Part shown: piece after piece, positions 1-64,000 of the stretch
Position numbering within the stretch: the first letter of the stretch is position 1
How the letters are laid out: each line of letters opens with the position of its first letter
Source of the DNA: Clostridiales bacterium
Lineage (GTDB): Bacteria > Bacillota > Clostridia > Lachnospirales > Lachnospiraceae
Length of the DNA: 64,000 bases
Reading direction: 5' to 3'
Assembly (NCBI GenBank): GCA_012839295.1
Contig: DUNO01000019.1
Coordinates: 52,682-116,681 of the forward strand
Translations under genes and position numbers: made by a program
Notes under the pieces: model-generated
Seen by the model: only the letters and a program-made list of their open reading frames with translations
Told to the model about the DNA's origin: nothing
Database searches by the model: none

Positions 1-1416
1 TCAACGGGCAGCATAGTGACCAGGCTCACGACGGATATATCCAATGTCCAGATGGCATACCAGATGATCATACGGATGGCATTTAGGGCTCCGGTTTTAA
101 TCATCCTGTCCATGGCAATGTCCTTTAGCATTAATGCCAAGGTAGCATTAATCTTTGTGGCGGTAGTGCCATTTATGGCTCTTGGACTCTACGTGATGAT
201 CAAGCATGCCCATCCTATTTTTGAGAAGGTATTTGATACCTACGATTATTTGAATAACATGGTACAGGAAAACCTTCATGGGATCCGTGTGGTAAAATCC
301 TATGTAAGGGAGGCTTATGAGGTTAAGAAGTTCGAGAAAATATCAAACCAGATCTATAAGGACTATTCAAAGGCAGAGAAAATACTCGCCTTTAACGGAC
401 CCATTATGCAGTCCTCCGTGTATATCTGCATTCTGCTAATTTCCTGGATCTCTGCAAAATTAATTGTATCCTCTACGATGACGACAGGACAGTTAATGAG
501 TATCATCGCTTACACCATGCAGATCCTCATGAGCCTTATGATGCTGTCCATGGTATTTGTAATGATCATTATTTCAAGAACCTCAGCGGAAAGAATTGCT
601 GAGATACTGGATGAAGAGAGTGACTTACATAACTGTGACAATCCGGTATATGAGGTAAAGGACGGCTCCGTAGTCTTTGAAAATGTGAGCTTCAGCTATA
701 GCAAGGATAAGAATAAAATCTGCCTGGCAAATATCAACCTGGATGTTAAATCAGGAGAGACGGTGGGTATCATCGGTGGAACCGGAAGCTCCAAAACAAC
801 CCTGGTCCAGCTGATTCCCAGGCTTTATGATGTGACCCAGGGCAGCTTAAAGGTGGGTGGCGTGGAGGTCAGGGATTATGACCTTCAGACCCTGCGTAAT
901 GAAGTTGCCATGGTACTGCAAAAGAATGTGTTGTTTTCCGGTACCATTAAGGAGAACCTGCGCTGGGGCTGTGAGGATGCTACCGATGAGGAGTTAATCC
1001 GTGTCTGTAAACTGGCACAGGCAGATGAGTTCATACAGGGCTTCCCGGATAAATATGACACCCATATTGAGCAGGGCGGCTCCAACGTATCCGGCGGACA
1101 GAAGCAGCGTCTCTGTATTGCCAGGGCCCTGCTTAAGAAACCGAAGATATTGATCCTGGACGATTCAACGAGCGCGGTGGATACAAGGACCGATGCCCTG
1201 ATCCGGAAGGCCTTCCGTGAAGAGATCCCCAATACCACAAAGTTTATCATAGCACAGCGTATTTCCTCCATCCAGGATGCTGATAAAATCGTAGTATTGG
1301 AGGGCGGTTATGTTAACGCGGTCGGCACCCATGAGGAGCTGATGAGAAGCAATTCCATTTATCAGGAAGTATATTATTCACAGCAGAAGGGAGGGGATAA
1401 TAATGGCGCGGAATAA
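1..1416 (+). CDS. ABC exporter permease/ATP-binding subunit (degenerate-site half of a heterodimeric type IV exporter); 5' end lies outside the window
   Basis: Frame is open from base 1. TM helices are followed by an NBD with atypical Walker A GGTGSSKT, signature VSGGQKQR, Walker B ILILDD (no catalytic Glu) and Q at the switch (IIAQR), the TM287-like pattern. Confidence 0.9.
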   Translation, partial: STGSIVTRLTTDISNVQMAYQMIIRMAFRAPVLIILSMAMSFSINAKVALIFVAVVPFMALGLYVMIKHAHPIFEKVFDTYDYLNNMVQENLHGIRVVKSYVREAYEVKKFEKISNQIYKDYSKAEKILAFNGPIMQSSVYICILLISWISAKLIVSSTMTTGQLMSIIAYTMQILMSLMMLSMVFVMIIISRTSAERIAEILDEESDLHNCDNPVYEVKDGSVVFENVSFSYSKDKNKICLANINLDVKSGETVGIIGGTGSSKTTLVQLIPRLYDVTQGSLKVGGVEVRDYDLQTLRNEVAMVLQKNVLFSGTIKENLRWGCEDATDEELIRVCKLAQADEFIQGFPDKYDTHIEQGGSNVSGGQKQRLCIARALLKKPKILILDDSTSAVDTRTDALIRKAFREEIPNTTKFIIAQRISSIQDADKIVVLEGGYVNAVGTHEELMRSNSIYQEVYYSQQKGGDNNGAE

Positions 1417-3301
1417 CCCGGAACAGAAAAAAAGGCCAAGGGGACCGCAGAATGTGGGGAAAACTGTAAAGCGTCTGTTATCCTATGTGACCCAGAGGTA
1501 TAAGCTGAGGCTGGTGTTTGTTATCCTATGCATTTTCCTGAGTGCATTAGCGGGAGTAATCGGCTCCCTGTTCTTAAAGACTCTGATTGACGATTATATT
1601 GAACCCCTGTCCAAGATGGAGAATCCCGTCTTTACCGGGCTGTTACATGCAATCCTGGGTATGGGTGGCATTTATCTGGCAGGAGTTATTGCGAGTTGGG
1701 CCTATAATATCTTAATGGTAGTCATTGCCCAGGGAGTCCAGAAGAAGATCCGCGATGAGCTCTTTGCCCATATGCAGTCCCTGCCGATTAAATATTTTGA
1801 TACCCATAACCATGGGGACATTATGAGCCACTATACCAATGATATTGATACCCTGCGTCAGATGATCTCACAGAGCTTGCCGCAGATGTTTTCCTCCGTG
1901 ATAACCGTGGTGACAGTATTCTTTGCCATGCTTGCGACAAGCCTCCACCTCACGGCTTTTGTATTGGTGTTTGTTGGGTTTATGATGGTCGTGACGAAGC
2001 AGATCGGCGGAAAAAGTGCTACATTTTTTATCAAGCAGCAGGTATCCCTTGGTACCCTCAACGGCTATATTGAGGAAATGATCAATGGGCAGAAGGTAGT
2101 CAAGGTATTCTGCCATGAGGAGCAGGCGAAGAAGGACTTTGACCGGTTGAATGAGGATCTGAGGTTAAATGCAACAAGCGCGAACCGTTATGCCAACATC
2201 TTCATGCCGATTATGGGTAACCTGGGCAATACCCAGTATGCCTGTATTGCAATCTTAGGAGGAGCGATGGCCATCAGCGGCATCGGCGGCCTGACCCTGG
2301 GCGCAATCGCCAGCTTCCTCCAGCTAAGCAGGAGCTTTACCATGCCGATTAACCAGGTATCCCAGCAGATTAACTCTGTCGCCATGGCTTTGGCCGGTGC
2401 GGAGCGTATCTTTAAGCTCATGGACGAGGAGCCGGAATATGATGAGGGCTATGTAACCCTGGTCAATGCAAAGGAAGAGAATGGTACGCTGGTTGAAACA
2501 GAAGAGACGACAGGTATCTGGGCCTGGAAGCATCCCCATAAGGATGGCACCCTGACCTATACAAAGCTGGAGGGCGACGTAAGGTTCTATGATGTGGACT
2601 TCGGATATGTGGAAGGAAAGACAGTCCTGCACGATGTATCCCTCTATGCGGAGCCCGGGCATAAAATAGCCTTTGTCGGTGCAACCGGCGCAGGTAAAAC
2701 AACCATTACAAACCTGATCAACCGTTTTTATGATATTGCCGATGGCAAGATCCGCTATGACGGCATTAATATTAATAAAATTAAAAAGAGTGACCTAAGA
2801 AGATCCCTGGGGATTGTACTCCAGGATACGAACCTGTTTACCGGAACGGTAATGGAGAATATCCGCTATGGTAAGCTGGACGCCACGGAGGAGGAAGTGA
2901 TCCGGGCAGCAAGGCTTGCCAATGCCCATGATTTCATTATGAGGCTGCCAAATGGTTATGAGACGAAGCTTACGGGGGATGGTGCTAACCTCTCCCAGGG
3001 TCAGAGACAGCTGTTGTCCATAGCAAGGGCTGCCGTAGCCAACCCTCCCGTAATGATCCTGGATGAAGCGACCTCCAGCATCGATACCAGGACGGAGGCC
3101 ATTGTCCAGAAGGGCATGGACAGCTTAATGCATGGACGTACCGTCTTTGTCATAGCCCACCGCCTCTCCACGGTCCAGAATTCCAACGCCATCATGGTTC
3201 TTGAGCAAGGAAGGATTATTGAGAAAGGAAACCATGAGAGGCTGATCCAGGAGCGGGGGAAGTATTACCAGTTGTATACTGGGGCGTTTGAGTTGGAGTA
3301 G
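1403..3301 (+). CDS. ABC exporter permease/ATP-binding subunit (consensus-site partner)
   Basis: Overlaps the previous stop. Walker A GATGAGKT, signature LSQGQRQ, Walker B ILDE, switch IAHR. Confidence 0.92.
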   Translation: MARNNPEQKKRPRGPQNVGKTVKRLLSYVTQRYKLRLVFVILCIFLSALAGVIGSLFLKTLIDDYIEPLSKMENPVFTGLLHAILGMGGIYLAGVIASWAYNILMVVIAQGVQKKIRDELFAHMQSLPIKYFDTHNHGDIMSHYTNDIDTLRQMISQSLPQMFSSVITVVTVFFAMLATSLHLTAFVLVFVGFMMVVTKQIGGKSATFFIKQQVSLGTLNGYIEEMINGQKVVKVFCHEEQAKKDFDRLNEDLRLNATSANRYANIFMPIMGNLGNTQYACIAILGGAMAISGIGGLTLGAIASFLQLSRSFTMPINQVSQQINSVAMALAGAERIFKLMDEEPEYDEGYVTLVNAKEENGTLVETEETTGIWAWKHPHKDGTLTYTKLEGDVRFYDVDFGYVEGKTVLHDVSLYAEPGHKIAFVGATGAGKTTITNLINRFYDIADGKIRYDGININKIKKSDLRRSLGIVLQDTNLFTGTVMENIRYGKLDATEEEVIRAARLANAHDFIMRLPNGYETKLTGDGANLSQGQRQLLSIARAAVANPPVMILDEATSSIDTRTEAIVQKGMDSLMHGRTVFVIAHRLSTVQNSNAIMVLEQGRIIEKGNHERLIQERGKYYQLYTGAFELE

Positions 3302-3306
3302 CATAA

Positions 3307-3977
3307 AGTGGTGGCGGCTATAATAATGGATTTCCGGAGGTACCATCATTAAAGGAAGCTGAAGAGAAGGGGAAAGAATTCATTGATTTTTGCGGGATTC
3401 GCAATTATGAGGAACTGATGGATTATCCGGCCGGCAAAATGAAAAAACATGTACAGGAATTTGGAGCTTACTATTTAAATAAATACGGTATTAACAATTT
3501 ACCCTTTTCACCTAATGTAGATGGTTATATGATTCAATATAATAATGCATATATTCTTAAATATGGCTTTATTAAAGATATTCCGGTGTTATTAGGGTCA
3601 AATAAGGATGATATATTTGTAACAAATGAAAAATATTCTGAAATTGAAAAGGGATCGCTTTATCATGGTTGTATTAACTGGGCTAACTTGGCACAGGGAA
3701 GAATAATCATACAGCTCCGTATATCTACTATTTTACCAGAGATTTACCCGGAGATCAAAATGGTGCGTTTCATTCTGCAGAGTTATGGTATATATTTGGA
3801 ACATTAGAACGTTGTTGGAGACCTTTTATAGAGCAGGATTATGAATTATCGAGTACTATGATACAATACTGGTGCAATTTTATTAAGTCTGGAGATCCAA
3901 ATGGAAAAGGATTAGAACATTGGCCGGCATATACTAAAAGTAAAAAATTTATAAAGACATTTGATGTATTACATTAA
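3307..3977 (+). pseudogene. C-terminal remnant of a type-B carboxylesterase, 5'-truncated and frameshifted
   Basis: Frame 1 from 3307 reads SGGGYNN...FSPNVDGY...IPVLLGSNKDD. After a shift near 3697-3700, frame 3 reads YIYYFTRDLPGDQNGAFHSAELWYIFG...YWCNFIKSGDPNG...HWPAY to TAA at 3975-3977. The GxSxG nucleophile half is absent. Confidence 0.85.
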
Positions 3978-4090
3978 TATAACAAAACAGCTTGCTATTA
4001 AAATGATCATAGAAAATATTGAGAGGAGAGCAAGATTTTATTGAGTTATGAGTAAGATTATCGATGTGATAATCTTACTCAAGTCTAGAG

Positions 4091-5137
4091 TTATTTTTGG
4101 TATTTTTTTCGATAATCTGCTGGAGTCATACCAACATTGTTTCTGAAAACCTTATAAAAGAATCCTTTATTATGATATCCAACGGACTCCATAATATCAT
4201 CTATACTTACATTACTTTTTGTCAAAAGCGACTTTGCAATATTTACACGGATAGCTATTAAGTAATCAGAATATGACATACCGGTAAATCGATGTATCAG
4301 TTTGTTAAAGTAGTTGCTTTGATAGTGGAATTGTGTAGTCAGATCTTTCATCTGAATATCCGCAAAATTTGCCTTCATATAAGAATCTACTTCCTGGAAT
4401 AAATAGGCATCGAATTTTTTATGAGTATCTTTATTAAAGGTATAGGAATAGCTGTTTACCATATAATCAAGAAGGCGAACTAAATATCCCTTAATCATAT
4501 AAAGGTTGCCAACCTTTTTTGATTTACATTCCATAAGGATATCAGAGATATATTGGCACACAGTAGCATTCTCGTTGGTATCTGCAGATGGTGTAAATTT
4601 TAAAAATTTTTGAAGGGTATGTTCTTGCTGAAGACAGTGACGTAAGAAACCCTGAAGAGAGTTTTCGGGTACACTTGACAGCAGGACCTCGTCAAAAAGC
4701 TTATTATTAATGCAGATATTTATAACAACTGCATTGGACTGTGACATTACTTCTCTATGGTATGAAGTGGGATGAATCATATATAATTCATTTTCATTAA
4801 AAGTATAAAACTGGTGGTCGAGTTCTATCATAAGACTACCCTGAAGGATATAGGTAATTTGAATATAGTCATTATAGTGAAAGGGTATTTCTGAATCTTT
4901 AAGCATTATATGGTATTCCGGGGAAGAAGAGATAATATAAGCTTTCATATATTCAGAATGGCGATATTCCTGAATGCCAATTTGCAGTTCGGTATCAAGG
5001 ACATGATAGAGTAATTGCCCCTGGCGATTTTCTGAATGTATACCCCACGTGTATTTGTCATTTGTAAGCTCTTTATAAGTCGTGGAAAGATATTCTTTAT
5101 TGTATTCATTATTTTGTATCTCTTGAAAGAAACTCAT
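4091..5137 (-). CDS. AraC/XylS-family transcriptional regulator (cupin-like sensor plus double HTH)
   Basis: HYNDYIQITYILQG cupin-like segment; C-terminal SYSDYLIAIRVNIAKSLL...VGYHNKGFFYKVFRNNVGMTPADYRK. Confidence 0.92.
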   Translation of the reverse strand: MSFFQEIQNNEYNKEYLSTTYKELTNDKYTWGIHSENRQGQLLYHVLDTELQIGIQEYRHSEYMKAYIISSSPEYHIMLKDSEIPFHYNDYIQITYILQGSLMIELDHQFYTFNENELYMIHPTSYHREVMSQSNAVVINICINNKLFDEVLLSSVPENSLQGFLRHCLQQEHTLQKFLKFTPSADTNENATVCQYISDILMECKSKKVGNLYMIKGYLVRLLDYMVNSYSYTFNKDTHKKFDAYLFQEVDSYMKANFADIQMKDLTTQFHYQSNYFNKLIHRFTGMSYSDYLIAIRVNIAKSLLTKSNVSIDDIMESVGYHNKGFFYKVFRNNVGMTPADYRKKYQK

Positions 5138-5156
5138 AATTCATAACCCTTTCTTG

Positions 5157-5963
5157 TTAATAATCAACAAATATAATTTCAATACCTGCAGAACGAAGCT
5201 CATTTATAGCATTAAGATCTGCATCTTTATCGGTAACCAAATAGTTTATGTCTTTAATTTCACCGCTGTAAAACTTATGGACAGCTCCTACCTTTGTGCT
5301 ATCAGCAACAACAAATACAGAGCCTTGACAACGCTCCATCATTGCATGGTTAATGATTGTCTCATTTAAGATGGAGGTGGTAATGCCGCCATGGACACTG
5401 ATGCCAGAAACACCAATAATACACTTGCTACATTTAATATGCTTTATAGTATCAAGGCAAAATTGACCTGTGATAGAGCTTTTGTTTTTGTTCAATTCGC
5501 CGCCGGTTAATATTAGAGAGATATCCGGATTTCTAGGTTCAAGAACACTGTTACCGTTGTTGGTGATAATAGTTACGTTAAAAGCCGAGATATATCGGAT
5601 TATTCTGCTGGCTGTACTGCTGGAATTAAGAAATATGGTATCGCCTGATTCGACGAATCTAGCCATCTTACGAGCTATAGCATTCTTTTTCATTTCAGGT
5701 TGGGACAATGAGATATTACGATTATGGAGAATAGGAGGGATATTATCTTTTCTGTCCGATATCTCCGCACCTCCAAAGTATCTTCTCAGATGGCCTTCTT
5801 GCTCCAGATATTCTAAATCACGCCTAATGGTGGTAAGTGAGACATTTAAAAGCTTTGATAATTCAGTAACGCTGCAGCTTCTATTATGTATTACTTTTTG
5901 TAAAATTCGCTCTCTTCTCATTATAATTTCAGTTTCAGCTGTTTTCATATTGGCATTCTCCAT
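5157..5963 (-). CDS. DeoR/GlpR-family transcriptional regulator (paralog 1)
   Basis: HTH VSLTTIRRDLEYLEQEG..RRYFGGA; DeoRC domain DTIFLNSSST, LTGGE, VVADSTK. Confidence 0.92.
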   Translation of the reverse strand: MENANMKTAETEIIMRRERILQKVIHNRSCSVTELSKLLNVSLTTIRRDLEYLEQEGHLRRYFGGAEISDRKDNIPPILHNRNISLSQPEMKKNAIARKMARFVESGDTIFLNSSSTASRIIRYISAFNVTIITNNGNSVLEPRNPDISLILTGGELNKNKSSITGQFCLDTIKHIKCSKCIIGVSGISVHGGITTSILNETIINHAMMERCQGSVFVVADSTKVGAVHKFYSGEIKDINYLVTDKDADLNAINELRSAGIEIIFVDY

Positions 5964-6225
5964 TTTAAGTCAACGCAGTCAAATGATTTATATACTATTT
6001 ATAAGCTGATTCTATAGAATAATCATAAAACAGTCAATATAATTACGTTTATAGGATTGGAAAGGTAACTTTTATATAAAAAACAAATGAAATAGAGTAC
6101 ATATGCGAAGAATATAAATAATACAGAGATCAGCAGTGAAAACCAGATGATGACTAAGGCGGTAATGAAAACTTTTGCTTTTATAATAAATGATCATATT
6201 GCGAGCATAAAAAACTAAAAAGCCC

Positions 6226-6246
6226 TAAAAAGAACGATAAGGTAAC
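6226..6246 (+). promoter_or_regulatory. 21-bp box TAAAAAGAACGATAAGGTAAC upstream of the solute-binding protein gene (probable regulator site)
   Basis: Exact copy at 9057-9077, in the equivalent position of the second DeoR intergenic region. Confidence 0.55.
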
Positions 6247-6350
6247 AGTATGAACTTAGCTGGATTGATTACGTAATAGTAAAATAAAATATACACTGAT
6301 ACAATAATCATATCTTAAATAAGAGAAATAATTTAACTGGGAGGAAAAGA

Positions 6351-7889
6351 ATGAAGAAAAAAATTATTAGTATCTTACTGATGGCATCTATGGGACTGAT
6401 GTTAATGACTGGATGTTCAAACAATACGAGCAAGACAGAGGCTGATAATGCAGGTAAAACAGAAACTGGGAATTCGGGTGAAATGAAAGCGACGACAGCA
6501 CCGGCAGAGGAAGACATACCAAATATTGTTGTGGGCTTCTCTTACTTGGAAGTACCTACAGATTTAGCGAAAGTAGAGGCGGCAATTAATGAAATTACAA
6601 AAGAAAAGATCGGTTGTACCGTGACACTGAACGCTTACACTTACGGAACGGTTTCCCAACAAACACAGTTGGCTTTATCAACTCCAACGGAACAATTGGA
6701 TGCTTTAATGACAAGACTTTATGGAGTTGGTATTGGTGGCTTTGTATCAAAAGGCCAATTAAATCCACTGGATGACCTTTTGGAGCAGTATGGACAAGGT
6801 ATCGTAGATGCAGTTGGCTCTGATGTCTTGGATTCTAACAGGGTTAATGGAACGCTATATAGCATCACGCCGACTGGGGAAGGGGCTTCGCAATATTGTT
6901 TAATGGTTCGTAAAGACATTTTGGATGCAGTTGGATATGGTGATGTTACACAGGTTAATGATTATTCTGAACTTACTGATGTTTTTGATGCAATTAAAAA
7001 AACATACCCTGATTTGTATACAGTGGCTTCAGGTGCGGTGCAATCGCCATATACAATCAATTTACCTTTGAATATAGATCGCCTAGGTGATAAATTGGGT
7101 GTATTAGAAGATATCAATGAACCGACGGTTAGTAATTACTATAGATCTGACGCGTACAAGCAGATCTGCAAACTGGGCCGTGAATGGAATGAAGCAGGCT
7201 ATGTATATCCAGACATTCTTACAGATACCAGTAATTCAGGTGTTGCTCTAATGAAGCAAGGGCTCATGGCATCTTATTTTACGGTATATAAACCGGGAGC
7301 TGAATCAGAAGCTAAGGTTAGCACTGGTCATGAGGTTACAGCTATTAAGATTGGAGATGCACAAGCTATCGCGGGTCTTTCATGGCAGTGGACGATCCCT
7401 ACGAACTCTGTATATCCTGATAAAGCAATGCAATTCCTTAACCTGCTCTATACAGATGCCGACTTAGTTAATTTGATAAGCTTTGGTATTGAAGGAGACC
7501 ATTATAAGCTGGATGAAAATGGACAGGTAGTTTCCAGTGATAATACAGCGGGTTATGCTGATCAGAAACAATGGGAAACTGGAAATTATTTTCTGGCTCA
7601 CACTTTTGCAACACAGCCGATTGATTTGCATGATCAGATGAAAGCATGGAATGCTTCTGCAAAGAAGTCGATAGCTTGTGGCTTTTCATTTGATTCTACT
7701 GAAGTGTCGGCAGAATATACTGCAATTCAGTCGGTTATATCAGAATATGACACAGCGCTTCAATGGGGATTTGTTAAGGACATAGATTCTAAAATTGAGG
7801 AATTTAATAAAGCTCTACATGATGCGGGTTTACAGAAATATATGGATGCTAAGCAACAAGCCCTGAATGAATGGCTGGAAGCAAAATAG
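6351..7889 (+). CDS. Sugar ABC transporter substrate-binding lipoprotein
   Basis: RBS GGAGG; lipobox LMTGC; NTPTNSVYPDKAMQFLNLLY-type segment (WTIPTNSVYPDKAMQFLNLLY) and C-terminal GLQKYMDAKQQALNEWL typical of LplA/DUF3502-type binding proteins. Confidence 0.9.
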   Translation: MKKKIISILLMASMGLMLMTGCSNNTSKTEADNAGKTETGNSGEMKATTAPAEEDIPNIVVGFSYLEVPTDLAKVEAAINEITKEKIGCTVTLNAYTYGTVSQQTQLALSTPTEQLDALMTRLYGVGIGGFVSKGQLNPLDDLLEQYGQGIVDAVGSDVLDSNRVNGTLYSITPTGEGASQYCLMVRKDILDAVGYGDVTQVNDYSELTDVFDAIKKTYPDLYTVASGAVQSPYTINLPLNIDRLGDKLGVLEDINEPTVSNYYRSDAYKQICKLGREWNEAGYVYPDILTDTSNSGVALMKQGLMASYFTVYKPGAESEAKVSTGHEVTAIKIGDAQAIAGLSWQWTIPTNSVYPDKAMQFLNLLYTDADLVNLISFGIEGDHYKLDENGQVVSSDNTAGYADQKQWETGNYFLAHTFATQPIDLHDQMKAWNASAKKSIACGFSFDSTEVSAEYTAIQSVISEYDTALQWGFVKDIDSKIEEFNKALHDAGLQKYMDAKQQALNEWLEAK

Positions 7890-7913
7890 AATGAAATATT
7901 AGAATAGTGATAT

Positions 7914-7963
7914 GGGGACGTTACTAAATAGCGAATTATGCTACGAAGTGATGTCCCCTTTTT
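7914..7963 (+). terminator. Probable intrinsic terminator after the binding-protein gene
   Basis: GGGGACGTTAC...GTGATGTCCCC stem followed by TTTTT. Confidence 0.55.
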
Positions 7964-8015
7964 ATGAAAAAGAATGTATTACGATTTTAAATATATTGTT
8001 TAACAATGTATTTTG

Positions 8016-8810
8016 TTAATAATTTACTAAAACAGTTTGAATACCATAGGATTGAAGTTGTGAGATAACGGCAGAATCAGCATCGGTATCTGTAATCAGG
8101 TGCGTGATTTCCGAAATTTCACCACTGTAGAATTTATGGACAGCACCTATTTTAGAGCTGTCAGCCACAACGTAGACAGGTCCCTTGCAGCGTTTTATCA
8201 TAGCGTGATTTATGGTGGTTTCATTTAAAACTGCGGTAGTTATTCCGTTTTTTATGCTGATGCCTGATACACCAATAATACATTTATCGCAAGTGACCTT
8301 TTCAATGGTTTCTAAAGAGTATTGTCCTGTGAGGGAGCTTTTATTTGGATTAACCTCCCCACCGGTAAGTATTAAAGTAATACAGGGATCTTTAGGTATA
8401 AATATGCTTTTGCAATTATTGGTTATGACAGTAACGCTTTTATTTTTGATATAGGAATAAATATTGCATGCTGTTGAGCTGGAATTAATAAAAATAGTGT
8501 CACTGTCGGTGATTAATTCGGCCATTTTTCTCGCGATTGCCTCTTTTTTTCTAAGCTCTATTTCCGAATGTGTTCCACTTCCTGTGGGGAGCTGTCCGGG
8601 CATAATATCAGAGACCATTTTTAGTTTAGCACCACCATGATATCTTATTAAAACGCCTTGTTTTTCAAGATGAGCTAAATCGCGCCTTATAGTTATACCT
8701 GATGTTTTAAGTTCCTCTGTCAGCTGAGTGACACTACAGCTGTTATTTTTTTTAATTAGCTCTACTATTTTGTTGCGTCTGGAACGAATGTCGTCTAAGG
8801 CTGTACGCAT
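8016..8810 (-). CDS. DeoR/GlpR-family transcriptional regulator (paralog 2)
   Basis: HTH SGITIRRDLAHLEKQG..RYHGGA. Shares long blocks with paralog 1 (AIARKMA, KCIIGVSGIS, INHAM, GAVHKFYSGEI). Confidence 0.92.
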   Translation of the reverse strand: MRTALDDIRSRRNKIVELIKKNNSCSVTQLTEELKTSGITIRRDLAHLEKQGVLIRYHGGAKLKMVSDIMPGQLPTGSGTHSEIELRKKEAIARKMAELITDSDTIFINSSSTACNIYSYIKNKSVTVITNNCKSIFIPKDPCITLILTGGEVNPNKSSLTGQYSLETIEKVTCDKCIIGVSGISIKNGITTAVLNETTINHAMIKRCKGPVYVVADSSKIGAVHKFYSGEISEITHLITDTDADSAVISQLQSYGIQTVLVNY

Positions 8811-9056
8811 ATGAATCCTCCTTGGCTTATTTGCTGATTAAATAATAATTTGAATACTTACATCATAATAAAATAAAAAAAACAGGTCAATATTATATGA
8901 GCAAGTGGCTATAATAGGTGACGTATAACTATATGATTAGAGAGAATAAGTAACAAAACAGGAAGGAAATTTAGGCGCTTAAATCATATATAAAGGCAAT
9001 ATTGCAAAGGAATACTATAATAATCAAATCCCGATCATAAAAAGTTGAATTAAACT

Positions 9057-9077
9057 TAAAAAGAACGATAAGGTAAC
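9057..9077 (+). promoter_or_regulatory. Second copy of the 21-bp box, upstream of the permease operon
   Basis: Identical to 6226-6246. Confidence 0.55.
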
Positions 9078-9178
9078 TATTTAGATATATAAATGGGGTG
9101 ATTAAGTAATAGATAAGAAACGGATATATTGATATGATAATATCAAACTTAAGAACATCAGTAAGTAGGAGGGAAAGT

Positions 9179-10105
9179 ATGTTAAACAGGATTAGGGTCA
9201 ATAAAAAGGGGATTTATAAGTACAGATGGTTGTATGTTATGATGATACCCAGTTTGATTTATATGATCATTAATAATTATGTTCCAATGGCAGGCTTGGT
9301 TATGGCATTCAAAAAGATTAATTTCTCAGTTGGGATATGGAAAAGTCCATGGGCAGGATTTGATAATTTTAGATATTTGTTTGCAACATCTGATGCATGG
9401 ATCATTACAAGAAATACGATCAGTTATAATCTGGCCTTTATTGTGCTGGGTAATACATTAGCCGTTTTAACGGCAATGGCACTGGCGGAAGTAAAGAGTA
9501 AAAAAGGGAGAGCGTTCTTTCAGGGATCTATTTTAATACCATATATAATCTCTTACGTTGTTGTTAGTTATCTAGTATATGCATTTTTAAGTACTAATGG
9601 TTTTTTTAATAAAACATTGCTTCCGCTGTTGGGCTTAGAGCCTACCAATTGGTATTTAGAAACCATATATTGGCCGTTTATACTGGTGATTGTATTTCTT
9701 TGGAAAGGTATTGGATACAGTAGTGTTATCTATCTTTCCTCCATTCTTGGAATTGATGGAAGCTTGTATGAAGCGGCAGCGCTTGATGGTGCAAATGCCT
9801 TCCAAAGAGCGAAATTGATAACAATTCCGTTGTTAAAGCCAACCATTATCACTTTGGTTATGCTTCAGATAGGAAGAATTTTTTATTCAGACTTTGGCTT
9901 ATTCTATCAGGTTCCCCAAAACTCAGGACAACTCCTCAAAGCCACTAATGTTATTGATACATATGTTTATCGTGGTTTATTGCAACTGGGAGATGTGAGT
10001 ATGTCGGCAGCTGCAGGATTTTATCAGGCAATTGTAGGTTTTGTGATTGTATTGGGAGCCAACCTTTTAGTTAAAAAATTTAGCCCAGATGATGCGCTAT
10101 TCTAG
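9179..10105 (+). CDS. Sugar ABC transporter permease (LplB-like)
   Basis: Start chosen at ATG 9179 after AGGAGGG. EAA loop SLYEAAALDGA; FYSDFGLFY; NVIDTYVYR. Confidence 0.92.
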   Translation: MLNRIRVNKKGIYKYRWLYVMMIPSLIYMIINNYVPMAGLVMAFKKINFSVGIWKSPWAGFDNFRYLFATSDAWIITRNTISYNLAFIVLGNTLAVLTAMALAEVKSKKGRAFFQGSILIPYIISYVVVSYLVYAFLSTNGFFNKTLLPLLGLEPTNWYLETIYWPFILVIVFLWKGIGYSSVIYLSSILGIDGSLYEAAALDGANAFQRAKLITIPLLKPTIITLVMLQIGRIFYSDFGLFYQVPQNSGQLLKATNVIDTYVYRGLLQLGDVSMSAAAGFYQAIVGFVIVLGANLLVKKFSPDDALF

Positions 10106-10116
10106 GAGAAGAGAAG

Positions 10117-10995
10117 ATGAAAGAAAAATTAAACTTATATCAAATACTCAGAACAATACTCTTGGCTTTATTATCGGCCTTTGCTATCTTGCCATTTGCT
10201 TTATTATTTATTGCCTCTTTAACAAAGGAATCTTTCATTATGCAAAACGGATATAGTTATTTTCCGAAGGAATGGAGTTTTTCGGCTTATGAATACTTAA
10301 TCGCAAATGGGGCGCAGATTTTTAGGGCTTATGGGATTTCCATTATAATTACGGTCGCAGGAACTTGTTTGGGACTTGCTCTAACTTTATTATTTGCATA
10401 TCCGTTATCTAAGCCGGACATGCCTGGAAGACGCTTTTTTAACTTTATGGTATTTTTCACGATTCTGTTTAGCGGAGGCCTAGTCCCCAGCTATACCATG
10501 TGGACTACTGTATTCCATATGAAGAATAGTATATTGGCATTGCTGATACCTGGATTGCTGATGAGAGGATTTTATGTAATACTTGCAAAATCCTATTTTC
10601 AGGCTTCAATACCTGGGGAGATTTATGAGTCAGCGAGAATTGATGGAGCAAGTGAGGTCACCGTATTTTCCAGGATTGCAATTCCGCTGGCAAAACCAAT
10701 TATTGCTACGCTGGTGCTGTTTATAGGATTGGATTATTGGAATGACTGGAATAACGGCTTGATTTATTTGACTAATGCTAAGCTATATAGCATCCAGAAT
10801 GTCCTGAACCAGATGATACAGACGATTACTTTCTTATCCCAGAATGCAGGGCAGGTAAGTGTCACTGGGAATATCCCCAGCAATGCTGTCCGGATGGCAA
10901 TTGCTGTAGTCGGAACTTTACCTGTGCTGATTGCATATCCTTTTCTTCAGAAATGGTTTGTAAAAGGCATCGTAATGGGCGGTGTTAAAGGGTGA
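10117..10995 (+). CDS. Sugar ABC transporter permease (LplC-like)
   Basis: FSGGLVPSY; EAA loop EIYESARIDGASE; DYWNDW; ends GGVKG. Confidence 0.92.
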   Translation: MKEKLNLYQILRTILLALLSAFAILPFALLFIASLTKESFIMQNGYSYFPKEWSFSAYEYLIANGAQIFRAYGISIIITVAGTCLGLALTLLFAYPLSKPDMPGRRFFNFMVFFTILFSGGLVPSYTMWTTVFHMKNSILALLIPGLLMRGFYVILAKSYFQASIPGEIYESARIDGASEVTVFSRIAIPLAKPIIATLVLFIGLDYWNDWNNGLIYLTNAKLYSIQNVLNQMIQTITFLSQNAGQVSVTGNIPSNAVRMAIAVVGTLPVLIAYPFLQKWFVKGIVMGGVKG

Positions 10996-11056
10996 TTGGC
11001 TAATTAAGAAGCAGGAAACCTGATGCTAGACAATTATAATAGGAGGAAATTTTATC

Positions 11057-12739
11057 ATGATAGATTTAAAGGGTAACCCGTTTTTTTTGGATGCAGAGCA
11101 GGAAAAATGGGTGAAGGATACGTTGGAGACATTATCCACGGATGAAAAGATAGGTCAGTTGTTTTGCGAAACCCTATGGAACTGCACTCAAGAGGAGGCA
11201 GATGTTGTTTTCAGTACGATAAAACCGGGGGGCGTTATGTTTCGTCCGAATCCGGCAAGAGAAATTCGTAAGTTTACCAAGCAATTGCAGGAAAGATCAA
11301 CAGTGCCTCTTTTGATCGCAGCGAACTTCGAAAGGGGTGGAAACGGGGGAATGACGGATGGAACCTATTACGGTTCCCAGATGCAGGTTGCAGCTGCAAA
11401 TGATGATCTGTGTGGAGAGAGGCTCGGTGTAATTGCGGGCCGTGAAGCACAGGCATTGGGCTTTAACTGGTCATTTGCCCCTATAGTAGACATTGATTAC
11501 AATTACTTGAGTACAGTAACGAATACCAGAACCTTTGGTTCAGACCCCGAAAAGATTATCAGATTATCAAAAGGATACATAAGAGGTGCGCAGGGGAGCA
11601 ACATAGCCGCAACGATTAAGCATTTCCCGGGGGATGGAATGGATATTCGGGATCAGCATAAAATTGCTACGATAAATACGAAGGCGGTTGAGGATTGGGA
11701 CGCAACCTATGGAAAGGTATACCGTGAGTTAATTGAAGCTGGTGCAGATTCTGTCATGATAGGCCATATCAAGTTGCCTGCGTACAGTCATTTGCTGGAG
11801 CCTGAAACCGCCGATAAGGATATCCTTCCTGCCTCCCTGAACCCTGTGTTAATTAATAAATTACTGAGGGAAGAGTTAGGTTTTAATGGGCTGACAGTAT
11901 CTGATGATACCCATATGGCAGGCTTTATGAATTCGTTGAAACGAAAAGATGCTGTGCCGCAATGCATTGCGGCGGGCTGTGACATGTTTTTGTTTACAAT
12001 CAATCATAAAGAAGATGTGGAATACATGAGAGCCGGTGTTCGTGAGGGGGTAATTACCCAGGAACGTTTGGATGAAGCAGTAACTAGAATTTTGGCGTTA
12101 AAGGCAAAATTACGTCTTTATGAGATGGATAATTCAGAACGGGCAGAATTCGGCGAAGAGATTGTGGGATGTGAAGAACATAAGCTTTGGGCACAAGAAT
12201 GTGCGGATAAGGCAGTAACTCTAGTGAAAGATGTTGACCATTTACTGCCGATCACTCCTGAAAAGTATAAACGGATTTTGATTTATGGTTTTATGGGAGA
12301 AAAGGCCGGACGCTATGATAATCATCCTCAATATGAAAAATTTAAAATGGATCTCACCCATGAAGGGTTTGAAATAACAGAAATAAACCTGGATGAAATG
12401 CCGGGGCTGGGCAAGATGGGTGTCGGCATCGAAGATTTGGGGAAAAAATATGATATAATGATCTATTTTGTAGGAGCCCATTCTGGATACCGGATTAACT
12501 GGGAGTCCATTGTCTGTGGGGAGATTGCAAGTTATACGAAAGAGATTCCTACGATGGCGATATCCTTTGCAAGTCCATATATGCTGATTGATTTGGCTAT
12601 GGTAAGTACTTATATCAATGCATACAGTGAATCAGATTTTACAAGAAAAGCAGTCATAGAAAAAATGATGGGAAAAAGTGAATTTAAGGGGGTGAATCCG
12701 GTAGATCCATTCTGTGGGATGTGGGATTTGCCGTTATAA
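11057..12739 (+). CDS. Glycoside hydrolase family 3 (beta-glucosidase / beta-N-acetylhexosaminidase, His acid-base type)
   Basis: EKIGQLF; FAPIVDI; NTRTFG; KHFPGDG..IRDQH; nucleophile segment VSDDTHM; AGCDMFL. Confidence 0.92.
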   Translation: MIDLKGNPFFLDAEQEKWVKDTLETLSTDEKIGQLFCETLWNCTQEEADVVFSTIKPGGVMFRPNPAREIRKFTKQLQERSTVPLLIAANFERGGNGGMTDGTYYGSQMQVAAANDDLCGERLGVIAGREAQALGFNWSFAPIVDIDYNYLSTVTNTRTFGSDPEKIIRLSKGYIRGAQGSNIAATIKHFPGDGMDIRDQHKIATINTKAVEDWDATYGKVYRELIEAGADSVMIGHIKLPAYSHLLEPETADKDILPASLNPVLINKLLREELGFNGLTVSDDTHMAGFMNSLKRKDAVPQCIAAGCDMFLFTINHKEDVEYMRAGVREGVITQERLDEAVTRILALKAKLRLYEMDNSERAEFGEEIVGCEEHKLWAQECADKAVTLVKDVDHLLPITPEKYKRILIYGFMGEKAGRYDNHPQYEKFKMDLTHEGFEITEINLDEMPGLGKMGVGIEDLGKKYDIMIYFVGAHSGYRINWESIVCGEIASYTKEIPTMAISFASPYMLIDLAMVSTYINAYSESDFTRKAVIEKMMGKSEFKGVNPVDPFCGMWDLPL

Positions 12740-12742
12740 AAG

Positions 12743-13456
12743 ATGAAAATAACAGATAATATTTACCAAATAAGCGGACTTGCATTTGGAACAAATTCAA
12801 ATGCATATGTCATAGATGCAGGAGAGGAACTTATTTTGATAGATGCAGGATTTTCTGACTATCAGTGGGAGGTTATGCAAAAATCGATAAAGTTCTGGGG
12901 CTTAGAGAAAAAGCCAATTACACATACCTTTATAACTCATTGCCATTTTGATCATGCCGGTAATACCTGGCTGGCAAAGGAGGCCGGTTCAAGGATTTAT
13001 GCTGGGGATTCCGATGCACAGGGGATAGAGACAGGTGATATAAGAACGATAGGCCATATGTTTGGAAGGGAATTTAAGCCCTGTAAAGTGGACCACATCT
13101 TAAAGGACGGAGAAGTATTTCAAATAGGAAACAAGGAAATCAGGGCATTATATATGCCTGGACACAGTGTAGGTTCATATATGTTCCAAGTAGACGACAA
13201 TGGACGTAATTGCTTGTTCTTGGGGGATTTCGTTGCTTTGAACCCGGATGGAGCAGAGGATGATGTCATTGTATTGTTATCCTGGACCGGCGGGCCTGAC
13301 TATGACAGAGAATCCTATGTTAATTCATTGAAAAGGGCAGTAGGCTTTGAACCAGTTATCATGCTGCCGGGACATTGGGCATGCTTTTATGGTGATAGCC
13401 AGACAATATTTAAAAGGGCTTATCAGCTTGGTCTGGAATTAAAAGATGAAGGATGA
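12743..13456 (+). CDS. Metallo-beta-lactamase-fold hydrolase
   Basis: LIDAG; THCHFDHAG (HxHxDH); PGHSVG; FLGD; PGHW. Confidence 0.88.
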   Translation: MKITDNIYQISGLAFGTNSNAYVIDAGEELILIDAGFSDYQWEVMQKSIKFWGLEKKPITHTFITHCHFDHAGNTWLAKEAGSRIYAGDSDAQGIETGDIRTIGHMFGREFKPCKVDHILKDGEVFQIGNKEIRALYMPGHSVGSYMFQVDDNGRNCLFLGDFVALNPDGAEDDVIVLLSWTGGPDYDRESYVNSLKRAVGFEPVIMLPGHWACFYGDSQTIFKRAYQLGLELKDEG

Positions 13457-13462
13457 TTGTAA

Positions 13463-14926
13463 ATGGAAGCAAGGAAATCAGTAGTATTAGTGTTTGATGT
13501 GGGAAGCTCCGGCATGAAAGGTTTTTTGTACAACAAGAATGGGATATGTATTGGAAAGAGTCAATACTTATACTCAATGAAGATTGATGGGCAGGCTGCT
13601 ACACAAAAGGCTGAGGATTTTGAAAATGGCGTACAGAATAATAGCAGAAACCTTCTAAAATATGCAAAAGAGGCAGGCTGTTCTATAGAAGCTATTGTTT
13701 TTACTTCTCAGAGATCTTCTCTGGTCTGCCTGAGTGAAAAAGGCCATGTCCTCACTGATTTCATAATGTGGTATGACAAACGTTCACAGGATATTTGCAA
13801 TACCAGGAAAGAAACCCTTAAAGATAGTCATTATCAGATATGTGGAATAGATCCCTCTCCGATATTATTGGCACCTAAGATTACATGGGTGAAAGAAAAT
13901 ATGAAAGATGTTGCCAAGAAAACTGTTAAATATGTCAGTATTCAGGATTTCTTGATTTACCGTGCAACAGGAAAATTTGTAACGGATCCCACATTGGCCT
14001 GTAGGACAGGACTTATGGAGATCCACACAATGTATTGGTCAGAAGAAATGCTGGATTGTTATGGCATACATAAAAAAGAATTATGTGACATAATCCCTAC
14101 TGGCAGCATAGCAGGGAAAGTGACCAGGGAGTTTTCCGGAATGACAGGATTACCGGAAGGAATTCCTGTAATAACGGCGGGGGGAGACCAGCAGTGTTCC
14201 GTTCATGGACAGGGGATTGATGAATCTGCAATCGGGGTAACTTTAGGAAGCGGCGGATATGCAGTGGGTATTTCCAGTACTCTGGCTTTGGCCGCAGAGG
14301 ATAAAATAGATGTATGTGCTTCATCCGTTAGCGGTTGGTGGAATCTTGAAAAAAGTATTCCATCAGTCGGAACATCCTATGACTGGTGTCGCAGAAATTT
14401 TTACGGAGAAGAATGCATACAGGAGGAGTTCAACAAGAAATTGGAATTGTCGGAACCGGGTGCCGGAGGTGTAATTGCTTATACGGATTTTACGAAAAGG
14501 GATAAATCAGGGGGTAGCAAAGCACTAATGAATATAGGGCTTTCAACCAGCAGAGAGGATATGGCCAGGGCTTTTGTAGAGAGCGTTGTTGACGATATGG
14601 CAGAAAGCTGTCTCCTTCTCAAAAAGAGGCTTGTAAAAATAAACAAAGTTCTGGTCACAGGAGGGATGTCAAAGTCCGATCTGATCAACCAGATGCTGGC
14701 AGATATGCTGGACATTCCTGTAATAAAGAATCGAATAGATGAAGCAACAGCTGACGGAGCATGGCTTTTGGCAGCAAAAGAATTAGGTATGTATTCGGTT
14801 GGGATAGAAAATGACCGGCGCAAGGCCTTACAGGAAAAAGAATATATTCCTAATAAGTTCTGCGTTGAAAGATATGCAGTGAACAGACTGGAGCGGAGAA
14901 AAATTTTTGAAAAGGAGAGTATGTGA
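13463..14926 (+). CDS. FGGY-family carbohydrate kinase (xylulokinase / LyxK-like; substrate unknown)
   Basis: [10 protein letters not shown]; WYDKRS; GGDQQC; [17 protein letters not shown]. Confidence 0.88.
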
Positions 14927-14927
14927 A

Positions 14928-16031
14928 ATGAGTAAAATAAGTGAGACAACAAGGGAAAATTGGATTATGGGCACATTTCCGGAATGGGGGACATGGCTTA
15001 ACGAAGAAATTGAGGAAGAAGAGGTAACGCCCGGAACGATAGCTATGTGGTGGCTTGGTTGCACGGGGATTTGGTTAAAAACTCCCGGAGCAGCGAATAT
15101 CAGCATTGACCTGTGGTGTGGAAACGGAAAGCGTTCTCATGGTAATGGGAAAATGCAGGTCGGCCATCAGATGGCGAATATGTGTGGGGCAAGAGCCATG
15201 CAGCCAAATTTGAGGGCAGTTCCCTTTGTCATCGACCCTTTTGCAGTAAAGCATGTTGATGCAGTACTGGCTACACACTACCACCAGGATCATATGAGCT
15301 CAGAATTTGCAGCTCATGTAATCCAAAGTGGCATTACAACAACAGATGAAAAGAGGAAGAAAATTCCAGTTCCCTTCATTGGACCAAAAAAGTCGGTTGA
15401 AACGTGGATAAAATGGGGAGTTCCCGAGGAGAGATGTATTACCGTTAAGCCGGGTGATTCAATTAAGATAAAAGATATTGAAATCATTGCACTGGATTCC
15501 TTTGACAGAACCTGCCTTGTAACTACCGATTCTCAAGGAGCCGACCGGGAGGAGCTGACAGGGATATGTCCTATGGATATGGATGATAAGGCGGTGAATT
15601 ACCTGATAAAAACTCCGGGCGGAAACATCTATCATAGCGGTGATTCCCATTACTCCATTTACTTTGCAAAGCATGGAAAGGATTATGAGGTTGATGTTGC
15701 ATTTGCTTCCTACGGAGAAAACCCGGTTGGCATGGCAGACAAAATGACATCCTGTGATGTACTCCGGATGGCAGAGGCACTCCGCACAAACGTTGTAATT
15801 CCAATTCATTATGACGTATGGACTAACTTCATGGCAGACGTCAATGAAATCAAAGTACTTTATGATATGAAAAAAGATCGTCTTGATTATCAGTTCCATC
15901 CGTTTTTCTGGGAAGTAGGAGGTAAGTACATTTATCCTACCGACAAAGAGAAGAAAGCATATCATCACAGGAGAGGGTTTGAAGACTGCTTCGAGGCACC
16001 ACAGAACATACCATTCCGTTCATTATTGTAA
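14928..16031 (+). CDS. ulaG: L-ascorbate 6-phosphate lactonase
   Basis: N-terminus [35 protein letters not shown]; [13 protein letters not shown]; THYHQDHM; YHSGDSHYS; IPIHYDVW, all characteristic of UlaG. Confidence 0.93.
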
Positions 16032-16059
16032 AATGCACCATAGTTGAGGATAGTGGAAA

Positions 16060-16905
16060 ATGAAGAAATATACATTGGGATTATATGAAAAGGCAATGCC
16101 GAACGAATTATCCTGGAAAGACAAGCTGGCAGCGGCTAAGCAGGCAGGATTTGACTTTATAGAAATAAGCATTGATGAGACAGATGAGAAGCTGTCAAGG
16201 CTGGATATGTCACAAGCAGAGCGCATGCTACTGCTCAATACCTGCCTGGTAATGGAAATGCCGATCAGATCCATGTGTTTAAGCGGTCATAGAAGATTTC
16301 CCCTTGGAAGCACGGATCCGTCAATTGAAGCAAAGGGAATGGAAATTATGGAGAAGGCCATACAATTGGCTGATGATCTTGGAATAAGGGTGATCCAGTT
16401 AGCGGGGTATGATGTTTATTATGAAGAGGGAAATAAAAAGACCAGAGAAAGGTTTGCGAGGAATCTGGCTGAAGCGGTTAATATGGCTTCAGCCAGAGCT
16501 ATAGTAATGGGATTTGAAACAATGGAAACGGAGTTCATGAATACTGTCGGGAAGGCAATGGAATATGTAAAGGGAGACAACTCCCCCTATTTAATGGTCT
16601 ATCCGGATATTGGAAACATAACAAATGCGGCAAAAACGTATAAAACAGATGTGATGGAAGATTTAAAGACGGGAAAAGGACACATTATAGCCATGCATTT
16701 AAAAGAAACTATTCCAGGGGTATTTCGGGAAGTACCCTTTGGAGCTGGTCATGTTGATTTCCAGTCGGCAATTAAGACAGCATGGGAGTTGGGAGTAAGA
16801 AAGTACGTAACGGAGTTCTGGTATACGGGCAGTCCAGAGTGGAAAGAAGAGCTGAAGGCCGCTAATAGAATTATGAGTGCAATGCTTGATGCTCAATCTG
16901 CCTGA
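16060..16905 (+). CDS. ulaE: L-xylulose-5-phosphate 3-epimerase (UlaE/SgbU family)
   Basis: LGLYEKAMP; FIEISIDETDEKLSRLD; SMCLSGHRRFPLGS; IQLAGYDVYYE; YPDIGN; MHLKET. Confidence 0.92.
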   Translation: MKKYTLGLYEKAMPNELSWKDKLAAAKQAGFDFIEISIDETDEKLSRLDMSQAERMLLLNTCLVMEMPIRSMCLSGHRRFPLGSTDPSIEAKGMEIMEKAIQLADDLGIRVIQLAGYDVYYEEGNKKTRERFARNLAEAVNMASARAIVMGFETMETEFMNTVGKAMEYVKGDNSPYLMVYPDIGNITNAAKTYKTDVMEDLKTGKGHIIAMHLKETIPGVFREVPFGAGHVDFQSAIKTAWELGVRKYVTEFWYTGSPEWKEELKAANRIMSAMLDAQSA

Positions 16906-16935
16906 GATTCAAACAGAAAGGGTTAGTGATTAATT

Positions 16936-18078
16936 ATGAGTAGATGGCTTTTAGGAACCTGGAATGGTCAATTAATATACCATGATGAAACGGATGAGCT
17001 TAAGAAGCAGGTGACTCAACTGACAAAGGGGCAGGATATTGCCTATATGGAGTTGGATTATGAAAAAATGCTCTTGTTTGTATTGTTGAATAATAAAGAT
17101 AGCGTGACAGGTAATGGAGGTAGCATTTTAACATATCAGATAAATGGAGACGGACAGGGAATTACTTTCCTCAACGAAATGGGTTCCTTTGGCGCTTATC
17201 CGATTGAAATTAAATTGGAGGATAGCTATGCTGTTGTTGTTAATCATGGAAGCACGAAGGATTTTGGACTGAAGACAGTACGTGATAATAAGGGCAAAAT
17301 ACAGGTCGAAAAAATTTATGAAGAATCAAGTATCGTACTTTTTGGAAGAAAAAAGGATGGAACCTTAGGTGAGGCTCTGGATGTTATCAAATTTCAGGGA
17401 AGTGGGGAAATCCCATTCTTTCAGGAAGCCCCTTCACCGCATTCCCTATACTATTTACATAGTAAGAAAGAGTTTTATGTTCCTGAAAGAGGTACGGACA
17501 GAGTAAGTGTATTTCAAATTAATGAGCAGGATAGACATTTAAAAAAAATAGGGATCATGAAGAGTAAAAAGGGATATGGTCCCAGAAACATTACTTTTCA
17601 TCCTTCTGGAAAATGGGCTTATCTTATGCACGAAATTGAATCATATGTCTTTGTATATGAAAGGGCGGAGAAGCCCGACGGAAGGGTTCGTTTTAAAAAG
17701 ATACAGGAAATAAAGACAGTGACAGAAGAAGTGGCAGGAGCCTTTACTATGCCCCAGCATTCCTTTGCGGCACTGCATCCAGTGGATCTGGCTGCTTCTG
17801 ATAAAGGTCAGTATTTGTATGTGCTGACAAGAAGCAGTAACACCTTGACAACTTTTCATATAAACCAGAAAACAGGAAGAATAAAAATTGCAGACTGCAG
17901 TTCAATCGGAGGGATAAACCCTAGACAGATATCAGTCGTTGGTGAAGAAATTTATATTATTACCCTGGATGATGGGAGCATGGTTAAATGGGAGCATAGG
18001 GAAGGGAATATGTGCCCGGAAAGAAAAGAGGTTATCATAGAGGGGATACCTAAATTAGCTGTTGGAAGAAAAATGTAA
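16936..18078 (+). CDS. Lactonase, 7-bladed beta-propeller (6-phosphogluconolactonase Pgl/YbhE-like)
   Basis: PSPHS; GYGPRNITFHPSGKWAYLMHE; GINPRQ; no signal peptide visible. Confidence 0.78.
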   Translation: MSRWLLGTWNGQLIYHDETDELKKQVTQLTKGQDIAYMELDYEKMLLFVLLNNKDSVTGNGGSILTYQINGDGQGITFLNEMGSFGAYPIEIKLEDSYAVVVNHGSTKDFGLKTVRDNKGKIQVEKIYEESSIVLFGRKKDGTLGEALDVIKFQGSGEIPFFQEAPSPHSLYYLHSKKEFYVPERGTDRVSVFQINEQDRHLKKIGIMKSKKGYGPRNITFHPSGKWAYLMHEIESYVFVYERAEKPDGRVRFKKIQEIKTVTEEVAGAFTMPQHSFAALHPVDLAASDKGQYLYVLTRSSNTLTTFHINQKTGRIKIADCSSIGGINPRQISVVGEEIYIITLDDGSMVKWEHREGNMCPERKEVIIEGIPKLAVGRKM

Positions 18079-18121
18079 TGAAGAACAACAATGACGTGCA
18101 AAGAGGAAAGCAGGAGGGGTT

Positions 18122-19180
18122 ATGTTTACTAAAAAAGTAATTAAAGAATTGGAAAACTGCTATTCAATAGCACCATTAACATATCGGGGAAAAAACTGTA
18201 TCTTAGTTGCAGCTGAGAAGCATGCTCCGTGTTACTTGTTCACAGATGATGGAGAATTGATTGATACGGTCTGGGAGGAACCAGGCGGTGTCATGACGAT
18301 GGTACAGCTACCCGGTAAGGACGGGGAGTTTCTGGCGACACATCAGTTCTATTCACCAAATGATTCTAAAGAGGCTAAGATTGTATATGTCAGGCATGAT
18401 GATAAAAAAGGATGGGTAGTTACAGAGCTGGTAAAGCTTCCATTTATCCATAGGTTTGATATCATCACAAGAAATGGCGTGAATTATCTGCTGGCATGTG
18501 CCTTGAAATCAGGATATGAATATAAAGAAGATTGGAGATTTCCAGGGCAAACCTTTACTGCAATTTTACCGGAGGATCTCTCCCAATTTCATGAAGGGAA
18601 TAACCTCCGGTTAACATTGATTAAGGATAAGATGCTTAGGAACCATGGGTATACCAGATATTTTGACAATGGAATACAGACAGGCATCATCTCGTGTGAT
18701 AACGGTGTTTATCAGTTTATACCCCCTGTTTGTAAAACAAGTGATTGGCAGGTGAAAGAGCTAATTAATGAACCCACCAGTGATGCGCTGTTGGGAGATT
18801 TCGACGGGGATGGAAATGACGAATTATTTGTTATAACTCCATTTCATGGGAATTTTGTAAAGCTTTATAAAAGGGTGGGCGGCAGCTTTAAAGAGATTTA
18901 CCAAATCCCTCTGGAACTGGAAATGCTGCATGCAATATATCAGGGAACTATTCATGGACGGCATACGATTATTTTTGGCCACAGAAAAGGAAACTGTGAT
19001 TTACTGCAGTTCTATTATGACCATAAAGAAGGTGGCTATAAATATGAAGTAATCGACCATGGCCGTGGCCCAGCTAATGTATATATGTACCATGCCGGTG
19101 GACAGGATAAGATAGTCGCTACAAATAGAGAAACAAATGAAATAGCCATCTATACCTACTGCAAGGAAGATGGAAAATAG
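18122..19180 (+). CDS. Uncharacterised protein, probable beta-propeller with one FG-GAP-like loop
   Basis: RBS AGGAGGGG; beta-strand-rich sequence; GDFDGDGNDE motif; His-rich (PFIHRF, RNHG, PFHG, MLHA, GHR). Confidence 0.7.
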   Translation: MFTKKVIKELENCYSIAPLTYRGKNCILVAAEKHAPCYLFTDDGELIDTVWEEPGGVMTMVQLPGKDGEFLATHQFYSPNDSKEAKIVYVRHDDKKGWVVTELVKLPFIHRFDIITRNGVNYLLACALKSGYEYKEDWRFPGQTFTAILPEDLSQFHEGNNLRLTLIKDKMLRNHGYTRYFDNGIQTGIISCDNGVYQFIPPVCKTSDWQVKELINEPTSDALLGDFDGDGNDELFVITPFHGNFVKLYKRVGGSFKEIYQIPLELEMLHAIYQGTIHGRHTIIFGHRKGNCDLLQFYYDHKEGGYKYEVIDHGRGPANVYMYHAGGQDKIVATNRETNEIAIYTYCKEDGK

Positions 19181-19205
19181 CCTGGAGAATGAAAGGGGGT
19201 ATATT

Positions 19206-19874
19206 ATGAATGGTGATGAAACCCGTAAAAGAATCTATCAAAAGATAAAAAAATTAGAAGCATACCGTGAAATACAAAACCTCATGGGAAGAACAGTTAT
19301 TGCATATAATTTTAGGCAGAAAGCAGAGTTGGCAGGGTTTTTTAGCAAAGTACAGGCCGATATCTCTATAGAGGTTGCTGATGAAGGTGTTTTCCAAGGC
19401 AAGGAAGCTGTTGAGGCGTATATCAAAGAGTACATTCCCCAAGAAGGTATCCCCGGTGAAATGATGGACATTCATTTGGCATCCCCCATCATTGAGGTAG
19501 CTGATGATGTAAAAACAGCAAAAGCGCAGTGGGTATGTCCTGGAATAGGAGCCCTTCCAAGAGAAAATAACGAACCGTTAGCTATCTGGAATTGGGGGAT
19601 TATTGCTGCTGACTTCACATATGAAGAAGGTGAGTGGAAAATCTGGCATCTACATTGGTTCCGGTTAATGAAGTGTGATTATGATAAGGGCTGGGTAAAA
19701 GATACCAGCATGGAAAACAGATTGAATAAGCCATATCATCCGTTAGCCAAGCCAACGACCTATCATAACCCGTATACACCGTATAGTATTAGGGAGTGTA
19801 TCCCCGCGATTCCAAGGCCTTATGTAACCTGGGACAATAGTGACTGGATGCTTAATAAGAACAGGGTGGATTAA
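19206..19874 (+). CDS. SnoaL-like / NTF2-family protein (paralog 1)
   Basis: LEAYREIQNLMGR; HLASPIIEVADDVKTAKAQW; ADFTYEEGEWKIWHLHW. Confidence 0.82.
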   Translation: MNGDETRKRIYQKIKKLEAYREIQNLMGRTVIAYNFRQKAELAGFFSKVQADISIEVADEGVFQGKEAVEAYIKEYIPQEGIPGEMMDIHLASPIIEVADDVKTAKAQWVCPGIGALPRENNEPLAIWNWGIIAADFTYEEGEWKIWHLHWFRLMKCDYDKGWVKDTSMENRLNKPYHPLAKPTTYHNPYTPYSIRECIPAIPRPYVTWDNSDWMLNKNRVD

Positions 19875-19875
19875 T

Positions 19876-20556
19876 ATGGAGTATGAATTAATGATGGAAG
19901 ATGAGTTAGCGCTGGTGGATTTTACAGAGGGTGAGCTAATTGAGTTAGAGCAGCAGATTGATAAACTTCTAGCAGCTTGGGAGATTCAGAATTTAAGAGG
20001 AACATTGTACCGTTTTCATGATGATCAACACATTGGTGACCAAAGAAGAGAGCTTTACGCTGACCAGCATCCTGGACTTGATTATGAGACTCTTCTTAAA
20101 TCGAGAATGGTAGAATTGGTAGAAAGCTTAGAAGGTAATACGTTAATACACCCGGTCATGACCCCGGTAATTGAAATAGATAAAGAGTGCAAGAAAGCTA
20201 GAGCAGTATTTTCATCATTTGGATATGAAGGCCTTTCGATTCACCGAGAGGCTCCAATGGCAATCTGGAGCATCGGATATATCCCTGGAGTTCATGTTCG
20301 GCAGGATGGTGAATGGCGTGTCTTGAGCGGGGTATGGCAGAGAACTGTAAAGACCCAGATGGAGAAAGGCTGGGTAAGGGATATGCAGAAATCAAACTGT
20401 AAACCTCCTTTGACAGATGAGCAGGACAGGAACTATCTTGGAAAATATGCCTACCATAAAGACACAGCCAGAAAATATGTACCAGTTCCACCGGATAAAA
20501 ATACCTGGAATAAATATCCGGATGAAATGGATGAAAAATGGAAGGAGAAGATATAA
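19876..20556 (+). CDS. Divergent SnoaL-like / NTF2-family protein (paralog 2)
   Basis: WEIQNLRG; HPVMTPVIEID..KARAVF; AIWSIG; QDGEWRV; KGWVRD. These align with paralog 1; start lies 1 nt after its stop. Confidence 0.7.
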   Translation: MEYELMMEDELALVDFTEGELIELEQQIDKLLAAWEIQNLRGTLYRFHDDQHIGDQRRELYADQHPGLDYETLLKSRMVELVESLEGNTLIHPVMTPVIEIDKECKKARAVFSSFGYEGLSIHREAPMAIWSIGYIPGVHVRQDGEWRVLSGVWQRTVKTQMEKGWVRDMQKSNCKPPLTDEQDRNYLGKYAYHKDTARKYVPVPPDKNTWNKYPDEMDEKWKEKI

Positions 20557-20587
20557 AAGTAGGAAATTATATTAGGAGGATACACAT

Positions 20588-21379
20588 ATGGCACTTATAC
20601 AGGTTGATTACTCATCACGCGAATTACGTAGAAATGTGACTTTTAGGGCAGTGATACCAAATGACTACAATATATTCGGTGAAAAGTGTGATAGAACCCG
20701 GCAAAAATTTAGAACGGTATATCTTCTTCATGGATATAAAGGTAATTGTACTGACTGGCTCAATGGATTTCATATCCAGGAATTGGCTGACACTTATAAT
20801 TTTGTTGTTATCATGCCCTCTGGAGAAAACTCGTTTTATATTGATGAACCAGACAAGGGGGAATATTATGGAAGGTTTATAGGTAAAGAGTTAGTAGAAT
20901 ATACTAGGGATTTATTCCCTTTGTCATCAAAAAGAGAAGATACATTTATAGGTGGCTTTTCTATGGGTGGTTATGGAGCAGCAATTAATGGCCTTAAGTA
21001 CTCTGATAACTTTTCAAAAATTATGAGCTTTTCGGGAGGCTTTTTAGTGCTTGATGCAGCTGATGAAAAAGAATATACCAATGTTATGGTGTTAACAACT
21101 GAATATCAAAAGAGAATTTTTGGAGATGTGGACTTACTTAGAAATAGTGATAAGGATCCACGTTTTCTTGTAGAGCAGTTGCAAGCCGAAGGGAGCCAGA
21201 TCCCTGAAATATTCATGACATGTGGAACAGAAGACGGGTTGGTTGGTGTCAATCAAAAACTGAATAGATACCTTGTCAAAAGGGGAATATCGCATAAATA
21301 TATTGAGGATAAGGGAATACATGACAGAGAATTTACAAGACGCTATCTTGAAGAAGCAATTCAATGGATGTTAGAGTAA
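20588..21379 (+). CDS. Alpha/beta-hydrolase esterase (acetyl/tributyrin esterase type)
   Basis: VYLLHG; VIMPSGENSFY; GGFSMGGYGA (GxSxG); CGTEDGL; GIHD. Confidence 0.9.
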   Translation: MALIQVDYSSRELRRNVTFRAVIPNDYNIFGEKCDRTRQKFRTVYLLHGYKGNCTDWLNGFHIQELADTYNFVVIMPSGENSFYIDEPDKGEYYGRFIGKELVEYTRDLFPLSSKREDTFIGGFSMGGYGAAINGLKYSDNFSKIMSFSGGFLVLDAADEKEYTNVMVLTTEYQKRIFGDVDLLRNSDKDPRFLVEQLQAEGSQIPEIFMTCGTEDGLVGVNQKLNRYLVKRGISHKYIEDKGIHDREFTRRYLEEAIQWMLE

Positions 21380-21605
21380 ATAAATTGGAAAATATTCTAG
21401 GAGTATTTTTTAAAAATGAGGAGTGTTGAAATAGTAACCCGGTTTTATCAGCCTGTTTCAATTAGCTGTTTTTATTTGAGAGCTAATATGAGGTGAGTTG
21501 ATGGGGAGAATGTATGGAGGTTTATATATTAAGATGCGAACTTCCTATTGAAATTACGACTCAAGCCGACAAGAATACTTGAAAGCCTAAGAATAATGAG
21601 GATTA

Positions 21606-21641
21606 CCCGGATTTTATCTTGCTAAAATCCGGGATTTTTTT
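21606..21641 (+). terminator. Intrinsic terminator-like hairpin downstream of the catabolic operon
   Basis: CCCGGATTTTA / TAAAATCCGGG perfect 11-bp stem followed by A and a T7 tract. Confidence 0.65.
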
Positions 21642-22042
21642 GTTATAATTTATCCAGAGAAGATCCGACAATAATGCAACCGAATACGAACTTTCTAAAG
21701 TTCTTCCCTGACGTCGAATTATCAGATAACAGGAACAAGACAATGAGAAGTAGCTGTCTTCATACCGGATCGTTTATAATAATCAAGAAGATCACGGATT
21801 GACCAGAGCATCGGTTTCCTTTAACAGCTGGAATGCCGTCCGGAACCACAGAGAAAAATCCATATTTGTCAAAATGGTTGAGTGGAAAAAATATGAGAAG
21901 TTTGCATATTGATATTTGGATATAATAATAGTATAATCTAAATTAGACTAATCTGAATTATATTAATCTGGATCGTACTGAGTAGGTTTATACCATAATT
22001 ATGTAAATATTCATAAAATCTTTATCAATGAGGAGGCATGTC

Positions 22043-23440
22043 ATGGAGTTTATCGGAAGGAAGGAAGAACTTGGGGTTCTGGAAAGGGAATACGGTCGTG
22101 CCGGTGGCTTTGTAGTAGTATATGGACGCCGGCGGGTGGGAAAGACTACGCTCATCAAGCAGTTTATCCGTAGTAAAAATGCGCTTTATTTTCTTGCAGG
22201 CGAAGAGCCTGACAGACAGAATTTAAACAAATTCACGGCCAAGGTTGCAGAATTCACCGGCCAGGCCTATCTGTCCGAAGCCCGGTTTGACAGTTGGCAA
22301 AGGATATTCTCGGTGCTTGTTGATAATAATCCAGGATCAAAAAAGGTACTGGTCATCGATGAATTCCAATATCTTGTGCAGTCCAACGCCGCTTTCCCGT
22401 CCATATTCCAAGAGGTCTGGGATGAAATATTAAAAGACCGGAACGTGATGGTTATTCTATGCGGCTCCCATATCAGCATGATGGAATCTGTGGCACTAAA
22501 CCACAGTAGTCCCCTGTATGGCAGAAGAACTGCGCAGATTCGGCTCCATCCTTTAAAGTTTGTTGAATTTTCTGGAGCCTTTGCTGGGAAAAGCTTTGAA
22601 GAGCGCGCTAAAATTTACTCTGTAACCGGGGGTGTTCCCAAATACGTTGAATTTTTTGATAATGACCTTTCTCTAGAAGAAAATATTATAATAAATATTC
22701 TGAACAAATCCGGATTTTTATATGAAGAACCAGCTTTCCTCCTGGAAAAGGAGGTAAGGGAGCCGGTTAATTATTTTTCCATCATGAAGGCAATCTCCAT
22801 GGGGAATCATAAAATATCAGAAATAGCCACCGTTCTGGAGCAGAAGGCGAGCAGCCTAAGCCCCTATCTTGCCATCCTATCCTCGCTGTTCCTCATCGAA
22901 AAGCGAATGCCGGTTACGGAAAAAGCACCGGAGAAGAGCAGACGTGGACTTTATTATATCTGCGATAATTTTATTGAATTTTGGTTTAGATTTGTATTTC
23001 CCTATAAGGGGGAGCTTGAGCTGGACAATTACGGGTATGTGCTTGAGAAGCTAAATAGCAATCTGGTGGATAACCATGTCAGCTTTGTTTATGAGCAGAT
23101 TTGCCGGGAGGTTTTTGTTTTGCTCTGCCGGGAAGGCCAGATTGACTTTAATATATCAAAAATAGGCGCATTCTGGAATAGCAGTATTCAGATAGACATC
23201 GTTGCCATTGACCATCAGCATCAAAGATTGTTTGCCGGAGAATGCAAATTTTACGAAAAGCCAGTTGTTATGCGGGTTTATTCCGATTTATTGGAGAAAT
23301 GCAGGAATATACCGGAATTTGAAGGCTACAGCATAATTTATGGATTATTCTCAAAAAGCGGATTCGATGACAGGCTTGTGGAAATATCAAGGGAGAATGA
23401 GGCTCTGATACTCATCAATGAGGAGGCTGTAATGAAATAA
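22043..23440 (+). CDS. ATP-binding protein of the 'archaeal ATPase' family with wHTH and C-terminal DUF234 / PD-(D/E)xK-like domain
   Basis: FIGRKEEL; YGRRRVGKT; VIDEFQYL; ILCGS; TGGVPKY; C-terminal QIDIVAID...AGECKF. Confidence 0.85.
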   Translation: MEFIGRKEELGVLEREYGRAGGFVVVYGRRRVGKTTLIKQFIRSKNALYFLAGEEPDRQNLNKFTAKVAEFTGQAYLSEARFDSWQRIFSVLVDNNPGSKKVLVIDEFQYLVQSNAAFPSIFQEVWDEILKDRNVMVILCGSHISMMESVALNHSSPLYGRRTAQIRLHPLKFVEFSGAFAGKSFEERAKIYSVTGGVPKYVEFFDNDLSLEENIIINILNKSGFLYEEPAFLLEKEVREPVNYFSIMKAISMGNHKISEIATVLEQKASSLSPYLAILSSLFLIEKRMPVTEKAPEKSRRGLYYICDNFIEFWFRFVFPYKGELELDNYGYVLEKLNSNLVDNHVSFVYEQICREVFVLLCREGQIDFNISKIGAFWNSSIQIDIVAIDHQHQRLFAGECKFYEKPVVMRVYSDLLEKCRNIPEFEGYSIIYGLFSKSGFDDRLVEISRENEALILINEEAVMK

Positions 23441-23703
23441 GTAAGGGCTTACGTCCTATCTATAACATAGTCATAGAAAAGGTTAATTTGATCATTTTGC
23501 ATAAAATGACCAAATTGAAATCGGTAAGAAGCAAAGCGGCTACAAATTCCCTTGACAAGCTTCTTGTCTTTCTTTATTATTATATAGTTTGCTGTGTTTG
23601 TGGAAATGATATCAAAGACAGTGCATTTTACCCTGATATTTATTACCTGTGGAATCATAGACAAGATCCAGAGGTATTATATGTAAAGTTTGGAGGAATT
23701 ACT

Positions 23704-25293
23704 TTGAGTAATTATGCGAATGAAATTAAGAAAAGACGTACCTTTGCGATTATTTCCCACCCGGATGCCGGTAAGACAACCTTGACCGAGAAGCTGTTGC
23801 TGTACGGAGGTGCCATTAACCTGGCTGGTTCCGTAAAAGGGAAAAAAACGGACAAGCATGCCGTATCGGACTGGATGGAGATTGAAAAGCAGCGTGGTAT
23901 TTCTGTTACCTCCTCGGCGATGCAGTTTAATTATGGAGACTATTGCATTAATATATTAGATACTCCCGGTCACCAGGATTTCTCAGAGGATACCTATAGG
24001 ACATTGATGGCGGCGGATTCCGCAGTCATGGTAATTGATGCCTCGAAGGGTGTTGAGAACCAGACGAAGAAGCTGTTCAAGGTCTGTGTTATGCGAAATA
24101 TCCCGATTTTTACATTTATTAATAAGCTGGACCGTGAAGCGAGGGACACCTTTGAATTGCTGGATGACATTGAGACGGTGCTCGGCATACGCACCTGCCC
24201 TATGAACTGGCCCATTGGCTCCGGTAAGAATTTTAAGGGAGTTTATGACCGGATCTCGAAGCATATCACACGCTTTTATGCGGCACATAACGGAATGAAG
24301 GAAGTGGATACGATTGAAGTCGAGCTTGGTGACCCTGGCCTGGATGAGCTGATCGGGAAGCAGAACCATGAAATCCTGGCCGAGGAAATCGAGCTGATCG
24401 ACGGTGCCAGCAGTGAGTTTAACCTGGAGGAGGTTCTGGCAGGTAAGTTAACTCCTGTCTTCTTTGGCTCTGCGCTGACGAATTTTGGTGTGGAACCCTT
24501 CCTGAAGCAGTATCTGGCAATGACTACCTCTCCCTTGCCCAGGGCTTCCTCGGAAGGCAGGATCGATCCGCTGGCCAATGATTTTTCTGCCTTTGTATTT
24601 AAAATCCAGGCGAACATGAATAAGGCCCATAGGGATAGGATCGCATTTATGAGAATCTGCTCCGGCAAGTTCACGGCGGGCATGGAGGTGAACCATGTGC
24701 AGGGCAATAAGAAAATGCGCCTGTCCCAGCCCCAGCAGCTGATGGCCCAGGAGAGAACCATTATTGAAGAAGCCTATGCGGGGGACATCATCGGTGTCTT
24801 TGACCCGGGGATTTTCTCCATTGGAGATACCCTGTGCATGCCTGACCAGAAATTTATGTATGAAGGCATTCCGACCTTTTCCCCGGAGCATTTTGCGAAG
24901 ATCCGCCAGGTGGATACGATGAAGAGGAAGCAGTTCCTTAAGGGCGTTACCCAGATTGCACAGGAAGGTGCCATTCAGATCTTCCAGGAGTATAACACTG
25001 GTATGGAGGAGATTATCGTCGGTGTTGTCGGTGTCCTGCAGTTTGATGTGTTGAAATTCCGGCTGGAGTCCGAGTACGGCGTGGAAATCCGTATGGAGCC
25101 CCTTGCCTATGAATATATCCGCTGGATAGAGAATAAGGATATCGAGGTCAGTAAGCTGAGCGTGTCCTCTGATACGAAGAAGATCAAGGACCTGAAGGGA
25201 AATCCCTTGCTGCTGTTCGTGAACCGCTGGAGTATCCAGATGGCAATGGAGCGCAACCCTGGCTTGGAGCTTTCTGAATTCGGCAAGGCATAA
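23704..25293 (+). CDS. prfC: Peptide chain release factor 3
   Basis: TTG start after GGAGG; RRTFAIISHPDAGKTTLTEKLLLYGG; SDWMEIEKQRGISVTS; DTPGHQDFSEDTYR; GVVGVLQFDV. Confidence 0.96.
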   Translation: MSNYANEIKKRRTFAIISHPDAGKTTLTEKLLLYGGAINLAGSVKGKKTDKHAVSDWMEIEKQRGISVTSSAMQFNYGDYCINILDTPGHQDFSEDTYRTLMAADSAVMVIDASKGVENQTKKLFKVCVMRNIPIFTFINKLDREARDTFELLDDIETVLGIRTCPMNWPIGSGKNFKGVYDRISKHITRFYAAHNGMKEVDTIEVELGDPGLDELIGKQNHEILAEEIELIDGASSEFNLEEVLAGKLTPVFFGSALTNFGVEPFLKQYLAMTTSPLPRASSEGRIDPLANDFSAFVFKIQANMNKAHRDRIAFMRICSGKFTAGMEVNHVQGNKKMRLSQPQQLMAQERTIIEEAYAGDIIGVFDPGIFSIGDTLCMPDQKFMYEGIPTFSPEHFAKIRQVDTMKRKQFLKGVTQIAQEGAIQIFQEYNTGMEEIIVGVVGVLQFDVLKFRLESEYGVEIRMEPLAYEYIRWIENKDIEVSKLSVSSDTKKIKDLKGNPLLLFVNRWSIQMAMERNPGLELSEFGKA

Positions 25294-25315
25294 GTGAATA
25301 GTGAGGAGACAAACG

Positions 25316-26731
25316 ATGGAAGAGAGAATGAAAGAAAATCCCTTAGGCACGGTGCCGGTAAATAAATTATTAAGGCAATTTGCAATACCGAGTATCATAG
25401 CTATGCTGGTGAGCGCCTTGTATAATATTGTAGACCAGTTTTTTATAGGAAGAAGCGTAGGTGAGCTGGGAAATGCGGCGACGAATATTGCATTCCCCCT
25501 TACAACCTCCTGCATTGCGATCGCCCTTCTCTTTGGTATAGGCGGGGCTTCGGCCTTCAACCTGACGCTTGGAAAGGGAGACAAGGAAAAGGCGCTATAT
25601 TATATTGGGAATGCAGCCGTGATGATGTTTGGATGTGGGGTTGTATTGCTTATCATCGCTCAGATCTTTTTGACGCCGCTGCTAAAATTCTTTGGATCTC
25701 CGGCAGATGTTTTGGGATATGCCAAGACATATACCGGCATTACCGCAATCGGTTTCCCTTTTTTGATTCTCGCGACTGGGGGCGGGCACCTGGTTCGTGC
25801 TGACGGCAGCCCCAAATTTACTATGATTAGCAATCTTGTAGGAGCTGTTATTAATACGGTTTTGGATGCCCTCTTTGTATTTGGCTTTCATTGGGGGATG
25901 GCCGGGGCGGCTGTTGCGACGATTATTGGCCAGATGATATCAGCAGGGATGGTATTTTATTATCTATGCCATTATAAAACAGGAAGGATAGAAAAAAGGC
26001 ATCTTAGGATAAGAGGGAAGCATGTTGGAAGGATCGCGTCGCTTGGAGCAGCGCCCTGCAGCAACCAGCTTGCCATGATGGTTGTTCAGGTTGTCCTTAA
26101 TAAATCCTTAACCTACTACGGTGCATTATCAGACTTTGGACAATCCATACCACTGGCGAGCGCCGGGATTATCATGAAGGTAAACCAGTTGTTTTTCTCC
26201 TTTATTATCGGTATTTCCCAGGGCTTACAGCCGATTATAAGCTTCAATTATGGGGCTGGGAAGTACGCCCGTGTTAAGAGTGCATACCTGCGGGCAATTT
26301 CCTACGGAGGCGTGCTTGCACTGACGGCCTTTCTTATGTTCCAGATATTCCCTCGCCAAATCATCTCGCTGTTTGGAGATGGCTCAGGAGAATACTACCG
26401 GTTTGCTACCAGCTTTTTCAGGATATTTTTATTCTTTACCTTCCTGAACTTTTTGCAGCCTATAACGTCCAACTTCTTTACTGCAATAGGAAAGCCCCAG
26501 AAGGGTATCTTCCTGTCATTGACTAGGCAGATTATTTTCCTGTTGCCCCTCGTCATCGTTCTGCCGTTATTCATGGGAATGGATGGTATCCTGTATTCCG
26601 GTCCGATTGCGGATTTTGCAGCGGGAGTGGCAGCAAGTATAATGGTGGCAAAAGAACTGAAAGGGAAGATATATAGAAAGCCCCGTCATTTGGCTGAACT
26701 GGAGACAGCAGAGGTTAGGAGAAGCCGTTAA
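25316..26731 (+). CDS. MATE-family efflux transporter (MepA-like)
   Basis: LRQFAIPSIIAMLVSALYNIVDQFFIG; VRADGSPK; GMAGAAVAT; QPIISFNYGA. Confidence 0.92.
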   Translation: MEERMKENPLGTVPVNKLLRQFAIPSIIAMLVSALYNIVDQFFIGRSVGELGNAATNIAFPLTTSCIAIALLFGIGGASAFNLTLGKGDKEKALYYIGNAAVMMFGCGVVLLIIAQIFLTPLLKFFGSPADVLGYAKTYTGITAIGFPFLILATGGGHLVRADGSPKFTMISNLVGAVINTVLDALFVFGFHWGMAGAAVATIIGQMISAGMVFYYLCHYKTGRIEKRHLRIRGKHVGRIASLGAAPCSNQLAMMVVQVVLNKSLTYYGALSDFGQSIPLASAGIIMKVNQLFFSFIIGISQGLQPIISFNYGAGKYARVKSAYLRAISYGGVLALTAFLMFQIFPRQIISLFGDGSGEYYRFATSFFRIFLFFTFLNFLQPITSNFFTAIGKPQKGIFLSLTRQIIFLLPLVIVLPLFMGMDGILYSGPIADFAAGVAASIMVAKELKGKIYRKPRHLAELETAEVRRSR

Positions 26732-26771
26732 TATAAAATGCCTTGGGCATCAAGGGCCTTTTCATTGGTAA

Positions 26772-26826
26772 GAAGAGGGTAAGCCAAGAGAAATTGATAT
26801 TGTTTCTCCATTGGCTTACCCTCTTC
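26772..26826. repeat. 55-bp inverted repeat between convergent MATE and nagA genes
   Basis: GAAGAGGGTAAGCCAA-GAGAAA ... TTTCTC-CA-TTGGCTTACCCTCTTC. Confidence 0.8.
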
Positions 26827-26921
26827 AACATTCTTTACAGGGGGACTTGAACTAGACTGCTTGTTACCGGAGCAGGTGCGACATTACCCATTCATTCGTC
26901 CGTGAAAGCGGCTTTACTTAC

Positions 26922-26937
26922 TGGCACGGCTTTTGCA
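26922..26937 (+). promoter_or_regulatory. Consensus sigma54 (-24/-12) site pointing antisense into nagA
   Basis: TGGCACG-GCTT-TTGCA matches TGGCACG-N4-TTGCW exactly; function untested. Confidence 0.35.
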
Positions 26938-26971
26938 ACGTCCCCCTCTATAACCGGCTTCAATTACTTCA

Positions 26972-28084
26972 CTACAACACTTTCCCCTTAAGAATCACCC
27001 GGTTCATACTAAGATCCGGATTCAATAATACGACATTAGCATATTTCCCAGGGGTGAGGCTCCCATATTGGTCATAAATCCCGATCTGTTTTGCCGGGTT
27101 TACCGCGGCACATTTTACGGCGCTTTCCAGAGGGATGCCCATGGATACTGCAGTGGTCATGCAGGCCATGAGGTTGGTGGTAGAGCCCGCCAGTGTGCCA
27201 TCCGTAAGGGTAGCCTTATTGCCGGCTACAAACACCTTCTGGCCTCCAAGGGAGTATTCCCCATCCTCTAAGCCGGTGGCCATCATGCTGTCACTGACCA
27301 GGATGATACGGTCATCGCCAAACATCTTAAAGGTAGCCCGGATGACGCTTGGGGCAATATGTACCCCGTCACAGATCAATTCCACCTTCACATGCCCGCA
27401 GTCCAGCGCTGCACCGATAACTCCGGGATCCCGGTGGTTAAAGGGAGGCATTGCATTGTAGAGGTGGGTCACATTGCTTGCACCATTTTGGAAGGCTGTC
27501 ATTGCAGTAGCATAATCGGCCGTAGTATGTGCAACGGAAACCACGACCTCCTCTTTAACTGCTTGAATGAAATCCATAGCACCTTCTTCCTCCGGGGCAA
27601 TGGCAACTAATTTGATAAGGCCGCCGGAAAGCTGCTGCATTGTCCTAAAATGCAGCAGGTCCGCATGCATCAGATAGCTCCCGTTCTGGGCTCCCTTCTT
27701 TTTGTAGGATAGATAGGGGCCTTCCATATTGATGCCTACCAGATCTGATCCGCTGCCACTCTGGAAGGAAGCCGCATTCTTAAATATCTTTTTAAGCTCC
27801 TCTGCGCCAAGGGTCATGGTAGCGGGAGCTATATTTGTAATACCGCAGCGGGCTTCATAATCGGCGATTTTACTTAAAGCTTCCGGGGTTCCGTCACAGA
27901 AGTCATACCCTACGCAGCCATGAAAATGAATATCCGTAAGACCGGGTATTGCATAGAGGCCGTCAGCCTCCAGCACCTCATCCCCATCACCGGCAGAATC
28001 CGAAATCCTATCCTCCTTGAGATAGAGGTCTTTTTTTATAAAGGTGTTATTCTCAGTAAAAATCAGGGCGTTTTTAATAATCAT
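26972..28084 (-). CDS. nagA: N-acetylglucosamine-6-phosphate deacetylase
   Basis: PGLTDIHFHG; INMEGPYLS..KGAQ; THLYNAM; ICDGVHI; LVSDSM; LAGS. Confidence 0.95.
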   Translation of the reverse strand: MIIKNALIFTENNTFIKKDLYLKEDRISDSAGDGDEVLEADGLYAIPGLTDIHFHGCVGYDFCDGTPEALSKIADYEARCGITNIAPATMTLGAEELKKIFKNAASFQSGSGSDLVGINMEGPYLSYKKKGAQNGSYLMHADLLHFRTMQQLSGGLIKLVAIAPEEEGAMDFIQAVKEEVVVSVAHTTADYATAMTAFQNGASNVTHLYNAMPPFNHRDPGVIGAALDCGHVKVELICDGVHIAPSVIRATFKMFGDDRIILVSDSMMATGLEDGEYSLGGQKVFVAGNKATLTDGTLAGSTTNLMACMTTAVSMGIPLESAVKCAAVNPAKQIGIYDQYGSLTPGKYANVVLLNPDLSMNRVILKGKVL

Positions 28085-28099
28085 AAAAGGTCTCCTTCC

Positions 28100-28831
28100 T
28101 TATTTAGTCAGCTGGGAAAGGGCGGCCTTGTCAGCCACTATGGTTACATCCTTATGGAGCTGGAGGATGGAAGCAGGTACCGAGGGGGTGATTGGTCCTT
28201 CAATTACTTCCTTTAAAATTCCAGCCTTTCCTTCACCGCTGACAATAACTAAAATCTTCCCTGCCCCCATGATGCTTCCGATACCCATGGTATAGGCATG
28301 CTTTGGGATTTCATCAGGGCTGTTAAAGAAGCGGGCATTCGCATCAATCGTACTTTGTGCCAGGGTAACACAGTGGGTTGTCTTTTTGAAATTTACATCA
28401 GGCTCATTAAAGCCGATATGTCCATTATTGCCCAGTCCGAGCAGCTGCAGGCTCACACCTCCCAGTGCTGCAATTACCTGGTCGTAGCGGGCACATTCCT
28501 TCCTGGTATCATCCTCCAGGCCATTCGGTATATTGGTATTCCGGAGATTAATATTAATATGCTTGAATAAGTTCTCATACATAAAGTAATAGTAGCTCTG
28601 GGGATTATCCGGCGACAGTCCTTTATACTCATCCAGGTTAAGGGTCTTTACCTGGGAAAAGTCAATATCACCCTGGTTATACCATTCAACCAGCTGCCTG
28701 TATGTACCGATAGGGGAGGAGCCGGTAGCAAGGCCAAGAACACAGTCTGGCTTCATAATTACTTGTGCAAAAATAATACCTGCAGCTTTCCTGCTCATTT
28801 CCTGATAATCCTGTGCTTCAATAATTCTCAT
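28100..28831 (-). CDS. nagB: Glucosamine-6-phosphate deaminase
   Basis: LGLATGSSP; NLDEY; LLGLGNNGHIGFNEP; TMGIGSI; PASILQLH. Confidence 0.96.
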   Translation of the reverse strand: MRIIEAQDYQEMSRKAAGIIFAQVIMKPDCVLGLATGSSPIGTYRQLVEWYNQGDIDFSQVKTLNLDEYKGLSPDNPQSYYYFMYENLFKHININLRNTNIPNGLEDDTRKECARYDQVIAALGGVSLQLLGLGNNGHIGFNEPDVNFKKTTHCVTLAQSTIDANARFFNSPDEIPKHAYTMGIGSIMGAGKILVIVSGEGKAGILKEVIEGPITPSVPASILQLHKDVTIVADKAALSQLTK

Positions 28832-29407
28832 TTTAATCCGTACCTTTCCATGTGTGATTGCCTGTTCTAAGGGGACAGGACATTACCCTTTTCTTAATTG
28901 CATCATAGCATTATAGAGGATGATAATCAAGAGTAAAAAAGAAAGAATTTTTATTGGAAATAGTGAAAAATTATAATTTAAAGCTAAAAAATCCTATGAT
29001 TTTTTTGATCTCATGTACAAAATAAACAAATAAGGAGCTTATATGGCAATTTAGATCAAAAAATAACAAAAAAATAAAAATATTTTTTAATATCTTGAAA
29101 CGCGGATAAATGATATGATAATATAAAAATAGTAACGTAGTAAAGGCTTTTCATGAGGTGCCAGGTGTAAAGAGAAATTCTAAGGTGTCAAAAGACGCCA
29201 CCTAAGAATTTCTAAAACTCCACAAATGGAATATGATGTATTCCATTAGGAAGAACGCAAGAGAGGTGTTCTTTCCACTTATGTTTGTGCTGCCTACGGC
29301 AGCATGTCGGGAAGATTGAAAGGAATAAAAGTGCTAGACGAAGGGAGGAGGCAGGTTCATGCAAGTACTTTCGTGGCAATTTGTGTGGTAAATGCGTGGA
29401 CATAACT

Positions 29408-30262
29408 ATGAATGATTTCTTAAACAAAATTCAAGGGGCTTATTCCGGGCTTACCAAGGCGGAAAAGAAGGTGGCAGATTATATATTAGATAACCCCAAG
29501 CAGGTAATCTTTATGTCCATCACAGACCTGGCGGCAGCCTGCGGGGTGGGAGACACAAGCGTGTTTCGTTTTTGCCGGACCATGGAGCTTAAAGGGTACC
29601 AGGAGTTTCGCATGCAGCTGTCCCTGAGCATGAGCAATGAGGAGGGGCTGGAAATCTCCGGAGGAACGCAGCCCATTAATCTGGCGGACTCCTTTGAGCT
29701 GTTGTCACAAAAGGTTATGCAAAATAATGTTAGCGCAATCAATGAGGCGTATTCCCTGCTAAAACCGGCAGAGATTGCGAGGGCAATGTATTATTTCGAG
29801 AAAGCGCAGCGGATCTATTTCTTTGGCGTTGGCACAAGCATGGTATCGGCCCTTGCGGCAATGAATAAGTTCCTTAAGATAACCCCGAAGGTACAATGCT
29901 TTACGGATTCCCATATGCAGGCCATGGCTGCTTCCATCCTGGCGCAGGATGACCTGGCAGTGGTGATATCCTATTCCGGCTCCAGTAAGGATACCATCCA
30001 GACGGCGAAGCTGGCAAAGGAAAACGGTGCAAAGGTGGTCAGCATCACCAGGCATGAGAAATCCCCCCTGACTGCCTATTCCGATATCACCATACTGTGC
30101 GGAGCCCATGAAGGGCCCTTTGAAGGGGGCTCTGCCTCTGCCCAGATGAGCATCCTATACCTGATTGACCTGCTGTATATGGAATATTATAAAAAATGTT
30201 ATGAAACCAGCGCTGTTAACAGCCAGAAGACCTCGGAATCAGTGCTGGACAAATTGTGCTGA
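29408..30262 (+). CDS. RpiR/MurR-family transcriptional regulator (HTH plus SIS), divergent from nagBA
   Basis: LTKAEKKVADYIL; SVFRFCRTMELKGYQEFR; FFGVGTS; ISYSGSSKDT. Confidence 0.92.
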   Translation: MNDFLNKIQGAYSGLTKAEKKVADYILDNPKQVIFMSITDLAAACGVGDTSVFRFCRTMELKGYQEFRMQLSLSMSNEEGLEISGGTQPINLADSFELLSQKVMQNNVSAINEAYSLLKPAEIARAMYYFEKAQRIYFFGVGTSMVSALAAMNKFLKITPKVQCFTDSHMQAMAASILAQDDLAVVISYSGSSKDTIQTAKLAKENGAKVVSITRHEKSPLTAYSDITILCGAHEGPFEGGSASAQMSILYLIDLLYMEYYKKCYETSAVNSQKTSESVLDKLC

Positions 30263-30539
30263 TGCTGTGTGATGCCTGCGGCTGCCTAAGGCGTGTCTGG
30301 AAACTCACTTGGCTCGGCACAGGCAGTTTTTAGCTACACCCTAAGCTTAGAATCTGATTAGATTCTATTGAAACCTATTGCAATTAAAAGCGGGGTGGCA
30401 TAAGATAATCCCATATAAATCTGACAATGATATAATATCGCCAGGTATTATATCGTGCGCCGGAGCAGAGCGGAGTGCGCAATCCTGGCACGAAGTGCCA
30501 TAGCATGTGGTTTGTACATGATATAATAGGAATGGAGAG

Positions 30540-30911
30540 ATGGGAATGGGATGTTTAGGCAATATGATATGGTTTCTGTGCGGAGGCCTGCTGAGCGGGC
30601 TTAGCTGGATACTGATGGGGATTTTATGGTGTATTACAATTGTTGGGATTCCGGTAGGTGCCCAGTGCTTCAAATTTGCAGAGCTTAGCTTTTTTCCTTT
30701 TGGGAAGGAAATCAGGTATGGCGGAGGAGCCGGATCCTTTTTGCTTAATGTAATCTGGATTCTGGTTACGGGTATTCCCCTGGCGATCGAGTCGGTTGTC
30801 CTGGGACTGATCCTGTGTGTAACAGTAATTGGCATACCCTTTGGCCTGCAGCATTTTAAGATAGCAAAGCTGGCTTTAATGCCTTTTGGCGCTACCATAG
30901 AAAGAATTTGA
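30540..30911 (+). CDS. YccF-domain membrane protein
   Basis: Two internal repeats CITIVGIPVGAQCFK / CVTVIGIPFGLQHFK; ends LMPFG. Confidence 0.88.
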   Translation: MGMGCLGNMIWFLCGGLLSGLSWILMGILWCITIVGIPVGAQCFKFAELSFFPFGKEIRYGGGAGSFLLNVIWILVTGIPLAIESVVLGLILCVTVIGIPFGLQHFKIAKLALMPFGATIERI

Positions 30912-30984
30912 CAGGATTATTGCACAGTTTCACTCAGAGTAGACAGTGCACTGGGTTATTGGAACAGGAAAGGTGTGAGTAAGG

Positions 30985-32109
30985 ATGGATCTAAATTTTT
31001 ATATGCCCACCAAGGTAATCATGGGAAGGGGCTGCATCACAAAACAGGCCGCATTGCTAAAGGAATACGGCACAAGGGCTCTTATTGTTACCGGGATGAA
31101 TTCAGCAAAAACAAATGGCTCCTTACAGGATGTAACGGAGGCCTTACAGGGCCAGGGGATAGCCTATGATTTATTTGACCGGGTCATGGCAAACCCTACG
31201 GTGGCCTGTGTCTATGAAGGAGCCGCTTATGCCAGGGAAAAGCAGTCGGATTTCATCATCGGAATCGGCGGCGGATCCCCGATGGATGCGGCGAAGGCGA
31301 TTGCCCTCCTTGCGGTACAGGATATCCCGGAGGAAGAGGTATTCCTGGGGAAATTTGCCCAGCAGGCCCTGCCCTTGGTCCTGGTTCCTACGACGGCCGG
31401 AACAGGCTCAGAGGTTACCCCCTATGCCATTTTAACCAATACTGCGGGGCAGACGAAGACAAGCATAGCATCCCCTGCGGCCTTTCCGAAGCTGGCACTG
31501 CTGGATGCCCAATATATGAAGGCTTTATCCATGGAGGTCACCATCAATACTGCCATAGATGCCCTCTCCCATGCAATCGAAGGAATGCTGTCCGTCAGGG
31601 CTACAAGGATAAGCGACAGTATCGCCCGGCAGAGTATACAGGCGATTGTACCAAGCCTGGTTACCCTGTCACCGGATTATAATAAGCCTGCCTCCGAAAT
31701 ACCGGCACAGGTCCGGGAAATGCTATTATATGGTTCCATGCTGGCAGGGGTTGTAATATCCCATACGGGCACGACGGCGGTACATTCCATGGGGTATTCC
31801 CTGACCTATTTTAAAAATATCGACCATGGGCGGGCGAACGGCCTTCTGCTGCCAAGCTTTTTAAGGTTTGTAATGAAAAAGGAAGCGGCTGTGGTAAACC
31901 AGATCCTGTCAGCGATGTCCTTTTCTTCCCTGGATGATTTGGAGGCGCTGTTCTTAAGGCTGTTAGGGGAAAGGGAGCGGATTACGGTACAGGATGTTGA
32001 AAAATATGCAGGAATTGCAATTAAGGCAAAGAACATAATGAATTCGAAGGTGGTACCGGAGAGGGAAGATTTAATCCGGATGTATGAAAGAAGCTTAAAT
32101 ATAGTATAA
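30985..32109 (+). CDS. Iron-containing alcohol dehydrogenase
   Basis: IGGGSPMDAAK; PTTAGTGSEVT; DALSHAIEG; HSMGY; HGRANG. Confidence 0.92.
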   Translation: MDLNFYMPTKVIMGRGCITKQAALLKEYGTRALIVTGMNSAKTNGSLQDVTEALQGQGIAYDLFDRVMANPTVACVYEGAAYAREKQSDFIIGIGGGSPMDAAKAIALLAVQDIPEEEVFLGKFAQQALPLVLVPTTAGTGSEVTPYAILTNTAGQTKTSIASPAAFPKLALLDAQYMKALSMEVTINTAIDALSHAIEGMLSVRATRISDSIARQSIQAIVPSLVTLSPDYNKPASEIPAQVREMLLYGSMLAGVVISHTGTTAVHSMGYSLTYFKNIDHGRANGLLLPSFLRFVMKKEAAVVNQILSAMSFSSLDDLEALFLRLLGERERITVQDVEKYAGIAIKAKNIMNSKVVPEREDLIRMYERSLNIV

Positions 32110-32143
32110 GGCTGCATAAGGTTGCAAAGATTGATAAATGATA

Positions 32144-32226
32144 TTGACAAATGGATAGTCCTGCTGTTATTATCATAGATAATGTGGGCAAAGGCGTTCC
32201 TGTAAGGAGACTTTGCCCATTTTTTT
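32144..32226 (+). promoter_or_regulatory. glnA promoter plus leader terminator with an ANTAR-like hairpin overlapping its 5' arm
   Basis: TTGACA (32144) and TG-T-TATTAT. Terminator TGGGCAAAG/CTTTGCCCA with T7. Alternative hairpin GGGC-AAAGGC-GTTC has A1/G4 in the loop. Confidence 0.6.
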
Positions 32227-32315
32227 AAGCAAAAAAGGTGTGGCTTAACTGCCATAATGGTTTGAAAGGGTGTTAGCAGCCCCGGTTCCAACAATATGAG
32301 TGAGGAGTGAACGAT

Positions 32316-33647
32316 ATGAAAAACTATACCAAGAAGGATATCATGAAGCTGGTGGAAGAAGACGACGTGGAATTTATCCGCCTGCAATTTACTGACATGT
32401 TTGGCAATCTGAAGAATGTAGCAATAACGACCAGCCAGTTGGAGAAGGCTTTAAATAATGAATGCATGTTTGACGGCTCCTCAATCGAAGGCTTTGTACG
32501 TATCGAGGAATCGGATATGTTCCTGTATCCGGACCTGGATACTTATGTAACCTTCCCCTGGAGACCCCAGCAGGGCAAGGTGGCGCGCCTTATCTGTGAT
32601 GTGTATGATACGGACAGGAAGCCCTTTGAAGGGGATCCGAGATACGCCTTGAAGAAAGTGCTTAAGGAAGCTGCCAGCATGGGCTATACCTTTGACGTGG
32701 GGCCGGAACTGGAATTCTTCCTGTTCCAGTTGGAGGAGAATGGTAACCCCACGACCATTACCCATGAAAGAGCCGGATATTTTGACCTGGGGCCTCTCGA
32801 TTTCGGGGAAAATGCAAGGAGGGATATGGTGCTCACCATGGAGGAGATGGGGTTAAAAATTGATGCTTCCCACCATGAGGTAGCGCCGGCCCAGCATGAA
32901 ATTGATATCAAGCACACGGATGCCCTGGCGGCTGCGGACAGCGTCATGACCTTTAAGCTGGTTGCCCGCACCATTGCGAAGCGCCATGGCCTGCATGCGA
33001 CCTTTATGCCGAAGCCAAACTATGGAGTGGACGGCTCGGGAATGCATATTAATATATCCTTGAAGAAGGATGGGAAAAATTTGTTTGATTGTCCTGAGGA
33101 TCCGTTGGGACTTAGCCGGGAGGCGTACCAGTTCATAGCGGGAATCATGAAGCACATGGAGAGTATGGCGGCCATTACGAATCCTATCGTGAATTCCTAT
33201 AAGAGGCTCGTTCCAAATTATGAAGCCCCGGTTTATATTGCCTGGTCAGCCTCCAATAGAAGTCCCCTGATCCGTATTCCCGCCGGAAGAGGCGAAGCAG
33301 CCAGGATCGAGCTGAGATGCCCGGATTCGGCAGCTAACCCTTACCTTGCCCTGGCGGTGTGCCTTGCCGCAGGCCTGGATGGCATTAAGAATAAGCTGAC
33401 GCCCCCTGACAGCGTGGACAGGAACCTTTTTGAGTTATCCCGGGAGGAAAGGGAAAGCCTCGGCGTTAGAAGACTTCCCTCCACCCTCTGTGAAGCGGTC
33501 GACGCGATGGAAAAGAGTGATTTTATCAAGGAAATCCTTGGCGGACATATCAGTGAAAAATACATCGAGGCAAAGCGTTCTGAATGGGCAGCATACCGGG
33601 ACCAGGTAACCCAATGGGAGATCGACCAATATCTCTACCGGATTTAG
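32316..33647 (+). CDS. glnA: Glutamine synthetase type I
   Basis: [10 protein letters not shown]; FDGSSIEGF; [12 protein letters not shown]; ATFMPKP; GSGMH; [11 protein letters not shown]; NRSPLIRIP; ELRCPD. Confidence 0.97.
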
Positions 33648-33698
33648 TCTGTTTCATCTCGAATCGATATTTTTTAAGGGGAAAAGAGGTGAACAGAT

Positions 33699-34247
33699 GT
33701 GTTTAGCATAATAGTAGGATTTCCGAGGACAGAAGATGCAAATAGTATTAAGAATGCCATAAGCAGAAATGGCTTTACGGTAAGTGAAGCCTGCACGACC
33801 GGAGCCCAAATTGTATCCCTGGCCAATGATTTGGATGAAGGTATCGTCGTATGCGGCTACCGGTTTCCTGACATGCACTATAGCGAACTGAATAATTATT
33901 TACCGAAGGGCTTTGAAATGCTTTTGATTGCTTCGCCGGAAAAGCTGGAGTTTCGCCAGAATAATAATATCGTCTGTTTACCCATGCCGATCAAGACCCA
34001 TGACCTGCTTAACACACTGCAGATGATGTCCTACCAATACCAAAGGAGAAAGAAAAAGGAGAAGGAGAAGCCAAGGCAGCGGAGCGAGGAAGAGAAGGCT
34101 GTGATCCAAAAGGCTAAGCATGTGCTGATGGAGAGGAATAATATGACGGAGGAGGAGGCGCACCGCTATTTGCAGAAAACGAGTATGGATAGTGGGACCA
34201 ATCTTGTGGAAATGGCGGAGATGGTGTTAAAGATGTATTATATGTAG
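33699..34247 (+). CDS. ANTAR-domain RNA-binding antiterminator (NitR-like)
   Basis: GTG start; degenerate receiver-like N-terminus; C-terminal IQKAKHVLMERNNMTEEEAHRYLQKTSMD; directly downstream of glnA as in clostridial glnA-nitR loci. Confidence 0.88.
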   Translation: MFSIIVGFPRTEDANSIKNAISRNGFTVSEACTTGAQIVSLANDLDEGIVVCGYRFPDMHYSELNNYLPKGFEMLLIASPEKLEFRQNNNIVCLPMPIKTHDLLNTLQMMSYQYQRRKKKEKEKPRQRSEEEKAVIQKAKHVLMERNNMTEEEAHRYLQKTSMDSGTNLVEMAEMVLKMYYM

Positions 34248-34407
34248 TGGAGTAATTTGGGAAGGGGCTGTGGCATCTCATTTGGACGGATTTGAGAGGG
34301 GTGCCACAGCCCATTATAAAATTGGGCTTTACCCGGATGGTTGTTTTTGCTATAATGGCATAGCTATCATAATATTTAATAATTATGCAGAAAGGCAGGT
34401 GCTCTGT

Positions 34408-35241
34408 GTGAAGTTTACGAAAATGCATGGGTGCGGCAACGATTATGTCTATGTGGATTGTACCAAAGGCATGTTGGAGGATGTTCCGGAAATTGCGGTT
34501 AAAATCAGTGACAGGCATTTCGGCGTCGGTTCGGATGGATTAATCCTGATCCGGCCTTCAGAAACGGCTGATTTTATGATGGATATGTATAATAATGACG
34601 GATCCCGGGGTAAAATGTGCGGGAATGGAATCCGTTGTGTTGCTAAATATGTGTATGATAAGGGGCTTACAGATAAACAGAAGCTCAGGATAGAGACTTT
34701 AAGCGGAATTAAGGAGCTTAGCCTGGATGTGGAAGAGGGAAAGGTGATAAGCGTCACTGTGGATATGGGCGCACCGGTTACGGAGCCTTCCTTGATCCCT
34801 GTGGTTTCCGATAAGGATATGCTGGTTGCTGAACCGGTTCTTATCGATGGGACAGAGTATCGGGTGACCTGTGTATCAATGGGTAACCCCCATGCCGTTG
34901 TATTTGTGGAGGATACGAAGAAGGTACCTATGGAAGCCATAGGACCTATGTTTGAACATCATGAGATGTTCCCGGAGCGGGTGAACACGGAGTTTATCCA
35001 CGTGGTTGACCGCCAGAACATTGAGATGAGGGTTTGGGAGCGTGGCTCCGGCGAGACCCTGGCCTGTGGGACGGGAGCATGTGCCAGTGTTGTGGCATGC
35101 GTTTTAAATGGCTTTACGGAGCCTGAGGTTACGGTTAAGCTGCTGGGCGGTGAGCTGAAGATCCGCTATGACCAGGAAAAGAATAAAGTTTTTATGACGG
35201 GACCGGCGGTCAAGGTCTTTGATGGGGAAATAGAGCTGTAA
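34408..35241 (+). CDS. dapF: Diaminopimelate epimerase
   Basis: KFTKMHGCGNDY; DRHFGVGSDG; MCGNGIRC; SMGNPH; ERGSGETLACGTGA. Confidence 0.96.
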   Translation: MKFTKMHGCGNDYVYVDCTKGMLEDVPEIAVKISDRHFGVGSDGLILIRPSETADFMMDMYNNDGSRGKMCGNGIRCVAKYVYDKGLTDKQKLRIETLSGIKELSLDVEEGKVISVTVDMGAPVTEPSLIPVVSDKDMLVAEPVLIDGTEYRVTCVSMGNPHAVVFVEDTKKVPMEAIGPMFEHHEMFPERVNTEFIHVVDRQNIEMRVWERGSGETLACGTGACASVVACVLNGFTEPEVTVKLLGGELKIRYDQEKNKVFMTGPAVKVFDGEIEL

Positions 35242-35311
35242 TGCAATTATAGTACTATATAAGAATAAAAAGGAAGGATAGATTCTTCCCATAGAAAGGT
35301 ATGGTTATCAT

Positions 35312-36529
35312 ATGTTTAAGATTAACGAGAATTATTTGAAACTCCCTGGAAGCTATCTGTTTTCAACGATCGGTAAAAAGGTTAGAGAATTCAGTGAGGC
35401 TAATCCGGACAAGAAAATCATCCGTTTAGGCATCGGGGATGTGACCCTTCCCCTTGCTCCTTCTGTAATCAGTGCACTGCACAATGCGGTGGATGAGATG
35501 GCGGAGAAGGCTTCCTTTAAGGGATATGCGCCGGATCTGGGATATGAGTTTTTACGCCAGGCAATTGCGGAGCATGATTTTAAGGCCAGGGGCGTGACGG
35601 TTGCGGTGGATGAGATTTTCGTAAGTGACGGAGCGAAGAGTGATTCCGGCAATATCCAGGAAATCTTTGATGTCAGCAGTAAGATTGCCGTCTGCGATCC
35701 GGTATACCCTGTCTATGTGGATTCTAATGTTATGGCGGGCAGAACAGGGGATTATATTGCAGAGACCGGAAGATGGACAAATGTAATCTATATGCCCTGC
35801 ACGAAGGAAAATAATTTTGCGCCGGAGCTTCCGAAGGAGACGCCGGACCTTATCTATCTGTGCTTCCCCAACAACCCTACGGGATCAACAATTACAAAGG
35901 ACGGGCTGCAAAAATGGGTTGATTACGCAAATGAGGCCGGGGCTGTGATTATTTATGATGCGGCCTATGAGGCATATATTTCGGAGGAGAATGTCCCCCA
36001 TACGATTTATGAGTGTGAGGGTGCGAAGACCTGTGCAATTGAGATCCGGAGCTATTCCAAGAATGCCGGGTTCACGGGGACAAGGCTTGGCTACACCGTT
36101 GTGCCCAAGGAATTAAAATGCGGTGATGTATCCCTTAACAGCCTGTGGGCGAGACGCCATGGTACGAAATTTAACGGGGCTCCTTATATCATACAGGCTG
36201 CCGGTGCAGCAATTTATACGGAAGCAGGAAGACGTGAGACAAAGGAGCAGATCGCTTATTATATGAATAATGCGAAGATAATCCGTGAAGGCTTGAAGGC
36301 AGCAGGCTATACGGTATCCGGCGGTGTCAACGCTCCATATATCTGGATGGAGACACCAAATGGCATGACCTCCTGGGAATTCTTTGATTATTTATTAGAG
36401 AAGGCAAATGTGGTGGGAACGCCGGGCTCAGGCTTTGGACCAAGCGGTGAGGGATATTTCCGCCTGACCTCCTTTGGTACCTATGAGAGCACTCTGGAGG
36501 CAGTTGAGAGAATTAAGAAGTTAAAATAG
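35312..36529 (+). CDS. dapL: LL-diaminopimelate aminotransferase
   Basis: [10 protein letters not shown]; LGIGDVT; SDGAKSD; DPVYPVYVD; FPNNPTG; [14 protein letters not shown]; GTPGSGFG. Confidence 0.95.
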
Positions 36530-36548
36530 TCCCTTTTTTATTTAGTTG

Positions 36549-36605
36549 TTGACAACGGGAAGAGAGAATAGTATATTCTAATTATGATACACCCCCACAG
36601 GGGGT
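36549..36605 (+). promoter_or_regulatory. copZ-csoR promoter with GC-rich CsoR-type operator
   Basis: TTGACA-N17-TATATT; inverted repeat ACCCCC-ACA-GGGGGT at 36591-36605, resembling CsoR operators. Confidence 0.65.
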
Positions 36606-36627
36606 GGGTGATAAAAGGAGTGACAAT

Positions 36628-36858
36628 ATGAAGAAGATAATTGAGATTAACGGCATGAGCTGTGAGCATTGCCAGGCAAGGGTAGAAAAGGCATTGAATG
36701 GAATTGATGGTGTCAGCGCAAAGGTGGAATTAAAGAAGAACCGTGCCGTAGTTAACCTTGCAAATGAAAGCGTCAATGACGAGGCCTTAAAGGAAGCGGT
36801 AACAGAAGCTGGTTATGAGGTTGTATCCATCACGGAGAAGAAGGGGTTATTCTCTTAA
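36628..36858 (+). CDS. copZ: Copper chaperone (HMA domain)
   Basis: GMSCEHC metal-binding motif; ends EAGYEV; start after AAGGAG. Confidence 0.88.
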   Translation: MKKIIEINGMSCEHCQARVEKALNGIDGVSAKVELKKNRAVVNLANESVNDEALKEAVTEAGYEVVSITEKKGLFS

Positions 36859-36883
36859 GCTTTAAATTTATTGGAGGAAGGCT

Positions 36884-37147
36884 ATGAAAGCTGACAAGCA
36901 AAAGTTGGACCGCCTGTTAAAAACAGCAAGAGGACAGATTGACGGAATCCTGAAGATGATTGAGGATGACCGGTACTGTGTCGAGATAGCGAACCAGATC
37001 ATTGCAACGGAGGCCATCCTCCATAAGGCAAACAGGGAGGTGCTTCACGCGCACATTGATGTCTGTCTGAAAGAAGCAATAGATTCCGGTAATGCAGAGG
37101 AAAAGCTGCAGGAAATCAGGGGCATTATTGACAGGCTGACGAAATAG
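36884..37147 (+). CDS. csoR: CsoR/RcnR-family metal-sensing repressor
   Basis: RLLKTARGQIDGILKMIEDDRYC..QI; HAHIDVCL (C-H-C ligands). Confidence 0.88.
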   Translation: MKADKQKLDRLLKTARGQIDGILKMIEDDRYCVEIANQIIATEAILHKANREVLHAHIDVCLKEAIDSGNAEEKLQEIRGIIDRLTK

Positions 37148-37188
37148 GACTGACAGATTTTTTTTGTTTTAACAAAATTTAGACCATG

Positions 37189-37229
37189 GGGTATCTGATA
37201 GTTTTTTTAAAATCGGATACCCTATTTTT
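37189..37229 (+). terminator. Intrinsic terminator after csoR
   Basis: GGGTATCTGAT / ATCGGATACCC stem followed by TATTTTT. Confidence 0.55.
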
Positions 37230-37443
37230 GAATAGCTGATGAAGAGAAAAATTTAATTGCTTGGATGAAGGATAACAGGTTTATTCTGCCAAAAAAGAGC
37301 AATCCTTAAAGAAAGAGCAATTCATAAAGGAAGGATACAGGCCTTTAGGAATGTTATTTGATAAATTTTGTATAAAATGCTATAATTTGATATATTTCTA
37401 AATAAAACAACATGCTATTTTAGCAATGGAATGGAGACAAAAG

Positions 37444-38472
37444 ATGATATATCCGAAGAGTTTGGAAAAAGGGTGCCGGATTGGAGTGACCGCACCCTCA
37501 GCGGGATTCGTTGATGAGATTGATTTGGTGCGCCTGGAAAGCGGGATAAAGCATTTTGAAGACCTGGGCTATCCGGTGGTAGTGACGGACAACGTAAGGA
37601 GGCAGGAAAAGGGAAGAAGCTCGGATGGCGTGACAAGGGCCGGCCAATTACGTGAGTTGTTCCTTGACCCGGAGGTGGGGGCAATCATTGCCGCAAGCGG
37701 CGGGGATTACCTGGTGGAAATGTTGCCACATGTTGATTTTGGGATAATTAGAAAAAATCCTAAATGGATTCAGGGATATTCCGACATTACGGGAATATTA
37801 TTTACAATAACAACTAATTTAGATATGGCAACCCTGTATGCCAATAATTTTGGAACCTTTGGAATGAAGGAATGGCATAGCTCCCTGTGGGATAATCTTA
37901 AGATCCTGGAGGGCGGGGATATAGAGCAGGAAAGCTTTGATAAATTCCAGGATGGCTTTAAGCCGAGGGTTACGGGCTTTGAAGGCTTTGAACTGGAAAA
38001 AGAGGTCAATTGGGTGAATATCTATCCGAAAGGATGGGAGCCCGGCACGGAGCTTGCCTTAAGTGGGCGTGCACTCGGTGGCTGTCTTGATGTGCTGCTA
38101 AACCTGGTTGGAACCAGGTTTGATAAGACAAGGGAGTTTATTAAACGGTACCAGGAGGATAAAATTGTATGGTTTTTGGAAAGCTTTGATCTGGGGAGCG
38201 AGGCATTAGTCCGGGGGCTGTGGCAGCTGAAGGAAGCGGGCTGGTTTGAGCATGCGGCAGGTTTTATCTTTGGGCGGCCGGCCATGTACCGCTCGGATAC
38301 GGACACTACCTATGCTGAGACTGTCCAGGCCGTACTTGGCTCCCTTGGGGTACCGGTTATTTTAGATGCGGACATCGGCCATAAGCCGCCGCAGTTTACC
38401 ATGATTAACGGCGCACTGGTCCATATCAGCAGCCGGCATGGTAAAGGCAGGATTTTATTCAGACGAAAATAA
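37444..38472 (+). CDS. S66-family LD-carboxypeptidase (MccF/LdcA-like)
   Basis: IGVTAPS; ASGGDY; PKWIQGYSDIT (catalytic Ser); GGCL; FLE; DIGH. Confidence 0.9.
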   Translation: MIYPKSLEKGCRIGVTAPSAGFVDEIDLVRLESGIKHFEDLGYPVVVTDNVRRQEKGRSSDGVTRAGQLRELFLDPEVGAIIAASGGDYLVEMLPHVDFGIIRKNPKWIQGYSDITGILFTITTNLDMATLYANNFGTFGMKEWHSSLWDNLKILEGGDIEQESFDKFQDGFKPRVTGFEGFELEKEVNWVNIYPKGWEPGTELALSGRALGGCLDVLLNLVGTRFDKTREFIKRYQEDKIVWFLESFDLGSEALVRGLWQLKEAGWFEHAAGFIFGRPAMYRSDTDTTYAETVQAVLGSLGVPVILDADIGHKPPQFTMINGALVHISSRHGKGRILFRRK

Positions 38473-38491
38473 AGATTTGGGGGCATTATAA

Positions 38492-40579
38492 ATGGAGAAT
38501 GATAATAAAACCAGCTTTTGGAAGGGCATTAGGGATAGGCTTTATACGGCTTGGAACAGGGATGTTAATGTTAATATGAATAACTTCTTTGGCTCTATGT
38601 TTTATCTGATTGTTTCCATTATGTATCTGGAAATAATTTTTCATGTCCTAATTTATCACAATGTTAATATAAAGATTATTTATCCAGTCCTATTTGCAGT
38701 TCCCTTTGGAATGGTGGTCAATTTTATCATTGGGCTATTTCCACCCAAGGTGAATAAGGCCTTGCTCTGGTGTATTATGGCTGCCATCACCCTGGTATTC
38801 TGTGTCCAGCTGGTTTACTATTCCATATTTAAGGTGTTTTTTTCCTTCCAGTCCGTAGGCCTTGCCGGAGATGCGTTTACAAATTTTGAGAAGGAGATCT
38901 TTGTTGCCCTGAAGGCGAACCTGGGAGGGATCATTTTATTATTGCTGCCATTCCTGCTGGGGCTCCTTGTGAACCAGCAAATTGACTTTTCACAGAGGGG
39001 CATAAAGGAACAGCTTGCCCTGGTGGCTACGGCCATCATCAGCCATGCAGTTGCGGTAGTAGCATTAATGGCCTTCGGCCGGGGGGATTATTCGCCCTAT
39101 GATTTATATTACCAGTCAAAGGTACCGGATCTGTGCGGCAAACAGCTGGGCGTCGTGACCATGACAAGGCTTGATATGGAAAAGCTTTTATTTGACCAGG
39201 AGGACCTGGTGCTGGCTGTGGAGCCGGGCAAGGCGCCGGATAAGAAGCCCCCCAGCACCCAGACTACCGGGGGAAAGAGGAAGGCGGCGGCAAAGACGCC
39301 CATCACCACTACGGAAGCGCCCACACCTACCCCTGTGGTGGAAGAGCCGAATGTCATGAGTATTGATTTTGAAGCACTTGCAAAGAATGAGTCAAATAAG
39401 ACCATTAAAAAGCTCCACCAGTATTTCGCTTCCGTCACACCGACCAATAAAAATAGATATACAGGCATGTTCAAGGGCTATAACCTGATCCTGATCACGG
39501 CAGAGGGTTTCTCCCCTTATGCCATAGATAAGGAGAAAACACCGACCTTATATAAAATGGTCAGGGAAGGCTTTGTCTTTAAGAATTTCTACACCGCCCT
39601 ATGGCAGACATCAACCAGTGACGGGGAGTATGTGGCATTAACGGGCCTGATACCCACTGGCACACGGAGCATGTACAAGGGCAGGAATAATCTATGGCCC
39701 TTTGCCCTTGGCCGCCAGTTTGATGCCCTTGGGGTGGCAAGCAAGGCCTACCATAACCACACCTACACCTATTACCAGCGGGATAAGACCCACCCGAACC
39801 TGGGATATATTTATAAGGGTCTGGGAAACGGGCTTAAGCTTAAGACAAAATCCTGGCCTGAATCAGACCTGGAAATGATGCAATCCACGGTGGACGACTA
39901 TATCGGGGAAGGCCAGTTCCATGCCTATTATATGACCGTCAGCGGACATATGAATTATACCTTTACGGGAAACAGTATGTCATCGAAAAATAGAAGCCTT
40001 GTGAAGGACCTTCCCTATTCAGAGGATGCCAAGGCCTATATTGCCTGCCAGGTGGAGTTGGACCGGGCATTGGAATATCTGATTAAGAGGCTGGAGGAAG
40101 CAGGGGTGGCAGACCGTACGGTCATCGCCCTCAGTGCGGATCATTATCCCTATGGCTGGGAGAAGGATAGGCTGGATGAATTGGCGGGACATGAGATTGA
40201 CCCGAACTTTGAGATTTATAAGAATCATTTTATCCTATGGAATCCGGGGATGACGAGGAATATCGTCGTTGATAAACCCTGCTCCAGTATGGATATTCTT
40301 CCCACCCTGTCCAACCTTTTCGGGTTGACCTATGATTCCAGGCTGCTCATGGGGCAGGATATCCTGTCGGATTCAGATCCCCTGGTATACCTCTCCAACA
40401 GGAGCTTCATTACGGATAAGGTTATGTATAATTCGGAGAACGGGAAAGCAATCTACCTGACGGATGAACCCGTATCGGAGGATTATATTGACAATATCAA
40501 TAATATGATTAAAAATAAATTTACAGTATCACAAAGTATTTTGGAAAATGATTATTACCGGTATGTATTTCCGGAGTAA
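38492..40579 (+). CDS. LTA synthase family protein (TM domain plus alkaline-phosphatase/sulfatase domain)
   Basis: Five N-terminal TM helices, Pro/Thr-rich linker, LILITAEG, TSTSDGEY (catalytic Thr), TVSGH, SADHYPYG, DILPTL. Confidence 0.88.
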   Translation: MENDNKTSFWKGIRDRLYTAWNRDVNVNMNNFFGSMFYLIVSIMYLEIIFHVLIYHNVNIKIIYPVLFAVPFGMVVNFIIGLFPPKVNKALLWCIMAAITLVFCVQLVYYSIFKVFFSFQSVGLAGDAFTNFEKEIFVALKANLGGIILLLLPFLLGLLVNQQIDFSQRGIKEQLALVATAIISHAVAVVALMAFGRGDYSPYDLYYQSKVPDLCGKQLGVVTMTRLDMEKLLFDQEDLVLAVEPGKAPDKKPPSTQTTGGKRKAAAKTPITTTEAPTPTPVVEEPNVMSIDFEALAKNESNKTIKKLHQYFASVTPTNKNRYTGMFKGYNLILITAEGFSPYAIDKEKTPTLYKMVREGFVFKNFYTALWQTSTSDGEYVALTGLIPTGTRSMYKGRNNLWPFALGRQFDALGVASKAYHNHTYTYYQRDKTHPNLGYIYKGLGNGLKLKTKSWPESDLEMMQSTVDDYIGEGQFHAYYMTVSGHMNYTFTGNSMSSKNRSLVKDLPYSEDAKAYIACQVELDRALEYLIKRLEEAGVADRTVIALSADHYPYGWEKDRLDELAGHEIDPNFEIYKNHFILWNPGMTRNIVVDKPCSSMDILPTLSNLFGLTYDSRLLMGQDILSDSDPLVYLSNRSFITDKVMYNSENGKAIYLTDEPVSEDYIDNINNMIKNKFTVSQSILENDYYRYVFPE

Positions 40580-40721
40580 AGTCCTCTTAATAGGCTGGGA
40601 GTAAAACCCTCTTATAGACTGGGGGAAAACTCTCCTATAGACTGGGGGGAAAACTCCCAATAGACCGGGAGTAAAACCTTCCTATGGATCAGGAAGAGAA
40701 CCCTCCTATGGATCAGGAGGG
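40573..40721 (+). repeat. Six degenerate 23-24-bp tandem units, each forming a short hairpin
   Basis: Units such as GGGAGTAAAACCCTCTTATAGACT, GGGGGAAAACTCTCCTATAGACT, GGGAGTAAAACCTTCCTATGGATC, AGGAAGAGAACCCTCCTATGGATC. Confidence 0.8.
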
Positions 40722-40763
40722 TTAGGCTTAATAGGCCTGGAAGGGCTGGAGGTGGTGATTTGT

Positions 40764-42002
40764 ATGGGCAATATCCTGGACTATGTTCTATGGCGGGGTG
40801 ATTTATCCTTTGATGCATCACCCTTTAATGAGGTTGACAATCTGATTCTTTCCAAGCTGAGTTACCTGAATTTCACGGGGATTGTGAGGGCGGACCAAAG
40901 CTATGGCATTCCCCTTGACCAGGCAGCAAAGGCGTATTTTGCCCTCGGCAAGAATGGGAATATCCAGCCGGGGGATATCATGAAGGAGGAGCTTTTGGAG
41001 CTGTTCCGGCTGATGGCGGACAGCAGGCGCTTTTCGGAGCTGATCCTGTCAAATTATGATGAGCAGATTGATTTAGAAAAGGAGATGCAGTTTGCGGCTC
41101 TGACCATCCATCTGGGAAATCATTGCTCCTATGTGGCCTTCCGGGGAACGGATGATACCCTGGTGGGCTGGAAGGAGGATTTCAACATGAGCGTCATGGA
41201 GGTGGTTCCCTCCCAAAAGGAGGCCTTGGCCTATTATCTTAGGATTGCAAAAACCTATGAAAACCACCGGTTTATCCTCGGGGGACATTCCAAGGGAGGC
41301 AACCTTGCCGTATTTGCGGCCGTACATGCACCACAACAGGAGCAGGCCCGGATTACTGCGGTGTATAATAACGATGGGCCAGGCTTTCACCGGTCCATGT
41401 TCCAGAGGGAAGAATACAAAAGAATCGCGGAGCGCATTGTTACGATTATTCCGCAGTCCTCCATCATTGGGATGCTGCTGGAGCATGAGGATAATTATAC
41501 CATCGTGAAAAGCTCCCAGAAGGGCTTCCTGCAGCATTTCGGTTACAACTGGGAGGTTCAGGGCACCAGCTTCGTCCATCTGAAAAATATAACCCAGGAA
41601 TCCCAGCTCCTCGACATCACCTTAAGGCGGTTCCTGTACAGCCTGTCCATTGAGCGCAGGGCCCAGTTTACGGATACTCTCTTTGAGATCCTGGCAAGTA
41701 ATGAAAACAGGACCTTAAATGATATCAGGGTTGGCTCCATACGGGCGTTGAAGGCGATGCTAAAGACCTATGAGAGTCTGGACAAGGATGTCAAAAAGGC
41801 AGTGAACAGCACCTTGACCTTACTTTTTGCGGAGGGTATCAGAAGTATTCGGGAGGTAAATAATTCGGAGGAGTGGAAGGGGAGGCTTCCGGTTATTAAC
41901 CTGAGCCTGCGCAAGCATAAGGAGAAATTGAAGGAAGAGCTGCGGCTAAAGGAAAAGGAGATTCAGCGAAAGCTTCTCCGGCTCGGCGGAAAGGATACAT
42001 AG
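40764..42002 (+). CDS. DUF2974 (Mbeg1-like) alpha/beta-hydrolase, putative lipase
   Basis: PFNEVDNLILSKLSY; AFRGTDDTLVGWKEDF; GGHSKGGNLA; NDGPGF; PQSSIIGMLL. Confidence 0.88.
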   Translation: MGNILDYVLWRGDLSFDASPFNEVDNLILSKLSYLNFTGIVRADQSYGIPLDQAAKAYFALGKNGNIQPGDIMKEELLELFRLMADSRRFSELILSNYDEQIDLEKEMQFAALTIHLGNHCSYVAFRGTDDTLVGWKEDFNMSVMEVVPSQKEALAYYLRIAKTYENHRFILGGHSKGGNLAVFAAVHAPQQEQARITAVYNNDGPGFHRSMFQREEYKRIAERIVTIIPQSSIIGMLLEHEDNYTIVKSSQKGFLQHFGYNWEVQGTSFVHLKNITQESQLLDITLRRFLYSLSIERRAQFTDTLFEILASNENRTLNDIRVGSIRALKAMLKTYESLDKDVKKAVNSTLTLLFAEGIRSIREVNNSEEWKGRLPVINLSLRKHKEKLKEELRLKEKEIQRKLLRLGGKDT

Positions 42003-42154
42003 CCATATATTTTATTAAAATAATTTTTTGCTTGCTTTTAAAATATGGATATGATAAGATAAGTCAACGGCAAAGGTGCTATCGAAGAGATAAGGCATCT
42101 TTGCGTTTTCTTATACTGAAAAAAGTATGGGAACAATAAAAATATGATATCGGC

Positions 42155-42447
42155 TGAGAAAGAGACTTTATTCTACCGAAGAACCGAAGGACAGGAATGG
42201 TGAGCCACCGACTGAGAGCACACCTATGGTGATAAGTAGGATACGGAACACTCTGGAGCCCGCGGATTGAAAGGAAAGAGTTAAAAATCTTTAGTAGGTT
42301 CGCGCGTTGCACGCGTTAAGTGTAGGAAAGCTGGGGAGCATATGCTCTCAATGCGGGTGGTACCGCGGGAATTCAAATTCTCGTCCCGAAGGAATACGGA
42401 CAGTTGGTCAGGATCAACTTGTTTGTAGCATCTTCGGGGCTTTTTTT
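42155..42447 (+). promoter_or_regulatory. T-box riboswitch with Asn (AAC) specifier
   Basis: Stem I: AGAG/CTCT and TATTCTAC/GTAGGATA flank the loop CGGAACA (AAC at 42247-42249). T-box AATGCGGGTGGTACCGCG (42350-42367) pairs with CGTCCCG. Terminator CCCGAAGG/TCTTCGGG with T7. Confidence 0.9.
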
Positions 42448-42510
42448 ATACCGATCCATCTTAGCCTCGAAGTTATGCAGAGATTAATTATGTTTAGGAG
42501 GTTTGGTAAG

Positions 42511-43845
42511 ATGGAATTTATTACAGGAATTCAGAAAAAAGAAACCAGTGAAATTAGTGATGTATTGAAGGGCGGATTTTCCGGGGATATTAAAATGCGC
42601 GGATATATCCATACTATTCGTGACATGGGTGAATTGGCTTTTGTTGTCCTGCGAAAAAGGGAAGGGCTGGTCCAATGTGTATATGAGGAAGGGGTCACCG
42701 GTTTTCCTTTAAGGGAGCTAAAGGAAGGAATGACCGTGGAGGTACAGGGTCTCCTCCATGGAGAGGAGCGTGCACCCCAGGGCTTCGAGGTACGCTTAAA
42801 GAGTATTGAGGTATTGACAAGTCCAAAGGAAGATACGATGCTTCCGATTCCTATCTCCAAATGGAAGATGAAAACCTCACTGGAGACCAAGCTAAATTAC
42901 CGCCCCATTTCCTTGCGCAATATCAGGGAAAGGGCAATCTTTAAGCTTCAGGAGGGGATTGGGAGAGGCTTCCGTGATTTCATGTTCTCCCAGGGCTTCA
43001 CCGAAATCCGTACCCCTAAGCTTGTGGCCGGCAACGCGGAAGGCGGGGCGAATGTATTCAAGCTGGAGTATTTCGGGAGCAAGGCCTTCCTGGCTCAAAG
43101 CCCCCAGTTTTACAAGCAGACCATGGTGGGAGTATATGACCGGGTATTTGAGGCCGCTCCTGTGTTCCGGGCGGAGAAGCATAATACTACGAGACATTTG
43201 AACGAGTACACCAGCCTGGATTTTGAAATGGGCTATATCGACGGTTTTGAGGATATCATGGCGATGGAGACTGAGTTGTTGAGGTATGTCTTTCATTTCC
43301 TTAAGGAAGCCTATGCTAAGGAGCTGAAGCTTCTTGAGGTGGAGCTTCCAAAGCTGGATAGTATCCCGGCGGTCCGCTTTAGTGAAGCAAAGGTTCTGAT
43401 ATCAGAAAAATATGGCCGTAAGATTAAGAATCCATACGACCTGGAGCCGGAGGAAGAGGTGCTGATCGGTAAGTATTTCAAGGAGGAGTATGGCAGTGAT
43501 TTTGTTTTTGTTACCCACTATCCCTCCAAGAAAAGACCCTTTTATGCCATGGATGACCCGGAGGATCATAAGTTCACCCTAAGCTTTGACCTGTTGTATA
43601 AGGGAATGGAGATTACGACGGGCGGACAGAGGATTCATGATTATGAAATGCAGGTTGCCAAAATGATGGCAAGGGGAATGAATCCTGAGGCTTTCACCAA
43701 TTTCTTAATGATCCATAAGCATGGAATGCCTCCCCACGGCGGACTTGGTATCGGCCTGGAGCGTCTGACCATGAAGCTCTTGGATGAGCAGAATGTCAGG
43801 GAGACGACCATGTTTCCAAGGGATGTATCCCGGCTGGAGCCTTAA
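42511..43845 (+). CDS. aspS: Short (archaeal-type) non-discriminating aspartyl-tRNA synthetase
   Basis: 444 aa; RAPQGFE anticodon-loop Pro; LAQSPQFYKQ; FRAEKHNTTRHLNEY; EITTGGQRIH; PPHGGLGIGLERL; followed by gatCAB. Confidence 0.92.
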   Translation: MEFITGIQKKETSEISDVLKGGFSGDIKMRGYIHTIRDMGELAFVVLRKREGLVQCVYEEGVTGFPLRELKEGMTVEVQGLLHGEERAPQGFEVRLKSIEVLTSPKEDTMLPIPISKWKMKTSLETKLNYRPISLRNIRERAIFKLQEGIGRGFRDFMFSQGFTEIRTPKLVAGNAEGGANVFKLEYFGSKAFLAQSPQFYKQTMVGVYDRVFEAAPVFRAEKHNTTRHLNEYTSLDFEMGYIDGFEDIMAMETELLRYVFHFLKEAYAKELKLLEVELPKLDSIPAVRFSEAKVLISEKYGRKIKNPYDLEPEEEVLIGKYFKEEYGSDFVFVTHYPSKKRPFYAMDDPEDHKFTLSFDLLYKGMEITTGGQRIHDYEMQVAKMMARGMNPEAFTNFLMIHKHGMPPHGGLGIGLERLTMKLLDEQNVRETTMFPRDVSRLEP

Positions 43846-43899
43846 GCGGAATAATTGGATATCAGGAAATACAGTGAAAGAAAAGGTAAAAGAGTCAGA

Positions 43900-44110
43900 T
43901 AAGAAAAGTTAGTTAAGAAAAGTCAGCAAATAAAAAAGTTAACTAAGGAAAGCCCACAAGAAAAGTTGACTAAGAAAAGCTGACCAAGAAAAGTTAACTA
44001 AGAAAAGCCGACTAAGAAAAGCCGACTAAGAAAAGCTAATTAAGAAAAGCTAATTAAGAAAAGCTAATTAGGAAAAGTAAAGTAGGAAAAATTGAGTAAA
44101 AAAAGCGGAT
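43900..44110 (+). repeat. About 15 tandem copies of a 14-bp unit (TAAGAAAAGYYRAY)
   Basis: For example TAAGAAAAGCCGAC x2 (43999-44026) and TAAGAAAAGCTAAT x3 (44027-44068), degenerate at both ends. Confidence 0.88.
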
Positions 44111-44156
44111 AGGCTAATGAAAATAAAGAAGCTAAGTAAGAAAGGCAGGTAATCAC

Positions 44157-44444
44157 ATGAAAATAACGGAAGATACCGTAAAATATGTTGCGGCCCTGGC
44201 TAAGCTGACTGTCTCTGAGGAGGAGCAGCAGAAGGTGGCCGAGGATTTGGACCGCATCCTGGATTATATTGAGACAATGAACGGTCTGGACACTGATGGC
44301 GTAGAGCCAATGTCCCACGTGCTCCCCATGAAGAACGTATTCCGCGAGGACATCGTTACGAACCGGGATGAGCGTGAGCAGCTGCTAAGGAATGCACCGA
44401 AGCAAAAGGATGGAAGCTTTGCAGTGCCTAAGACGGTTGAGTAG
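44157..44444 (+). CDS. gatC: Asp-tRNA(Asn)/Glu-tRNA(Gln) amidotransferase subunit C
   Basis: [10 protein letters not shown]; [11 protein letters not shown]; NVFRED; [13 protein letters not shown]. Confidence 0.95.
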
Positions 44445-44488
44445 ACAGGGTGATGAGTGGCCTGGGAGCCAAACGTTTGTTAGAGTGT

Positions 44489-44589
44489 CAGGAGGAGAAA
44501 GCTTCTAAAGAGCAGGAGGAGAAATCCTCCAAGAACAGGAGGAGAAATCCTCCAAGAACAGGAGGAGAAATCCTCCAAGAACAGGAGGA
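44489..44589 (+). repeat. 23-bp tandem repeat CAGGAGGAGAAATCCTCCAAGAA ending in the gatA RBS
   Basis: Degenerate copy at 44489, exact copies at 44513, 44536 and 44559, partial copy at 44582. Confidence 0.9.
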
Positions 44590-44594
44590 TTGTG

Positions 44595-46121
44595 ATGAAG
44601 GAATTAACAAAAATGTCTGCGCTGGAAATCGGCAGGATGATCAAGGCGAAGGAAATTACCGTTCTGGATGCCGTAAAAGCGCAGCTGGAAGTAATTAAAG
44701 AAAGGGATCCGGAGTACCGCTGCTTTATCACGGTATTGGAGGAAGAGGCTTATGCCCAGGCGGCAGAGGTCCAAAAGCGCATTGATGCAGGTGAGCTTGA
44801 GGATTCCCCTCTTGCCGGAGTTCCAATGGCAGTAAAGGATAATATTTGTACAAAGGGTATCAGGACTACCTGTGCATCTAAGATTTTATATAATTTTGAG
44901 CCCGTTTATGATGCAACTGTAATTGAAAAATTGAAAAGGGCAGGGGCGGTCATAATTGGAAAGACCAACATGGATGAGTTTGCCATGGGTAGTACCACTG
45001 AGACCTCCCATTTTGGCGAAACGAAGAATCCCTGGGACATCTCCTGTGTACCCGGCGGCTCCAGCGGCGGCTCAGCGGCGGCAGTTGCTGCAGAGGAAAT
45101 ATTCTATGCCTTAGGCTCCGATACCGGCGGCTCCATCCGCCAGCCTGCGGGCTACTGCGGTGTGGCGGGTATGAAGCCCACCTATGGTACCGTATCCCGT
45201 TACGGCCTAATCGCATATGCATCCTCCCTGGACCAGATCGGGACCTTTGGCAGGAATATCTCCGACTGTGCTGCAGCATTGGAAATTATCTCCGGTCATG
45301 ACGCGAAGGATTCCACATCCGTAAATGCGGAAGGCTTCCAGTATACCAAGTCCCTGGTGGATGATGTTAAGGGCTTGAGAATCGGCATTCCGAAGGATTA
45401 CCTGGGGACAGGCCTTGAAGAGGATGTAAAGGAAAGTATTTTAAAGGCGGCTGAGGTTTTCAGGAGCAAGGGGGCAATTGTAGAGGAGTTTGAGCTTCAC
45501 AGCGTGGATTATGCAGTGCCATCCTATTATGTAATCGCCTGTGCGGAAGCAAGCTCCAACCTATCCCGTTTTGACGGTGTAAAGTACGGCTACCGTTCGG
45601 CGAAGGCAGAGGGTCTTCAGGAGGTATATAAAAATACAAGAAGTGAGGGCTTTGGAAATGAGGTAAAACGCAGGATGATGATTGGAGCCTTCGTGCTAAG
45701 CTCCGGCTATTATGACGCATTTTATAACAAGGCCCTTAAGGTAAGGGCAATCATTAATGAGGGCTTTCAGAGGGCCTTTGAAAAATATGATATCATCCTT
45801 GGGCCGACAGCTCCCCAGACAGCTCCGGCGCTGGGAGAGAGCTTATCCGATCCGCTAAAGATGTACCTGTCCGATATCTATACCGTATCCGTCAACCTGG
45901 CAGGACTTCCCGCGGTCAGTATTCCCTGCGGGAGAGATTCCAGGGGGCTTCCCATCGGCATGCAGTTAATCGGAAGGCATTTTGGGGAAAATGAGATTAT
46001 ACGCGCTGCCTACAGCTTTGAGCAGTCGGAGCAATATGAAAGACCTGCTGCAATTGCAGCGGAAAGTAAGGAGGGCAAGTCCTCCGTATTACAGGAGGGA
46101 ATTGGACATGAAAGCATATGA
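44595..46121 (+). CDS. gatA: Amidotransferase subunit A
   Basis: LAGVPMAVKDNI; GKTNMDEFAMGS; PGGSSGGSAAA; GSDTGGSIRQPA; SSNLSRFDG; EVKRRMMIG. Confidence 0.96.
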   Translation: MKELTKMSALEIGRMIKAKEITVLDAVKAQLEVIKERDPEYRCFITVLEEEAYAQAAEVQKRIDAGELEDSPLAGVPMAVKDNICTKGIRTTCASKILYNFEPVYDATVIEKLKRAGAVIIGKTNMDEFAMGSTTETSHFGETKNPWDISCVPGGSSGGSAAAVAAEEIFYALGSDTGGSIRQPAGYCGVAGMKPTYGTVSRYGLIAYASSLDQIGTFGRNISDCAAALEIISGHDAKDSTSVNAEGFQYTKSLVDDVKGLRIGIPKDYLGTGLEEDVKESILKAAEVFRSKGAIVEEFELHSVDYAVPSYYVIACAEASSNLSRFDGVKYGYRSAKAEGLQEVYKNTRSEGFGNEVKRRMMIGAFVLSSGYYDAFYNKALKVRAIINEGFQRAFEKYDIILGPTAPQTAPALGESLSDPLKMYLSDIYTVSVNLAGLPAVSIPCGRDSRGLPIGMQLIGRHFGENEIIRAAYSFEQSEQYERPAAIAAESKEGKSSVLQEGIGHESI

Positions 46122-47544
46122 AACCGTCATTGGCCTGGAGGTTCATGTTGAGCTTGCCACCAAATCAAAGATATTTTGCGGGTGTACCACACAGTTCGGC
46201 GGCGACCCGAATACCCATGTGTGCCCCGTGTGCTCCGGCATGCCGGGTACCCTGCCCGTATTAAATAAGCAGGTAGTAGAATTTGCAATGGCAGCGGGGC
46301 TTGCCCTTAACTGCTCCATCACACAGAAATGTAAGTTTGACCGTAAGAATTATTTCTATCCCGATCTTCCAAAGGCTTACCAGATATCCCAGCTTTACCT
46401 GCCGATCTGCCGTGACGGCGGTATTGAGATCGAGACGGAGGCCGGTAAGAAGACAGTACGCATCCATGAGATCCATATGGAGGAGGATGCGGGTAAATTA
46501 GTGCATGATCCCTGGGAGGATTGCACCCTGGTTGACTATAACCGCTGCGGGGTTCCGTTGATTGAAATCGTAAGCGAGCCGGATATGAGGTCGGCAGAGG
46601 AAGTGATCGCCTACCTTGAAAAATTAAGGTTGATCCTGCAATATCTTGGGGTATCCGATTGTAAGATGCAGGAGGGATCCCTCCGTGCCGATATCAACCT
46701 TTCCGTCCGTGAGGTAGGGGTGCCGGAGTTTGGTACCAGGACGGAGATGAAGAATATGAACTCCTTTAAGGCAATTGGAAGGGCCATTGAAGGGGAGAGG
46801 AAACGCCAGATTGAGCTGCTGGAGGATGGAGGGAAGGTGATCCAGGAGACCAGGCGTTGGGATGACAACAAGGATACCAGCTTTGCCATGCGCTCCAAGG
46901 AGGATGCCCAGGATTACCGTTATTTCCCGGAGCCGGACCTGCCCCCGATTGAAATCAGTGATGAGTGGCTGCAGGCGGTGAGGGCACACCAGCCGGAGCT
47001 CCGCGATGAAAAAATGCTCCGGTATGAGAAGGAGTTTGGCATCCCGGAATATGATGCCCTGATTATTACCGGTTCTAAGCAGCTGGCAGATTTGTTTGAG
47101 AAGACCGTGGCATTATGCCAGAAGCCGAAGGAGGTATCCAACTGGTTAATGGTAGAGACCATGCGCTTATTAAAAGAGCAGGAGATGGATCCGGAGGAAA
47201 TTACCTTTACCCCGGCTCAGCTTGCAGGCTTGATTAAGCTGGTGGATGGCAATAAGATTAACCGTACTGTTGCGAAGGAGGTATTTGAGAAGGTTTTTAA
47301 GGAGAATGTTGACCCGGAGGCATATGTGGAGAAGCATGGGTTGGGCCTGGTGTCTGATGATGGGGTGCTCAGGTCTGCGATTCGGCAGGTGATAGAAAAC
47401 AATCCTCAGTCTGTCCGGGATTATATGGGCGGTAAGAGCAGAGCAATGGGCTTTCTTGTAGGGCAGGCTATGAAGGAGATGAAGGGGAAGGCGGATCCGG
47501 GGATGGTGAACCAGATTGTGAAGGAGATGTTGGATGCGATGTGA
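46108..47544 (+). CDS. gatB: Amidotransferase subunit B
   Basis: YETVIGLEVHVEL; FDRKNYFYPDLPKAYQISQ; IHMEEDAGK; DYNRCGVPLIEIVSEP; DYRYFPEPDL. Confidence 0.96.
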   Translation: MKAYETVIGLEVHVELATKSKIFCGCTTQFGGDPNTHVCPVCSGMPGTLPVLNKQVVEFAMAAGLALNCSITQKCKFDRKNYFYPDLPKAYQISQLYLPICRDGGIEIETEAGKKTVRIHEIHMEEDAGKLVHDPWEDCTLVDYNRCGVPLIEIVSEPDMRSAEEVIAYLEKLRLILQYLGVSDCKMQEGSLRADINLSVREVGVPEFGTRTEMKNMNSFKAIGRAIEGERKRQIELLEDGGKVIQETRRWDDNKDTSFAMRSKEDAQDYRYFPEPDLPPIEISDEWLQAVRAHQPELRDEKMLRYEKEFGIPEYDALIITGSKQLADLFEKTVALCQKPKEVSNWLMVETMRLLKEQEMDPEEITFTPAQLAGLIKLVDGNKINRTVAKEVFEKVFKENVDPEAYVEKHGLGLVSDDGVLRSAIRQVIENNPQSVRDYMGGKSRAMGFLVGQAMKEMKGKADPGMVNQIVKEMLDAM

Positions 47545-47583
47545 AAGATGTCGCCAGGAGCTGGAAAAAGGAAAGTGTGTGAA

Positions 47584-47789
47584 GGCTGTTGCATTTAGGT
47601 TATTAAGAGGAAGGAAGGGCTGGCAGCTCACCACACACGCTGTTTGACCGACGCATAGCCGGTTTTGTATGTCATAATCGGACATAGGAATGTCCGCCCC
47701 TGTCATACAAAACCGGCTATGCGTCGGTCAAACAGCGCATTTTGGTGAGCTGCCGGCCCTTCCTTTGGGTAGGTTTTGGGGCAACAGCC
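47584..47789. repeat. ~206-bp palindromic element (MITE/REP-like or structured RNA), copy 1
   Basis: Ends GGCTGTTG...CAACAGCC; 155-nt hairpin at 47611-47765 with a perfect 34-bp inner arm; second copy at 56515-56725. Confidence 0.85.
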
Positions 47790-47854
47790 AGCGTTAGGTG
47801 TGGATTACCTTCGGGGGACTTTGAGTGAAATTTGAGGGAATGGGGGCTATTATG

Positions 47855-48247
47855 TTATGGGATGGACGTTGGTAATTGTTTTATTTTTGATTCTATGGTT
47901 TTTATGATTTTGATGAATTCTTTGTCGGTTTTGCCGGTTGGGTCTTCAAGGCCCCAATCTTCACGGTGCTGGCAGGGTAGGCTTGGGCATGCTACATTGC
48001 AGCCCATTGTAATGACAATATCTACGGGCGGGATGTCGGACAGCAGCTTTGGATGCTGTGTTTTTTCCATGTCAATGCCATAGAGGTCTTTTATAAGCCG
48101 TACAGCGTCTTGGTTGATTTGGGGCTTTGTTTCTGTTCCGGCGGAATAGCACTCTAGTATATCTCCCGCAAAATGCTTGCAGAGGGCTTCTGCAATTTGG
48201 GAACGGCAGGAATTGTGTACACATATAAATGCAACCTTTTTTTTCAC
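47855..48247 (-). CDS. arsC: Arsenate reductase, thioredoxin-coupled (LMW-PTP fold)
   Basis: FICVHNSCRSQIAE; SAGT; ITMGC..ACP; DWGLEDP. Confidence 0.9.
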   Translation of the reverse strand: MKKKVAFICVHNSCRSQIAEALCKHFAGDILECYSAGTETKPQINQDAVRLIKDLYGIDMEKTQHPKLLSDIPPVDIVITMGCNVACPSLPCQHREDWGLEDPTGKTDKEFIKIIKTIESKIKQLPTSIP

Positions 48248-48316
48248 GATGGTTTACCTCCTTTTCTGGATAAGGCTAACTTTTGGTAGATAGGGCTATG
48301 CTGCTTTTTTATATGG

Positions 48317-49372
48317 CTAATCTGCGCGGGGAAACCAGTTCCTGGTATTGTTCGCAAGCTTAACGAGTATCAGCATAACAGGTACTTCGGTGAGGACTCC
48401 CACGATGGTAGACAATGCTACCGGCGATTGTGCGCCGAACAGGGCGATGGCAACCGCAACGGCAAGTTCAAAGAAGTTTGACGCGCCGATCATTCCGGCT
48501 GGGGCGGCGATATTGTGCGGCAATTTCAGGATCCTGCTTGCTAAATATGCGATGAAAAAAATAAGGAATGTCTGGATAATCAGCGGCACGGCAATCAAGA
48601 CGATATGCAGCGGGTTTTCCAGAATAACATTACCCTGGAAGGAGAAAATGATAACCAGCGTCAGAAGCAGTCCGACAACGGTGATGTTGTTCCATTTTGG
48701 CAGGAAGGTGTTATTGAAATAGTCCTCTCCCTTTCGCCTGATTAACTGTGCCCGCGTAATGATACCCGCCGCAAGAGGTATGACGACGAACAGCACTACA
48801 GATAAGAGAAGTGTATCCCACGGTATGGAAACACCGCCTATGCCGAGCAGGAATGCGACAATCGGAGTAAAGGCCACGAGGATAATTAAATCGTTGGTAG
48901 CAACCTGTACCACCGTGTAAGCGGGGTCTCCTTTTGTTAAGTGGCTCCACACGAATACCATTGCCGTACAGGGGGCGGCTCCAAGCAAGATGGCGCCAGC
49001 CAAATAATCTTTTGCCAGGTCCGCAGGGATTAGGGACTTAAATACCACAAAGAAAAACAGGCCTGCAATGGCGGACATCGTAAAAGGCTTAACCAGCCAA
49101 TTTGTTACCCACGTTACAAACAATCCTTTCGGATTCTTTCCCACATTTTTTATGCTCTTGAAATCCACCTTCAGCATCATGGGGAAAATCATAAGCCAAA
49201 TTAAAATAGCAATGGGGATAGATACCTGGGCGTATTCAAAACGCCCTAAAAAGGTGGGGATAACAGGTAAAAACTTGCCAATCAGAATACCCGCCGCCAT
49301 ACAGAGCAGCACCCACACCGTTAAATACTTTTCAAAAAATCCAATCCCTTGATTTTGCTTATTGGTTTCCAC
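48317..49372 (-). CDS. acr3: Acr3-family arsenite efflux permease
   Basis: GTG start after AAGGAG; FFEKYLTVWV; LIWLMIFPMMLK; NWLVKPF; GAAPCTAMVFVW; SNFFELAVAVAI; EVPVML. Confidence 0.93.
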   Translation of the reverse strand: METNKQNQGIGFFEKYLTVWVLLCMAAGILIGKFLPVIPTFLGRFEYAQVSIPIAILIWLMIFPMMLKVDFKSIKNVGKNPKGLFVTWVTNWLVKPFTMSAIAGLFFFVVFKSLIPADLAKDYLAGAILLGAAPCTAMVFVWSHLTKGDPAYTVVQVATNDLIILVAFTPIVAFLLGIGGVSIPWDTLLLSVVLFVVIPLAAGIITRAQLIRRKGEDYFNNTFLPKWNNITVVGLLLTLVIIFSFQGNVILENPLHIVLIAVPLIIQTFLIFFIAYLASRILKLPHNIAAPAGMIGASNFFELAVAVAIALFGAQSPVALSTIVGVLTEVPVMLILVKLANNTRNWFPRAD

Positions 49373-49685
49373 AATTACACACTCCTTCTTTGCAAATGCA
49401 ATCTTCTTTGTCAATAGTGATAGCGCATAAGAAGTTTTTGAAATCCTGCACCTTTTCGCTGTTCAGCGAGTAGTACATCCACTTGCCCTCTTTGCGCCCG
49501 CACACCAAACCACAATCACAGAGGATTTTCATGTGATGGGATAGGGTGGGCTGGGTAATGTTGAACTTCTCTAAAAGCTTACAGGCACAAAGCTCACCGC
49601 AGGATAGTATATCTACAATCATAAGCCTGTTTGTATCTGAAAGTGCTTTGAATAACCCGACGTTTTCAGTGTATTTGTCATTCAT
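49359..49685 (-). CDS. arsR: ArsR-family repressor
   Basis: FKALSDTNRLMI; GELCACKL; ITQPTLSHHMKIL; RKEGKWMYY; C-terminal Cys residues. Confidence 0.92.
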   Translation of the reverse strand: MNDKYTENVGLFKALSDTNRLMIVDILSCGELCACKLLEKFNITQPTLSHHMKILCDCGLVCGRKEGKWMYYSLNSEKVQDFKNFLCAITIDKEDCICKEGVCNCGNQ

Positions 49686-49699
49686 CTTTGAATCACCTC

Positions 49700-49719
49700 A
49701 CATAGATATTTATCTATGT
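49700..49719. promoter_or_regulatory. Probable ArsR operator
   Basis: Perfect inverted repeat ACATAGATA-TT-TATCTATGT just upstream of arsR. Confidence 0.6.
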
Positions 49720-49778
49720 ATTATTATATGCCATATATAGATAGATGTCAATATGTTGTGAAATTTATGCAGGGCAGC

Positions 49779-49834
49779 TTTCAGACATGCCCTAGTATTT
49801 GATTGGGTTTCAGACATGCCCTTGTATTTGATTG
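49779..49834 (+). repeat. Two tandem copies of a 27-bp sequence (29-bp period)
   Basis: TTTCAGACATGCCCTAGTATTTGATTG and TTTCAGACATGCCCTTGTATTTGATTG. Confidence 0.8.
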
Positions 49835-49911
49835 TTGTATCCTTGGAGGAATTCAGTTATAATAAAGGGAGAGAGAAATTTTGCCATCATACGCATAATG
49901 GAGGGGTTATA

Positions 49912-50268
49912 ATGGATGAGAGAAGACGGGCGAAAAGAATGCCGATTACTTTGTCGCTGGAAATTCTGAATTTGTATAAGCAGGATAATGTTCAGGTGAG
50001 TAATCTGCATGCACCGATTGAAATTGTGAATATTTCGAAATCGGGAATTGGGTTTGTGTCGGAAAGTGTCCTTCCGGTCGGGTATTATTTTAATGCTAAT
50101 TTAAATCTTGGGAACAGCGAGGATACCCTGCATTGCGTAGTTAAGATTGTCCGCAGCCAGGTTATGGAGGATAAGAGGACCTTGTATGGCTGTGAGTTTG
50201 TAGGGATGGCGGATATATTATCCTTTGTATTTGATAATTATGATGAGACGATTAAGGATGAACAATAA
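49912..50268 (+). CDS. Stand-alone PilZ-domain (c-di-GMP-binding) protein
   Basis: ERRRAKR (RxxxR) and NISKSG (D/NxSxxG) motifs; YGCEF. Confidence 0.85.
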   Translation: MDERRRAKRMPITLSLEILNLYKQDNVQVSNLHAPIEIVNISKSGIGFVSESVLPVGYYFNANLNLGNSEDTLHCVVKIVRSQVMEDKRTLYGCEFVGMADILSFVFDNYDETIKDEQ

Positions 50269-50281
50269 TGTATAATTCATG

Positions 50282-50314
50282 ACAGGTGGATCAGGGGGCT
50301 GGTTCACCTGTTTT
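50282..50314 (+). terminator. Terminator after the PilZ gene
   Basis: ACAGGTGGATC / GGTTCACCTGT stem followed by TTT. Confidence 0.55.
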
Positions 50315-50492
50315 ATATGGTTTCGGAAGAAGTGTGGTCTTTGAAAGGATCACACTTTTTTGTGCTTTCCAGCTGTAGTTTATTGGGAGAATGTCACAAA
50401 GATTTCATAGAGTAATCACAATTCACACACAGAATTTACACAAAGTCTATTTAGTATTATTTGGTAAGGATATTTAGAAAAGGAGACGAGAT

Positions 50493-52364
50493 ATGCAAAA
50501 AAAGATAGCTTATTTGCTATGTATGGCGTTACTGGCTGCCATAGGATTGGCTCCGGCGGCAGAAGCTAAGGCTTCAGCGGCGGGCCGCGCATCAGAAGTA
50601 ATTAAGGCAATCGGTGTTATGGAAACCGACCAGGGCAGCACTTCATCAGGGACTGACATAGTGACCCGGTCCATGTTTGCCCAAATGTTAATTAATTTAT
50701 CAACCTTGAAGGATAATGCTTCCAGTGAAAGCAATGTGACCTTGTTTAAGGATGTTAAAAAGACCTATTGGGCATCCGGCTATATCCAGACGGCGGTGGC
50801 CCAGGGCTGGATGAGCGGATATCTGGACGGAACCTTCAAGCCCACCCAGGGCATTAAGCTCCAGGAGGCGGTATATGGGGTTTTAAAGCTGTTGGGGTAT
50901 GCTGACAGTGATTTTAGCGGCAGCAAGATCAGCGCTATCATGAAGCTATACGGGGCAAAGGGGCTGGATACGAATATCAGTAAGGGAACAGCGGATGTCC
51001 TGACAGTGGAGGATTGCGTTAATTTATTCTATAATACCTTAAATGCAACGAATAAGACAGGTACCGTATACGCTTCCGTATTAGGATATACCTTGGAGGC
51101 CAACGGGGGCATCAGCTACCTGTCCCTGATTAATAAAGGGATAAAGGGGCCTGTTATCGCTACCGGCGCCTGGTCTTCCCAGATACCTTTTACTGTATCG
51201 ACGGCTAATATTTATAAAGATGGGGTGGCTTGCTCCTATTCTAACATTGATTCCTATGACGTGATCTATTATTCGCCCAGCTTCAGGACAATCTGGGTAT
51301 ATGATGACAGGGTGACAGGTTCCATTTCCTCCATAAATCCTAATTATACCTCTCCGACCTCGGTTACCCTGGGCGGTACGGAATATACCTTTGCGGATAC
51401 GGAGGTAGCCTTAAGGTTCTCGGCAATGGGAGATGTGAAGAAGGGGGATGTTGTAACCCTGCTGCTTGGACAGGACGGAACCGTAGTTGGTGTATTATCC
51501 ATTGATGAATACAATGTTACGGTGGTTGGTTGTGTCCTTGACACCGGAACCCATCTTATTGAGGATGAAAATGGCGATTACAAGAATACGGATTATGTAA
51601 CCTTTGTGGATGCTTCGGGTAACGAATACACCCAGGATTATAATCCCGATCTTATGTATCTGGCACAGGGAAGCCTGGTGCAGATGAAATTTGTGGATGG
51701 TTTGGCCAGCATAAGCAGTTATATTATGTCAACGCCGGCCTTTTCAAACTTTATCTTCAGCAGTGACGGACTTTCCCTAGGAAACAGGGCATTGGCATCA
51801 GACGTTAGGATTTTGGATTTAAAAAATGGCACCCATATCAGTGTGGGACCTGAGCGTCTGGCAGGCTCCGCAATCAGCCCCTCCTCCATCCTGTATTATT
51901 CCTTAAATAGCGGCGGGCAGATATCGGAGTTGATATTGAAGGATGTGACCGGAGACCTTGATTCCTACGGTATTTACACAGGTATTACATATTCCAGTTC
52001 CGGTACAATGGGCTACAAGTATATTATAGACGGCAAATCACAAACCTTGGACACGGATTCCTTAAGCTACTTGAACCTGACAGAGGGGCCGACGGGCTTT
52101 GTTATTTACGACGGCATTGTCTCATCAAGCTATGCCTTGACTGGGGTCCAGGTGTCCTCCATCGGTACAAATACAGTTCTTTCCGGCAGCACAAAGTATA
52201 CCTTGGCGGATAATTATAGCGTTTATCTATATTTGGACGGAGAATATATTGCCACAACATTTGATAAGGTTAAAAATCTTTCAAAGTATACGGTAATGGC
52301 GTATTATGACAAGACAATCGCAACTGGCGGAAGAGTGCGGGTAATCATTGCGGGCAGTAAATAG
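50493..52364 (+). CDS. Secreted S-layer-homology (SLH) domain protein
   Basis: Signal peptide; VTRSMFAQML; FKDVKKTYWASGYIQTAVAQGWMSGYLDGTFKP; beta-rich Tyr/Ser/Thr C-terminal region. Confidence 0.85.
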   Translation: MQKKIAYLLCMALLAAIGLAPAAEAKASAAGRASEVIKAIGVMETDQGSTSSGTDIVTRSMFAQMLINLSTLKDNASSESNVTLFKDVKKTYWASGYIQTAVAQGWMSGYLDGTFKPTQGIKLQEAVYGVLKLLGYADSDFSGSKISAIMKLYGAKGLDTNISKGTADVLTVEDCVNLFYNTLNATNKTGTVYASVLGYTLEANGGISYLSLINKGIKGPVIATGAWSSQIPFTVSTANIYKDGVACSYSNIDSYDVIYYSPSFRTIWVYDDRVTGSISSINPNYTSPTSVTLGGTEYTFADTEVALRFSAMGDVKKGDVVTLLLGQDGTVVGVLSIDEYNVTVVGCVLDTGTHLIEDENGDYKNTDYVTFVDASGNEYTQDYNPDLMYLAQGSLVQMKFVDGLASISSYIMSTPAFSNFIFSSDGLSLGNRALASDVRILDLKNGTHISVGPERLAGSAISPSSILYYSLNSGGQISELILKDVTGDLDSYGIYTGITYSSSGTMGYKYIIDGKSQTLDTDSLSYLNLTEGPTGFVIYDGIVSSSYALTGVQVSSIGTNTVLSGSTKYTLADNYSVYLYLDGEYIATTFDKVKNLSKYTVMAYYDKTIATGGRVRVIIAGSK

Positions 52365-52424
52365 ATATGAGATACCCTGACTTATTGCGGGTTCGAGTGG
52401 CAATGGACTAGGGTTAGGTTGTGA

Positions 52425-52547
52425 GGTGAATCTGAGTGTAGCTATATCCATCTGGGCGCAGACCGGGCCTCCCATGCTTGCCTGCACTTGGCAAGCATGG
52501 GAGGTTAAAGGCAAGCCCAGGTGGATATAGCTACACTCAGATTCACC
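52425..52547. repeat. 123-bp nested inverted repeat, unrelated in sequence to the 47.6/56.5-kb element
   Basis: 33-bp outer arms GGTGAATCTGAGTGTAGCTATATCCATCTGGGC / GCCCAGGTGGATATAGCTACACTCAGATTCACC (one G-T); 15-bp inner arms CCTCCCATGCTTGCC / GGCAAGCATGGGAGG. Confidence 0.85.
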
Positions 52548-52746
52548 GCGTTAGTATTATGGAAGAAGCCGCTTATCGGTAGGATGCTTTTGTATACCGT
52601 GATGGAGTGGAATATTAGCATTATGAAGAGACCCTTTTGTTGGGTAAATCTTATATGGGTAATTGCGGAATGGTGTAGATAGCGAGAATAGCAGCAGTTT
52701 ATGGGTCTCGCAGTTACCTGCCTAATTTATTATGATGGAGGTAGGA

Positions 52747-54555
52747 ATGAAGAAGTATTCCAAGGTGTTGAGAAGGTTGATTAAGGTGGGAATCATACTT
52801 GCCATATTGGTTGTCGCCGGTGTGATTGGCTTTAAGGTATGGGTAGTCCCCAGGTTGTCAGTGAAAGCCGGTAGTGAGGCGGTTGTTACTACGGCAAATG
52901 CGGAGATTAGGGATATAAAGAATGTACTGTCTTCTTCAGGTACAATACAGCCGTTGGCCAGCTATGATGTAACAACCCTGGTATCGGGAGAAATTATTGC
53001 AGCAGATTTTGAAGAAGGGGATATTGTGCAGGAAGGCCAGGTATTGTACCAGATTGCAACGGATAACCTGGATTCTGATATTGGGAATGCTGAGACAACC
53101 GTAAGCAGGGCAAAAAAAGAGTATACGAAGGCGGAAAAGAGCTATCAGGAGGCGCTGGATAAATATGGAGAAGCGCAGGAGGACTATAAGAAGGCTGTAG
53201 CAGAATACAGTGATGTCAATGTCCTTTCTACGGATACCGGCATAGTTACCAAGGTTTATGTGAAGGCTGGGGACACAATTCAGGCGGGCAGCCAGCTTGC
53301 TGATGTGTATGATAATAGCATCATGGTGCTGACCGTACCCTTCAGTTCGTCCGAGGTAAACTCTTCCCTGGTCGGGAGGACGGCTGAAGTGACAATTGAT
53401 GAAGCCTTTGAGTCCATAAAAGGAAAGGTGACAAAGGTCAGCAATATAGAAAAATCATTATCGGGCAACCGTGTTGTGAAGGAGGTAACGATTGAGGTTG
53501 CGAACCCGGGAGGGATTACGGATTCGACAACGGCCAGCGCAAGCATCGGAAGTATTTACAGTATGGACGCCGGCAGCTTTGCGGTAAAGACAAATACGAC
53601 GATTACCTCGGATTTGTCCGGTGAAATCGCATTCCTGAATATTGAGGAGGGCGATAGTATCAGTGAAGGTGATGTGGTTCTTGTAATCAGCAAGGATTCC
53701 GTGGAGGATAAATTAAAATCTTATCTGGATGCCATGGATTCTGCCCAGGATGGGATTGATAATGCGAAGGATTCCTTAGAGAGCAGGCAGGAAGCTATTG
53801 AGGATGCAGAGTCTTCCCTTCAGGATATCATTGATACCAGGACGGATTATAGTATAACATCCCCGGTTACCGGTAAGGTGATTAAAAAGAACGCGCTGAA
53901 GGGGGATACGGTCAGCAGCAATAATGGCGGCAGCTCCTCCTTATGCACGATTTATGACCTGTCCTGTGTAACCTTTGATATGTATGTGGATGAGCTGGAT
54001 GTCATGAAGGTGGAGGAAGGCCAGGAGGTAAATATCACGGCAGATGCCTTAGAGGGTGCTGAGATCAGCGGGATTGTGACAAATATAAGTCTGGAAAGTA
54101 CCACAAGCCAGGGGGTAACACAGTATCCGGTCACCGTGAGGATTGATGATGTAGGGAACCTGTTGCCGGGCATGAATGTGACCGGTGAGATTGTGATAGA
54201 AAAGGCGGAGGGCGTGCTGGCGGTTCCCAGTGATGCATTACAGCGGGGAGACATGGTATACGTAAAGGACAGCTCCGTAACGGAAGCACAGGGAGATATT
54301 CCTGCCGGCTTTAAGGCAGTCCAGGTTACAACAGGTATTACCGATGGTGATTATATTGAGGTTCAGGGCGGCTTATCGGAAGGTGATGAGGTCTATGTTA
54401 AGAGGACGGCGGCAAGCACGAATCCTAATATGATGCAGTTTGATATAATAGGCGGAAGACCTTCCGGAGGTGGTGGAATGCCTTCTGGAGGTAGTGGACG
54501 GTCCGGCTCTGGAAGCGGCGGAAGGCAAACTGGAGGCGGGTTCCCAGCAAACTAG
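52747..54555 (+). CDS. HlyD/MacA(YknX)-like membrane-fusion adaptor protein
   Basis: One N-terminal TM helix; lipoyl-like motifs (GDIVQEGQVL, ITSPVTGKV); coiled coil; VDELDV..VEEGQEV; LLPGMNV; Gly-rich tail. Confidence 0.85.
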   Translation: MKKYSKVLRRLIKVGIILAILVVAGVIGFKVWVVPRLSVKAGSEAVVTTANAEIRDIKNVLSSSGTIQPLASYDVTTLVSGEIIAADFEEGDIVQEGQVLYQIATDNLDSDIGNAETTVSRAKKEYTKAEKSYQEALDKYGEAQEDYKKAVAEYSDVNVLSTDTGIVTKVYVKAGDTIQAGSQLADVYDNSIMVLTVPFSSSEVNSSLVGRTAEVTIDEAFESIKGKVTKVSNIEKSLSGNRVVKEVTIEVANPGGITDSTTASASIGSIYSMDAGSFAVKTNTTITSDLSGEIAFLNIEEGDSISEGDVVLVISKDSVEDKLKSYLDAMDSAQDGIDNAKDSLESRQEAIEDAESSLQDIIDTRTDYSITSPVTGKVIKKNALKGDTVSSNNGGSSSLCTIYDLSCVTFDMYVDELDVMKVEEGQEVNITADALEGAEISGIVTNISLESTTSQGVTQYPVTVRIDDVGNLLPGMNVTGEIVIEKAEGVLAVPSDALQRGDMVYVKDSSVTEAQGDIPAGFKAVQVTTGITDGDYIEVQGGLSEGDEVYVKRTAASTNPNMMQFDIIGGRPSGGGGMPSGGSGRSGSGSGGRQTGGGFPAN

Positions 54556-54567
54556 GAGGAGTAGGCT

Positions 54568-55317
54568 ATGAATTTGAAGAGAAGAAACCAGGTTGAAAGG
54601 GAATATACCGGCCCCCTGATCCAGCTGAAGGACATTCATAAGGTTTATTATATGGGAAGCTCCGAGATCTATGCTAATCACGGGATTAACCTGGAGATCA
54701 ACCAGGGGGAGTTTGTCGCCATCATAGGAAAGTCCGGCAGCGGCAAATCTACTATTATGAATATCATAGGAGCCCTCGATGTTCCAACCTCAGGCCAATA
54801 TATCCTTAAGGGGAAGGACGTCAGTAAAATGAATGATAATGAGCTGGCAGTCATCAGGAATAAGATGATCGGATTCATTTTCCAGCAGTATAACCTGCTC
54901 CCTAAGGAACGTCTGATTAATAATGTTGCCCTGCCCCTGCTTTATTCCGGAATGGGGAAGGAGGAGCGCCATAAAAGGGCGATGGAGGCTTTGGAAAAGG
55001 TGGATATTGCGGATAAATACAGAAATTTCCCAAACCAGCTGTCGGGCGGGCAGCAGCAAAGAGGCGCTGTTGCCAGGGCCTTGGTCACCAATCCGTCCCT
55101 GATCCTGGCAGATGAGCCGACAGGGGCATTGGACTCGAAAACGAGTGTGGAGCTTTTAAAATTTTTAAAGCAGCTGAATGAAGAAGGGAATACGATTGTG
55201 CTGATTACCCATGACCGTTCGGTGGCGGAAGAGGCGAACAGGATCGTAAGCCTGCAGGATGGCAGGATAATCTTTGATGGAACTGTTGATGAATATAGGA
55301 AGCAGGTAGCGGGATGA
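54568..55317 (+). CDS. MacB/YknY-like ABC transporter ATP-binding protein
   Basis: GKSGSGKST; IGFIFQQYNLL; LSGGQQQR; ILADEPTGALDS; ITHD. Confidence 0.93.
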   Translation: MNLKRRNQVEREYTGPLIQLKDIHKVYYMGSSEIYANHGINLEINQGEFVAIIGKSGSGKSTIMNIIGALDVPTSGQYILKGKDVSKMNDNELAVIRNKMIGFIFQQYNLLPKERLINNVALPLLYSGMGKEERHKRAMEALEKVDIADKYRNFPNQLSGGQQQRGAVARALVTNPSLILADEPTGALDSKTSVELLKFLKQLNEEGNTIVLITHDRSVAEEANRIVSLQDGRIIFDGTVDEYRKQVAG

Positions 55318-56486
55318 AATTAGGTCAGGCATTTAAATTAGCCTGGCAGTGTATCTTAGGAAGCAAAATGCGTTCCTTCCTTACAATGCTGGGCATGATC
55401 ATTGGCGTCGGTTCAGTAATAACCCTGCTTGGCTTAATGCAGGGGGTTACGAACTATTTGATTGATACTTTTTCCGAAATGGGAACAAATAATATCTCTG
55501 TAACGGTAAAAAATACGGATACCCGTGTTGTTGATGTGGATGATGTTTACGAATTTACCAAGGAAAACAGTGCAGTCTTTACAGGGGTTACACCCTCGGT
55601 GGCCTCCAGTTATACTGTTAAAAATGGCAGCAGCTCCCTGTCAACAACAGTGACCGGGGTAGGAGAGGATTATCTGGATTTGAACAGCATCGACCTGGAC
55701 TGGGGACGGTCTGTTTCCTATGCGGACATTAAAAACCGGTATAATGCATGTGTACTTGGAAGCTACCTGGTGGAGGAATTATATGATGGTAAAATCAGCG
55801 CCGGGGATACCATAAGGATTGATGGACAGGTATTTACGGTGGCCGGTGTACTAAAGGAGCAGGATGATTCAACGGAGGGCTCCACGGACGATTGCATCTA
55901 TATTCCCTATTCTGTTGCATGCCGTCTGGCAGGCAGTACGAATATCTCCAGCTATACCTTTGTGGTAAAGGATGCGGATTTGGTGACTGCAGGGGAGACT
56001 CTTTTGGATAATTATCTTTATGATATTATGAAAAGCGAGGATCTTTACAATGTCAGAAGCATGACAGAGCTTTTGAATACAATTAATTCCATGACTACCC
56101 TGATGTCTGCCATTCTTGGCGGAATCGCAGGAATCTCCCTGCTGGTAGCGGGTATTGGTATTATGAATATCATGCTGGTGTCGGTGGTGGAAAGGACGAA
56201 GGAGATTGGTATCCGTAAATCGCTGGGGGCGAAACGGAGGGATATTATGTGGCAGTTTGTTATTGAGGCGGCTTCCATCAGTATGCTGGGCGGTTTTGTC
56301 GGGGTGGTTATTGGATATGTGGCGACTGTTACCCTTGGAAATATGTTTGGGGTTGAGGCGGCTCCTACCACGAATTCGATCCTGCTGGCATTTGGGGTGT
56401 CTGCGGCGATTGGGATTGGGTTTGGGTATGCTCCGGCGAATAAGGCGGCGGGGTTGAATCCGATTGATGCGTTGAGGAGTGAGTAG
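55314..56486 (+). CDS. MacB/FtsX(YknZ)-like ABC transporter permease
   Basis: RSFLTMLGMIIGV; SLLVAGIGIMNIMLVSVVERTKEIGIRKSLGA; PANKAAGLNPIDALR. Confidence 0.93.
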   Translation: MKLGQAFKLAWQCILGSKMRSFLTMLGMIIGVGSVITLLGLMQGVTNYLIDTFSEMGTNNISVTVKNTDTRVVDVDDVYEFTKENSAVFTGVTPSVASSYTVKNGSSSLSTTVTGVGEDYLDLNSIDLDWGRSVSYADIKNRYNACVLGSYLVEELYDGKISAGDTIRIDGQVFTVAGVLKEQDDSTEGSTDDCIYIPYSVACRLAGSTNISSYTFVVKDADLVTAGETLLDNYLYDIMKSEDLYNVRSMTELLNTINSMTTLMSAILGGIAGISLLVAGIGIMNIMLVSVVERTKEIGIRKSLGAKRRDIMWQFVIEAASISMLGGFVGVVIGYVATVTLGNMFGVEAAPTTNSILLAFGVSAAIGIGFGYAPANKAAGLNPIDALRSE

Positions 56487-56514
56487 GGGGGATGGATGAA
56501 TTGTAGATAGTGAG

Positions 56515-56725
56515 GGCTGTTGTATGTAGGTTGTGAAGGGGAAGGAAGGGCTGCTTGCTCACCACACACGCAGGTTGACAGACACATAGCCGGTTTTGTA
56601 TGCCATGATCGGACACAGGGATGTCCGCCCATTGTCATACAAAACCGGCTATGCGTCTGTCAAACAGCGCATTAAGGTGAGCAAGCAGCCCTTCCTTCCC
56701 TTGGTGTAGGTTGTGGACAACAGCC
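56515..56725. repeat. ~211-bp palindromic element, copy 2
   Basis: Same GGCTGTTG...CAACAGCC ends and core CATAGCCGGTTTTGTATG / CATACAAAACCGGCTATG as copy 1; hairpin at 56539-56700. Confidence 0.85.
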
Positions 56726-56854
56726 TGGTTTAGGTCGTGGACGGATTGGCTTTTTGGGAAAGTTTTTCTTCACAAGGCGAATTAGTACTATCTTGCCTTT
56801 ATCCATTTTACGATGTCTGAGAGCGGCGCATCATCGACGTGGGCTCCAGTTGAT

Positions 56855-58006
56855 TCAAATAAGCTCCTGGAATAGTATAATTATCCAAATATAGCTAGCT
56901 ACAAGAGCTACAATTCCGATGGATACGCCGATTTTTACAGGCAACCGGGAATAGTTAAAACCGATATTACCGCCGAAGCGGTCTCCGACGAAGCAGGCGG
57001 GGTCATCGGGGTTATGGTAGAATAAGCCCCATGCCCAATATTTATCGTCACTCATGGCGTTATTGCCTGCAATAGCGTTGTTGTTGGCGGCTGTTATTTC
57101 TGTTGTGTTTACCTTCAGCAATGTGCCGCCTTGCCCCGCCCTTATGGAGATAACGCAGATGGGGATCGTCGGGACGATTATGATTGCCAAAGCTAACCAC
57201 ATTGGGACGGTAAATCCGACAAAAACCGTTTGCAGTCCTATGACGAAGAACATTACGACTAAGGCGACTGTCAATAAACCGATGCCGTGTCCCATAAGGC
57301 GGCGGTATTTTTTGTGTTGCGCAAATGATTTTGCCGGTTCCTCATGGTCGATCTGTAATTTTGCTTTCTCGATGAGGACTCCTGTGAGCCACATGATGGC
57401 GACCATAACGATACTGAAGATGGGCATTAGGAGGACCGTGCCGAGGGATTTCGGCGACCAACCATTTGGCTCCATGTTGAAGTCCCAATGCGTCGGTATC
57501 GGGTCGGGCAGCGCGGGGTATCGTACCAAGGCCACAACGAAGGACACAAATACGATTATGAGCGATATGACGTACCAGAAATGCGGCATAGCGGACAGGT
57601 TCCCGCGGGTAAAGGACGTTTTCGTGTCCGCGTATTTAATTTCAGCAACGTTCCAGCCGAGCTGCGATTTCAATTCCAAGGCTTTGCTGTGGTTTGGTAC
57701 AAATGCAAGAATTTGAATTGCTACCAGAACCAATGGGAAGAACATTATGGCATAAATCGTGTAGTTCGGCGCGGCGATATACTGCCATATTGATGCCGCG
57801 AGAACGATGATTCCGCCGAGGACCGTGAGCGTGATATAGTTCCGTTTCAACGCCTTTGCCTGGGCGGTGTCCTGTGCCTCTGGTGGTACCTTAACACCGA
57901 ACAGGAACGATTTACGCGTCAGCATCGGCACGATCGGCATTAATGCGCCGCATAGTAATAGGACGCAAATGTTGGTGACAAACAGGAAAACATTTAGTTC
58001 AGTCAT
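56855..58006 (-). CDS. DUF1648-domain membrane protein (SdpI/YfhL-like, with DUF5808-like C-terminus)
   Basis: FLFGVKVP; YPALPDPIPTHWDFNMEPNGW; DDKYWAWGLFYHNPDDP..VGDRFG.NIGFN. Confidence 0.82.
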   Translation of the reverse strand: MTELNVFLFVTNICVLLLCGALMPIVPMLTRKSFLFGVKVPPEAQDTAQAKALKRNYITLTVLGGIIVLAASIWQYIAAPNYTIYAIMFFPLVLVAIQILAFVPNHSKALELKSQLGWNVAEIKYADTKTSFTRGNLSAMPHFWYVISLIIVFVSFVVALVRYPALPDPIPTHWDFNMEPNGWSPKSLGTVLLMPIFSIVMVAIMWLTGVLIEKAKLQIDHEEPAKSFAQHKKYRRLMGHGIGLLTVALVVMFFVIGLQTVFVGFTVPMWLALAIIIVPTIPICVISIRAGQGGTLLKVNTTEITAANNNAIAGNNAMSDDKYWAWGLFYHNPDDPACFVGDRFGGNIGFNYSRLPVKIGVSIGIVALVASYIWIIILFQELI

Positions 58007-58386
58007 TGGATATCCCCTCCTTTGATCTTTCTATAGTTCTCGGCACAGGCTTTGGCGAATATGCTTTCGTCTATGCCGTGGCAGATCGCCTCTGCCGCAC
58101 ACATCGTGAGCTTTTCCGCAAGGGCTGCCGGGATATCTCCCCCAGTCTTTTTCGGTGCGACAATCGCTGTGGTGCGCCTGTCCATTACGATGTAACCGCC
58201 GCTGCGCAGGATATCATAGGCCTTGTTGACCGTGTGGAAGCTTACTCCTAAGTCGGCAGCAAGGACGCGGGCAGACGGCAGAGATTCTCCCTCTGCAAGC
58301 TGCCCAGACGCTATGCCCATGATTATGTTGTCGCGCAGTTGCTCATAGATAGGCTTCTCCGCATAAGTGTTTATTTGAATCAGCAC
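58003..58386 (-). CDS. GntR-family regulator, YtrA subfamily
   Basis: GTG start after GGAGGTG; KPIYEQLRDNI; LPSARVLAADLGVSFHTVNKAY; short C-terminus; stop overlaps the DUF1648 start. Upstream TATCTG...CAGATA repeat at 58401-58429. Confidence 0.88.
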   Translation of the reverse strand: MLIQINTYAEKPIYEQLRDNIIMGIASGQLAEGESLPSARVLAADLGVSFHTVNKAYDILRSGGYIVMDRRTTAIVAPKKTGGDIPAALAEKLTMCAAEAICHGIDESIFAKACAENYRKIKGGDIQ

Positions 58387-58475
58387 ACAATCACCTCCTG
58401 TATCTGATATATATATCATATAACAGATATATAGGATATTCAACACTCTTTTTTAAAAAACTGTGAAAAAAACAG

Positions 58476-58503
58476 AAAAAAGCCTGCCAAAAATTCGGCA
58501 GGC
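58476..58503 (-). terminator. Terminator after the fliK-like gene
   Basis: GCCTGCC / GGCAGGC stem with a T-run on the minus strand. Confidence 0.55.
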
Positions 58504-58584
58504 CCATTGATGTTGTCATATTAAGATATCATCAAGATACTACTGATAGTCCCTTTATTTAGTACAAATTATTTTGCCAGGGCA

Positions 58585-60639
58585 TTAGGTGCGGACATCG
58601 AAGGTGTAGCGTTTGATGTTGTTTTCTTGGGAGCTTTGCTCGATGAAGTCTTTGCTGAAATCGGGCTTGGTGTAGGTGTCGGCTACAGTTGCTTGGAGGA
58701 TATAGGCTTTTTCCAGCAGTGCGGCGGTGAGGATATCTAAGTGGTTTTTGATCAGGGTTGCGGTTTCCTGGTTTTCGACGTGGAATTCAGCCTGGATGTG
58801 TTTGCTGTTGCTTAGCTGAAGGTGGATATTTAGCGAACCCAGGTTTGACATTTCCAGGTGGAGCAATACACTTAGGTTTTCCCGCTTGTCGGACAGAGCC
58901 TTTTTTCTGGTCAGGACGTATAGCTCGGTGTGGGCATTTTGTTTTTTGAATTGGACGGGGAGCTGCAGGTAGGTGAAGGCTTCGTTAAGGTCTTTCATAA
59001 ACCGGAGGTTTTCCTTCAGGTTCTGGACTGGTTCCTGTAAATGCTCATTGCCGGATATGGAGGGATGTCCTTTGGCTAAAGACTGCAGCTGGTCTAAGTC
59101 CCTTTCCAGCTCTTGGAGTAAATTGGTGGCGGAGTCTTTGTCGGCAACCTTATCCGGGGTAAGGGTCCATTTCCCAAGAAAGGCGGCTTCGAAGATTTTT
59201 GCATATTCCGGGGATTGTAGCAGCTTTGCCGCAATCGTGGGATCTGATTTTGGAAGCTGTTCCTGTAGGAAGGTGAGGAGCTCCTTAAGGGTTATGTTTC
59301 CCTGAGTTATCCTGTCCGCCACGTCCCGGGCATTTGGCAGGTCAGTCAGGCCTGCCGGAAATTCTGCGATGGAAAGGCGTTCCTGAGGGGTTAATACCTT
59401 TGCTAATTGGGAGGAGGAAGTGGCCACAGCCTCATATTCTTCCATTAACTTTGTGATTAAGGAGAGGTTTTCTTTGGTTAGGCTGCCCTGTGTTGTTCCA
59501 TCAGGTCCTATGAGCGGATGTTCCTGATTGGAGTTGGCTCCGGTTATGTTATCCAGCCAGGCCGCAGCTTCGTTGACAGGCAAGGTACCGTTTTGGATTT
59601 TATCCGCGAGTCCTGCGGTCAGCTCTGTAAGCAGGGAAGGGTTTTCCTTGCCTAGCTGGTCAAATAATTTGCTCAGCTGACCCAGTTCAGCTGGGTTAAA
59701 GCTTGAAGCCAGGGGCGGGTACGCAGGATCAGCAGAAGGGGTATTTCCATCAGGGTATAGGATTCCAAGGAGCGCCTGGTTCATCTGGAGCGCCTGGTTT
59801 AGCTGAGGGGTCTGGTTTGCCTGGAGAACTTGATTCATGTGGAGTACCTGGTTCGCCTGAAGCTCCTGGTTTGCCTGGAGGGCTTGGTTCATCTGAAGTG
59901 CTGGATCCGTCTGGAGTGTTTGGCCTGCCAGGGGGTTAGCAGGATTACCGGATAAGTCTGTGATGGCGCCGGACTGCTTTAGCAGGCCGGATATGTTTTG
60001 GGAAATGATTCCGATATCCTTTACCAGCTGATGGGTTCCCCTTTGATATGCTTCAAACTGCTTGATATTAGCAGGGGTCAGGGGAATATTGTTTTTATAC
60101 ATTAAGATGATTGTCTGGGGGGAGGCTTCCCGGTTTGCAAGGGCGACCCGGAGCAAGGACTGGAGGGTTTGCTTATCGATGGGCAGACGGTGGTTCATTA
60201 GCTCTGTTACGAGAGCTTTATTCCGGTCAGTCACCGGCAGCCCGGAGGCGGAAAGTGCCTTTTGTGCAGTCGCGTCGGATTGGACGGAGGTCTCTTCCGG
60301 GAGGTATTTTAGCACGTAATTGCCGGAGGTATCTTCCGTAACCGTAAACTGCGCCTCTTGTCCGATGGACAAAGGAATATCGCCGGAAAGCCTGGCGGTA
60401 AGGGTCTGCCTGCCTGGCTCCAGCTGTATCGTGACCTCGTTATACCGGTGGTCTAGTATTTGACCCCTTACGGTCTGCCCTTCCCTCAGTTCCATAGGTC
60501 TTTCCGGCCCGGATAAGCCCGTGCTATCCTTAGTATGGGAGGAATCAGCGGAGGCTTTGGAGGAGGTACTGGCATTCGCCCGTGGAGCCTGGCATTTATT
60601 TGGTTGATAGCCTTTCAGCTGGGAATTATATAGATCCAT
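58585..60639 (-). CDS. fliK: Flagellar hook-length control protein FliK-like
   Basis: Low-complexity Q/L/N-rich middle; C-terminal YLQLPVQF...LLHLEMSNLGSLNIHL..IQAEFHVE (Flg_hook-like); ends RYTFDVRT; upstream sigma28 promoter. Confidence 0.72.
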   Translation of the reverse strand: MDLYNSQLKGYQPNKCQAPRANASTSSKASADSSHTKDSTGLSGPERPMELREGQTVRGQILDHRYNEVTIQLEPGRQTLTARLSGDIPLSIGQEAQFTVTEDTSGNYVLKYLPEETSVQSDATAQKALSASGLPVTDRNKALVTELMNHRLPIDKQTLQSLLRVALANREASPQTIILMYKNNIPLTPANIKQFEAYQRGTHQLVKDIGIISQNISGLLKQSGAITDLSGNPANPLAGQTLQTDPALQMNQALQANQELQANQVLHMNQVLQANQTPQLNQALQMNQALLGILYPDGNTPSADPAYPPLASSFNPAELGQLSKLFDQLGKENPSLLTELTAGLADKIQNGTLPVNEAAAWLDNITGANSNQEHPLIGPDGTTQGSLTKENLSLITKLMEEYEAVATSSSQLAKVLTPQERLSIAEFPAGLTDLPNARDVADRITQGNITLKELLTFLQEQLPKSDPTIAAKLLQSPEYAKIFEAAFLGKWTLTPDKVADKDSATNLLQELERDLDQLQSLAKGHPSISGNEHLQEPVQNLKENLRFMKDLNEAFTYLQLPVQFKKQNAHTELYVLTRKKALSDKRENLSVLLHLEMSNLGSLNIHLQLSNSKHIQAEFHVENQETATLIKNHLDILTAALLEKAYILQATVADTYTKPDFSKDFIEQSSQENNIKRYTFDVRT

Positions 60640-60767
60640 TAGGCAAATCCTTTCTATTATTTAACGTAACACGTTAACTTAGTGCGTTAATATGGGTTTT
60701 ATGACGGCATGTTCCACCTGATTTTTCATGGTTGCATAATGAGCCAGAAAAGGGAGGTTTTTCTTTT

Positions 60768-60796
60768 ATATCGGCAGAAGATGTGGGTTTGTTTAG
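60768..60796 (-). promoter_or_regulatory. Sigma28 (SigD/FliA) promoter of the fliK-like gene
   Basis: Minus strand CTAAA-N16-GCCGATAT, matching the TAAA-N14-16-GCCGATAT consensus. Confidence 0.7.
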
Positions 60797-60903
60797 GATA
60801 TCAGTTATGAGTTATATTCATTAATGGTAGGATGGTTGTAACCTGTTGATTTTAAAGATATATGTAAGGACTTAAAGCTAACGAAACACAGAAGTTATAG
60901 TGT

Positions 60904-61380
60904 TTATCTGAATTTTTCTAATCTAAAATGACCTTCGCCATCCAATTCTTTAATGCCGTCTTTATAGTCATATCCCATTTTTTTATAGAATTTATATGCT
61001 GTTATTGACGCAGGTATTTCAATTCTTCTCGCTCTTAAGAAGTATTCATCCTTTTCTAATGTTTCTATTATTTTTCTACCTATTCCCTTGCCTTGTAATT
61101 CAGGTAAAACAAATATTGTTAAAAGGATACTTTCATCTAACTTGCCCCAAAAGCTTGAAATTGAACCAGTACCAACTATAGTATCATCTATACACGCAAC
61201 ATACATATGTGCATATTCACTGATATTTAAAATTTTGTTAGGATTATAAATCTCTGATAAATGCTCCATTTCCGCTTTTGGATAATCTTTTGTATTGACC
61301 TCCATGAAATTCCTACAAACTATCTTTGATACCGTAAAAGCATCATCACTATTAAATCTTCTTATATGCAAGTTTTCCAT
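60904..61380 (-). CDS. GNAT-family N-acetyltransferase
   Basis: IFVLPELQGKGIGRKII (acetyl-CoA motif A); AYKFYKKMGY; very AT-rich. Confidence 0.88.
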   Translation of the reverse strand: MENLHIRRFNSDDAFTVSKIVCRNFMEVNTKDYPKAEMEHLSEIYNPNKILNISEYAHMYVACIDDTIVGTGSISSFWGKLDESILLTIFVLPELQGKGIGRKIIETLEKDEYFLRARRIEIPASITAYKFYKKMGYDYKDGIKELDGEGHFRLEKFR

Positions 61381-61646
61381 ATAAATTTCTCCTTATTAGT
61401 ATGTTTTTCCAATTATAAAAAATATAATCGGATATTTCAACTATTTATTCTAAAAATTAGTCCTTCATATTTGACCCTAAAGTAAATTTATGATGCATTT
61501 AAAAATTCTGACAAATATCTCATAGAAAAACATAGTCAAACTTTAAATTATTAATTTTAAACCCTAATAATAATTAGAAAGTAATGTTTTGGCAGTTAAT
61601 ATTTTAATAAAATAACATATCCCTACAGCAAATTTTAAAAAAGTAC

Positions 61647-61737
61647 TTGAAATCTACAAGAATCTATTATATAATCGACGCAATAAAACGAAGGCGTTTT
61701 TAGACTGAGCTTAAAGTCTATGAACGCCTTTTTTCTT
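61647..61737 (+). promoter_or_regulatory. gltB promoter plus leader terminator with an overlapping alternative hairpin
   Basis: TTGAAA-N17-TATAAT. Terminator AAGGCGTT/AACGCCTT with inner TAGAC/GTCTA and a T-run. Alternative hairpin AAAAC-GAAGGC-GTTTT. Confidence 0.65.
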
Positions 61738-61908
61738 GCGCAAAAATAAATAATTCAACGGATGCCTGTATAAGCGGGCAGGAATGCGCGAAAGGGAACC
61801 ACGTAATCAAAAGCGGCTGGCCTTATTCCTGATGCGGGAGCATAGCCTTGCAAAAAGGCACCGGGCAGCTGTTAAAAATCCAGCGATAGAAAAGAAAGAG
61901 GGATGTGT

Positions 61909-64000
61909 ATGGAAAAAATCATTAGAGAGGAAGCAACACAGGCTCCCCAGGGGCTATATGACCCGGGCTTTGAGCATGATAACTGTGGTATTGGCGCAGT
62001 GGTGAACATGAAGGGGGTTAAAACCCATTTAACGGTGGAAAATGCATTGAAGATTGTAGAAAACCTGGAACATCGTGCCGGTAAGGATGCAAATGGCAAG
62101 ACCGGTGATGGTGTAGGTATCCTGCTGCAGATTTCCCATAAATTCTTTTCCAAAGTGGCAAAGCCCCTGGGAATTGATCTCGGCGGTGAGCGTGACTATG
62201 GTGTGGGCATGTTTTTCTTTCCCCAGGATGAGCTGGCCCGGAACCAGGCAAAGAAGATGTTTGAGATCATTGCCCGGAAGGAAGGAATGAAGCTTCTTGG
62301 CTGGAGGGAGGTTGCCGTATGTCCCGAGTACCTGGGTGAGAGGGCTTTGGCCTGTATGCCCCATATCACGCAGTGCTTTATTAAGAGGCCGGAAAACGTG
62401 GAAAAGGGTCTTGCCTTTGACAGGAAGCTTTACATTGTAAGAAGGATCTTTGAGCAGAGCAATGACAATACCTATGTGGTTTCCCTGTCCAGCCGCACCA
62501 TTGTTTATAAGGGCATGTTCCTGGTAAAGCAGCTCCGCCTGTTTTTTACAGATCTGCAGGATAAGGATTATGAGAGTGCCATTGCGACGGTACATTCCAG
62601 GTTTTCAACAAATACTAATCCAAGCTGGCAGAGGGCACATCCGAACCGTTTTATTGTCCATAACGGTGAGATTAACACAATCCGGGGCAATGCGGATAAA
62701 ATGCTTGCCAGGGAAGAGAAGATGTCCTCTGATTTTTTAAAAGAGGAGATGCATAAGGTGCTTCCGGTGATTAATACGGAGGGCTCTGACTCTGCAATGC
62801 TTGACAATACCCTGGAATTCCTGGTGATGAGCGGAATGGAGCTGCCCCTGGCGGTTATGATTACCATTCCGGAGCCCTGGAATAATGACGCTGCAATGAG
62901 CAGGGAAAAAAGGGATTTTTACCAGTATTATGCAACGATGATGGAGCCCTGGGATGGTCCGGCATCGATCCTTTTCTCTGACGGGGATATTATGGGCGCG
63001 GTTCTCGACCGCAATGGCCTAAGGCCTTCCCGTTACTATATCACAAAGGATGATTACCTGATCCTTTCCTCCGAGGTGGGCGTCCTTGACATACCGGCAG
63101 AAAAGATTTTAAAGAAGGAGAGGCTGCATCCCGGCAAAATGCTCCTGGTGGACACCGTCAAAGGCTGCCTGATTGATGATGAGGACCTAAAGAACAGCTA
63201 TGCAGCCCGCAAGCCTTACGGGGAATGGCTGGACCAGAACCTTGTGACCCTAAAGAGCATCCACATCCCCAACAAGAAGGTGGTGGGATATTCGGAGGAA
63301 GAGCTGGCGAGGCTCCAGAAGGCCTTTGGGTATTCCTATGAGGATTATAAGACCACGATCCTGCCGATGGCTGAGAGCGGACAGGAGGCGGTGGCGGCGA
63401 TGGGCGCTGATTCACCCCTCCCGATGCTGTCAAAGAATAATCCGCCCCTATTTTCTTACTTTAAGCAGCTATTTGCACAGGTTACCAATCCTCCGATTGA
63501 TGCAATCCGGGAGGAGATCGTTACGGCTACCTCCATCTATATCGGTGAGGATGGCAACCTTCTGGAGGAAAGGGCAGAGAACTGCAAGGTATTAAAGATC
63601 AATAACCCGATCTTAACGGATACGGATTTATTAAAGATTAAATATATGAAGGCTCCCGGCTTTCAGGTGGAAGTAATTTCCATGCTCTATTATAAGAATA
63701 CTTCCCTGGAAAAGGCCATTGACCATATGTGTCTGGACGCAGACCGTGCTTACAAGGCCGGCGCGAATATCTTAATCCTTTCCGACCGGGGAGTGGATGA
63801 GAACCATGTGGCAATTCCCTCCTTGCTGGCCGTATCTGCTTTGCAGCAGCATCTGGTACGTACCAGGAAGAGGACGGCGCTGGGGATTATCGTAGAAAGT
63901 GCCGAGCCAAGGGATGTCCATCATTTTGCCTGTCTGTTAGGCTACGGCGCCTGTGCAGTCAACCCTTACCTGGCACAGGAGACAATCCGGCAGCTGATCG
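61909..64000 (+). CDS. gltB: Glutamate synthase large subunit, 3'-truncated by the window end (absent from the ORF track)
   Basis: Read by eye: MEKIIREEATQAPQGLYDPGFEHDNCGIGAV..HRAGKDANGKTGDGVGI; HSRFSTNTNPSW; HNGEINT; MEPWDGPA; DRNGLRPSRY; YFKQLFAQVTNPPID. Confidence 0.96.
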   Translation, partial: MEKIIREEATQAPQGLYDPGFEHDNCGIGAVVNMKGVKTHLTVENALKIVENLEHRAGKDANGKTGDGVGILLQISHKFFSKVAKPLGIDLGGERDYGVGMFFFPQDELARNQAKKMFEIIARKEGMKLLGWREVAVCPEYLGERALACMPHITQCFIKRPENVEKGLAFDRKLYIVRRIFEQSNDNTYVVSLSSRTIVYKGMFLVKQLRLFFTDLQDKDYESAIATVHSRFSTNTNPSWQRAHPNRFIVHNGEINTIRGNADKMLAREEKMSSDFLKEEMHKVLPVINTEGSDSAMLDNTLEFLVMSGMELPLAVMITIPEPWNNDAAMSREKRDFYQYYATMMEPWDGPASILFSDGDIMGAVLDRNGLRPSRYYITKDDYLILSSEVGVLDIPAEKILKKERLHPGKMLLVDTVKGCLIDDEDLKNSYAARKPYGEWLDQNLVTLKSIHIPNKKVVGYSEEELARLQKAFGYSYEDYKTTILPMAESGQEAVAAMGADSPLPMLSKNNPPLFSYFKQLFAQVTNPPIDAIREEIVTATSIYIGEDGNLLEERAENCKVLKINNPILTDTDLLKIKYMKAPGFQVEVISMLYYKNTSLEKAIDHMCLDADRAYKAGANILILSDRGVDENHVAIPSLLAVSALQQHLVRTRKRTALGIIVESAEPRDVHHFACLLGYGACAVNPYLAQETIRQLI

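Follow-up and report, generated by a model that had tools for sequence, protein, structure and literature searches.

A PTS-free ula-type locus in a Lachnospiraceae bacterium and a candidate beta-propeller protein for its missing UlaD step

UlaD connects the product of UlaG with the substrate of UlaE. The window, as we call the whole 64,000-nucleotide stretch of DNA that was analysed, encodes UlaG (14928-16031) and a UlaE-type epimerase (16060-16905) without UlaD and without UlaF, which raises the question of how the step between them is made. Judging from sequence comparisons and a structure model, we consider it probable that this locus encodes the L-ascorbate (Ula) pathway in a PTS-free form, with a non-homologous enzyme for the UlaD step. 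The most likely candidate for a non-orthologous 3-keto-L-gulonate-6-P decarboxylase appears to be a protein of 352 residues, X352, and the argument for it is one of guilt by association plus fold.

Locus layout and the search for UlaD and UlaF

UlaG and UlaE are both encoded on the plus strand. UlaG scores 617 bits against the L-ascorbate-6-phosphate lactonase equivalog NF008688 (cut-off 306), the lactonase activity being predicted. Its ATG start is likely at 14928, one base past the stop codon of a kinase gene, with an alternative at 14907. The protein is 83-88% identical to UlaG in the PTS-type ula operons of 80 species; within this family, a change of substrate is possible once identity drops below about 80% (PMC3219644). 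The UlaE/SgbU-type L-xylulose-5-P / L-ribulose-5-P 3-epimerase exceeds the cut-offs of both NF009689 (372 bits, cut-off 200) and TIGR00542 (326 against 272), and is 58% identical to a second copy in the genome, on contig C57.

The minus strand upstream carries an AraC-type regulator (4091-5137), with a 48% identical counterpart in the related locus L114, and two DeoR paralogs (5157-5963 and 8016-8810); a DeoR (UlaR-type) homolog is found in 60 of 80 ula loci. Between the DeoR genes sits a plus-strand gene for the solute-binding protein (SBP_bac_1 + DUF3502; 6351-7889) of a CUT1-type ABC importer; L114 has a syntenic counterpart with 64% identity. Two permeases (PF00528; 9134-10105 and 10117-10995, plus strand), 75-78% identical in L114, start a long co-directional operon. 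They are followed by a GH3 glycoside hydrolase (beginning MIDLKGNPFF; 11057-12739, plus; PF00933, 201 bits), which presumably frees the aglycone from the imported glycoside and whose position is taken by GH31 (L025) or GH29 (L087) in other kinase-type ula loci. An MBL-fold hydrolase of 237 residues (12743-13456, plus; PF00753, 86 bits), the FGGY kinase, UlaG and UlaE come next, then a seven-bladed lactonase-family protein (16936-18078, plus; PF10282, 154 bits), X352 (18122-19180, plus), two SnoaL_4 / NTF2-like paralogs (PF13577; about 19206-19874 and 19876-20556, plus) and, as the final gene, an esterase (PF00756; 20588-21379, plus), which has no counterpart in the related loci compared (80 ula loci and the feeder-module loci). 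The operon is closed by an intrinsic-terminator-like hairpin on the plus strand (21606-21643), with an 11-bp stem containing 5 GC pairs and a T-rich tail with a T-run.

The SnoaL pair is a recurrent two-gene feeder module, seen in L114-L118 together with a kinase and a hydrolase of the lactonase type; among these loci, L114, L115 and L117 have no ula core. The MBL protein, part of the same module here, accompanies the pair in L114 and L116, and a distant relative of the PF10282 protein adjoins the pair in L117. The operon is mosaic, combining a feeder module for glycoside import with an inserted ula core, and its five further unassigned enzymes imply that the substrate may be other than ascorbate itself.

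A sequence-only reading of this DNA had claimed that neither UlaD nor UlaF is encoded in the locus or the window, and this holds: the window's contig has no OMPdecase-fold (PF00215) and no class II aldolase/epimerase (PF00596) gene, and no window protein matches the UlaD/SgbH domain (PF00215 / NF009831 / NF009832). The absence of UlaD extends to the whole assembly (6.36 Mb, 82 contigs, 97.9% complete), whereas that of UlaF is confined to the locus and window. The sole PF00215 gene of the assembly is PyrF on C69 (TIGR02127, 256 bits), adjoining dihydroorotase; HxlA was not found there either. Since PyrF is the only OMPDC-fold gene in the assembly, the suggestion that the missing genes act in trans had to be rejected for UlaD. 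For UlaF it gained support, because the single AraD of the genome (UlaF-type; NF009003, 408 bits) lies on C57; the other three of the four PF00596 genes are RhaD and two FucA/OtnC-like genes below all cut-offs. This AraD stands beside a second, PTS-type ula locus, which encodes the PTS, UlaG, UlaE and a paralog of X352 but likewise no UlaD.

X352 and the kinase beside UlaG

The UlaD hole is lineage-wide. Around UlaG, OMPDC homologs were found in none of 80 species loci, where an X352 homolog is present in 70, the other 10 all being cut by contig ends; the typical gene order is UlaG-EIIA-EIIC-EIIB-DeoR-UlaE-X352-UlaF. We also compared 151 genomes of the same family (15 with UlaG) and 301 of the phylum (3 with UlaG). 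X352 lies on the same contig within about 12 kb of UlaG in 14 of the 15 and in all 3, and this linkage is kept at 31% and 27% identity. The UlaD model NF009832 found nothing above its cut-off in the 301 genomes, and 13 of the 15 UlaG-bearing family members carry no or one OMPdecase gene. Extra OMPdecase copies (in G020, G143 and two UlaG-negative genomes) were considered as a hidden UlaD and rejected; those fetched were HxlA, most of them adjoining HxlB. Against the linkage count three family genomes with 28-32% identical X352 homologs and no UlaG, and some distant members of the X352 family in other contexts, with mannose-type PTS and SIS genes.

The loci with a SnoaL pair offer another comparison. 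Ruminiclostridium has the feeder module alongside UlaG, X352 and UlaE, and in Amycolatopsis (L118) the pair stands beside a UlaD-like gene, together with UlaE and a Ru5P 4-epimerase, in an 18.7-kb locus where X352 was not found. X352 and the UlaD-like gene thus seem to be complementary across these loci, which is consistent with the proposed role of X352. No match to X352 was obtained among the plasmids of PLSDB (tblastn).

X352 is a cytoplasmic protein that falls in no Pfam or NCBIfam family; its only match, to FG-GAP, is below threshold (20.3 bits, cut-off 22.1), and the Pfam scan gave no match to PF00215, nor to PF22301 (AUDH_beta_propeller) at E <= 0.001. The AF2 model (pLDDT 97.1) has seven blades. 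Among solved structures it comes closest to the catalytic propeller of aldos-2-ulose dehydratase/isomerase (AUDH; Z 35.1, rmsd 2.8 A over 338 residues), at an identity of about 12%; the propellers ranked next score about 5.6 Z units lower. Atlas structural neighbours bearing PF22301 reach TM 0.87-0.89. An alignment profile of X352 gave only insignificant matches to solved structures (E 0.07-0.3); one weak local match aligns its 'PFHG' with 'AFHG' of AUDH. Four histidines (H110, H175, H242 and H270) do not vary across 80 sequences with identities as low as 26%, and from the strand topology of the model they probably cluster at one site. As an all-beta propeller, X352 stands outside the OMPDC suprafamily, although it may do the work of UlaD. 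That the nearest relative with a solved structure is a dehydratase/isomerase and not a decarboxylase counts against the assignment, and we know of no beta-propeller decarboxylase. Beta-keto acids can decarboxylate slowly without an enzyme, a further point against it.

The FGGY kinase (PF00370/PF02782; 13463-14926, plus strand) passed the cut-off of no FGGY equivalog, the best being XylB (TIGR01312, 222 bits, cut-off 380). It forms a clade with 10 kinases from ula loci elsewhere (support 100/99) that excludes 11 FGGY paralogs of its own genome, and PTS genes were not seen in 8 of the 10 loci that have an FGGY match within 10 kb of UlaG. Since this clade replaces the ascorbate PTS beside UlaG, the kinase may be an ATP-dependent L-ascorbate 6-kinase that stands in for UlaABC.

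From these associations and the model we infer the following route. The ABC importer would bring in a glycoside and GH3 would free the aglycone, on which the FGGY kinase would form the 6-phosphate, elsewhere the job of the UlaABC PTS. UlaG would then open the lactone to 3-keto-L-gulonate-6-P, which X352 would decarboxylate to L-xylulose-5-P, probably by means of a metal, held by the invariant histidines at the propeller mouth, that stabilises the enediolate. UlaE would convert this product to L-ribulose-5-P, and AraD from C57 would give D-xylulose-5-P.

Competing explanations and wider meaning

It is also conceivable, if rather improbable, that UlaG, UlaE and X352 handle another phospho-lactone or keto-sugar phosphate, with X352 performing an AUDH-like dehydration or isomerisation, in which case there would be no UlaD step to fill. 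The nearest solved fold would agree with this, as would the extra lactonase-type, NTF2-like and esterase genes, which suggest an unusual substrate, and the possible shift of UlaG substrates at lower identity (PMC3219644). However, the UlaG score is twice the equivalog cut-off, and most related loci otherwise hold just UlaG, UlaE, an AraD-type epimerase and an ascorbate-type EIIC (PF03611), that is, the canonical pathway complete but for one step. Furthermore, the substrates that UlaE and AraD require are pentulose phosphates, so one carbon must be lost. Another possibility is that the decarboxylase is a different unassigned protein of the operon: the SnoaL pair, the MBL protein and the PF10282 propeller share the operon, and NTF2-like enzymes do perform enolate chemistry. 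The sequence-only reading had named the MBL, propeller or SnoaL pair as a possible decarboxylase. No homolog of any of these three was found in the other 80 ula loci lacking UlaD, and the SnoaL pair occurs both beside the UlaD-like gene of Amycolatopsis and in loci without a ula core, which makes this very unlikely and leaves X352 as the one candidate from that proposal. The esterase was rejected as a UlaD analogue for the same absence from the 80 loci.

The entry of carbon below the hole, at L-xylulose through the FGGY kinase, had also been proposed. The kinase would then act on L-xylulose (or, like LyxK, on 3-keto-L-gulonate), leaving UlaG and X352 off the main flux. Xylulokinase is the top equivalog of the kinase, although below its cut-off, LyxK of E. 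coli belongs to the FGGY enzymes, and the PfkB kinase found with UlaD, UlaE and the epimerase, without UlaG, in Amycolatopsis implies that open-chain phosphorylation routes exist. Nevertheless, we regard this entry as unlikely: the kinase gene stops one base before UlaG starts, kinase-UlaG-X352 modules occur without UlaE, and the clade substitutes for the PTS that supplies ascorbate-6-P, the substrate of UlaG. A kinase for 3-keto-L-gulonate would still require a decarboxylase, so the hole would stay. Least probable of all, and hardly to be expected, is that a classical UlaD/SgbH was left unassembled or that a promiscuous enzyme of the OMPDC family acts in trans. An assembly of 82 contigs and 97.9% completeness leaves some room for this, and HPS and KGPDC are homologous with reported cross-activity, but the genome has PyrF alone, without HxlA, and the same absence recurs in about 20 genomes with X352, including ones assembled as 1 or 3 contigs.

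Should X352 prove to be the decarboxylase, a large share of gut Clostridia would be running a textbook pathway with an enzyme that has gone unrecognised and is structurally unrelated to the usual one. Annotation pipelines built on the presence of UlaD would then call these organisms unable to use vitamin C, and decarboxylation would be a new entry in the chemistry known for beta-propellers. An ascorbate kinase would come from the kinase-type loci, which also suggest that microbes use ascorbate glycosides, a matter of consequence for the availability of vitamin C in the gut. The literature searched gave no paper naming X352, a substitute for UlaD or a kinase for ascorbate, and the N-Zinclopedia preprint mentions neither the X352 family nor the ascorbate pathway; the 2011 paper on the UlaG family mentions that in Catonella morbi ulaF is followed by a hypothetical gene, uncharacterised and given no role (PMC3219644). 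The widest reading, which we offer tentatively and with more doubt than confidence, is that X352 founds a new metal-dependent family of beta-propeller decarboxylases replacing UlaD throughout Clostridia, that the FGGY clade linked to ula provides the first L-ascorbate 6-kinase dependent on ATP, and that with ABC importers and cytoplasmic glycosidases (GH3, GH31, GH29) gut anaerobes ferment glycosylated vitamin C without a PTS.

Comparison with known systems

The locus resembles the Ula system of E. coli (ulaG, ulaR, ulaABCDEF) in its UlaG and UlaE orthologs, its DeoR-type regulators and its predicted end product, D-xylulose-5-P, formed through an AraD-type epimerase. It differs in that UlaD is missing and UlaF is not encoded in cis, that an ABC importer (solute-binding protein and two permeases), GH3 and the FGGY kinase stand in place of the UlaABC PTS, and that five unassigned enzymes and an unrelated propeller protein are added; without UlaABC and UlaF in the locus it is not a canonical Ula regulon. 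The E. coli yiaK-S system (LyxK-SgbH-SgbU-SgbE) is similar in the order of events, binding-protein-dependent uptake and an FGGY kinase followed by decarboxylation and two epimerisations. That system has a TRAP transporter, a 2,3-diketogulonate reductase, an OMPDC-fold SgbH and no lactonase, whereas the window locus has UlaG and X352 and lacks SgbH.

X352 would share with UlaD/SgbH (PF00215) its reaction and place in the pathway, and probably a metal-assisted enediolate chemistry, but UlaD/SgbH is a (beta/alpha)8 barrel and X352 a seven-bladed beta-propeller. The N-terminal propeller of AUDH (PDB 4a7k/4a7y/4a7z; PF22301), the top structural match, belongs to an enzyme with a keto-sugar substrate and, as described in the PDB entries, an active-site metal, and both proteins carry FG-GAP-type DxDxDG loops. 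AUDH is a fungal multidomain enzyme of 900 residues that dehydrates 1,5-anhydro-D-fructose, in contrast to X352, which is a stand-alone bacterial protein of about 350 residues.

The operon and the missing steps

The ula genes of the window belong to a single tight operon of twelve co-directional genes at 9134-21379, in which neighbouring genes overlap or are separated by gaps of at most 62 bases, and which is closed by a strong terminator-like hairpin at 21606-21633. It starts with two ABC permeases, a GH3 hydrolase, a 237-aa MBL-fold protein and an FGGY kinase, continues with UlaG (NF008688, 617 bits, cut-off 306), a UlaE/SgbU-type 3-epimerase (NF009689, 372 bits, cut-off 200), a PF10282 lactonase-family propeller and a 352-aa protein with no family (18122-19180, forward strand), here called X352, and ends with two SnoaL_4/NTF2-like paralogs and an esterase. 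Found 5' of the operon are genes for a DUF3502-type binding protein and for three regulators, one AraC and two DeoR. The mechanical ORF starts at 14907, 19170 and 19840 are probably too early. For UlaG the likely start is ATG 14928, which is preceded by the RBS-like AAAGGAGAG, and for SnoaL A it is 19206, a 100%-identical database protein having 222 aa. The ATG at 19876, two bases past the SnoaL A stop, is the likely start of SnoaL B.

The sequence-only reading pointed out a pathway hole, ulaG and ulaE without ulaD or ulaF, and it is real. The genome-wide HMM search for the UlaD and AraD families which it proposed widens the absence of UlaD to the whole assembly (6.36 Mb in 82 contigs, 97.9% complete), where the only gene matching the Pfam OMPdecase model is PyrF, adjoining dihydroorotase. 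The class II aldolase model matches four genes, none of them on the window's contig (C18), so ulaF is missing from the locus as described, and one of the four, on contig C57, is a true AraD (NF009003, 408 bits). The suggestion that the missing genes act in trans thus applies to the UlaF step and fails for the UlaD step.

C57 also carries a second, PTS-type ula locus (L086, C57:72000-91900) with EIIA, EIIC, EIIB, a Cof-type HAD protein, PtsI, HPr, DeoR, and second copies of UlaG, X352 and UlaE, which are 67%, 37-38% and 58% identical, respectively, to those of the window. Two genes of the general PTS, ptsI and HPr, are thus inside a ula locus. The AraD is a stand-alone gene about 5.8 kb downstream of this UlaE, separated from it by an uncharacterised 398-aa gene, a MerR regulator and guaA, and since it is the only one in the genome, the UlaF step is available in trans from one shared epimerase. 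It must serve both ula loci, and presumably also the arabinose genes on another contig, C22, where AraA and a ribulokinase-like gene are located.

Linkage of X352 to UlaG

The window UlaG is 83-88% identical to the UlaG of 80 other species, mostly Lachnospiraceae and other Clostridia. We searched the 20-kb neighbourhoods of these 80 loci with five HxlA sequences plus PyrF as OMPDC queries, together with the window's own proteins. No OMPDC homolog was found in any of the 80 with these queries, and an X352 homolog was found in 70; in all ten remaining loci the contig edge is reached before the expected position of X352. UlaE is present in 69 of the loci and components of the ascorbate-type PTS in 65-66; 60 have a DeoR and 42 an AraD-type epimerase. 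The commonest order is UlaG-EIIA-EIIC-EIIB-DeoR-UlaE-X352-UlaF. When two example loci were annotated with Pfam, X352 was the sole gene without a role in the pathway.

Among 151 genomes evenly drawn from the window's own family, UlaG scored over the cut-off in 15. X352 lies within about 12 kb of it on the same contig in 14 of these, and in the single exception UlaG is about 1.3 kb from the contig start. In 13 of the 15, no more than one OMPdecase gene is present; the additional copies retrieved from the remaining two, as well as from two UlaG-negative genomes, are identified by score as 3-hexulose-6-phosphate synthase, adjoin HxlB in most cases and do not reach the UlaD cut-offs. A sample of 301 genomes of the phylum gave three with UlaG over the cut-off besides the window's genome, all with X352 within about 5 kb, and the UlaD model did not exceed its cut-off in any of the 301; this census covers the window's phylum, and related genomes in it are not independent samples. 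Five X352 carriers outside the family have one OMPdecase gene each over the cut-off. A 31%-identical homolog of X352 is found inside a complete PTS-type ula operon without UlaD, and one of 27% identity adjoins a UlaG-like gene and a transketolase subunit. The linkage between X352 and UlaG persists through deep divergence, and the missing UlaD is a property of the lineage.

The feeder module and the kinase

The sequence-only reading had offered other solutions, one being that an unassigned protein (the MBL, the propeller or the SnoaL pair) is a non-orthologous decarboxylase. Homologs of the SnoaL pair are absent from all 80 ula loci, as are those of the MBL, the PF10282 protein and the esterase. 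Instead, the two SnoaL genes recur together as a module that has companions of its own. In another genome (L114:2529-12419), GH3, a solute-binding protein, permeases, MBL, FGGY kinase, the SnoaL pair and AraC are found in the window's order with 44-78% identity, and UlaG, UlaE, the PF10282 gene, X352 and the esterase are all lacking from that locus. The window has UlaG, UlaE, the PF10282 gene and X352 as one block, flanked by the kinase on one side and the SnoaL pair on the other, with the esterase as the final gene. Judged from this gene order, the operon is a mosaic, a feeder module of import, hydrolase, kinase and SnoaL genes with the ula core inserted between kinase and SnoaL pair. A locus in Ruminiclostridium sufflavum (L116) combines kinase, SnoaL pair, SDR, MBL and an ABC importer with UlaG (601 bits), X352 (51% identity) and UlaE.

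In Amycolatopsis balhimycina (L118:1800-11236) a SnoaL_4 pair is found with a KDG-kinase-like PfkB kinase, a cyclase-family hydrolase and an Opp-type ABC importer, and with a UlaD-like OMPdecase (NF009832, 220 bits vs 137 for HxlA), a UlaE-type epimerase and a ribulose-5-phosphate 4-epimerase; UlaG and X352 are absent from the 18.7-kb locus. The locus appears to encode an undescribed feeder route for the lower pathway from 3-keto-L-gulonate-6-P. We therefore rejected the SnoaL pair for the UlaD step, as it presumably feeds the lower pathway and here accompanies a UlaD-like gene. That one feeder is paired with UlaD in an actinomycete and X352 in Clostridia gives a minor independent indication that the two proteins are interchangeable.

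Another proposal was that carbon enters at L-xylulose through the FGGY kinase. The best matches of this kinase are FGGY kinases of other ula loci (30-40% identity, 228-293 bits), as compared to at most 26% identity and 133 bits for paralogs in the same genome, and a maximum-likelihood tree unites the eleven ula-linked kinases (support 100/99) and keeps them separate from eleven same-genome paralogs. Ten loci have an FGGY match within 10 kb of UlaG, and in eight of them PTS genes are absent from the same 10-kb range. Compact kinase-UlaG-X352 modules without UlaE also occur, and in the window a single base separates the kinase stop codon from the likely UlaG start at 14928. As the window UlaG is of the same type as that of the PTS loci, the kinase is most simply read as replacing the PTS and forming its product, ascorbate-6-P, and this argues against entry at L-xylulose. 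Our literature search found no mention of an ascorbate kinase.

The kinase-type loci have ABC importers, together with varied glycosidases (GH3 in the window, GH31 in a Mediterraneibacter, GH29 in a metagenome contig), a pairing that hints, as a conjecture, at glycosylated substrates. The compact Mediterraneibacter locus (L025:1895-13911) consists of genes for an importer (solute-binding protein and two permeases), LysR, a GH31 enzyme of alpha-glucosidase type, FGGY kinase, UlaG, UlaE, X352 and UlaF, and is a good candidate system in which to study the use of alpha-glucosylated ascorbate. At L089:6240-9788, six DUF3830 genes are arrayed with two DUF1059 genes interspersed, beside a SorC-FGGY-UlaG-X352-DeoR module.

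Fold and proposed role of X352

Clustering at 90% leaves about 1,700 members in the X352 family, and clustering at 50% leaves 733 representatives; none has a Pfam domain, and those named by their source are called only "hypothetical protein". Carriers available in culture include Anaerostipes hominis, Faecalicatena faecalis and Lacrimispora. Eight residues are invariant in 80 members down to 26% identity (Y14, G56, H110, G142, H175, H242, G243 and H270), and those conserved to at least 90% include E32, R111, D137, N174, R288 and N335. Taken together, the logic of the pathway, the strict linkage to UlaG, the lack of UlaD and this enzyme-like conservation mark X352 as the best candidate for the missing UlaD step, which it quite likely performs, as judged from comparative genomics and predicted fold. 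Some distant homologs are found in other gene contexts. For one of 29% identity, at L097:695-6228, the neighbours are a mannose-type PTS and two SIS-domain genes in place of ula genes, so the family may have more than one function.

The AlphaFold2 model is a confident one (pLDDT 97.1, pTM 0.94), with 28 strands in seven four-stranded blades. Among solved structures it is closest to the N-terminal propeller of aldos-2-ulose dehydratase, AUDH (Z 35.1, rmsd 2.8 Å over 338 aligned residues, 12% identity), followed by LGI1 (Z 29.5) and integrins (Z 27), and Atlas clusters bearing PF22301 match at TM 0.87-0.89. From the strand topology of the model we infer that each invariant residue lies either where an innermost strand begins or in a B-C loop. 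They would thus be at the opening of the central channel, where propellers usually have their active site. The AUDH structure entries describe an active-site metal. AUDH enolises a keto-sugar at that site, and in UlaD the enediolate is stabilised by Mg. A histidine-held metal in X352 could similarly stabilise the enediolate formed on CO2 loss from 3-keto-L-gulonate-6-P.

Follow-up and report, generated by a model that had tools for sequence, protein, structure and literature searches.

Two adjacent genes in the window, the stretch of 64,000 nt analyzed here, raise the question of what a pair of related small proteins contributes to an operon of sugar-acid catabolism. Paralog A is located on the forward strand at positions 19206-19874 (222 aa; ATG at 19206, TAA at 19872-19874), followed on the same strand by paralog B at 19876-20556 (226 aa; ATG at 19876, TAA at 20554-20556). 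According to the ORF coordinates, the spacer is a single base (19875), which verifies the description of two ORFs lying 1 nt apart in an earlier note on this DNA. A Shine-Dalgarno-like GGGGG (19195-19199) was found 6 nt before the start of A, and a GGGTGG (19864-19869), situated within the end of A, 6 nt before the start of B. The junction (19864-19878, forward strand) consists of this GGGTGG in the 3′ end of A, the TAA and, after a single base, the ATG of B, a sequence layout that is compatible with coupled translation of A and B. In an alternative database gene call (P0192), B starts 5 codons downstream and has a length of 221 aa, the gap then being 16 nt; the tight packing holds under either start.

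The paralogy of A and B is far above chance. BLASTP aligned the two with 28% identity over 162 residues (E 8e-17), and the profile-profile alignment with hhalign gave a probability of 99.3% (E 1.4e-20) over 197 columns. The blocks listed as shared in the earlier note were all found in both proteins, namely EIQNL (A 22-26, B 36-40), H..xPxIE, AIW..G (A 126-131, B 129-134), GEW (A 142-144, B 145-147) and KGWVxD (A 161-166, B 164-169), together with the Pro-rich tails. The histidines of the H..xPxIE block are, however, non-homologous, as A H90 aligns with B P93 and B H92 with A I89; the H90 position is occupied by Gln in 109 of 120 A-family members. The shorter central region described for paralog 2 corresponds to about 11 gap columns missing in B between helix 1 and the first strand, the N-terminus of B being longer. 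The characterization of B as strongly divergent is correct only when measured against A: within its own family, B is conserved like A, with a mean alignment-column identity of 66% (B) and 65% (A).

For the analysis of conservation, 37 other non-redundant loci were compared with the window, resulting in 38 loci and 40 A/B pairs from Clostridia, Erysipelotrichia, Actinobacteria and Chloroflexota (at least three phyla). The order A then B, adjacent and co-oriented, was observed in 40 of 40 pairs. The gaps range between -4 and 64 nt with a median of 12.5, and in the nearest relative, the Vallitaleaceae genome L005, the gap is also 1 nt. Neither a lone A nor a lone B was found across the 38 loci. 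The mean pairwise identity is 58% for A and 59% for B, and the pairwise distances of A and B correlate with r = 0.91; the two are equally constrained and conserved as one unit. Clustering of 1.84 billion proteins at 50% identity places the B family in essentially a single cluster. The pair was present in 1 of 300 sampled Clostridia genomes and in 0 of 9 of the same family, and phylogenetic profiling is uninformative due to this rarity. Two A/B pairs are located within one operon of Blautia hominis, more distant relatives form arrays of 3-5 paralogs, and natural two- and three-domain fusions (about 2 x 220 and 3 x 220 aa) exist in the wider superfamily.

The Pfam model SnoaL_4 (PF13577) matched A with 52.8 bits (E 5e-14) and B with 16.9 bits (E 0.0066), the latter being under the gathering score of 24 bits; precomputed Pfam matches are absent from nearly all B-family members. 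The AlphaFold2 monomer models (pLDDT 80 for A and 75 for B) show the order of helices and strands expected for the NTF2 alpha+beta cone, in which three helices lie against a curved antiparallel sheet. In the Foldseek searches, the best match was LdpA (8abt) for both A (5e-11) and B (1e-6), and the top matches were all NTF2-fold proteins. Matches of the BaiE, scytalone dehydratase and LinA type were found at 1e-8 to 1e-6, with BaiE and LinA among the matches of B, and an NTF2-fold gallate decarboxylase was also among the matches of the A and B models. The NTF2-like fold that had been proposed is thus supported by Pfam for A and by AlphaFold2 and Foldseek for both proteins. LdpA is also the best sequence match of A (E about 8e-7). 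It is a diarylpropane (erythro-DGPD) gamma-formaldehyde lyase of Novosphingobium/Sphingobium (PDB 8ABT, 8ABU, 8ABV; PMC9942872) and an obligate, arm-swapped trimer held via the C-terminal arm (PMC9942872). Long and highly conserved C-terminal arms of about 60 residues are present in both A and B, with low confidence in the monomer models.

Comparison of the putative active sites revealed a difference between the two proteins. The His97-Asp40 dyad of LdpA is not found in A, where Asp40 corresponds to N35 (Asn in 118 of 120 members) and His97 to I89 (Ile/Leu/Met; hydrophobic in 118 of 120 members). In B, His97 corresponds to H92, which is His in 100 of 110 members, and the invariant D49-D50 is located at the Asp40 site or 3 residues downstream. 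This register depends on the alignment, as D49 falls on LdpA D40 without gaps when aligned via LdpA and 3 residues downstream in direct A-B alignments. LdpA Glu143, the acid catalyst, is replaced by N/A/V129 in A and S132 in B, and the oxyanion-hole residues Tyr35 and Tyr147 are replaced by T/A30 and L/I/V133 in A and by A/G44 and V/I136 in B; the LdpA pocket positions as a whole read T/A, N, I/L/M, A/V/I and L/I/V in A. With respect to features of the BaiE/scytalone dehydratase type, B contains the His and a nearby Asp, A is without the dyad, and no conserved Tyr is found at the LdpA-equivalent oxyanion positions.

Among the 120 A members, the residues N25, D59, D88, E97, D101, W109, W128, W130, C157, D166 and H187 are invariant, and H150, R29, H148 and R153 nearly so. 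The 110 B members share an invariant HDDQHIG loop (residues 48-54), and further conserved residues are S132, R109, E118, R124-E125, W154, R156 and K159. The loop 43-56 has a pLDDT below 50 in the monomer model of B, where the invariant HDDQH is disordered. The last strand carries Arg and Lys in A and B, compared to Met and Gln in LdpA, which agrees with an anionic substrate. The earlier note allowed for a non-catalytic partner subunit and described paralog 2 as the remodelled copy and paralog 1 as showing the His; the roles appear reversed: B keeps the canonical His, whereas A has an Asn and a hydrophobic residue. If either subunit is without a classical active site, the residue patterns point to A rather than B. 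It was further observed that H148 and H150 of A are conserved and that its overall conservation equals that of B; non-canonical catalysis by A may therefore be possible.

Taken together, strict adjacency, equal co-evolution, LdpA-like arms and the superfamily fusions make an A/B heteromer plausible. The equal conservation of the families and their distinct sets of invariant polar residues could also be explained by two separate homo-oligomeric enzymes that catalyze consecutive or alternative steps (e.g., on two stereoisomers) and are co-inherited as both are needed, and the double pair of B. hominis and the arrays of 3-5 paralogs could mean multiple activities. This explanation is considered distinctly unlikely, since no lone gene occurs in 38 loci, the order A then B is fixed with very short gaps, the canonical pocket of A is not polar, and multi-domain fusions exist in the superfamily.

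The sugar-acid operon of the earlier note was identified as a sugar-lactone operon of the ula type with bona fide UlaG and UlaE. UlaG (L-ascorbate-6-phosphate lactonase; 14907-16031) reached 617 bits in NCBIfam at a cut-off of 306, and UlaE (L-ribulose-5-phosphate 3-epimerase; 16060-16905) 372 bits at a cut-off of 200. Upstream of these, the window contains the binding protein of an ABC importer (6351-7889), followed by two ABC permeases (9134-10995) and a GH3 glycosidase (11057-12739), which are proposed to form the entry route for a glycoside. Next to the latter are an MBL-fold hydrolase of 237 aa (12743-13456), a putative lactone hydrolase acting just before the A/B step, and an FGGY sugar kinase (13463-14926), which is xylulokinase-like, below every equivalog cut-off, and proposed to act after A/B. 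UlaE is followed by a 7-bladed propeller lactonase (16936-18078) and a 352-aa protein (18122-19180), which is found at the place of UlaD in related ula operons. The last operon gene is an esterase (PF00756; 20588-21379), after which a terminator-like intrinsic hairpin with a T-run was detected (21606-21633). From the permeases onward, all of these features are located on the forward strand. No specific function could be assigned by PDB sequence searches to the 352-aa protein, the SDR, the MBL hydrolase or the binding protein. An AI-2 (lsr-like) locus, prompted by the combination of SorC, FGGY kinase and ribose-type ABC importer, was rejected: the kinase scores best with xylulokinase models, above LsrK (both below cut-off), the binding protein resembles ribose and YtfQ binders more closely than LsrB, and UlaG and UlaE are bona fide.

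No other gene accompanies the pair as regularly as that of the MBL hydrolase, which was found in 26 of 37 loci. In 12 of these it immediately precedes A, a position that is taken by an SDR in 9 loci. SDR and glycosidase hardly ever occur together, with 12 loci containing only an SDR, 15 only a glycosidase and 1 both. A kinase of the FGGY or PfkB type is encoded in 19 of 37 loci. The entry routes are ABC with GH3, PTS with GH1, or ABC alone, and the Ula trunk genes share an operon with the pair in four unrelated architectures. In all 5 of the pair-carrying genomes tested, UlaG and the 352-aa protein are encoded as well. An action on the aglycone, as suggested in the earlier note, would fit only if the aglycone itself is a sugar-like lactone, and a third of the loci are without any glycosidase. 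The glycosidase-free operons combine the pair with Ula enzymes, a sugar kinase and an ABC importer of the monosaccharide type.

Ten loci contain only AraC and MBL-A-B-PTS(EIIBC)-GH1, with no kinase linked to the pair. This small gene set, and the fact that the closest solved relative is a lignin-dimer lyase, would be in line with an action on the phenolic or lactone aglycone of a plant beta-glucoside (e.g., an MBL-opened coumarin-type lactone) by LdpA-like quinone-methide chemistry, the link to ula being incidental. Such a role is highly improbable, as the binding and catalytic residues of LdpA are all replaced save the His in B, and as the glycosidase-free operons have the composition given above. 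The LdpA reaction itself, the deformylation of phenolic dimers, was rejected on the basis of residues and gene context.

The relation to UlaD allows a further distinction. The 352-aa protein and UlaD occur together in 0 loci, UlaD alone in 3 and the 352-aa protein alone in 8, and the 352-aa protein fills the UlaD slot in a canonical PTS ula operon. The pair and UlaD co-occur in 3 loci (Actinobacteria, and one Erysipelotrichaceae locus with UlaD nearby). One of the operons, from Amycolatopsis, combines the pair with UlaD and contains neither an oxidoreductase nor a glycosidase. The pair is missing from canonical PTS ula operons, including the one on contig C57 of the window's genome and those without UlaD, suggesting that it serves a substrate not delivered by the PTS. 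Substitution of UlaD by A/B was rejected due to the co-occurrence with UlaD and to the anti-correlation and operon position of the 352-aa protein. The decarboxylase role raised in the earlier note is thus unlikely as far as a UlaD replacement is concerned, as the pair co-occurs with UlaD and the canonical PTS ula operons lack it.

A decarboxylase of another kind would convert unphosphorylated 3-keto-L-gulonate to L-xylulose without a cofactor, with the FGGY protein as L-xylulokinase and UlaG and UlaD bypassed. NTF2-fold decarboxylases are known, and the gallate decarboxylase among the fold matches, the preference of the kinase for xylulokinase models and the finding of no UlaD homolog in the window's genome are consistent with this; the ten PTS and GH1 loci would need just UlaE and UlaF downstream. 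It is nevertheless very unlikely, since the pair shares an operon with UlaD in Amycolatopsis and is located near it in the Erysipelotrichaceae locus, the 352-aa protein, not A/B, shows the anti-correlation and holds the slot, and UlaG is kept in the window operon.

The best explanation, to which we assign a probability somewhat short of even, is that A and B assemble as two kinds of subunit into a single hetero-oligomeric NTF2-fold enzyme that works without a cofactor, probably an isomerase acting on an unphosphorylated ascorbate-type compound. We infer the physical heteromer, its substrate and its reaction from the paralogy, the predicted fold, the pairing, the residue patterns and the logic of the gene context. 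By analogy to the LdpA trimer, the assembly is probably arm-swapped. B would supply the classical general-base site, composed of His92 and the invariant Asp49/Asp50 loop, and A, having lost this site, would add an acidic/aromatic surface and a C-terminal arm for assembly, perhaps also contributing to a shared site. The substrate would be an anionic C6 compound, provided in one of two ways: either a GH3 or phospho-GH1 enzyme frees it from a beta-glycoside and the MBL hydrolase then opens the lactone, or the adjacent SDR oxidizes or reduces a precursor. The chemistry would most likely be a proton transfer on a 2,3-enediol/ketol, i.e., the ketonization or 2-keto to 3-keto isomerization of ring-opened ascorbate. 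The product would be 3-keto-L-gulonate, which the FGGY or PfkB kinase would phosphorylate for entry into the trunk of UlaG, UlaD or its 352-aa substitute, UlaE and UlaF.

Several observations speak against the isomerase model. The window operon has retained a UlaG paralog of its own, and this implies that a phosphorylated lactone occurs as an intermediate. The operon also contains up to three lactonase-type genes; in the ten loci of the AraC and MBL-A-B-PTS-GH1 type, the kinase is unlinked to the pair. We know of no abundant natural beta-glucoside of ascorbate. Other substrates weighed were 2-keto-L-gulonate, L-gulono-/L-galactono-lactone, erythorbate, ascorbigen, cellobionolactone and coumarin glucosides. 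Dehydroascorbate or 2,3-diketogulonate would need a reductase, and three architectures are without one.

The same oligomer could instead catalyze the loss or addition of water or a beta-elimination, with a keto-sugar lactone or enone as substrate, similar to BaiE or scytalone dehydratase; for example, a reductone-type intermediate that the SDR has formed or the glycosidase has released could be hydrated or undergo elimination. After LdpA, the nearest characterized folds are dehydratases and a dehydrochlorinase, and the gene order SDR-A-B resembles the BaiA/BaiE logic. In addition, LdpA-like NTF2 relatives, single or paired, adjoin the alpha and beta subunits of C-glycoside deglycosidase (CGD) and Gfo/Idh/MocA oxidoreductases in three loci, and CGD systems are described as yielding the enone sugar 2-hydroxy-3-keto-glucal (PMC10628242, PMC8563793). 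This alternative is judged unlikely, since the conversion of ascorbate-level compounds to 3-keto-L-gulonate-6-P needs no net water change, the Amycolatopsis operon is without oxidoreductase or glycosidase, and A/B do not possess the Tyr residues that form the oxyanion hole in the dehydratases.

No relevant literature was found on a connection of SnoaL/NTF2 proteins with ula genes, sugar kinases, lactonases or C-glycoside catabolism, and the A/B family is uncharacterized and unannotated. If the isomerase model is true, it would define an unannotated enzyme family, of which B escapes Pfam, and, in bacteria of gut, rumen and soil, a branch of vitamin C catabolism that is fed by glycosides and independent of the PTS. 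The small group of NTF2-fold proteins with catalytic activity would gain a hetero-oligomer acting on sugar acids. A testable explanation would also be available for the many tandem NTF2 arrays that neighbor genes of sugar transporters, lactonases, kinases and C-glycoside lyases. A wider proposal, which we regard as doubtful, is that A/B is the founder of a new hetero-oligomeric, carbohydrate-active NTF2 class acting on reductone-type (enediol/enone) sugars. It would be the missing catalyst that turns ring-opened ascorbate into the substrate of the kinase and so enables bacteria that have no ascorbate PTS, or bypass it, to use free vitamin C and its beta-glycosides, with the CGD-linked relatives processing the enone sugar after C-C cleavage. 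For annotation, the residue patterns place the classical active site in the "divergent" copy B, and the pair is unfit to fill a UlaD gap.

Among known systems, ketosteroid isomerase and LsrG resemble the proposed enzyme in a cofactor-free acid-base keto/enol shift carried out in a small alpha+beta barrel. LsrG isomerizes phospho-AI-2, and its gene context is similar, with a location between transporter and kinase genes and a SorC/DeoR regulator. The fold of LsrG is different, however, and the catalytic Tyr/Asp of ketosteroid isomerase are not conserved in A/B, so that the similarity is one of analogy only. PhzA/PhzB of phenazine biosynthesis are likewise adjacent paralogous genes of the NTF2/ketosteroid isomerase fold in one operon, but they belong to another pathway, have a length of about 160 aa and are armless; PF03284 (PhzA/B) was matched by neither A nor B in the Pfam search.

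BaiE, scytalone dehydratase and LinA are trimers that catalyze cofactor-free eliminations beside a carbonyl, and they share the fold with A/B and the putative general-base His on the equivalent strand with B. BaiE acts downstream of the SDR BaiA, which is comparable to the 9 loci in which A/B directly follow an SDR. These enzymes differ in being homo-oligomers of about 150-170 aa without a long arm, in their Tyr oxyanion-hole residues, which are not conserved in A or B, and in acting on steroid, polyketide or chlorinated ring compounds.

LdpA, the product of a single gene, forms a homotrimer that acts on a neutral, lignin-derived phenolic dimer in lignin catabolism, whereas A/B are encoded by two genes in a context of sugar-lactone catabolism, and its Tyr35, Glu143 and Tyr147 are missing from both. 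What LdpA and the pair have in common is the cofactor-free NTF2 core with a long C-terminal arm and a size of about 220-250 aa.

The adjacent genes A and B appear to encode a catalytic NTF2-fold protein of sugar-lactone catabolism, which is apparently heteromeric. Both ORFs are located on the forward strand. A (222 aa) extends from the ATG at 19206 to the TAA at 19874 and B (226 aa) from the ATG at 19876 to the TAA at 20556, with an intergenic gap of 1 base. A Shine-Dalgarno-like purine-rich run was found 6 nt ahead of both starts. A longer frame for A, opening at 19170, runs into the upstream gene and is without support from homolog N-termini. In one public gene call (P0192, 221 aa), B begins five codons later, with its sixth codon (ATG 19891). 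Homolog N-termini and a GGGTGG run favour 19876, and the alternative start leaves the overall picture unchanged.

Within an operon of 13 co-oriented genes (9134-21379), which ends with a strong terminator-like hairpin (21606-21633), A and B take positions 11 and 12. The gene order starts with two ABC permeases, GH3, an MBL-fold (MBL) hydrolase, an FGGY sugar kinase, UlaG (617 bits against an NCBIfam cut-off of 306) and UlaE (372 bits against 200). It continues with a 7-bladed lactonase, an unassigned 352-aa protein, A, B and a PF00756 esterase. A binding protein and two DeoR regulators are encoded upstream of the operon.

The paralogy of A and B, described in the earlier note, was confirmed with 28% identity (E 8e-17) and a profile-profile probability of 99.3% (E 1.4e-20), and all motif blocks listed there are present. 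A matches Pfam SnoaL_4 with 52.8 bits; B scores 16.9 bits, which is under the threshold, and the B family is not recognised by Pfam. AlphaFold2 models built from the family alignments reached a pLDDT of 80 for A and 75 for B, with low confidence in both C-terminal arms and in loop 43-56 of B. The best Foldseek match for both was the diarylpropane gamma-formaldehyde lyase LdpA (8ABT/8ABV; 5e-11 for A, 1e-6 for B); BaiE, LinA and scytalone-dehydratase-like proteins ranked next. LdpA is also the sole solved relative of A by sequence (about 8e-7).

In LdpA, the His97-Asp40 dyad, Glu143 and Tyr35/Tyr147 are essential (PMC9942872). Three independent alignments (A vs. LdpA, B profile vs. LdpA, A vs. 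B) concur on the canonical His position. His97 corresponds to H92 of B, with a His in 100 of 110 members, and to residue 89 of A, which is Met, Leu, Ile or Val in 118 of 120 members. The His previously pointed out in A, H90, is the neighbour of the canonical site, and its position holds Gln in 109 of the 120. Asp40 corresponds to N35 of A (Asn in 118/120). B has an invariant D49-D50 within an invariant HDDQHIG loop, found at the Asp40 position if aligned ungapped through LdpA and 3 residues downstream in direct A-B alignments; its register is uncertain. Glu143, Tyr35 and Tyr147 are substituted in both A and B. At the positions equivalent to the LdpA pocket, A has small or hydrophobic, variable residues, and its invariant residues D59, D88, E97, D101, W109, W128, W130, H150, C157, D166 and H187 lie outside of them. 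On the last strand an Arg and a Lys are kept in both A and B, where LdpA has Met and Gln; these may bind an anionic substrate. By these residue patterns, B is the subunit with the classical site, and A is either a non-canonical catalyst or a partner for assembly and specificity. The earlier interpretation is partly supported: paralogy, NTF2 fold and operon type hold, and the implied subunit roles are reversed, with the classical site in B instead of A.

A scan of species-representative genomes resulted in 79 loci, 37 of which were non-redundant with A orthologs (48-72% identity). The pair is carried by Lachnospiraceae (Blautia, Diplocloster, Merdimonas, Laedolimicola, Lachnoclostridium), Ruminiclostridium sufflavum, Erysipelotrichaceae/Solobacterium, Amycolatopsis, a Limnocylindrales genome and a Vallitaleaceae genome, the latter with the nearest A ortholog (72%). 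It is rare: a sample of 300 genomes from the same class contained 1 carrier, and none of 9 genomes from the same family had it. The B family is narrow; at 50% identity its members fall into what is essentially a single cluster among 1.84 billion representatives. Mean pairwise identity is nearly equal in the two families (A 58%, B 59%) and their distances are correlated (r = 0.91), so B is not a decaying copy. Blautia hominis KB1 has two pairs in one operon (L012, 9992-11364 and 18553-20002; SDR-A-B-Opp-type ABC-FGGY-A2-B2), with counterparts 51-55% identical.

Five recurring architectures were found around the pair. Type I, that of the window, combines an ABC importer with DUF3502 binding protein, GH3, MBL hydrolase and FGGY, optionally with the 7-bladed lactonase and UlaG/352-aa protein/UlaE. 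Type II combines SorC | SDR-A-B with a ribose-type ABC importer, MBL and FGGY, with or without the Ula trunk. Type III resembles type II, the importer being of the Opp-type ABC kind and the lactonase being added; the Blautia producta locus of this type continues directly into MBL-FGGY-UlaG-352aa-UlaE-UlaF. Type IV (10 loci) is AraC | MBL-A-B-PTS(EIIBC)-GH1, and type V, from Amycolatopsis, is UlaD-UlaE-UlaF-ABC-PfkB-A-B-cyclase-family hydrolase. The MBL hydrolase was found in 26 of 37 loci (immediately upstream of A in 12). In 9 loci the immediate upstream neighbour of A is an SDR oxidoreductase. A locus hardly ever has both an SDR and a glycosidase (SDR only 12, glycosidase only 15, both 1). 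A Lachnospiraceae MAG encodes a 602-aa fusion of 7-bladed lactonase and HAD-family hydrolase immediately 5' of the pair (L004:8156-9964). Extra large genes are found beside other pairs (L024:16896-18887; L038:14275-16356), the latter a prolyl-oligopeptidase-family (S9) alpha/beta hydrolase after GH1. This S9 hydrolase, together with the PF00756 esterase of the window, hints at acylated substrate forms.

A second, canonical PTS-type ascorbate locus is located on contig C57 of the window's genome (72787-89787), with UlaC, UlaA, UlaB, a DeoR regulator, UlaG, a 352-aa paralog, UlaE and UlaF. Identity to the window copies is 66% (UlaG), 37% (352-aa paralog) and 58% (UlaE), so the window operon represents a diverged parallel set, which appears to borrow UlaF. 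Canonical PTS-type ula operons such as that on C57 and that of Lachnoclostridium sp. An138 (ulaG-C-A-B-R-352aa-E-F) are without the pair, which is thus placed not in the trunk but in a branch for an unphosphorylated or glycoside-entering substrate.

No homolog of UlaD, the 3-keto-L-gulonate-6-P decarboxylase, was found in the window's genome (completeness 97.9%). A role of A/B as UlaD substitute was rejected, since A/B and UlaD share one operon in Amycolatopsis. Instead, the 352-aa protein (18122-19180, forward strand; also L087:9669-10715 and L088:3803-4870) is anti-correlated with UlaD (both 0, UlaD only 3, 352-aa only 8 loci) and holds the UlaD slot in An138. It has weak FG-GAP-like repeat matches and no Pfam or NCBIfam family, and is a candidate non-orthologous 3-keto-L-gulonate-6-P decarboxylase. 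UlaG and the 352-aa protein are encoded in 5 of 5 pair-bearing genomes tested, with UlaG 76-79% identical to that of the window.

From the neighbourhoods we infer a constant module of hydrolase or SDR, A/B, kinase and trunk. The Amycolatopsis operon has no redox enzyme or glycosidase, which points to an imported compound at the ascorbate/3-keto-L-gulonate oxidation level. In the simplest scheme, an unphosphorylated ascorbate-type lactone would be opened by the MBL hydrolase (in Amycolatopsis the cyclase-family hydrolase). With the His/Asp base of B, A/B would then either govern how the labile 2,3-enediol ketonises or interconvert 2-keto- and 3-keto-L-gulonate. Alternatively, A/B could perform dehydratase/hydratase chemistry on an enone or decarboxylate to L-xylulose. 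Following ketonisation or interconversion, C6 would be phosphorylated by the FGGY or PfkB kinase, and decarboxylase, UlaE and UlaF would complete the pathway. SDR-type loci would reach the same intermediate from a reduced or oxidised relative and glycosidase-type loci from a beta-glycoside. Weak points of this scheme are the operon's own UlaG paralog, just 66% identical to the PTS-linked copy, the presence of several lactonase-type genes and the type IV loci without linked kinase.

Contig C48 of the window's genome encodes a single 32%-identical NTF2 gene between ABC permeases and a C-glycoside deglycosidase (CGD). The locus (46331-60956) comprises a DUF3502 binding protein, two permeases, the LdpA-like NTF2, CGD beta (PF19906), CGD alpha (TIM barrel), RpiR, another TIM barrel and a Gfo/Idh/MocA oxidoreductase; a PhzA/B-like NTF2 gene is found at 46331-46801. 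Orthologs of the single gene occur at deglycosidase loci (L089, L091) of Anaerobacterium chartisolvens and another genome, the latter with two adjacent NTF2 genes after the deglycosidase; one ortholog has an unrelated context. Further relatives are arrays beside LacI and ribose-type ABC genes or beside FGGY and 7-bladed lactonase genes. These neighbourhoods suggest that the LdpA-like branch of the NTF2 superfamily specialises in sugar derivatives of the keto, enone or enediol type, a role for which no description was found in a literature search.

As a rival reading, A and B could be two independent enzymes. A heteromer is supported indirectly by several features. Pairing and gene order are strict, with a B ortholog 3' of A on the same strand in all 37 loci with A orthologs and gaps of -4 to 64 nt (median 12.5; 40 pairs). 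The HDDQHIG region of B is disordered in the monomer model. In the wider superfamily, tandem arrays of 3-5 paralogs are found, as well as natural fusions of two (P0262, P0266, P0272; 418-458 aa) or three domains (P0316, P0378; 652-672 aa), in which LdpA-like NTF2 domains are joined in a single polypeptide. The three-domain forms would be a single-chain mimic of the LdpA trimer. LdpA is a cofactor-free lyase and a homotrimer cemented by an extended C-terminal arm (PMC9942872), and A and B likewise have highly conserved Pro-rich arms.

Follow-up and report, generated by a model that had tools for sequence, protein, structure and literature searches.

The window, the whole stretch of 64,000 nucleotides analysed here, contains two real elements (A and B), which are old and by now diverged copies of a nested, non-coding palindrome about 230 bp long. 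They appear to be low-copy, nested members of a wider, undescribed REP/BIME- or MITE-like superfamily in the genome of an uncultured biogas-reactor bacterium of the Lachnospiraceae. The explanation that we favour, with a probability of about 0.55, is a superfamily of palindromes bracketed by TAGGTT motifs, which spreads in a strand-specific manner, keeps its hairpin through template switching together with selection, and has copies retained at 3′ ends.

Element A occupies positions 47579–47803 on the + strand, between the stop codon of gatB (47544, + strand) and that of an arsC-like gene (47855, − strand). Element B occupies positions 56510–56740, also on the + strand, between the stop codons of an FtsX/MacB-like permease gene (56486, + strand) and a DUF1648 gene (56855, − strand). 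The flanking transcription units are convergent at both elements. The original prediction described palindromes of about 210 bp at 47584–47789 and 56515–56725; both are confirmed, with homology running over the slightly longer units given above. A and B are 85–86% identical over an alignment of about 225 nt, neither has coding capacity, and they are the only two A/B-type copies in the genome at an identity of at least 80%. The palindromes are recovered in two JGI assemblies, in Logan contigs of two runs and in ENA and NCBI relatives, and their presence in independent assemblies rules out an assembly artefact.

Each element carries an outer inverted repeat (helix 1), which is 9 bp long rather than the 8 bp predicted. 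In A the left arm GGCTGTTGC (47584–47592) pairs with GCAACAGCC (47781–47789), and in B GGCTGTTGT (56515–56523) pairs with ACAACAGCC (56717–56725). Motif M lies in the left flank of A as TAGGTTATTA (47596–47605), with same-strand copies TAGGTTTTGG (47770–47779) and GCGTTAGGT (47791–47799); in B it reads TAGGTTGTGA (56527–56536), with same-strand copies TAGGTTGTGG (56707–56716), TAGGTCGTGG (56731–56740) and TAGATAGTGA (56504–56513). The main stem thus has directly oriented TAGGTT copies to its left and right in A and in B, as had been predicted, and a third TAGGT follows immediately beyond the right terminal repeat. The main hairpin of A (47609–47767) has an outer stem (47611–47633/47743–47765), an asymmetric bubble (ACACA/CATTTT) and an inner hairpin of 100 nt (47638–47737) with the apex CGGACAT-AGGA-ATGTCCG. 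That of B (56539–56700) has an outer stem of 25 bp that is 100% complementary (56539–56563/56676–56700) and an inner hairpin at 56569–56669. The arms of both hairpins are about 100 bp each and form three tiers, with the CGGACA/TGTCCG apex present as first described.

Folded as RNA, the + strand of A reaches −148.3 kcal/mol (z −15.8) and that of B −138.6 kcal/mol (z −13.6), and no shuffled sequence folds as well as either. The − strand of A reaches −142 kcal/mol as RNA, and A folded as DNA −88.6 kcal/mol; both strands fold equally well. Wobble cells show no strand bias (five G·U against seven A·C), and Watson–Crick pairing on both strands without such a bias singles out no RNA strand.

The arms have stayed complementary through double-sided changes that are mostly patch-wise. 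In the larger alignment, where a lack of significant covariation would have refuted the original prediction, 17 of the 81 base pairs are changed on both sides. Shuffling gives 6.8 ± 1.7 and reaches 17 in none of 500 cases, slid controls give at most two, and 97% of cells across the 81 pairs are paired. Helix 1 has eight of nine pairs invariant and one compensated, helix 4 has 25 of 33 invariant, and helix 3 is changed on both sides in 10 of 24 pairs, nine of these ten lying within a single 12-pair patch (P about 0.012). The mirrored arm differences noted in the original prediction are real in both patches. One is a change of 3 bp on both arms (GGCAGCTC/GAGCTGCC versus GCTTGCTC/GAGCAAGC). The other (GACCGAC/GTCGGTC versus GACAGAC/GTCTGTC) goes back to an ancestral C·T mismatch that, by comparison with sister species and a second strain, was repaired on the right arm in A and on the left arm in B. 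The difference between the outer repeats of A and B is itself compensated. Arm-to-arm template switching in DNA can yield identical mirrored changes (PMC8794818).

Element B has persisted vertically at one 3′-UTR site in four species and is conserved far above neutral. Three sister species have its ortholog at the identical site, directly 3′ of the macB-like permease gene. The form is long in two of them (L026:11190–11412 and L033:2456–2686) and short in the third (L024:17903–18008), where exactly the inner hairpin is missing; this module, here of 97 nt, is equivalent to the inner hairpin of A. The gene tree places this short form among the long ones. Between species the element is 79–86% identical, as against 39–45% at fourfold-degenerate sites of the adjacent gene, which are saturated. 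The neighbouring spacer DNA is unalignable between species, while the unpaired motifs and terminal repeats of the element are invariant; the conserved unpaired motifs and asymmetric bulges are ACACA/CATTT and TAAT. Neither the A nor the B spacer contains an ordinary terminator, and relatives outside the clade have ordinary terminators at the B site.

The A site is unoccupied in four relatives, and the extra DNA of the window at this position comprises about 2.3 kb and includes an ars operon, with or adjoining which copy A arrived. The site of a further palindrome, C, is likewise unoccupied in relatives, the extra DNA being about 325 bp. Because A lies beside the ars operon and C inside the insertion of about 325 bp, there is no clean pair of filled and empty sites and no demonstrable target duplication. 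The comparison of empty and filled sites suggested at the outset thus yields empty sites for A and C, with a difference that exceeds the size of the element; filled and empty versions differ by exactly the element, as in an IS-derived MITE, at neither site. Only in L024, which has lost the inner hairpin, is there a difference that is element-precise.

Element C (52409–52562, + strand) is a member of a high-copy family, and its insertion lies in the SLH/HlyD spacer, which measures 45–49 bp in relatives. It consists of motif M (TAGGTTGTGA, 52415–52424), a hairpin of 123 nt (52425–52547), whose arms measure 33 bp and which encloses an inner hairpin of 15 bp (52468–52504), and a right flank GCGTTAGTATTATGG (52548–52562), all on the + strand. 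Palindrome D, a hairpin of 173 nt situated 4 kb beyond the window, has in common with A and B motif M on both sides, a foot AGGAAG..GGGCTGG and an apex CGG(G)ACA...TGTCCGCCC, and in a small hairpin, E, the outer-repeat sequence stands alone. The long hairpins of A, B, C and D are each bracketed by same-strand copies of TAGGTT(G/T)TG, each lie 10–60 nt past the stop codon of a same-strand gene, and are all (4/4) oriented on the strand of positive GC skew. Within the 64 kb, TAGGTTGTGA is found as an exact 10-mer at just two places, the left feet of B and C, and GCGTTAG in the right flank of C is matched in the right flanks of A, L024 and L033. The flanks of the four hairpins, 200 nt in total, contain seven occurrences of TAGGT where 0.1 would be expected, and none of its complement.

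Sequences like C are found in 230 contig pieces with a summed depth of about 5,100–33,800, compared with 117–119 for single-copy flanks (run X1). This amounts to about 45–280 copies per genome, in the order of 100, a rough figure since it comes from summed assembler depths of contig fragments; a second strain gives a similar summed depth. What links A/B to this high-copy family are flank motifs of 7–11 nt, and the hairpins themselves are unrelated. A MITE or REP-like nature, as originally proposed, gains some support from the end motifs shared with C (about 100 copies) and D and from the empty A and C sites; the existence of just two A/B copies at 80% identity or above, the lack of a transposase in 82 kb and the lack of a clean element-sized insertion speak against it.

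The readable 82 kb of this genome yielded no gene for a transposase, RAYT or recombinase; about half of the window's genes were scanned with Pfam, most others were assigned from synteny, and some, at about 12.7–21.4 kb, carry no annotation. An IS that might be the parent of a MITE was likewise not seen in this readable sequence. The elements had been called unrecognised, and indeed no Rfam 15 model, including those of 6S RNA, retron msr and OMEGA/HEARO RNAs, matches the window at gathering thresholds. In E-value mode only generic microRNA-hairpin models respond (62.7 bits, against a threshold of 190), and blastn against plasmids and phages gives no match to the elements. Intrinsic (Rho-independent) terminators were considered and rejected, as there is no GC-rich hairpin followed by a T run and the tails past the stems read TTTGGGTAGG and CTTGGTGTAGG. 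An integron attC site is an imperfect palindrome of 57–141 bp in a cassette array, with an inverse core RYYYAAC and a core GTTRRRY at opposite ends. GTTAGGT to the right of A, L024 and L033 fits GTTRRRY, but there is no left inverse core, cassette array or integrase, and this candidate was also rejected.

REPs are imperfect palindromes of 20–40 bp with GTAG (or CGTC) at one end; they occur in tens to hundreds of extragenic copies, and their cognate RAYT, a Y1 HUH enzyme, is encoded by a single-copy gene flanked by repeats. Two inverted REPs form a REPIN, a hairpin of about 70–110 nt, and since each REP has GTAG at one end, the tags are inverted at the REPIN ends. The palindromes described here resemble REPs, BIMEs and REPINs in being extragenic and, at least in subfamily C, present in many copies, in having a conserved TAG-containing tag beside the hairpin foot and REPIN-type hairpins, and in their location 3′ of genes or between convergent genes, their mosaic or nested structure and their long vertical persistence. 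They differ in that their arms are 33–100 bp rather than 10–20 bp, and in that the TAGGTT(G/T)TG tag is direct on both sides, 3–7 nt from the foot, whereas the GTAG tags of REPINs are inverted. There is a precedent for nesting in REPs found inside 'target palindromes', and the same survey of GTAG repeats covers Proteobacteria, Cyanobacteria, Chloroflexi and the PVC group, with Firmicutes unmentioned (PMC3733652). The C-like repeats reach the copy number of REPs, while the A/B type is rare (two copies at 80% identity or above, plus the diverged D).

Long palindromic MITE-like repeats that are transcribed as hairpins include ERIC/IRU, the Correia elements of Neisseria and pneumococcal BOX/RUP, and these can change mRNA stability or termination. 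Like A and B, they are non-coding units of 100–200 bp that fold over nearly their full length and lie between genes or in 3′ UTRs, and their copies differ by mirrored changes. No sequence similarity to them is seen in the blastn searches of plasmids and phages or with the Rfam models. They also have short, defined duplications such as TA, and their near-identical copies number in the tens to hundreds, in contrast to the long, specific direct motif and the low-copy, highly diverged A and B. The PATEs, non-autonomous derivatives of the IS200/IS605 family, offer a further parallel, with strand-asymmetric ends, a short conserved sequence 5′ of the hairpin, no need for terminal inverted repeats, and a uniform orientation on one replication arm (4/4 here). 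However, PATEs have two separate subterminal hairpins instead of one big central palindrome, IS200/IS605 elements have a target of 4–5 nt, and no TnpA or TnpB was seen in the 82 kb. Quasipalindrome correction also leaves multi-nucleotide patches on both arms, resolves mismatches toward either arm and deletes palindromes precisely (PMC8794818, PMC5941160). Template switching during replication is known to create and maintain hairpins (PMC8794818), but it is a mutational process and not a class of element, and it leaves the conservation between species and the shared flank motifs unexplained.

According to the favoured explanation, the superfamily would spread, or would have spread in the past, through a strand-specific process in which the TAGGTT motif and the hairpin foot are recognised, probably on single-stranded DNA, and which may by analogy be likened to REP/RAYT or IS200/IS605-type elements. 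Insertion would sometimes take place in the loop of a resident small hairpin and so give rise to nesting. Complementarity of the arms would be kept by template switching between them during replication and by selection for the hairpin. Resident copies would be retained as transcribed hairpins that would shield the 3′ ends of the flanking units as a putative barrier or insulator; an insulator between convergent units needs to fold on either strand, which fits the Watson–Crick-only pairing. Besides the shortness of the motifs that link A/B with C, the lack of a clean insertion and the lack of a transposase in the 82 kb, further observations count against this explanation: A/B-type copies are few and independent movement is demonstrated for none, the motif is direct rather than inverted as in REP/REPIN heads, and the cross-species conservation of B with its asymmetric bulges suits a host function over selfish DNA.

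A rival reading takes A and B as a host-encoded structured RNA, either a small RNA about 200 nt in length or a cis-acting module of the 3′ UTR, that was segmentally duplicated or recombined and is selected for its fold, the resemblance to palindromic repeats being convergent or incidental. Retention of orthologs in four species at 79–86% identity while synonymous sites are saturated, the conserved unpaired motifs and bulges, the uniform orientation just past stop codons and the spacers devoid of another terminator would all suit such an RNA. So does the covariation, which is significant, and to this extent the suggestion in the original prediction of an RNA whose fold is under selection has gained ground; the absence of G·U versus A·C bias, with strands that fold equally, speaks against it. 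A nearly perfect duplex of about 100 bp is moreover atypical of functional bacterial RNAs and would be expected to be cleaved by RNase III, there is no Rfam family beyond the sub-threshold microRNA models, and the flank motifs are common to a repeat of about 100 copies. We regard this reading as unlikely. Alternatively, the palindromes might be functionless DNA maintained only by mutational processes such as template switching, with their intergenic position reflecting where they are tolerated. Patch-wise mirrored changes, the recently repaired single mismatches in A and B, the fact that L024 has lost precisely the inner palindrome, and a published mechanism (PMC8794818) are in keeping with this, but template switching homogenises arms and cannot fix a sequence between species. 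The invariance of 25 of 33 pairs in helix 4, and of unpaired motifs and terminal repeats beside an unalignable spacer and saturated fourfold sites, already argues against this reading, which we consider very improbable.

A quite unlikely alternative is that A and B are classical MITEs of IS origin, with a DDE transposase acting on them in trans. TAGGTT(G/T)TG would then be a target-site duplication of about 9 bp at a strongly preferred target, and in its GGCTGTTGC ends the element would carry, or imitate, the inverted repeats of a parent IS. The original prediction saw no target-site duplication, and this has to be qualified: in A, B and D, direct copies of the motif adjoin the inverted foot of the main hairpin, much as a duplication would, with 11 of 11 positions identical in B. 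Yet the same motif brackets several palindromes, which makes it a specific target or else a part of the element. Absence of coding capacity and a related multi-copy subfamily are in line with a MITE, as is an apparent likeness over 8–9 nt of GGCTGTTGCA to IS6-family ends (GGnnCTGTTGCAAA). Against it stand the recurrence of one motif at every site, where target-site duplications would be of fixed length and differ in sequence from site to site, a third copy beyond the outer repeat, the 3–7 extra bases between the right-hand copy and the foot, the degenerate direct-repeat pairs in orthologs, the lack of a parent IS or transposase in the 82 kb, and a palindrome that extends over the whole length and not the termini alone.

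The boldest interpretation, which we hold to be rather improbable, is a new class of strand-specific hairpin transposons in Firmicutes. These would target their own motif, also where it is exposed in the loop of a resident hairpin, and would thereby generate nested palindromes, and copies such as B would have been domesticated as double-stranded RNA modules of about 100 bp at operon 3′ ends, under purifying selection across genus-scale divergence. REP, BIME, REPIN, ERIC and Correia repeats are well studied in Proteobacteria, where they matter for mRNA stability, termination, rearrangement and strain typing; no description of a comparable family in Lachnospiraceae was found in a limited literature search. 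The conserved tag, which stands on a single strand to the left and right of the hairpin, suggests that the chemistry of mobilisation differs from that of REPIN/RAYT. The B copy provides a natural test bed for separating hairpin selection from template-switch mutation and, should it prove to have a function at the end of the macB-like operon, would be a case from Clostridia of a repeat that has been domesticated to insulate gene expression. On the practical side, such repeats break assemblies and mimic RNA covariation. Many contigs of the assemblies end in C, and one ends inside A.

Elements A (positions 47584–47789) and B (56515–56725) are each a near-perfect palindrome, and their sequences match the description in the original prediction. 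They are 85–86% identical when aligned over ~225 nt, and the homology slightly exceeds the terminal repeats, extending roughly over 47579–47803 and 56510–56740. Each element consists of five layers. The outermost is an outer inverted repeat (GGCTGTTGC/GCAACAGCC), which had been predicted at 8 bp and measures 9 bp. It encloses an internal loop with TAGGTT on both sides in the same strand, the direct orientation that had been described, followed by an outer stem of 24 bp, an asymmetric bubble (ACACA opposite CATTTT) and, innermost, a 100-nt inner hairpin with the apex CGGACAT-AGGA-ATGTCCG. The RNA fold of A has an energy of −148.3 kcal/mol (z −15.8) and that of B one of −138.6 kcal/mol (z −13.6), with no shuffle coming close; for A, the values are −142 kcal/mol on the opposite strand and −88.6 kcal/mol as DNA. 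A small conserved open reading frame was rejected by inspection, as the sole frame of A, of 36 codons, suffers a frameshift in B.

The window belongs to a contig of 475 kb that was assembled from a biogas-fermenter metagenome, and GatB and FtsX homologs place the host in the Lachnospiraceae near Anaerotaenia, Mobilitalea and Herbinix. A lies between the stop of gatB (47544, plus strand) and that of an arsC-like phosphatase gene (47855, minus strand), and B between the stops of a MacB/FtsX-type permease gene (56486, plus strand) and a DUF1648 gene (56855, minus strand), so that both are located between convergent genes. Neither spacer contains an ordinary terminator. The sequence examined comprises ~82 kb of the host genome and ~100 kb of relatives; those window genes that were scanned yielded no transposase, integrase or reverse transcriptase, and neither did the 18 kb read past the window's ends. 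The A and B sequences were recovered in two JGI assemblies and in Logan contigs of two runs, and orthologs are present in ENA and NCBI assemblies; given these independent assemblies, the palindromes are not assembly artefacts. When all contigs of one run (host depth ~119x) were aligned to A, and separately to each outer arm, A and B were the only copies recovered at a likeness of at least 80%, and the same holds for a second strain that is 99.3% identical.

Contigs carrying the closest GatB and FtsX homologs have the gene order gatCAB-PilZ-SLH-HlyD-ABC-FtsX in common. In two sister species (L026 and L033, with FtsX amino-acid identities of 91% and 90%), a full-length element that is 79–81% identical to A and B stands directly after the FtsX stop. 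A third (L024, GCA_023386815.1, FtsX 90% identical) carries a 106-nt short form in this place, which keeps the outer repeat, TAGGTT and the outer stem, has a loop of 14 nt (ACACAGCGTATTAA) and is missing precisely the inner hairpin; the junction is ACACA/CGC...AAACA/GCG. L024 is nested among the bearers of the long form in the FtsX gene tree, and the short form is therefore a secondary, precise deletion. In two more distant relatives (L027 and L028) the element is absent after FtsX, where ordinary hairpin-plus-T terminators are found instead; the remaining FtsX homologs (P0124–P0130) are members of this outer group with ordinary terminators. The four FtsX genes have 81–83% DNA identity and only 39–45% identity at fourfold-degenerate sites, which are thus saturated, and the surrounding spacer DNA cannot be aligned. 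The element nevertheless retains 79–86% identity across species. B is therefore old and vertically inherited, and it is constrained in its sequence as well as its structure. Each of the four species has a different gene downstream of the element, which thus marks a breakpoint in synteny. In L033 a tandem array directly follows the element (2690–2900), with approximately three ~47-nt units in which TTAGGAGGTT and GGTAGTG are abundant.

Covariation was assessed by aligning A and B with the A copy of the second strain and the elements of L026 and L033. In the consensus fold there are 81 pairs, with standard pairs in 97% of cells. Double-sided changes affect 17 pairs, against 6.8±1.7 in column shuffles (none of 500 as high), and at most two pairs when partners are slid by 1–3 columns; the covariation first noticed between two copies is thus significant in the larger alignment. 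They are unevenly distributed: nine of the ten covarying pairs of the outer stem fall within one 12-pair patch (P about 0.012), and three of the inner stem's four within one 4-pair patch, which reads GCCGG, GCAGA or GGGGA by species. The outer repeat, the unpaired motifs and 25 of the 33 inner-stem pairs are invariant. The second mirrored difference originally reported between the copies is real and stems from an ancestral C·T mismatch, read from the orthologs and the second strain, that was repaired on the right arm in A and on the left arm in B. Since the two strains parted (~0.7% divergence), one further pair-restoring change has arisen in each of A and B, and B has also acquired one pair-breaking change adjoining the apical loop. 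Non-Watson–Crick cells comprise five G·U and seven A·C, with no strand preference. Pairing is clearly maintained, and one RNA strand is not singled out. Mirrored change that occurs in patches is a product of replication template switching between the arms of a palindrome (PMC8794818); a hairpin obliged to fold in transcripts of both directions would likewise permit Watson–Crick pairs only.

A third palindrome, C (52425–52547, in a unit of 52409–52562), combines arms of 33 bp with an inner hairpin of 15 bp, and its folding energy is −106 kcal/mol (z −13.2). It lies inside a ~325-bp insertion of the SLH–HlyD spacer, which measures 368 bp in the window versus 45–49 bp in L024 and L026. Before its left foot stands TAGGTTGTGA, an exact 10-mer that occurs just twice in 64 kb, the second time at the corresponding position in B. 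After its right foot comes GCGTTAGTATTATGG (including GCGTTAG), comparable with the AGCGTTAGGT(A/G)TG by which the outer repeat is followed in A, L024 and L033; the link between A/B and C consists of short motifs of this kind. In the run used for counting A and B, C recruits 230 contig pieces, with a summed depth of about 5,100–6,800 over the arms and 21,000–33,800 over the inner hairpin, versus 117–119 in the flanks. As rough sums of assembler depths, these figures correspond to roughly 45–55 copies of C-like arms and about 180–280 of the inner hairpin, with C-like sequences overall of the order of 100 copies per genome. Copy numbers in the second strain give the same picture, a relative from a sludge metagenome has several copies, and many contig ends lie inside C-like copies. 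The copies have consensus flanks in common (...GGTTTAGGCTGTGA, hairpin, GCGTTAGTTTTTAG...), so that these motifs are part of the repeat. Their commonest variants are mirrored, with 52477 C>A pairing with 52495 G>T.

Reading 10 kb past the window end revealed D, a 173-nt near-perfect hairpin (L039:3203–3375, about 4 kb past the window end) that lies 22 nt downstream of the stop of gltD. Its sequence, in the orientation of the window, is ATTTAGGTTGTG/CCCGCAGGAAGAGGGGCTGGGG...TCGGGACA-GATGGAAG-TGTCCGCCC.../ATATAGGTTTATG. With A and B, D has in common the flanking motif TAGGTT(G/T)TG, present on either side, as well as the foot AGGAAG..GGGCTGG and the apex; the middles of its arms are unrelated to theirs yet mutually complementary. 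About 7 kb past the window end, between a PFL gene and its activase gene, lies the small hairpin E (L039, about 305–365), which consists of the outer-repeat sequence alone (GCTGTTGC/GCAACAGCC), followed by TGCATTA. E has the 11-mer AGGCTGTTGCA in common with A and matches TTGCAACAGCCTGCGTTA of L033 in 17 of 19 positions. It could represent the bare A/B outer repeat, an ‘empty shell’ within which the main hairpin would have come to be nested. TAGGT occurs seven times in the 200 nt flanking hairpins A–D, against 0.1 expected, always in the same strand and never as the complement; A and B are not independent in this count, and the excess holds without one of them. All four elements begin 10–60 nt after the stop codon of a plus-strand gene, in one orientation, on the strand with uniformly positive GC skew.

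Database searches were made at several levels. Exact scans with an 18-mer of the inner arm (CATAGCCGGTTTTGTATG) gave six matches in 185,579 species genomes and 13 in JGI metagenomes, all single-arm chance matches by blastn; this probe is too specific, since the orthologs differ in exactly that patch. Among viral contigs, the right-end motif had four matches, all by chance, and the inner-hairpin consensus of C had none; plasmid and phage collections gave no match to A or C (blastn ‘distant’). Covariance models of the outer module (R1) and the inner hairpin (R2) found no further copies in 194 kb of window and relatives, nor did R1 in 42 kb of extended flanks; both models miss D and E. Nothing relevant is found in Rfam, and identities as 6S RNA or a retron msd were considered and rejected. 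A limited literature check found no relevant description of REP- or MITE-like elements in Clostridia, Firmicutes or Lachnospiraceae, and Firmicutes are not mentioned in PMC3733652. The only ‘RNA-Seq’-labelled runs holding the locus are metagenomic, and their even depth over 18–23-kb contigs indicates that they are effectively DNA.

The sites of A and C can be compared with those of relatives. PilZ directly follows gatB in L024, L026, L027 and L028; in the window, A and a minus-strand arsC-ACR3-arsR operon replace the upstream part of this spacer, and homology resumes at the PilZ promoter, around 49850. The operon itself (47855–49849) is absent from the gatB–PilZ spacer of all four relatives, and a 29-nt tandem duplication (49779–49834) lies between arsR and PilZ. 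The closest ACR3 operon (93% identity) is surrounded by a conjugative element and has an ordinary terminator at its end, without the palindromic element; hitch-hiking of A with the ars operon from elsewhere is thus unsupported by the one homolog examined. A is 85.5% identical to B and about 81% identical to the orthologs, indicating an origin within the host lineage or import from a source close to it. Relative to relatives, neither the A nor the C site shows a clean element-sized insertion, so that transposition is a step that we infer.

A and B are best read as rare, long and nested representatives of a hitherto undescribed superfamily of palindromic repeats with a set orientation, a REP/BIME/MITE kind of bacterial DNA. 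The MITE- or REP-like nature originally proposed gains from the high-copy subfamily, the common motifs and the unoccupied sites in relatives, and is weakened by the lack of a clean filled/empty pair and of a transposase in the sequence scanned. The members have a common architecture and modular nesting, the arms co-evolve, and one orthologous site shows persistence and constraint. The main rival, also raised in the original prediction, is that A and B are a structured-RNA element of the host, which is possible: strong conservation and conserved asymmetric bulges speak for it, but pairing is strand-symmetric and the motifs are common to a high-copy repeat. For the superfamily, by analogy with REP/RAYT or IS200/IS605, mobilisation would be strand-specific and would recognise the motif and the hairpin foot; the arms may be homogenised by template switching; and resident copies, transcribed as 3′-end hairpins, could serve to insulate or stabilise the adjacent transcription units, which are often convergent.

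Arm length and the test for inverted GTAG tags separate the family from REP/REPIN, and the lack of clean filled/empty sites, and perhaps of variable duplications, separates it from classical MITEs; it also departs from the defining features of attC sites, of intrinsic terminators and of every Rfam family. The family is therefore filed under none of these named classes, although it resembles them in its apparent mode of working.

Other changes and repeats are found nearby. The strain with 99.3% identity elsewhere carries a tandem duplication of 18 nt (TGGATGAATTGTAGATAG) just upstream of B at 56492, and nine substitutions and two deletions within ~50 nt just downstream (56742–56790); this is a local hot spot of change next to B. 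Tandem arrays occupy the asnS–gatC spacer (43893–44090; 10–14 units of 14 nt, AAAAGCTGACTAAG) and the gatC–gatA spacer (44489–44589; 4.3 units of 23 nt, CAGGAGGAGAAATCCTCCAAGAA, with a small hairpin per unit). A further array, between sulfatase-like and Mbeg1-like genes (40573–40709), has five to six units of 23–24 nt (GGAGTAAAACCCTCCTATAGACTG), each with a GGAG...CTCC mini-hairpin.
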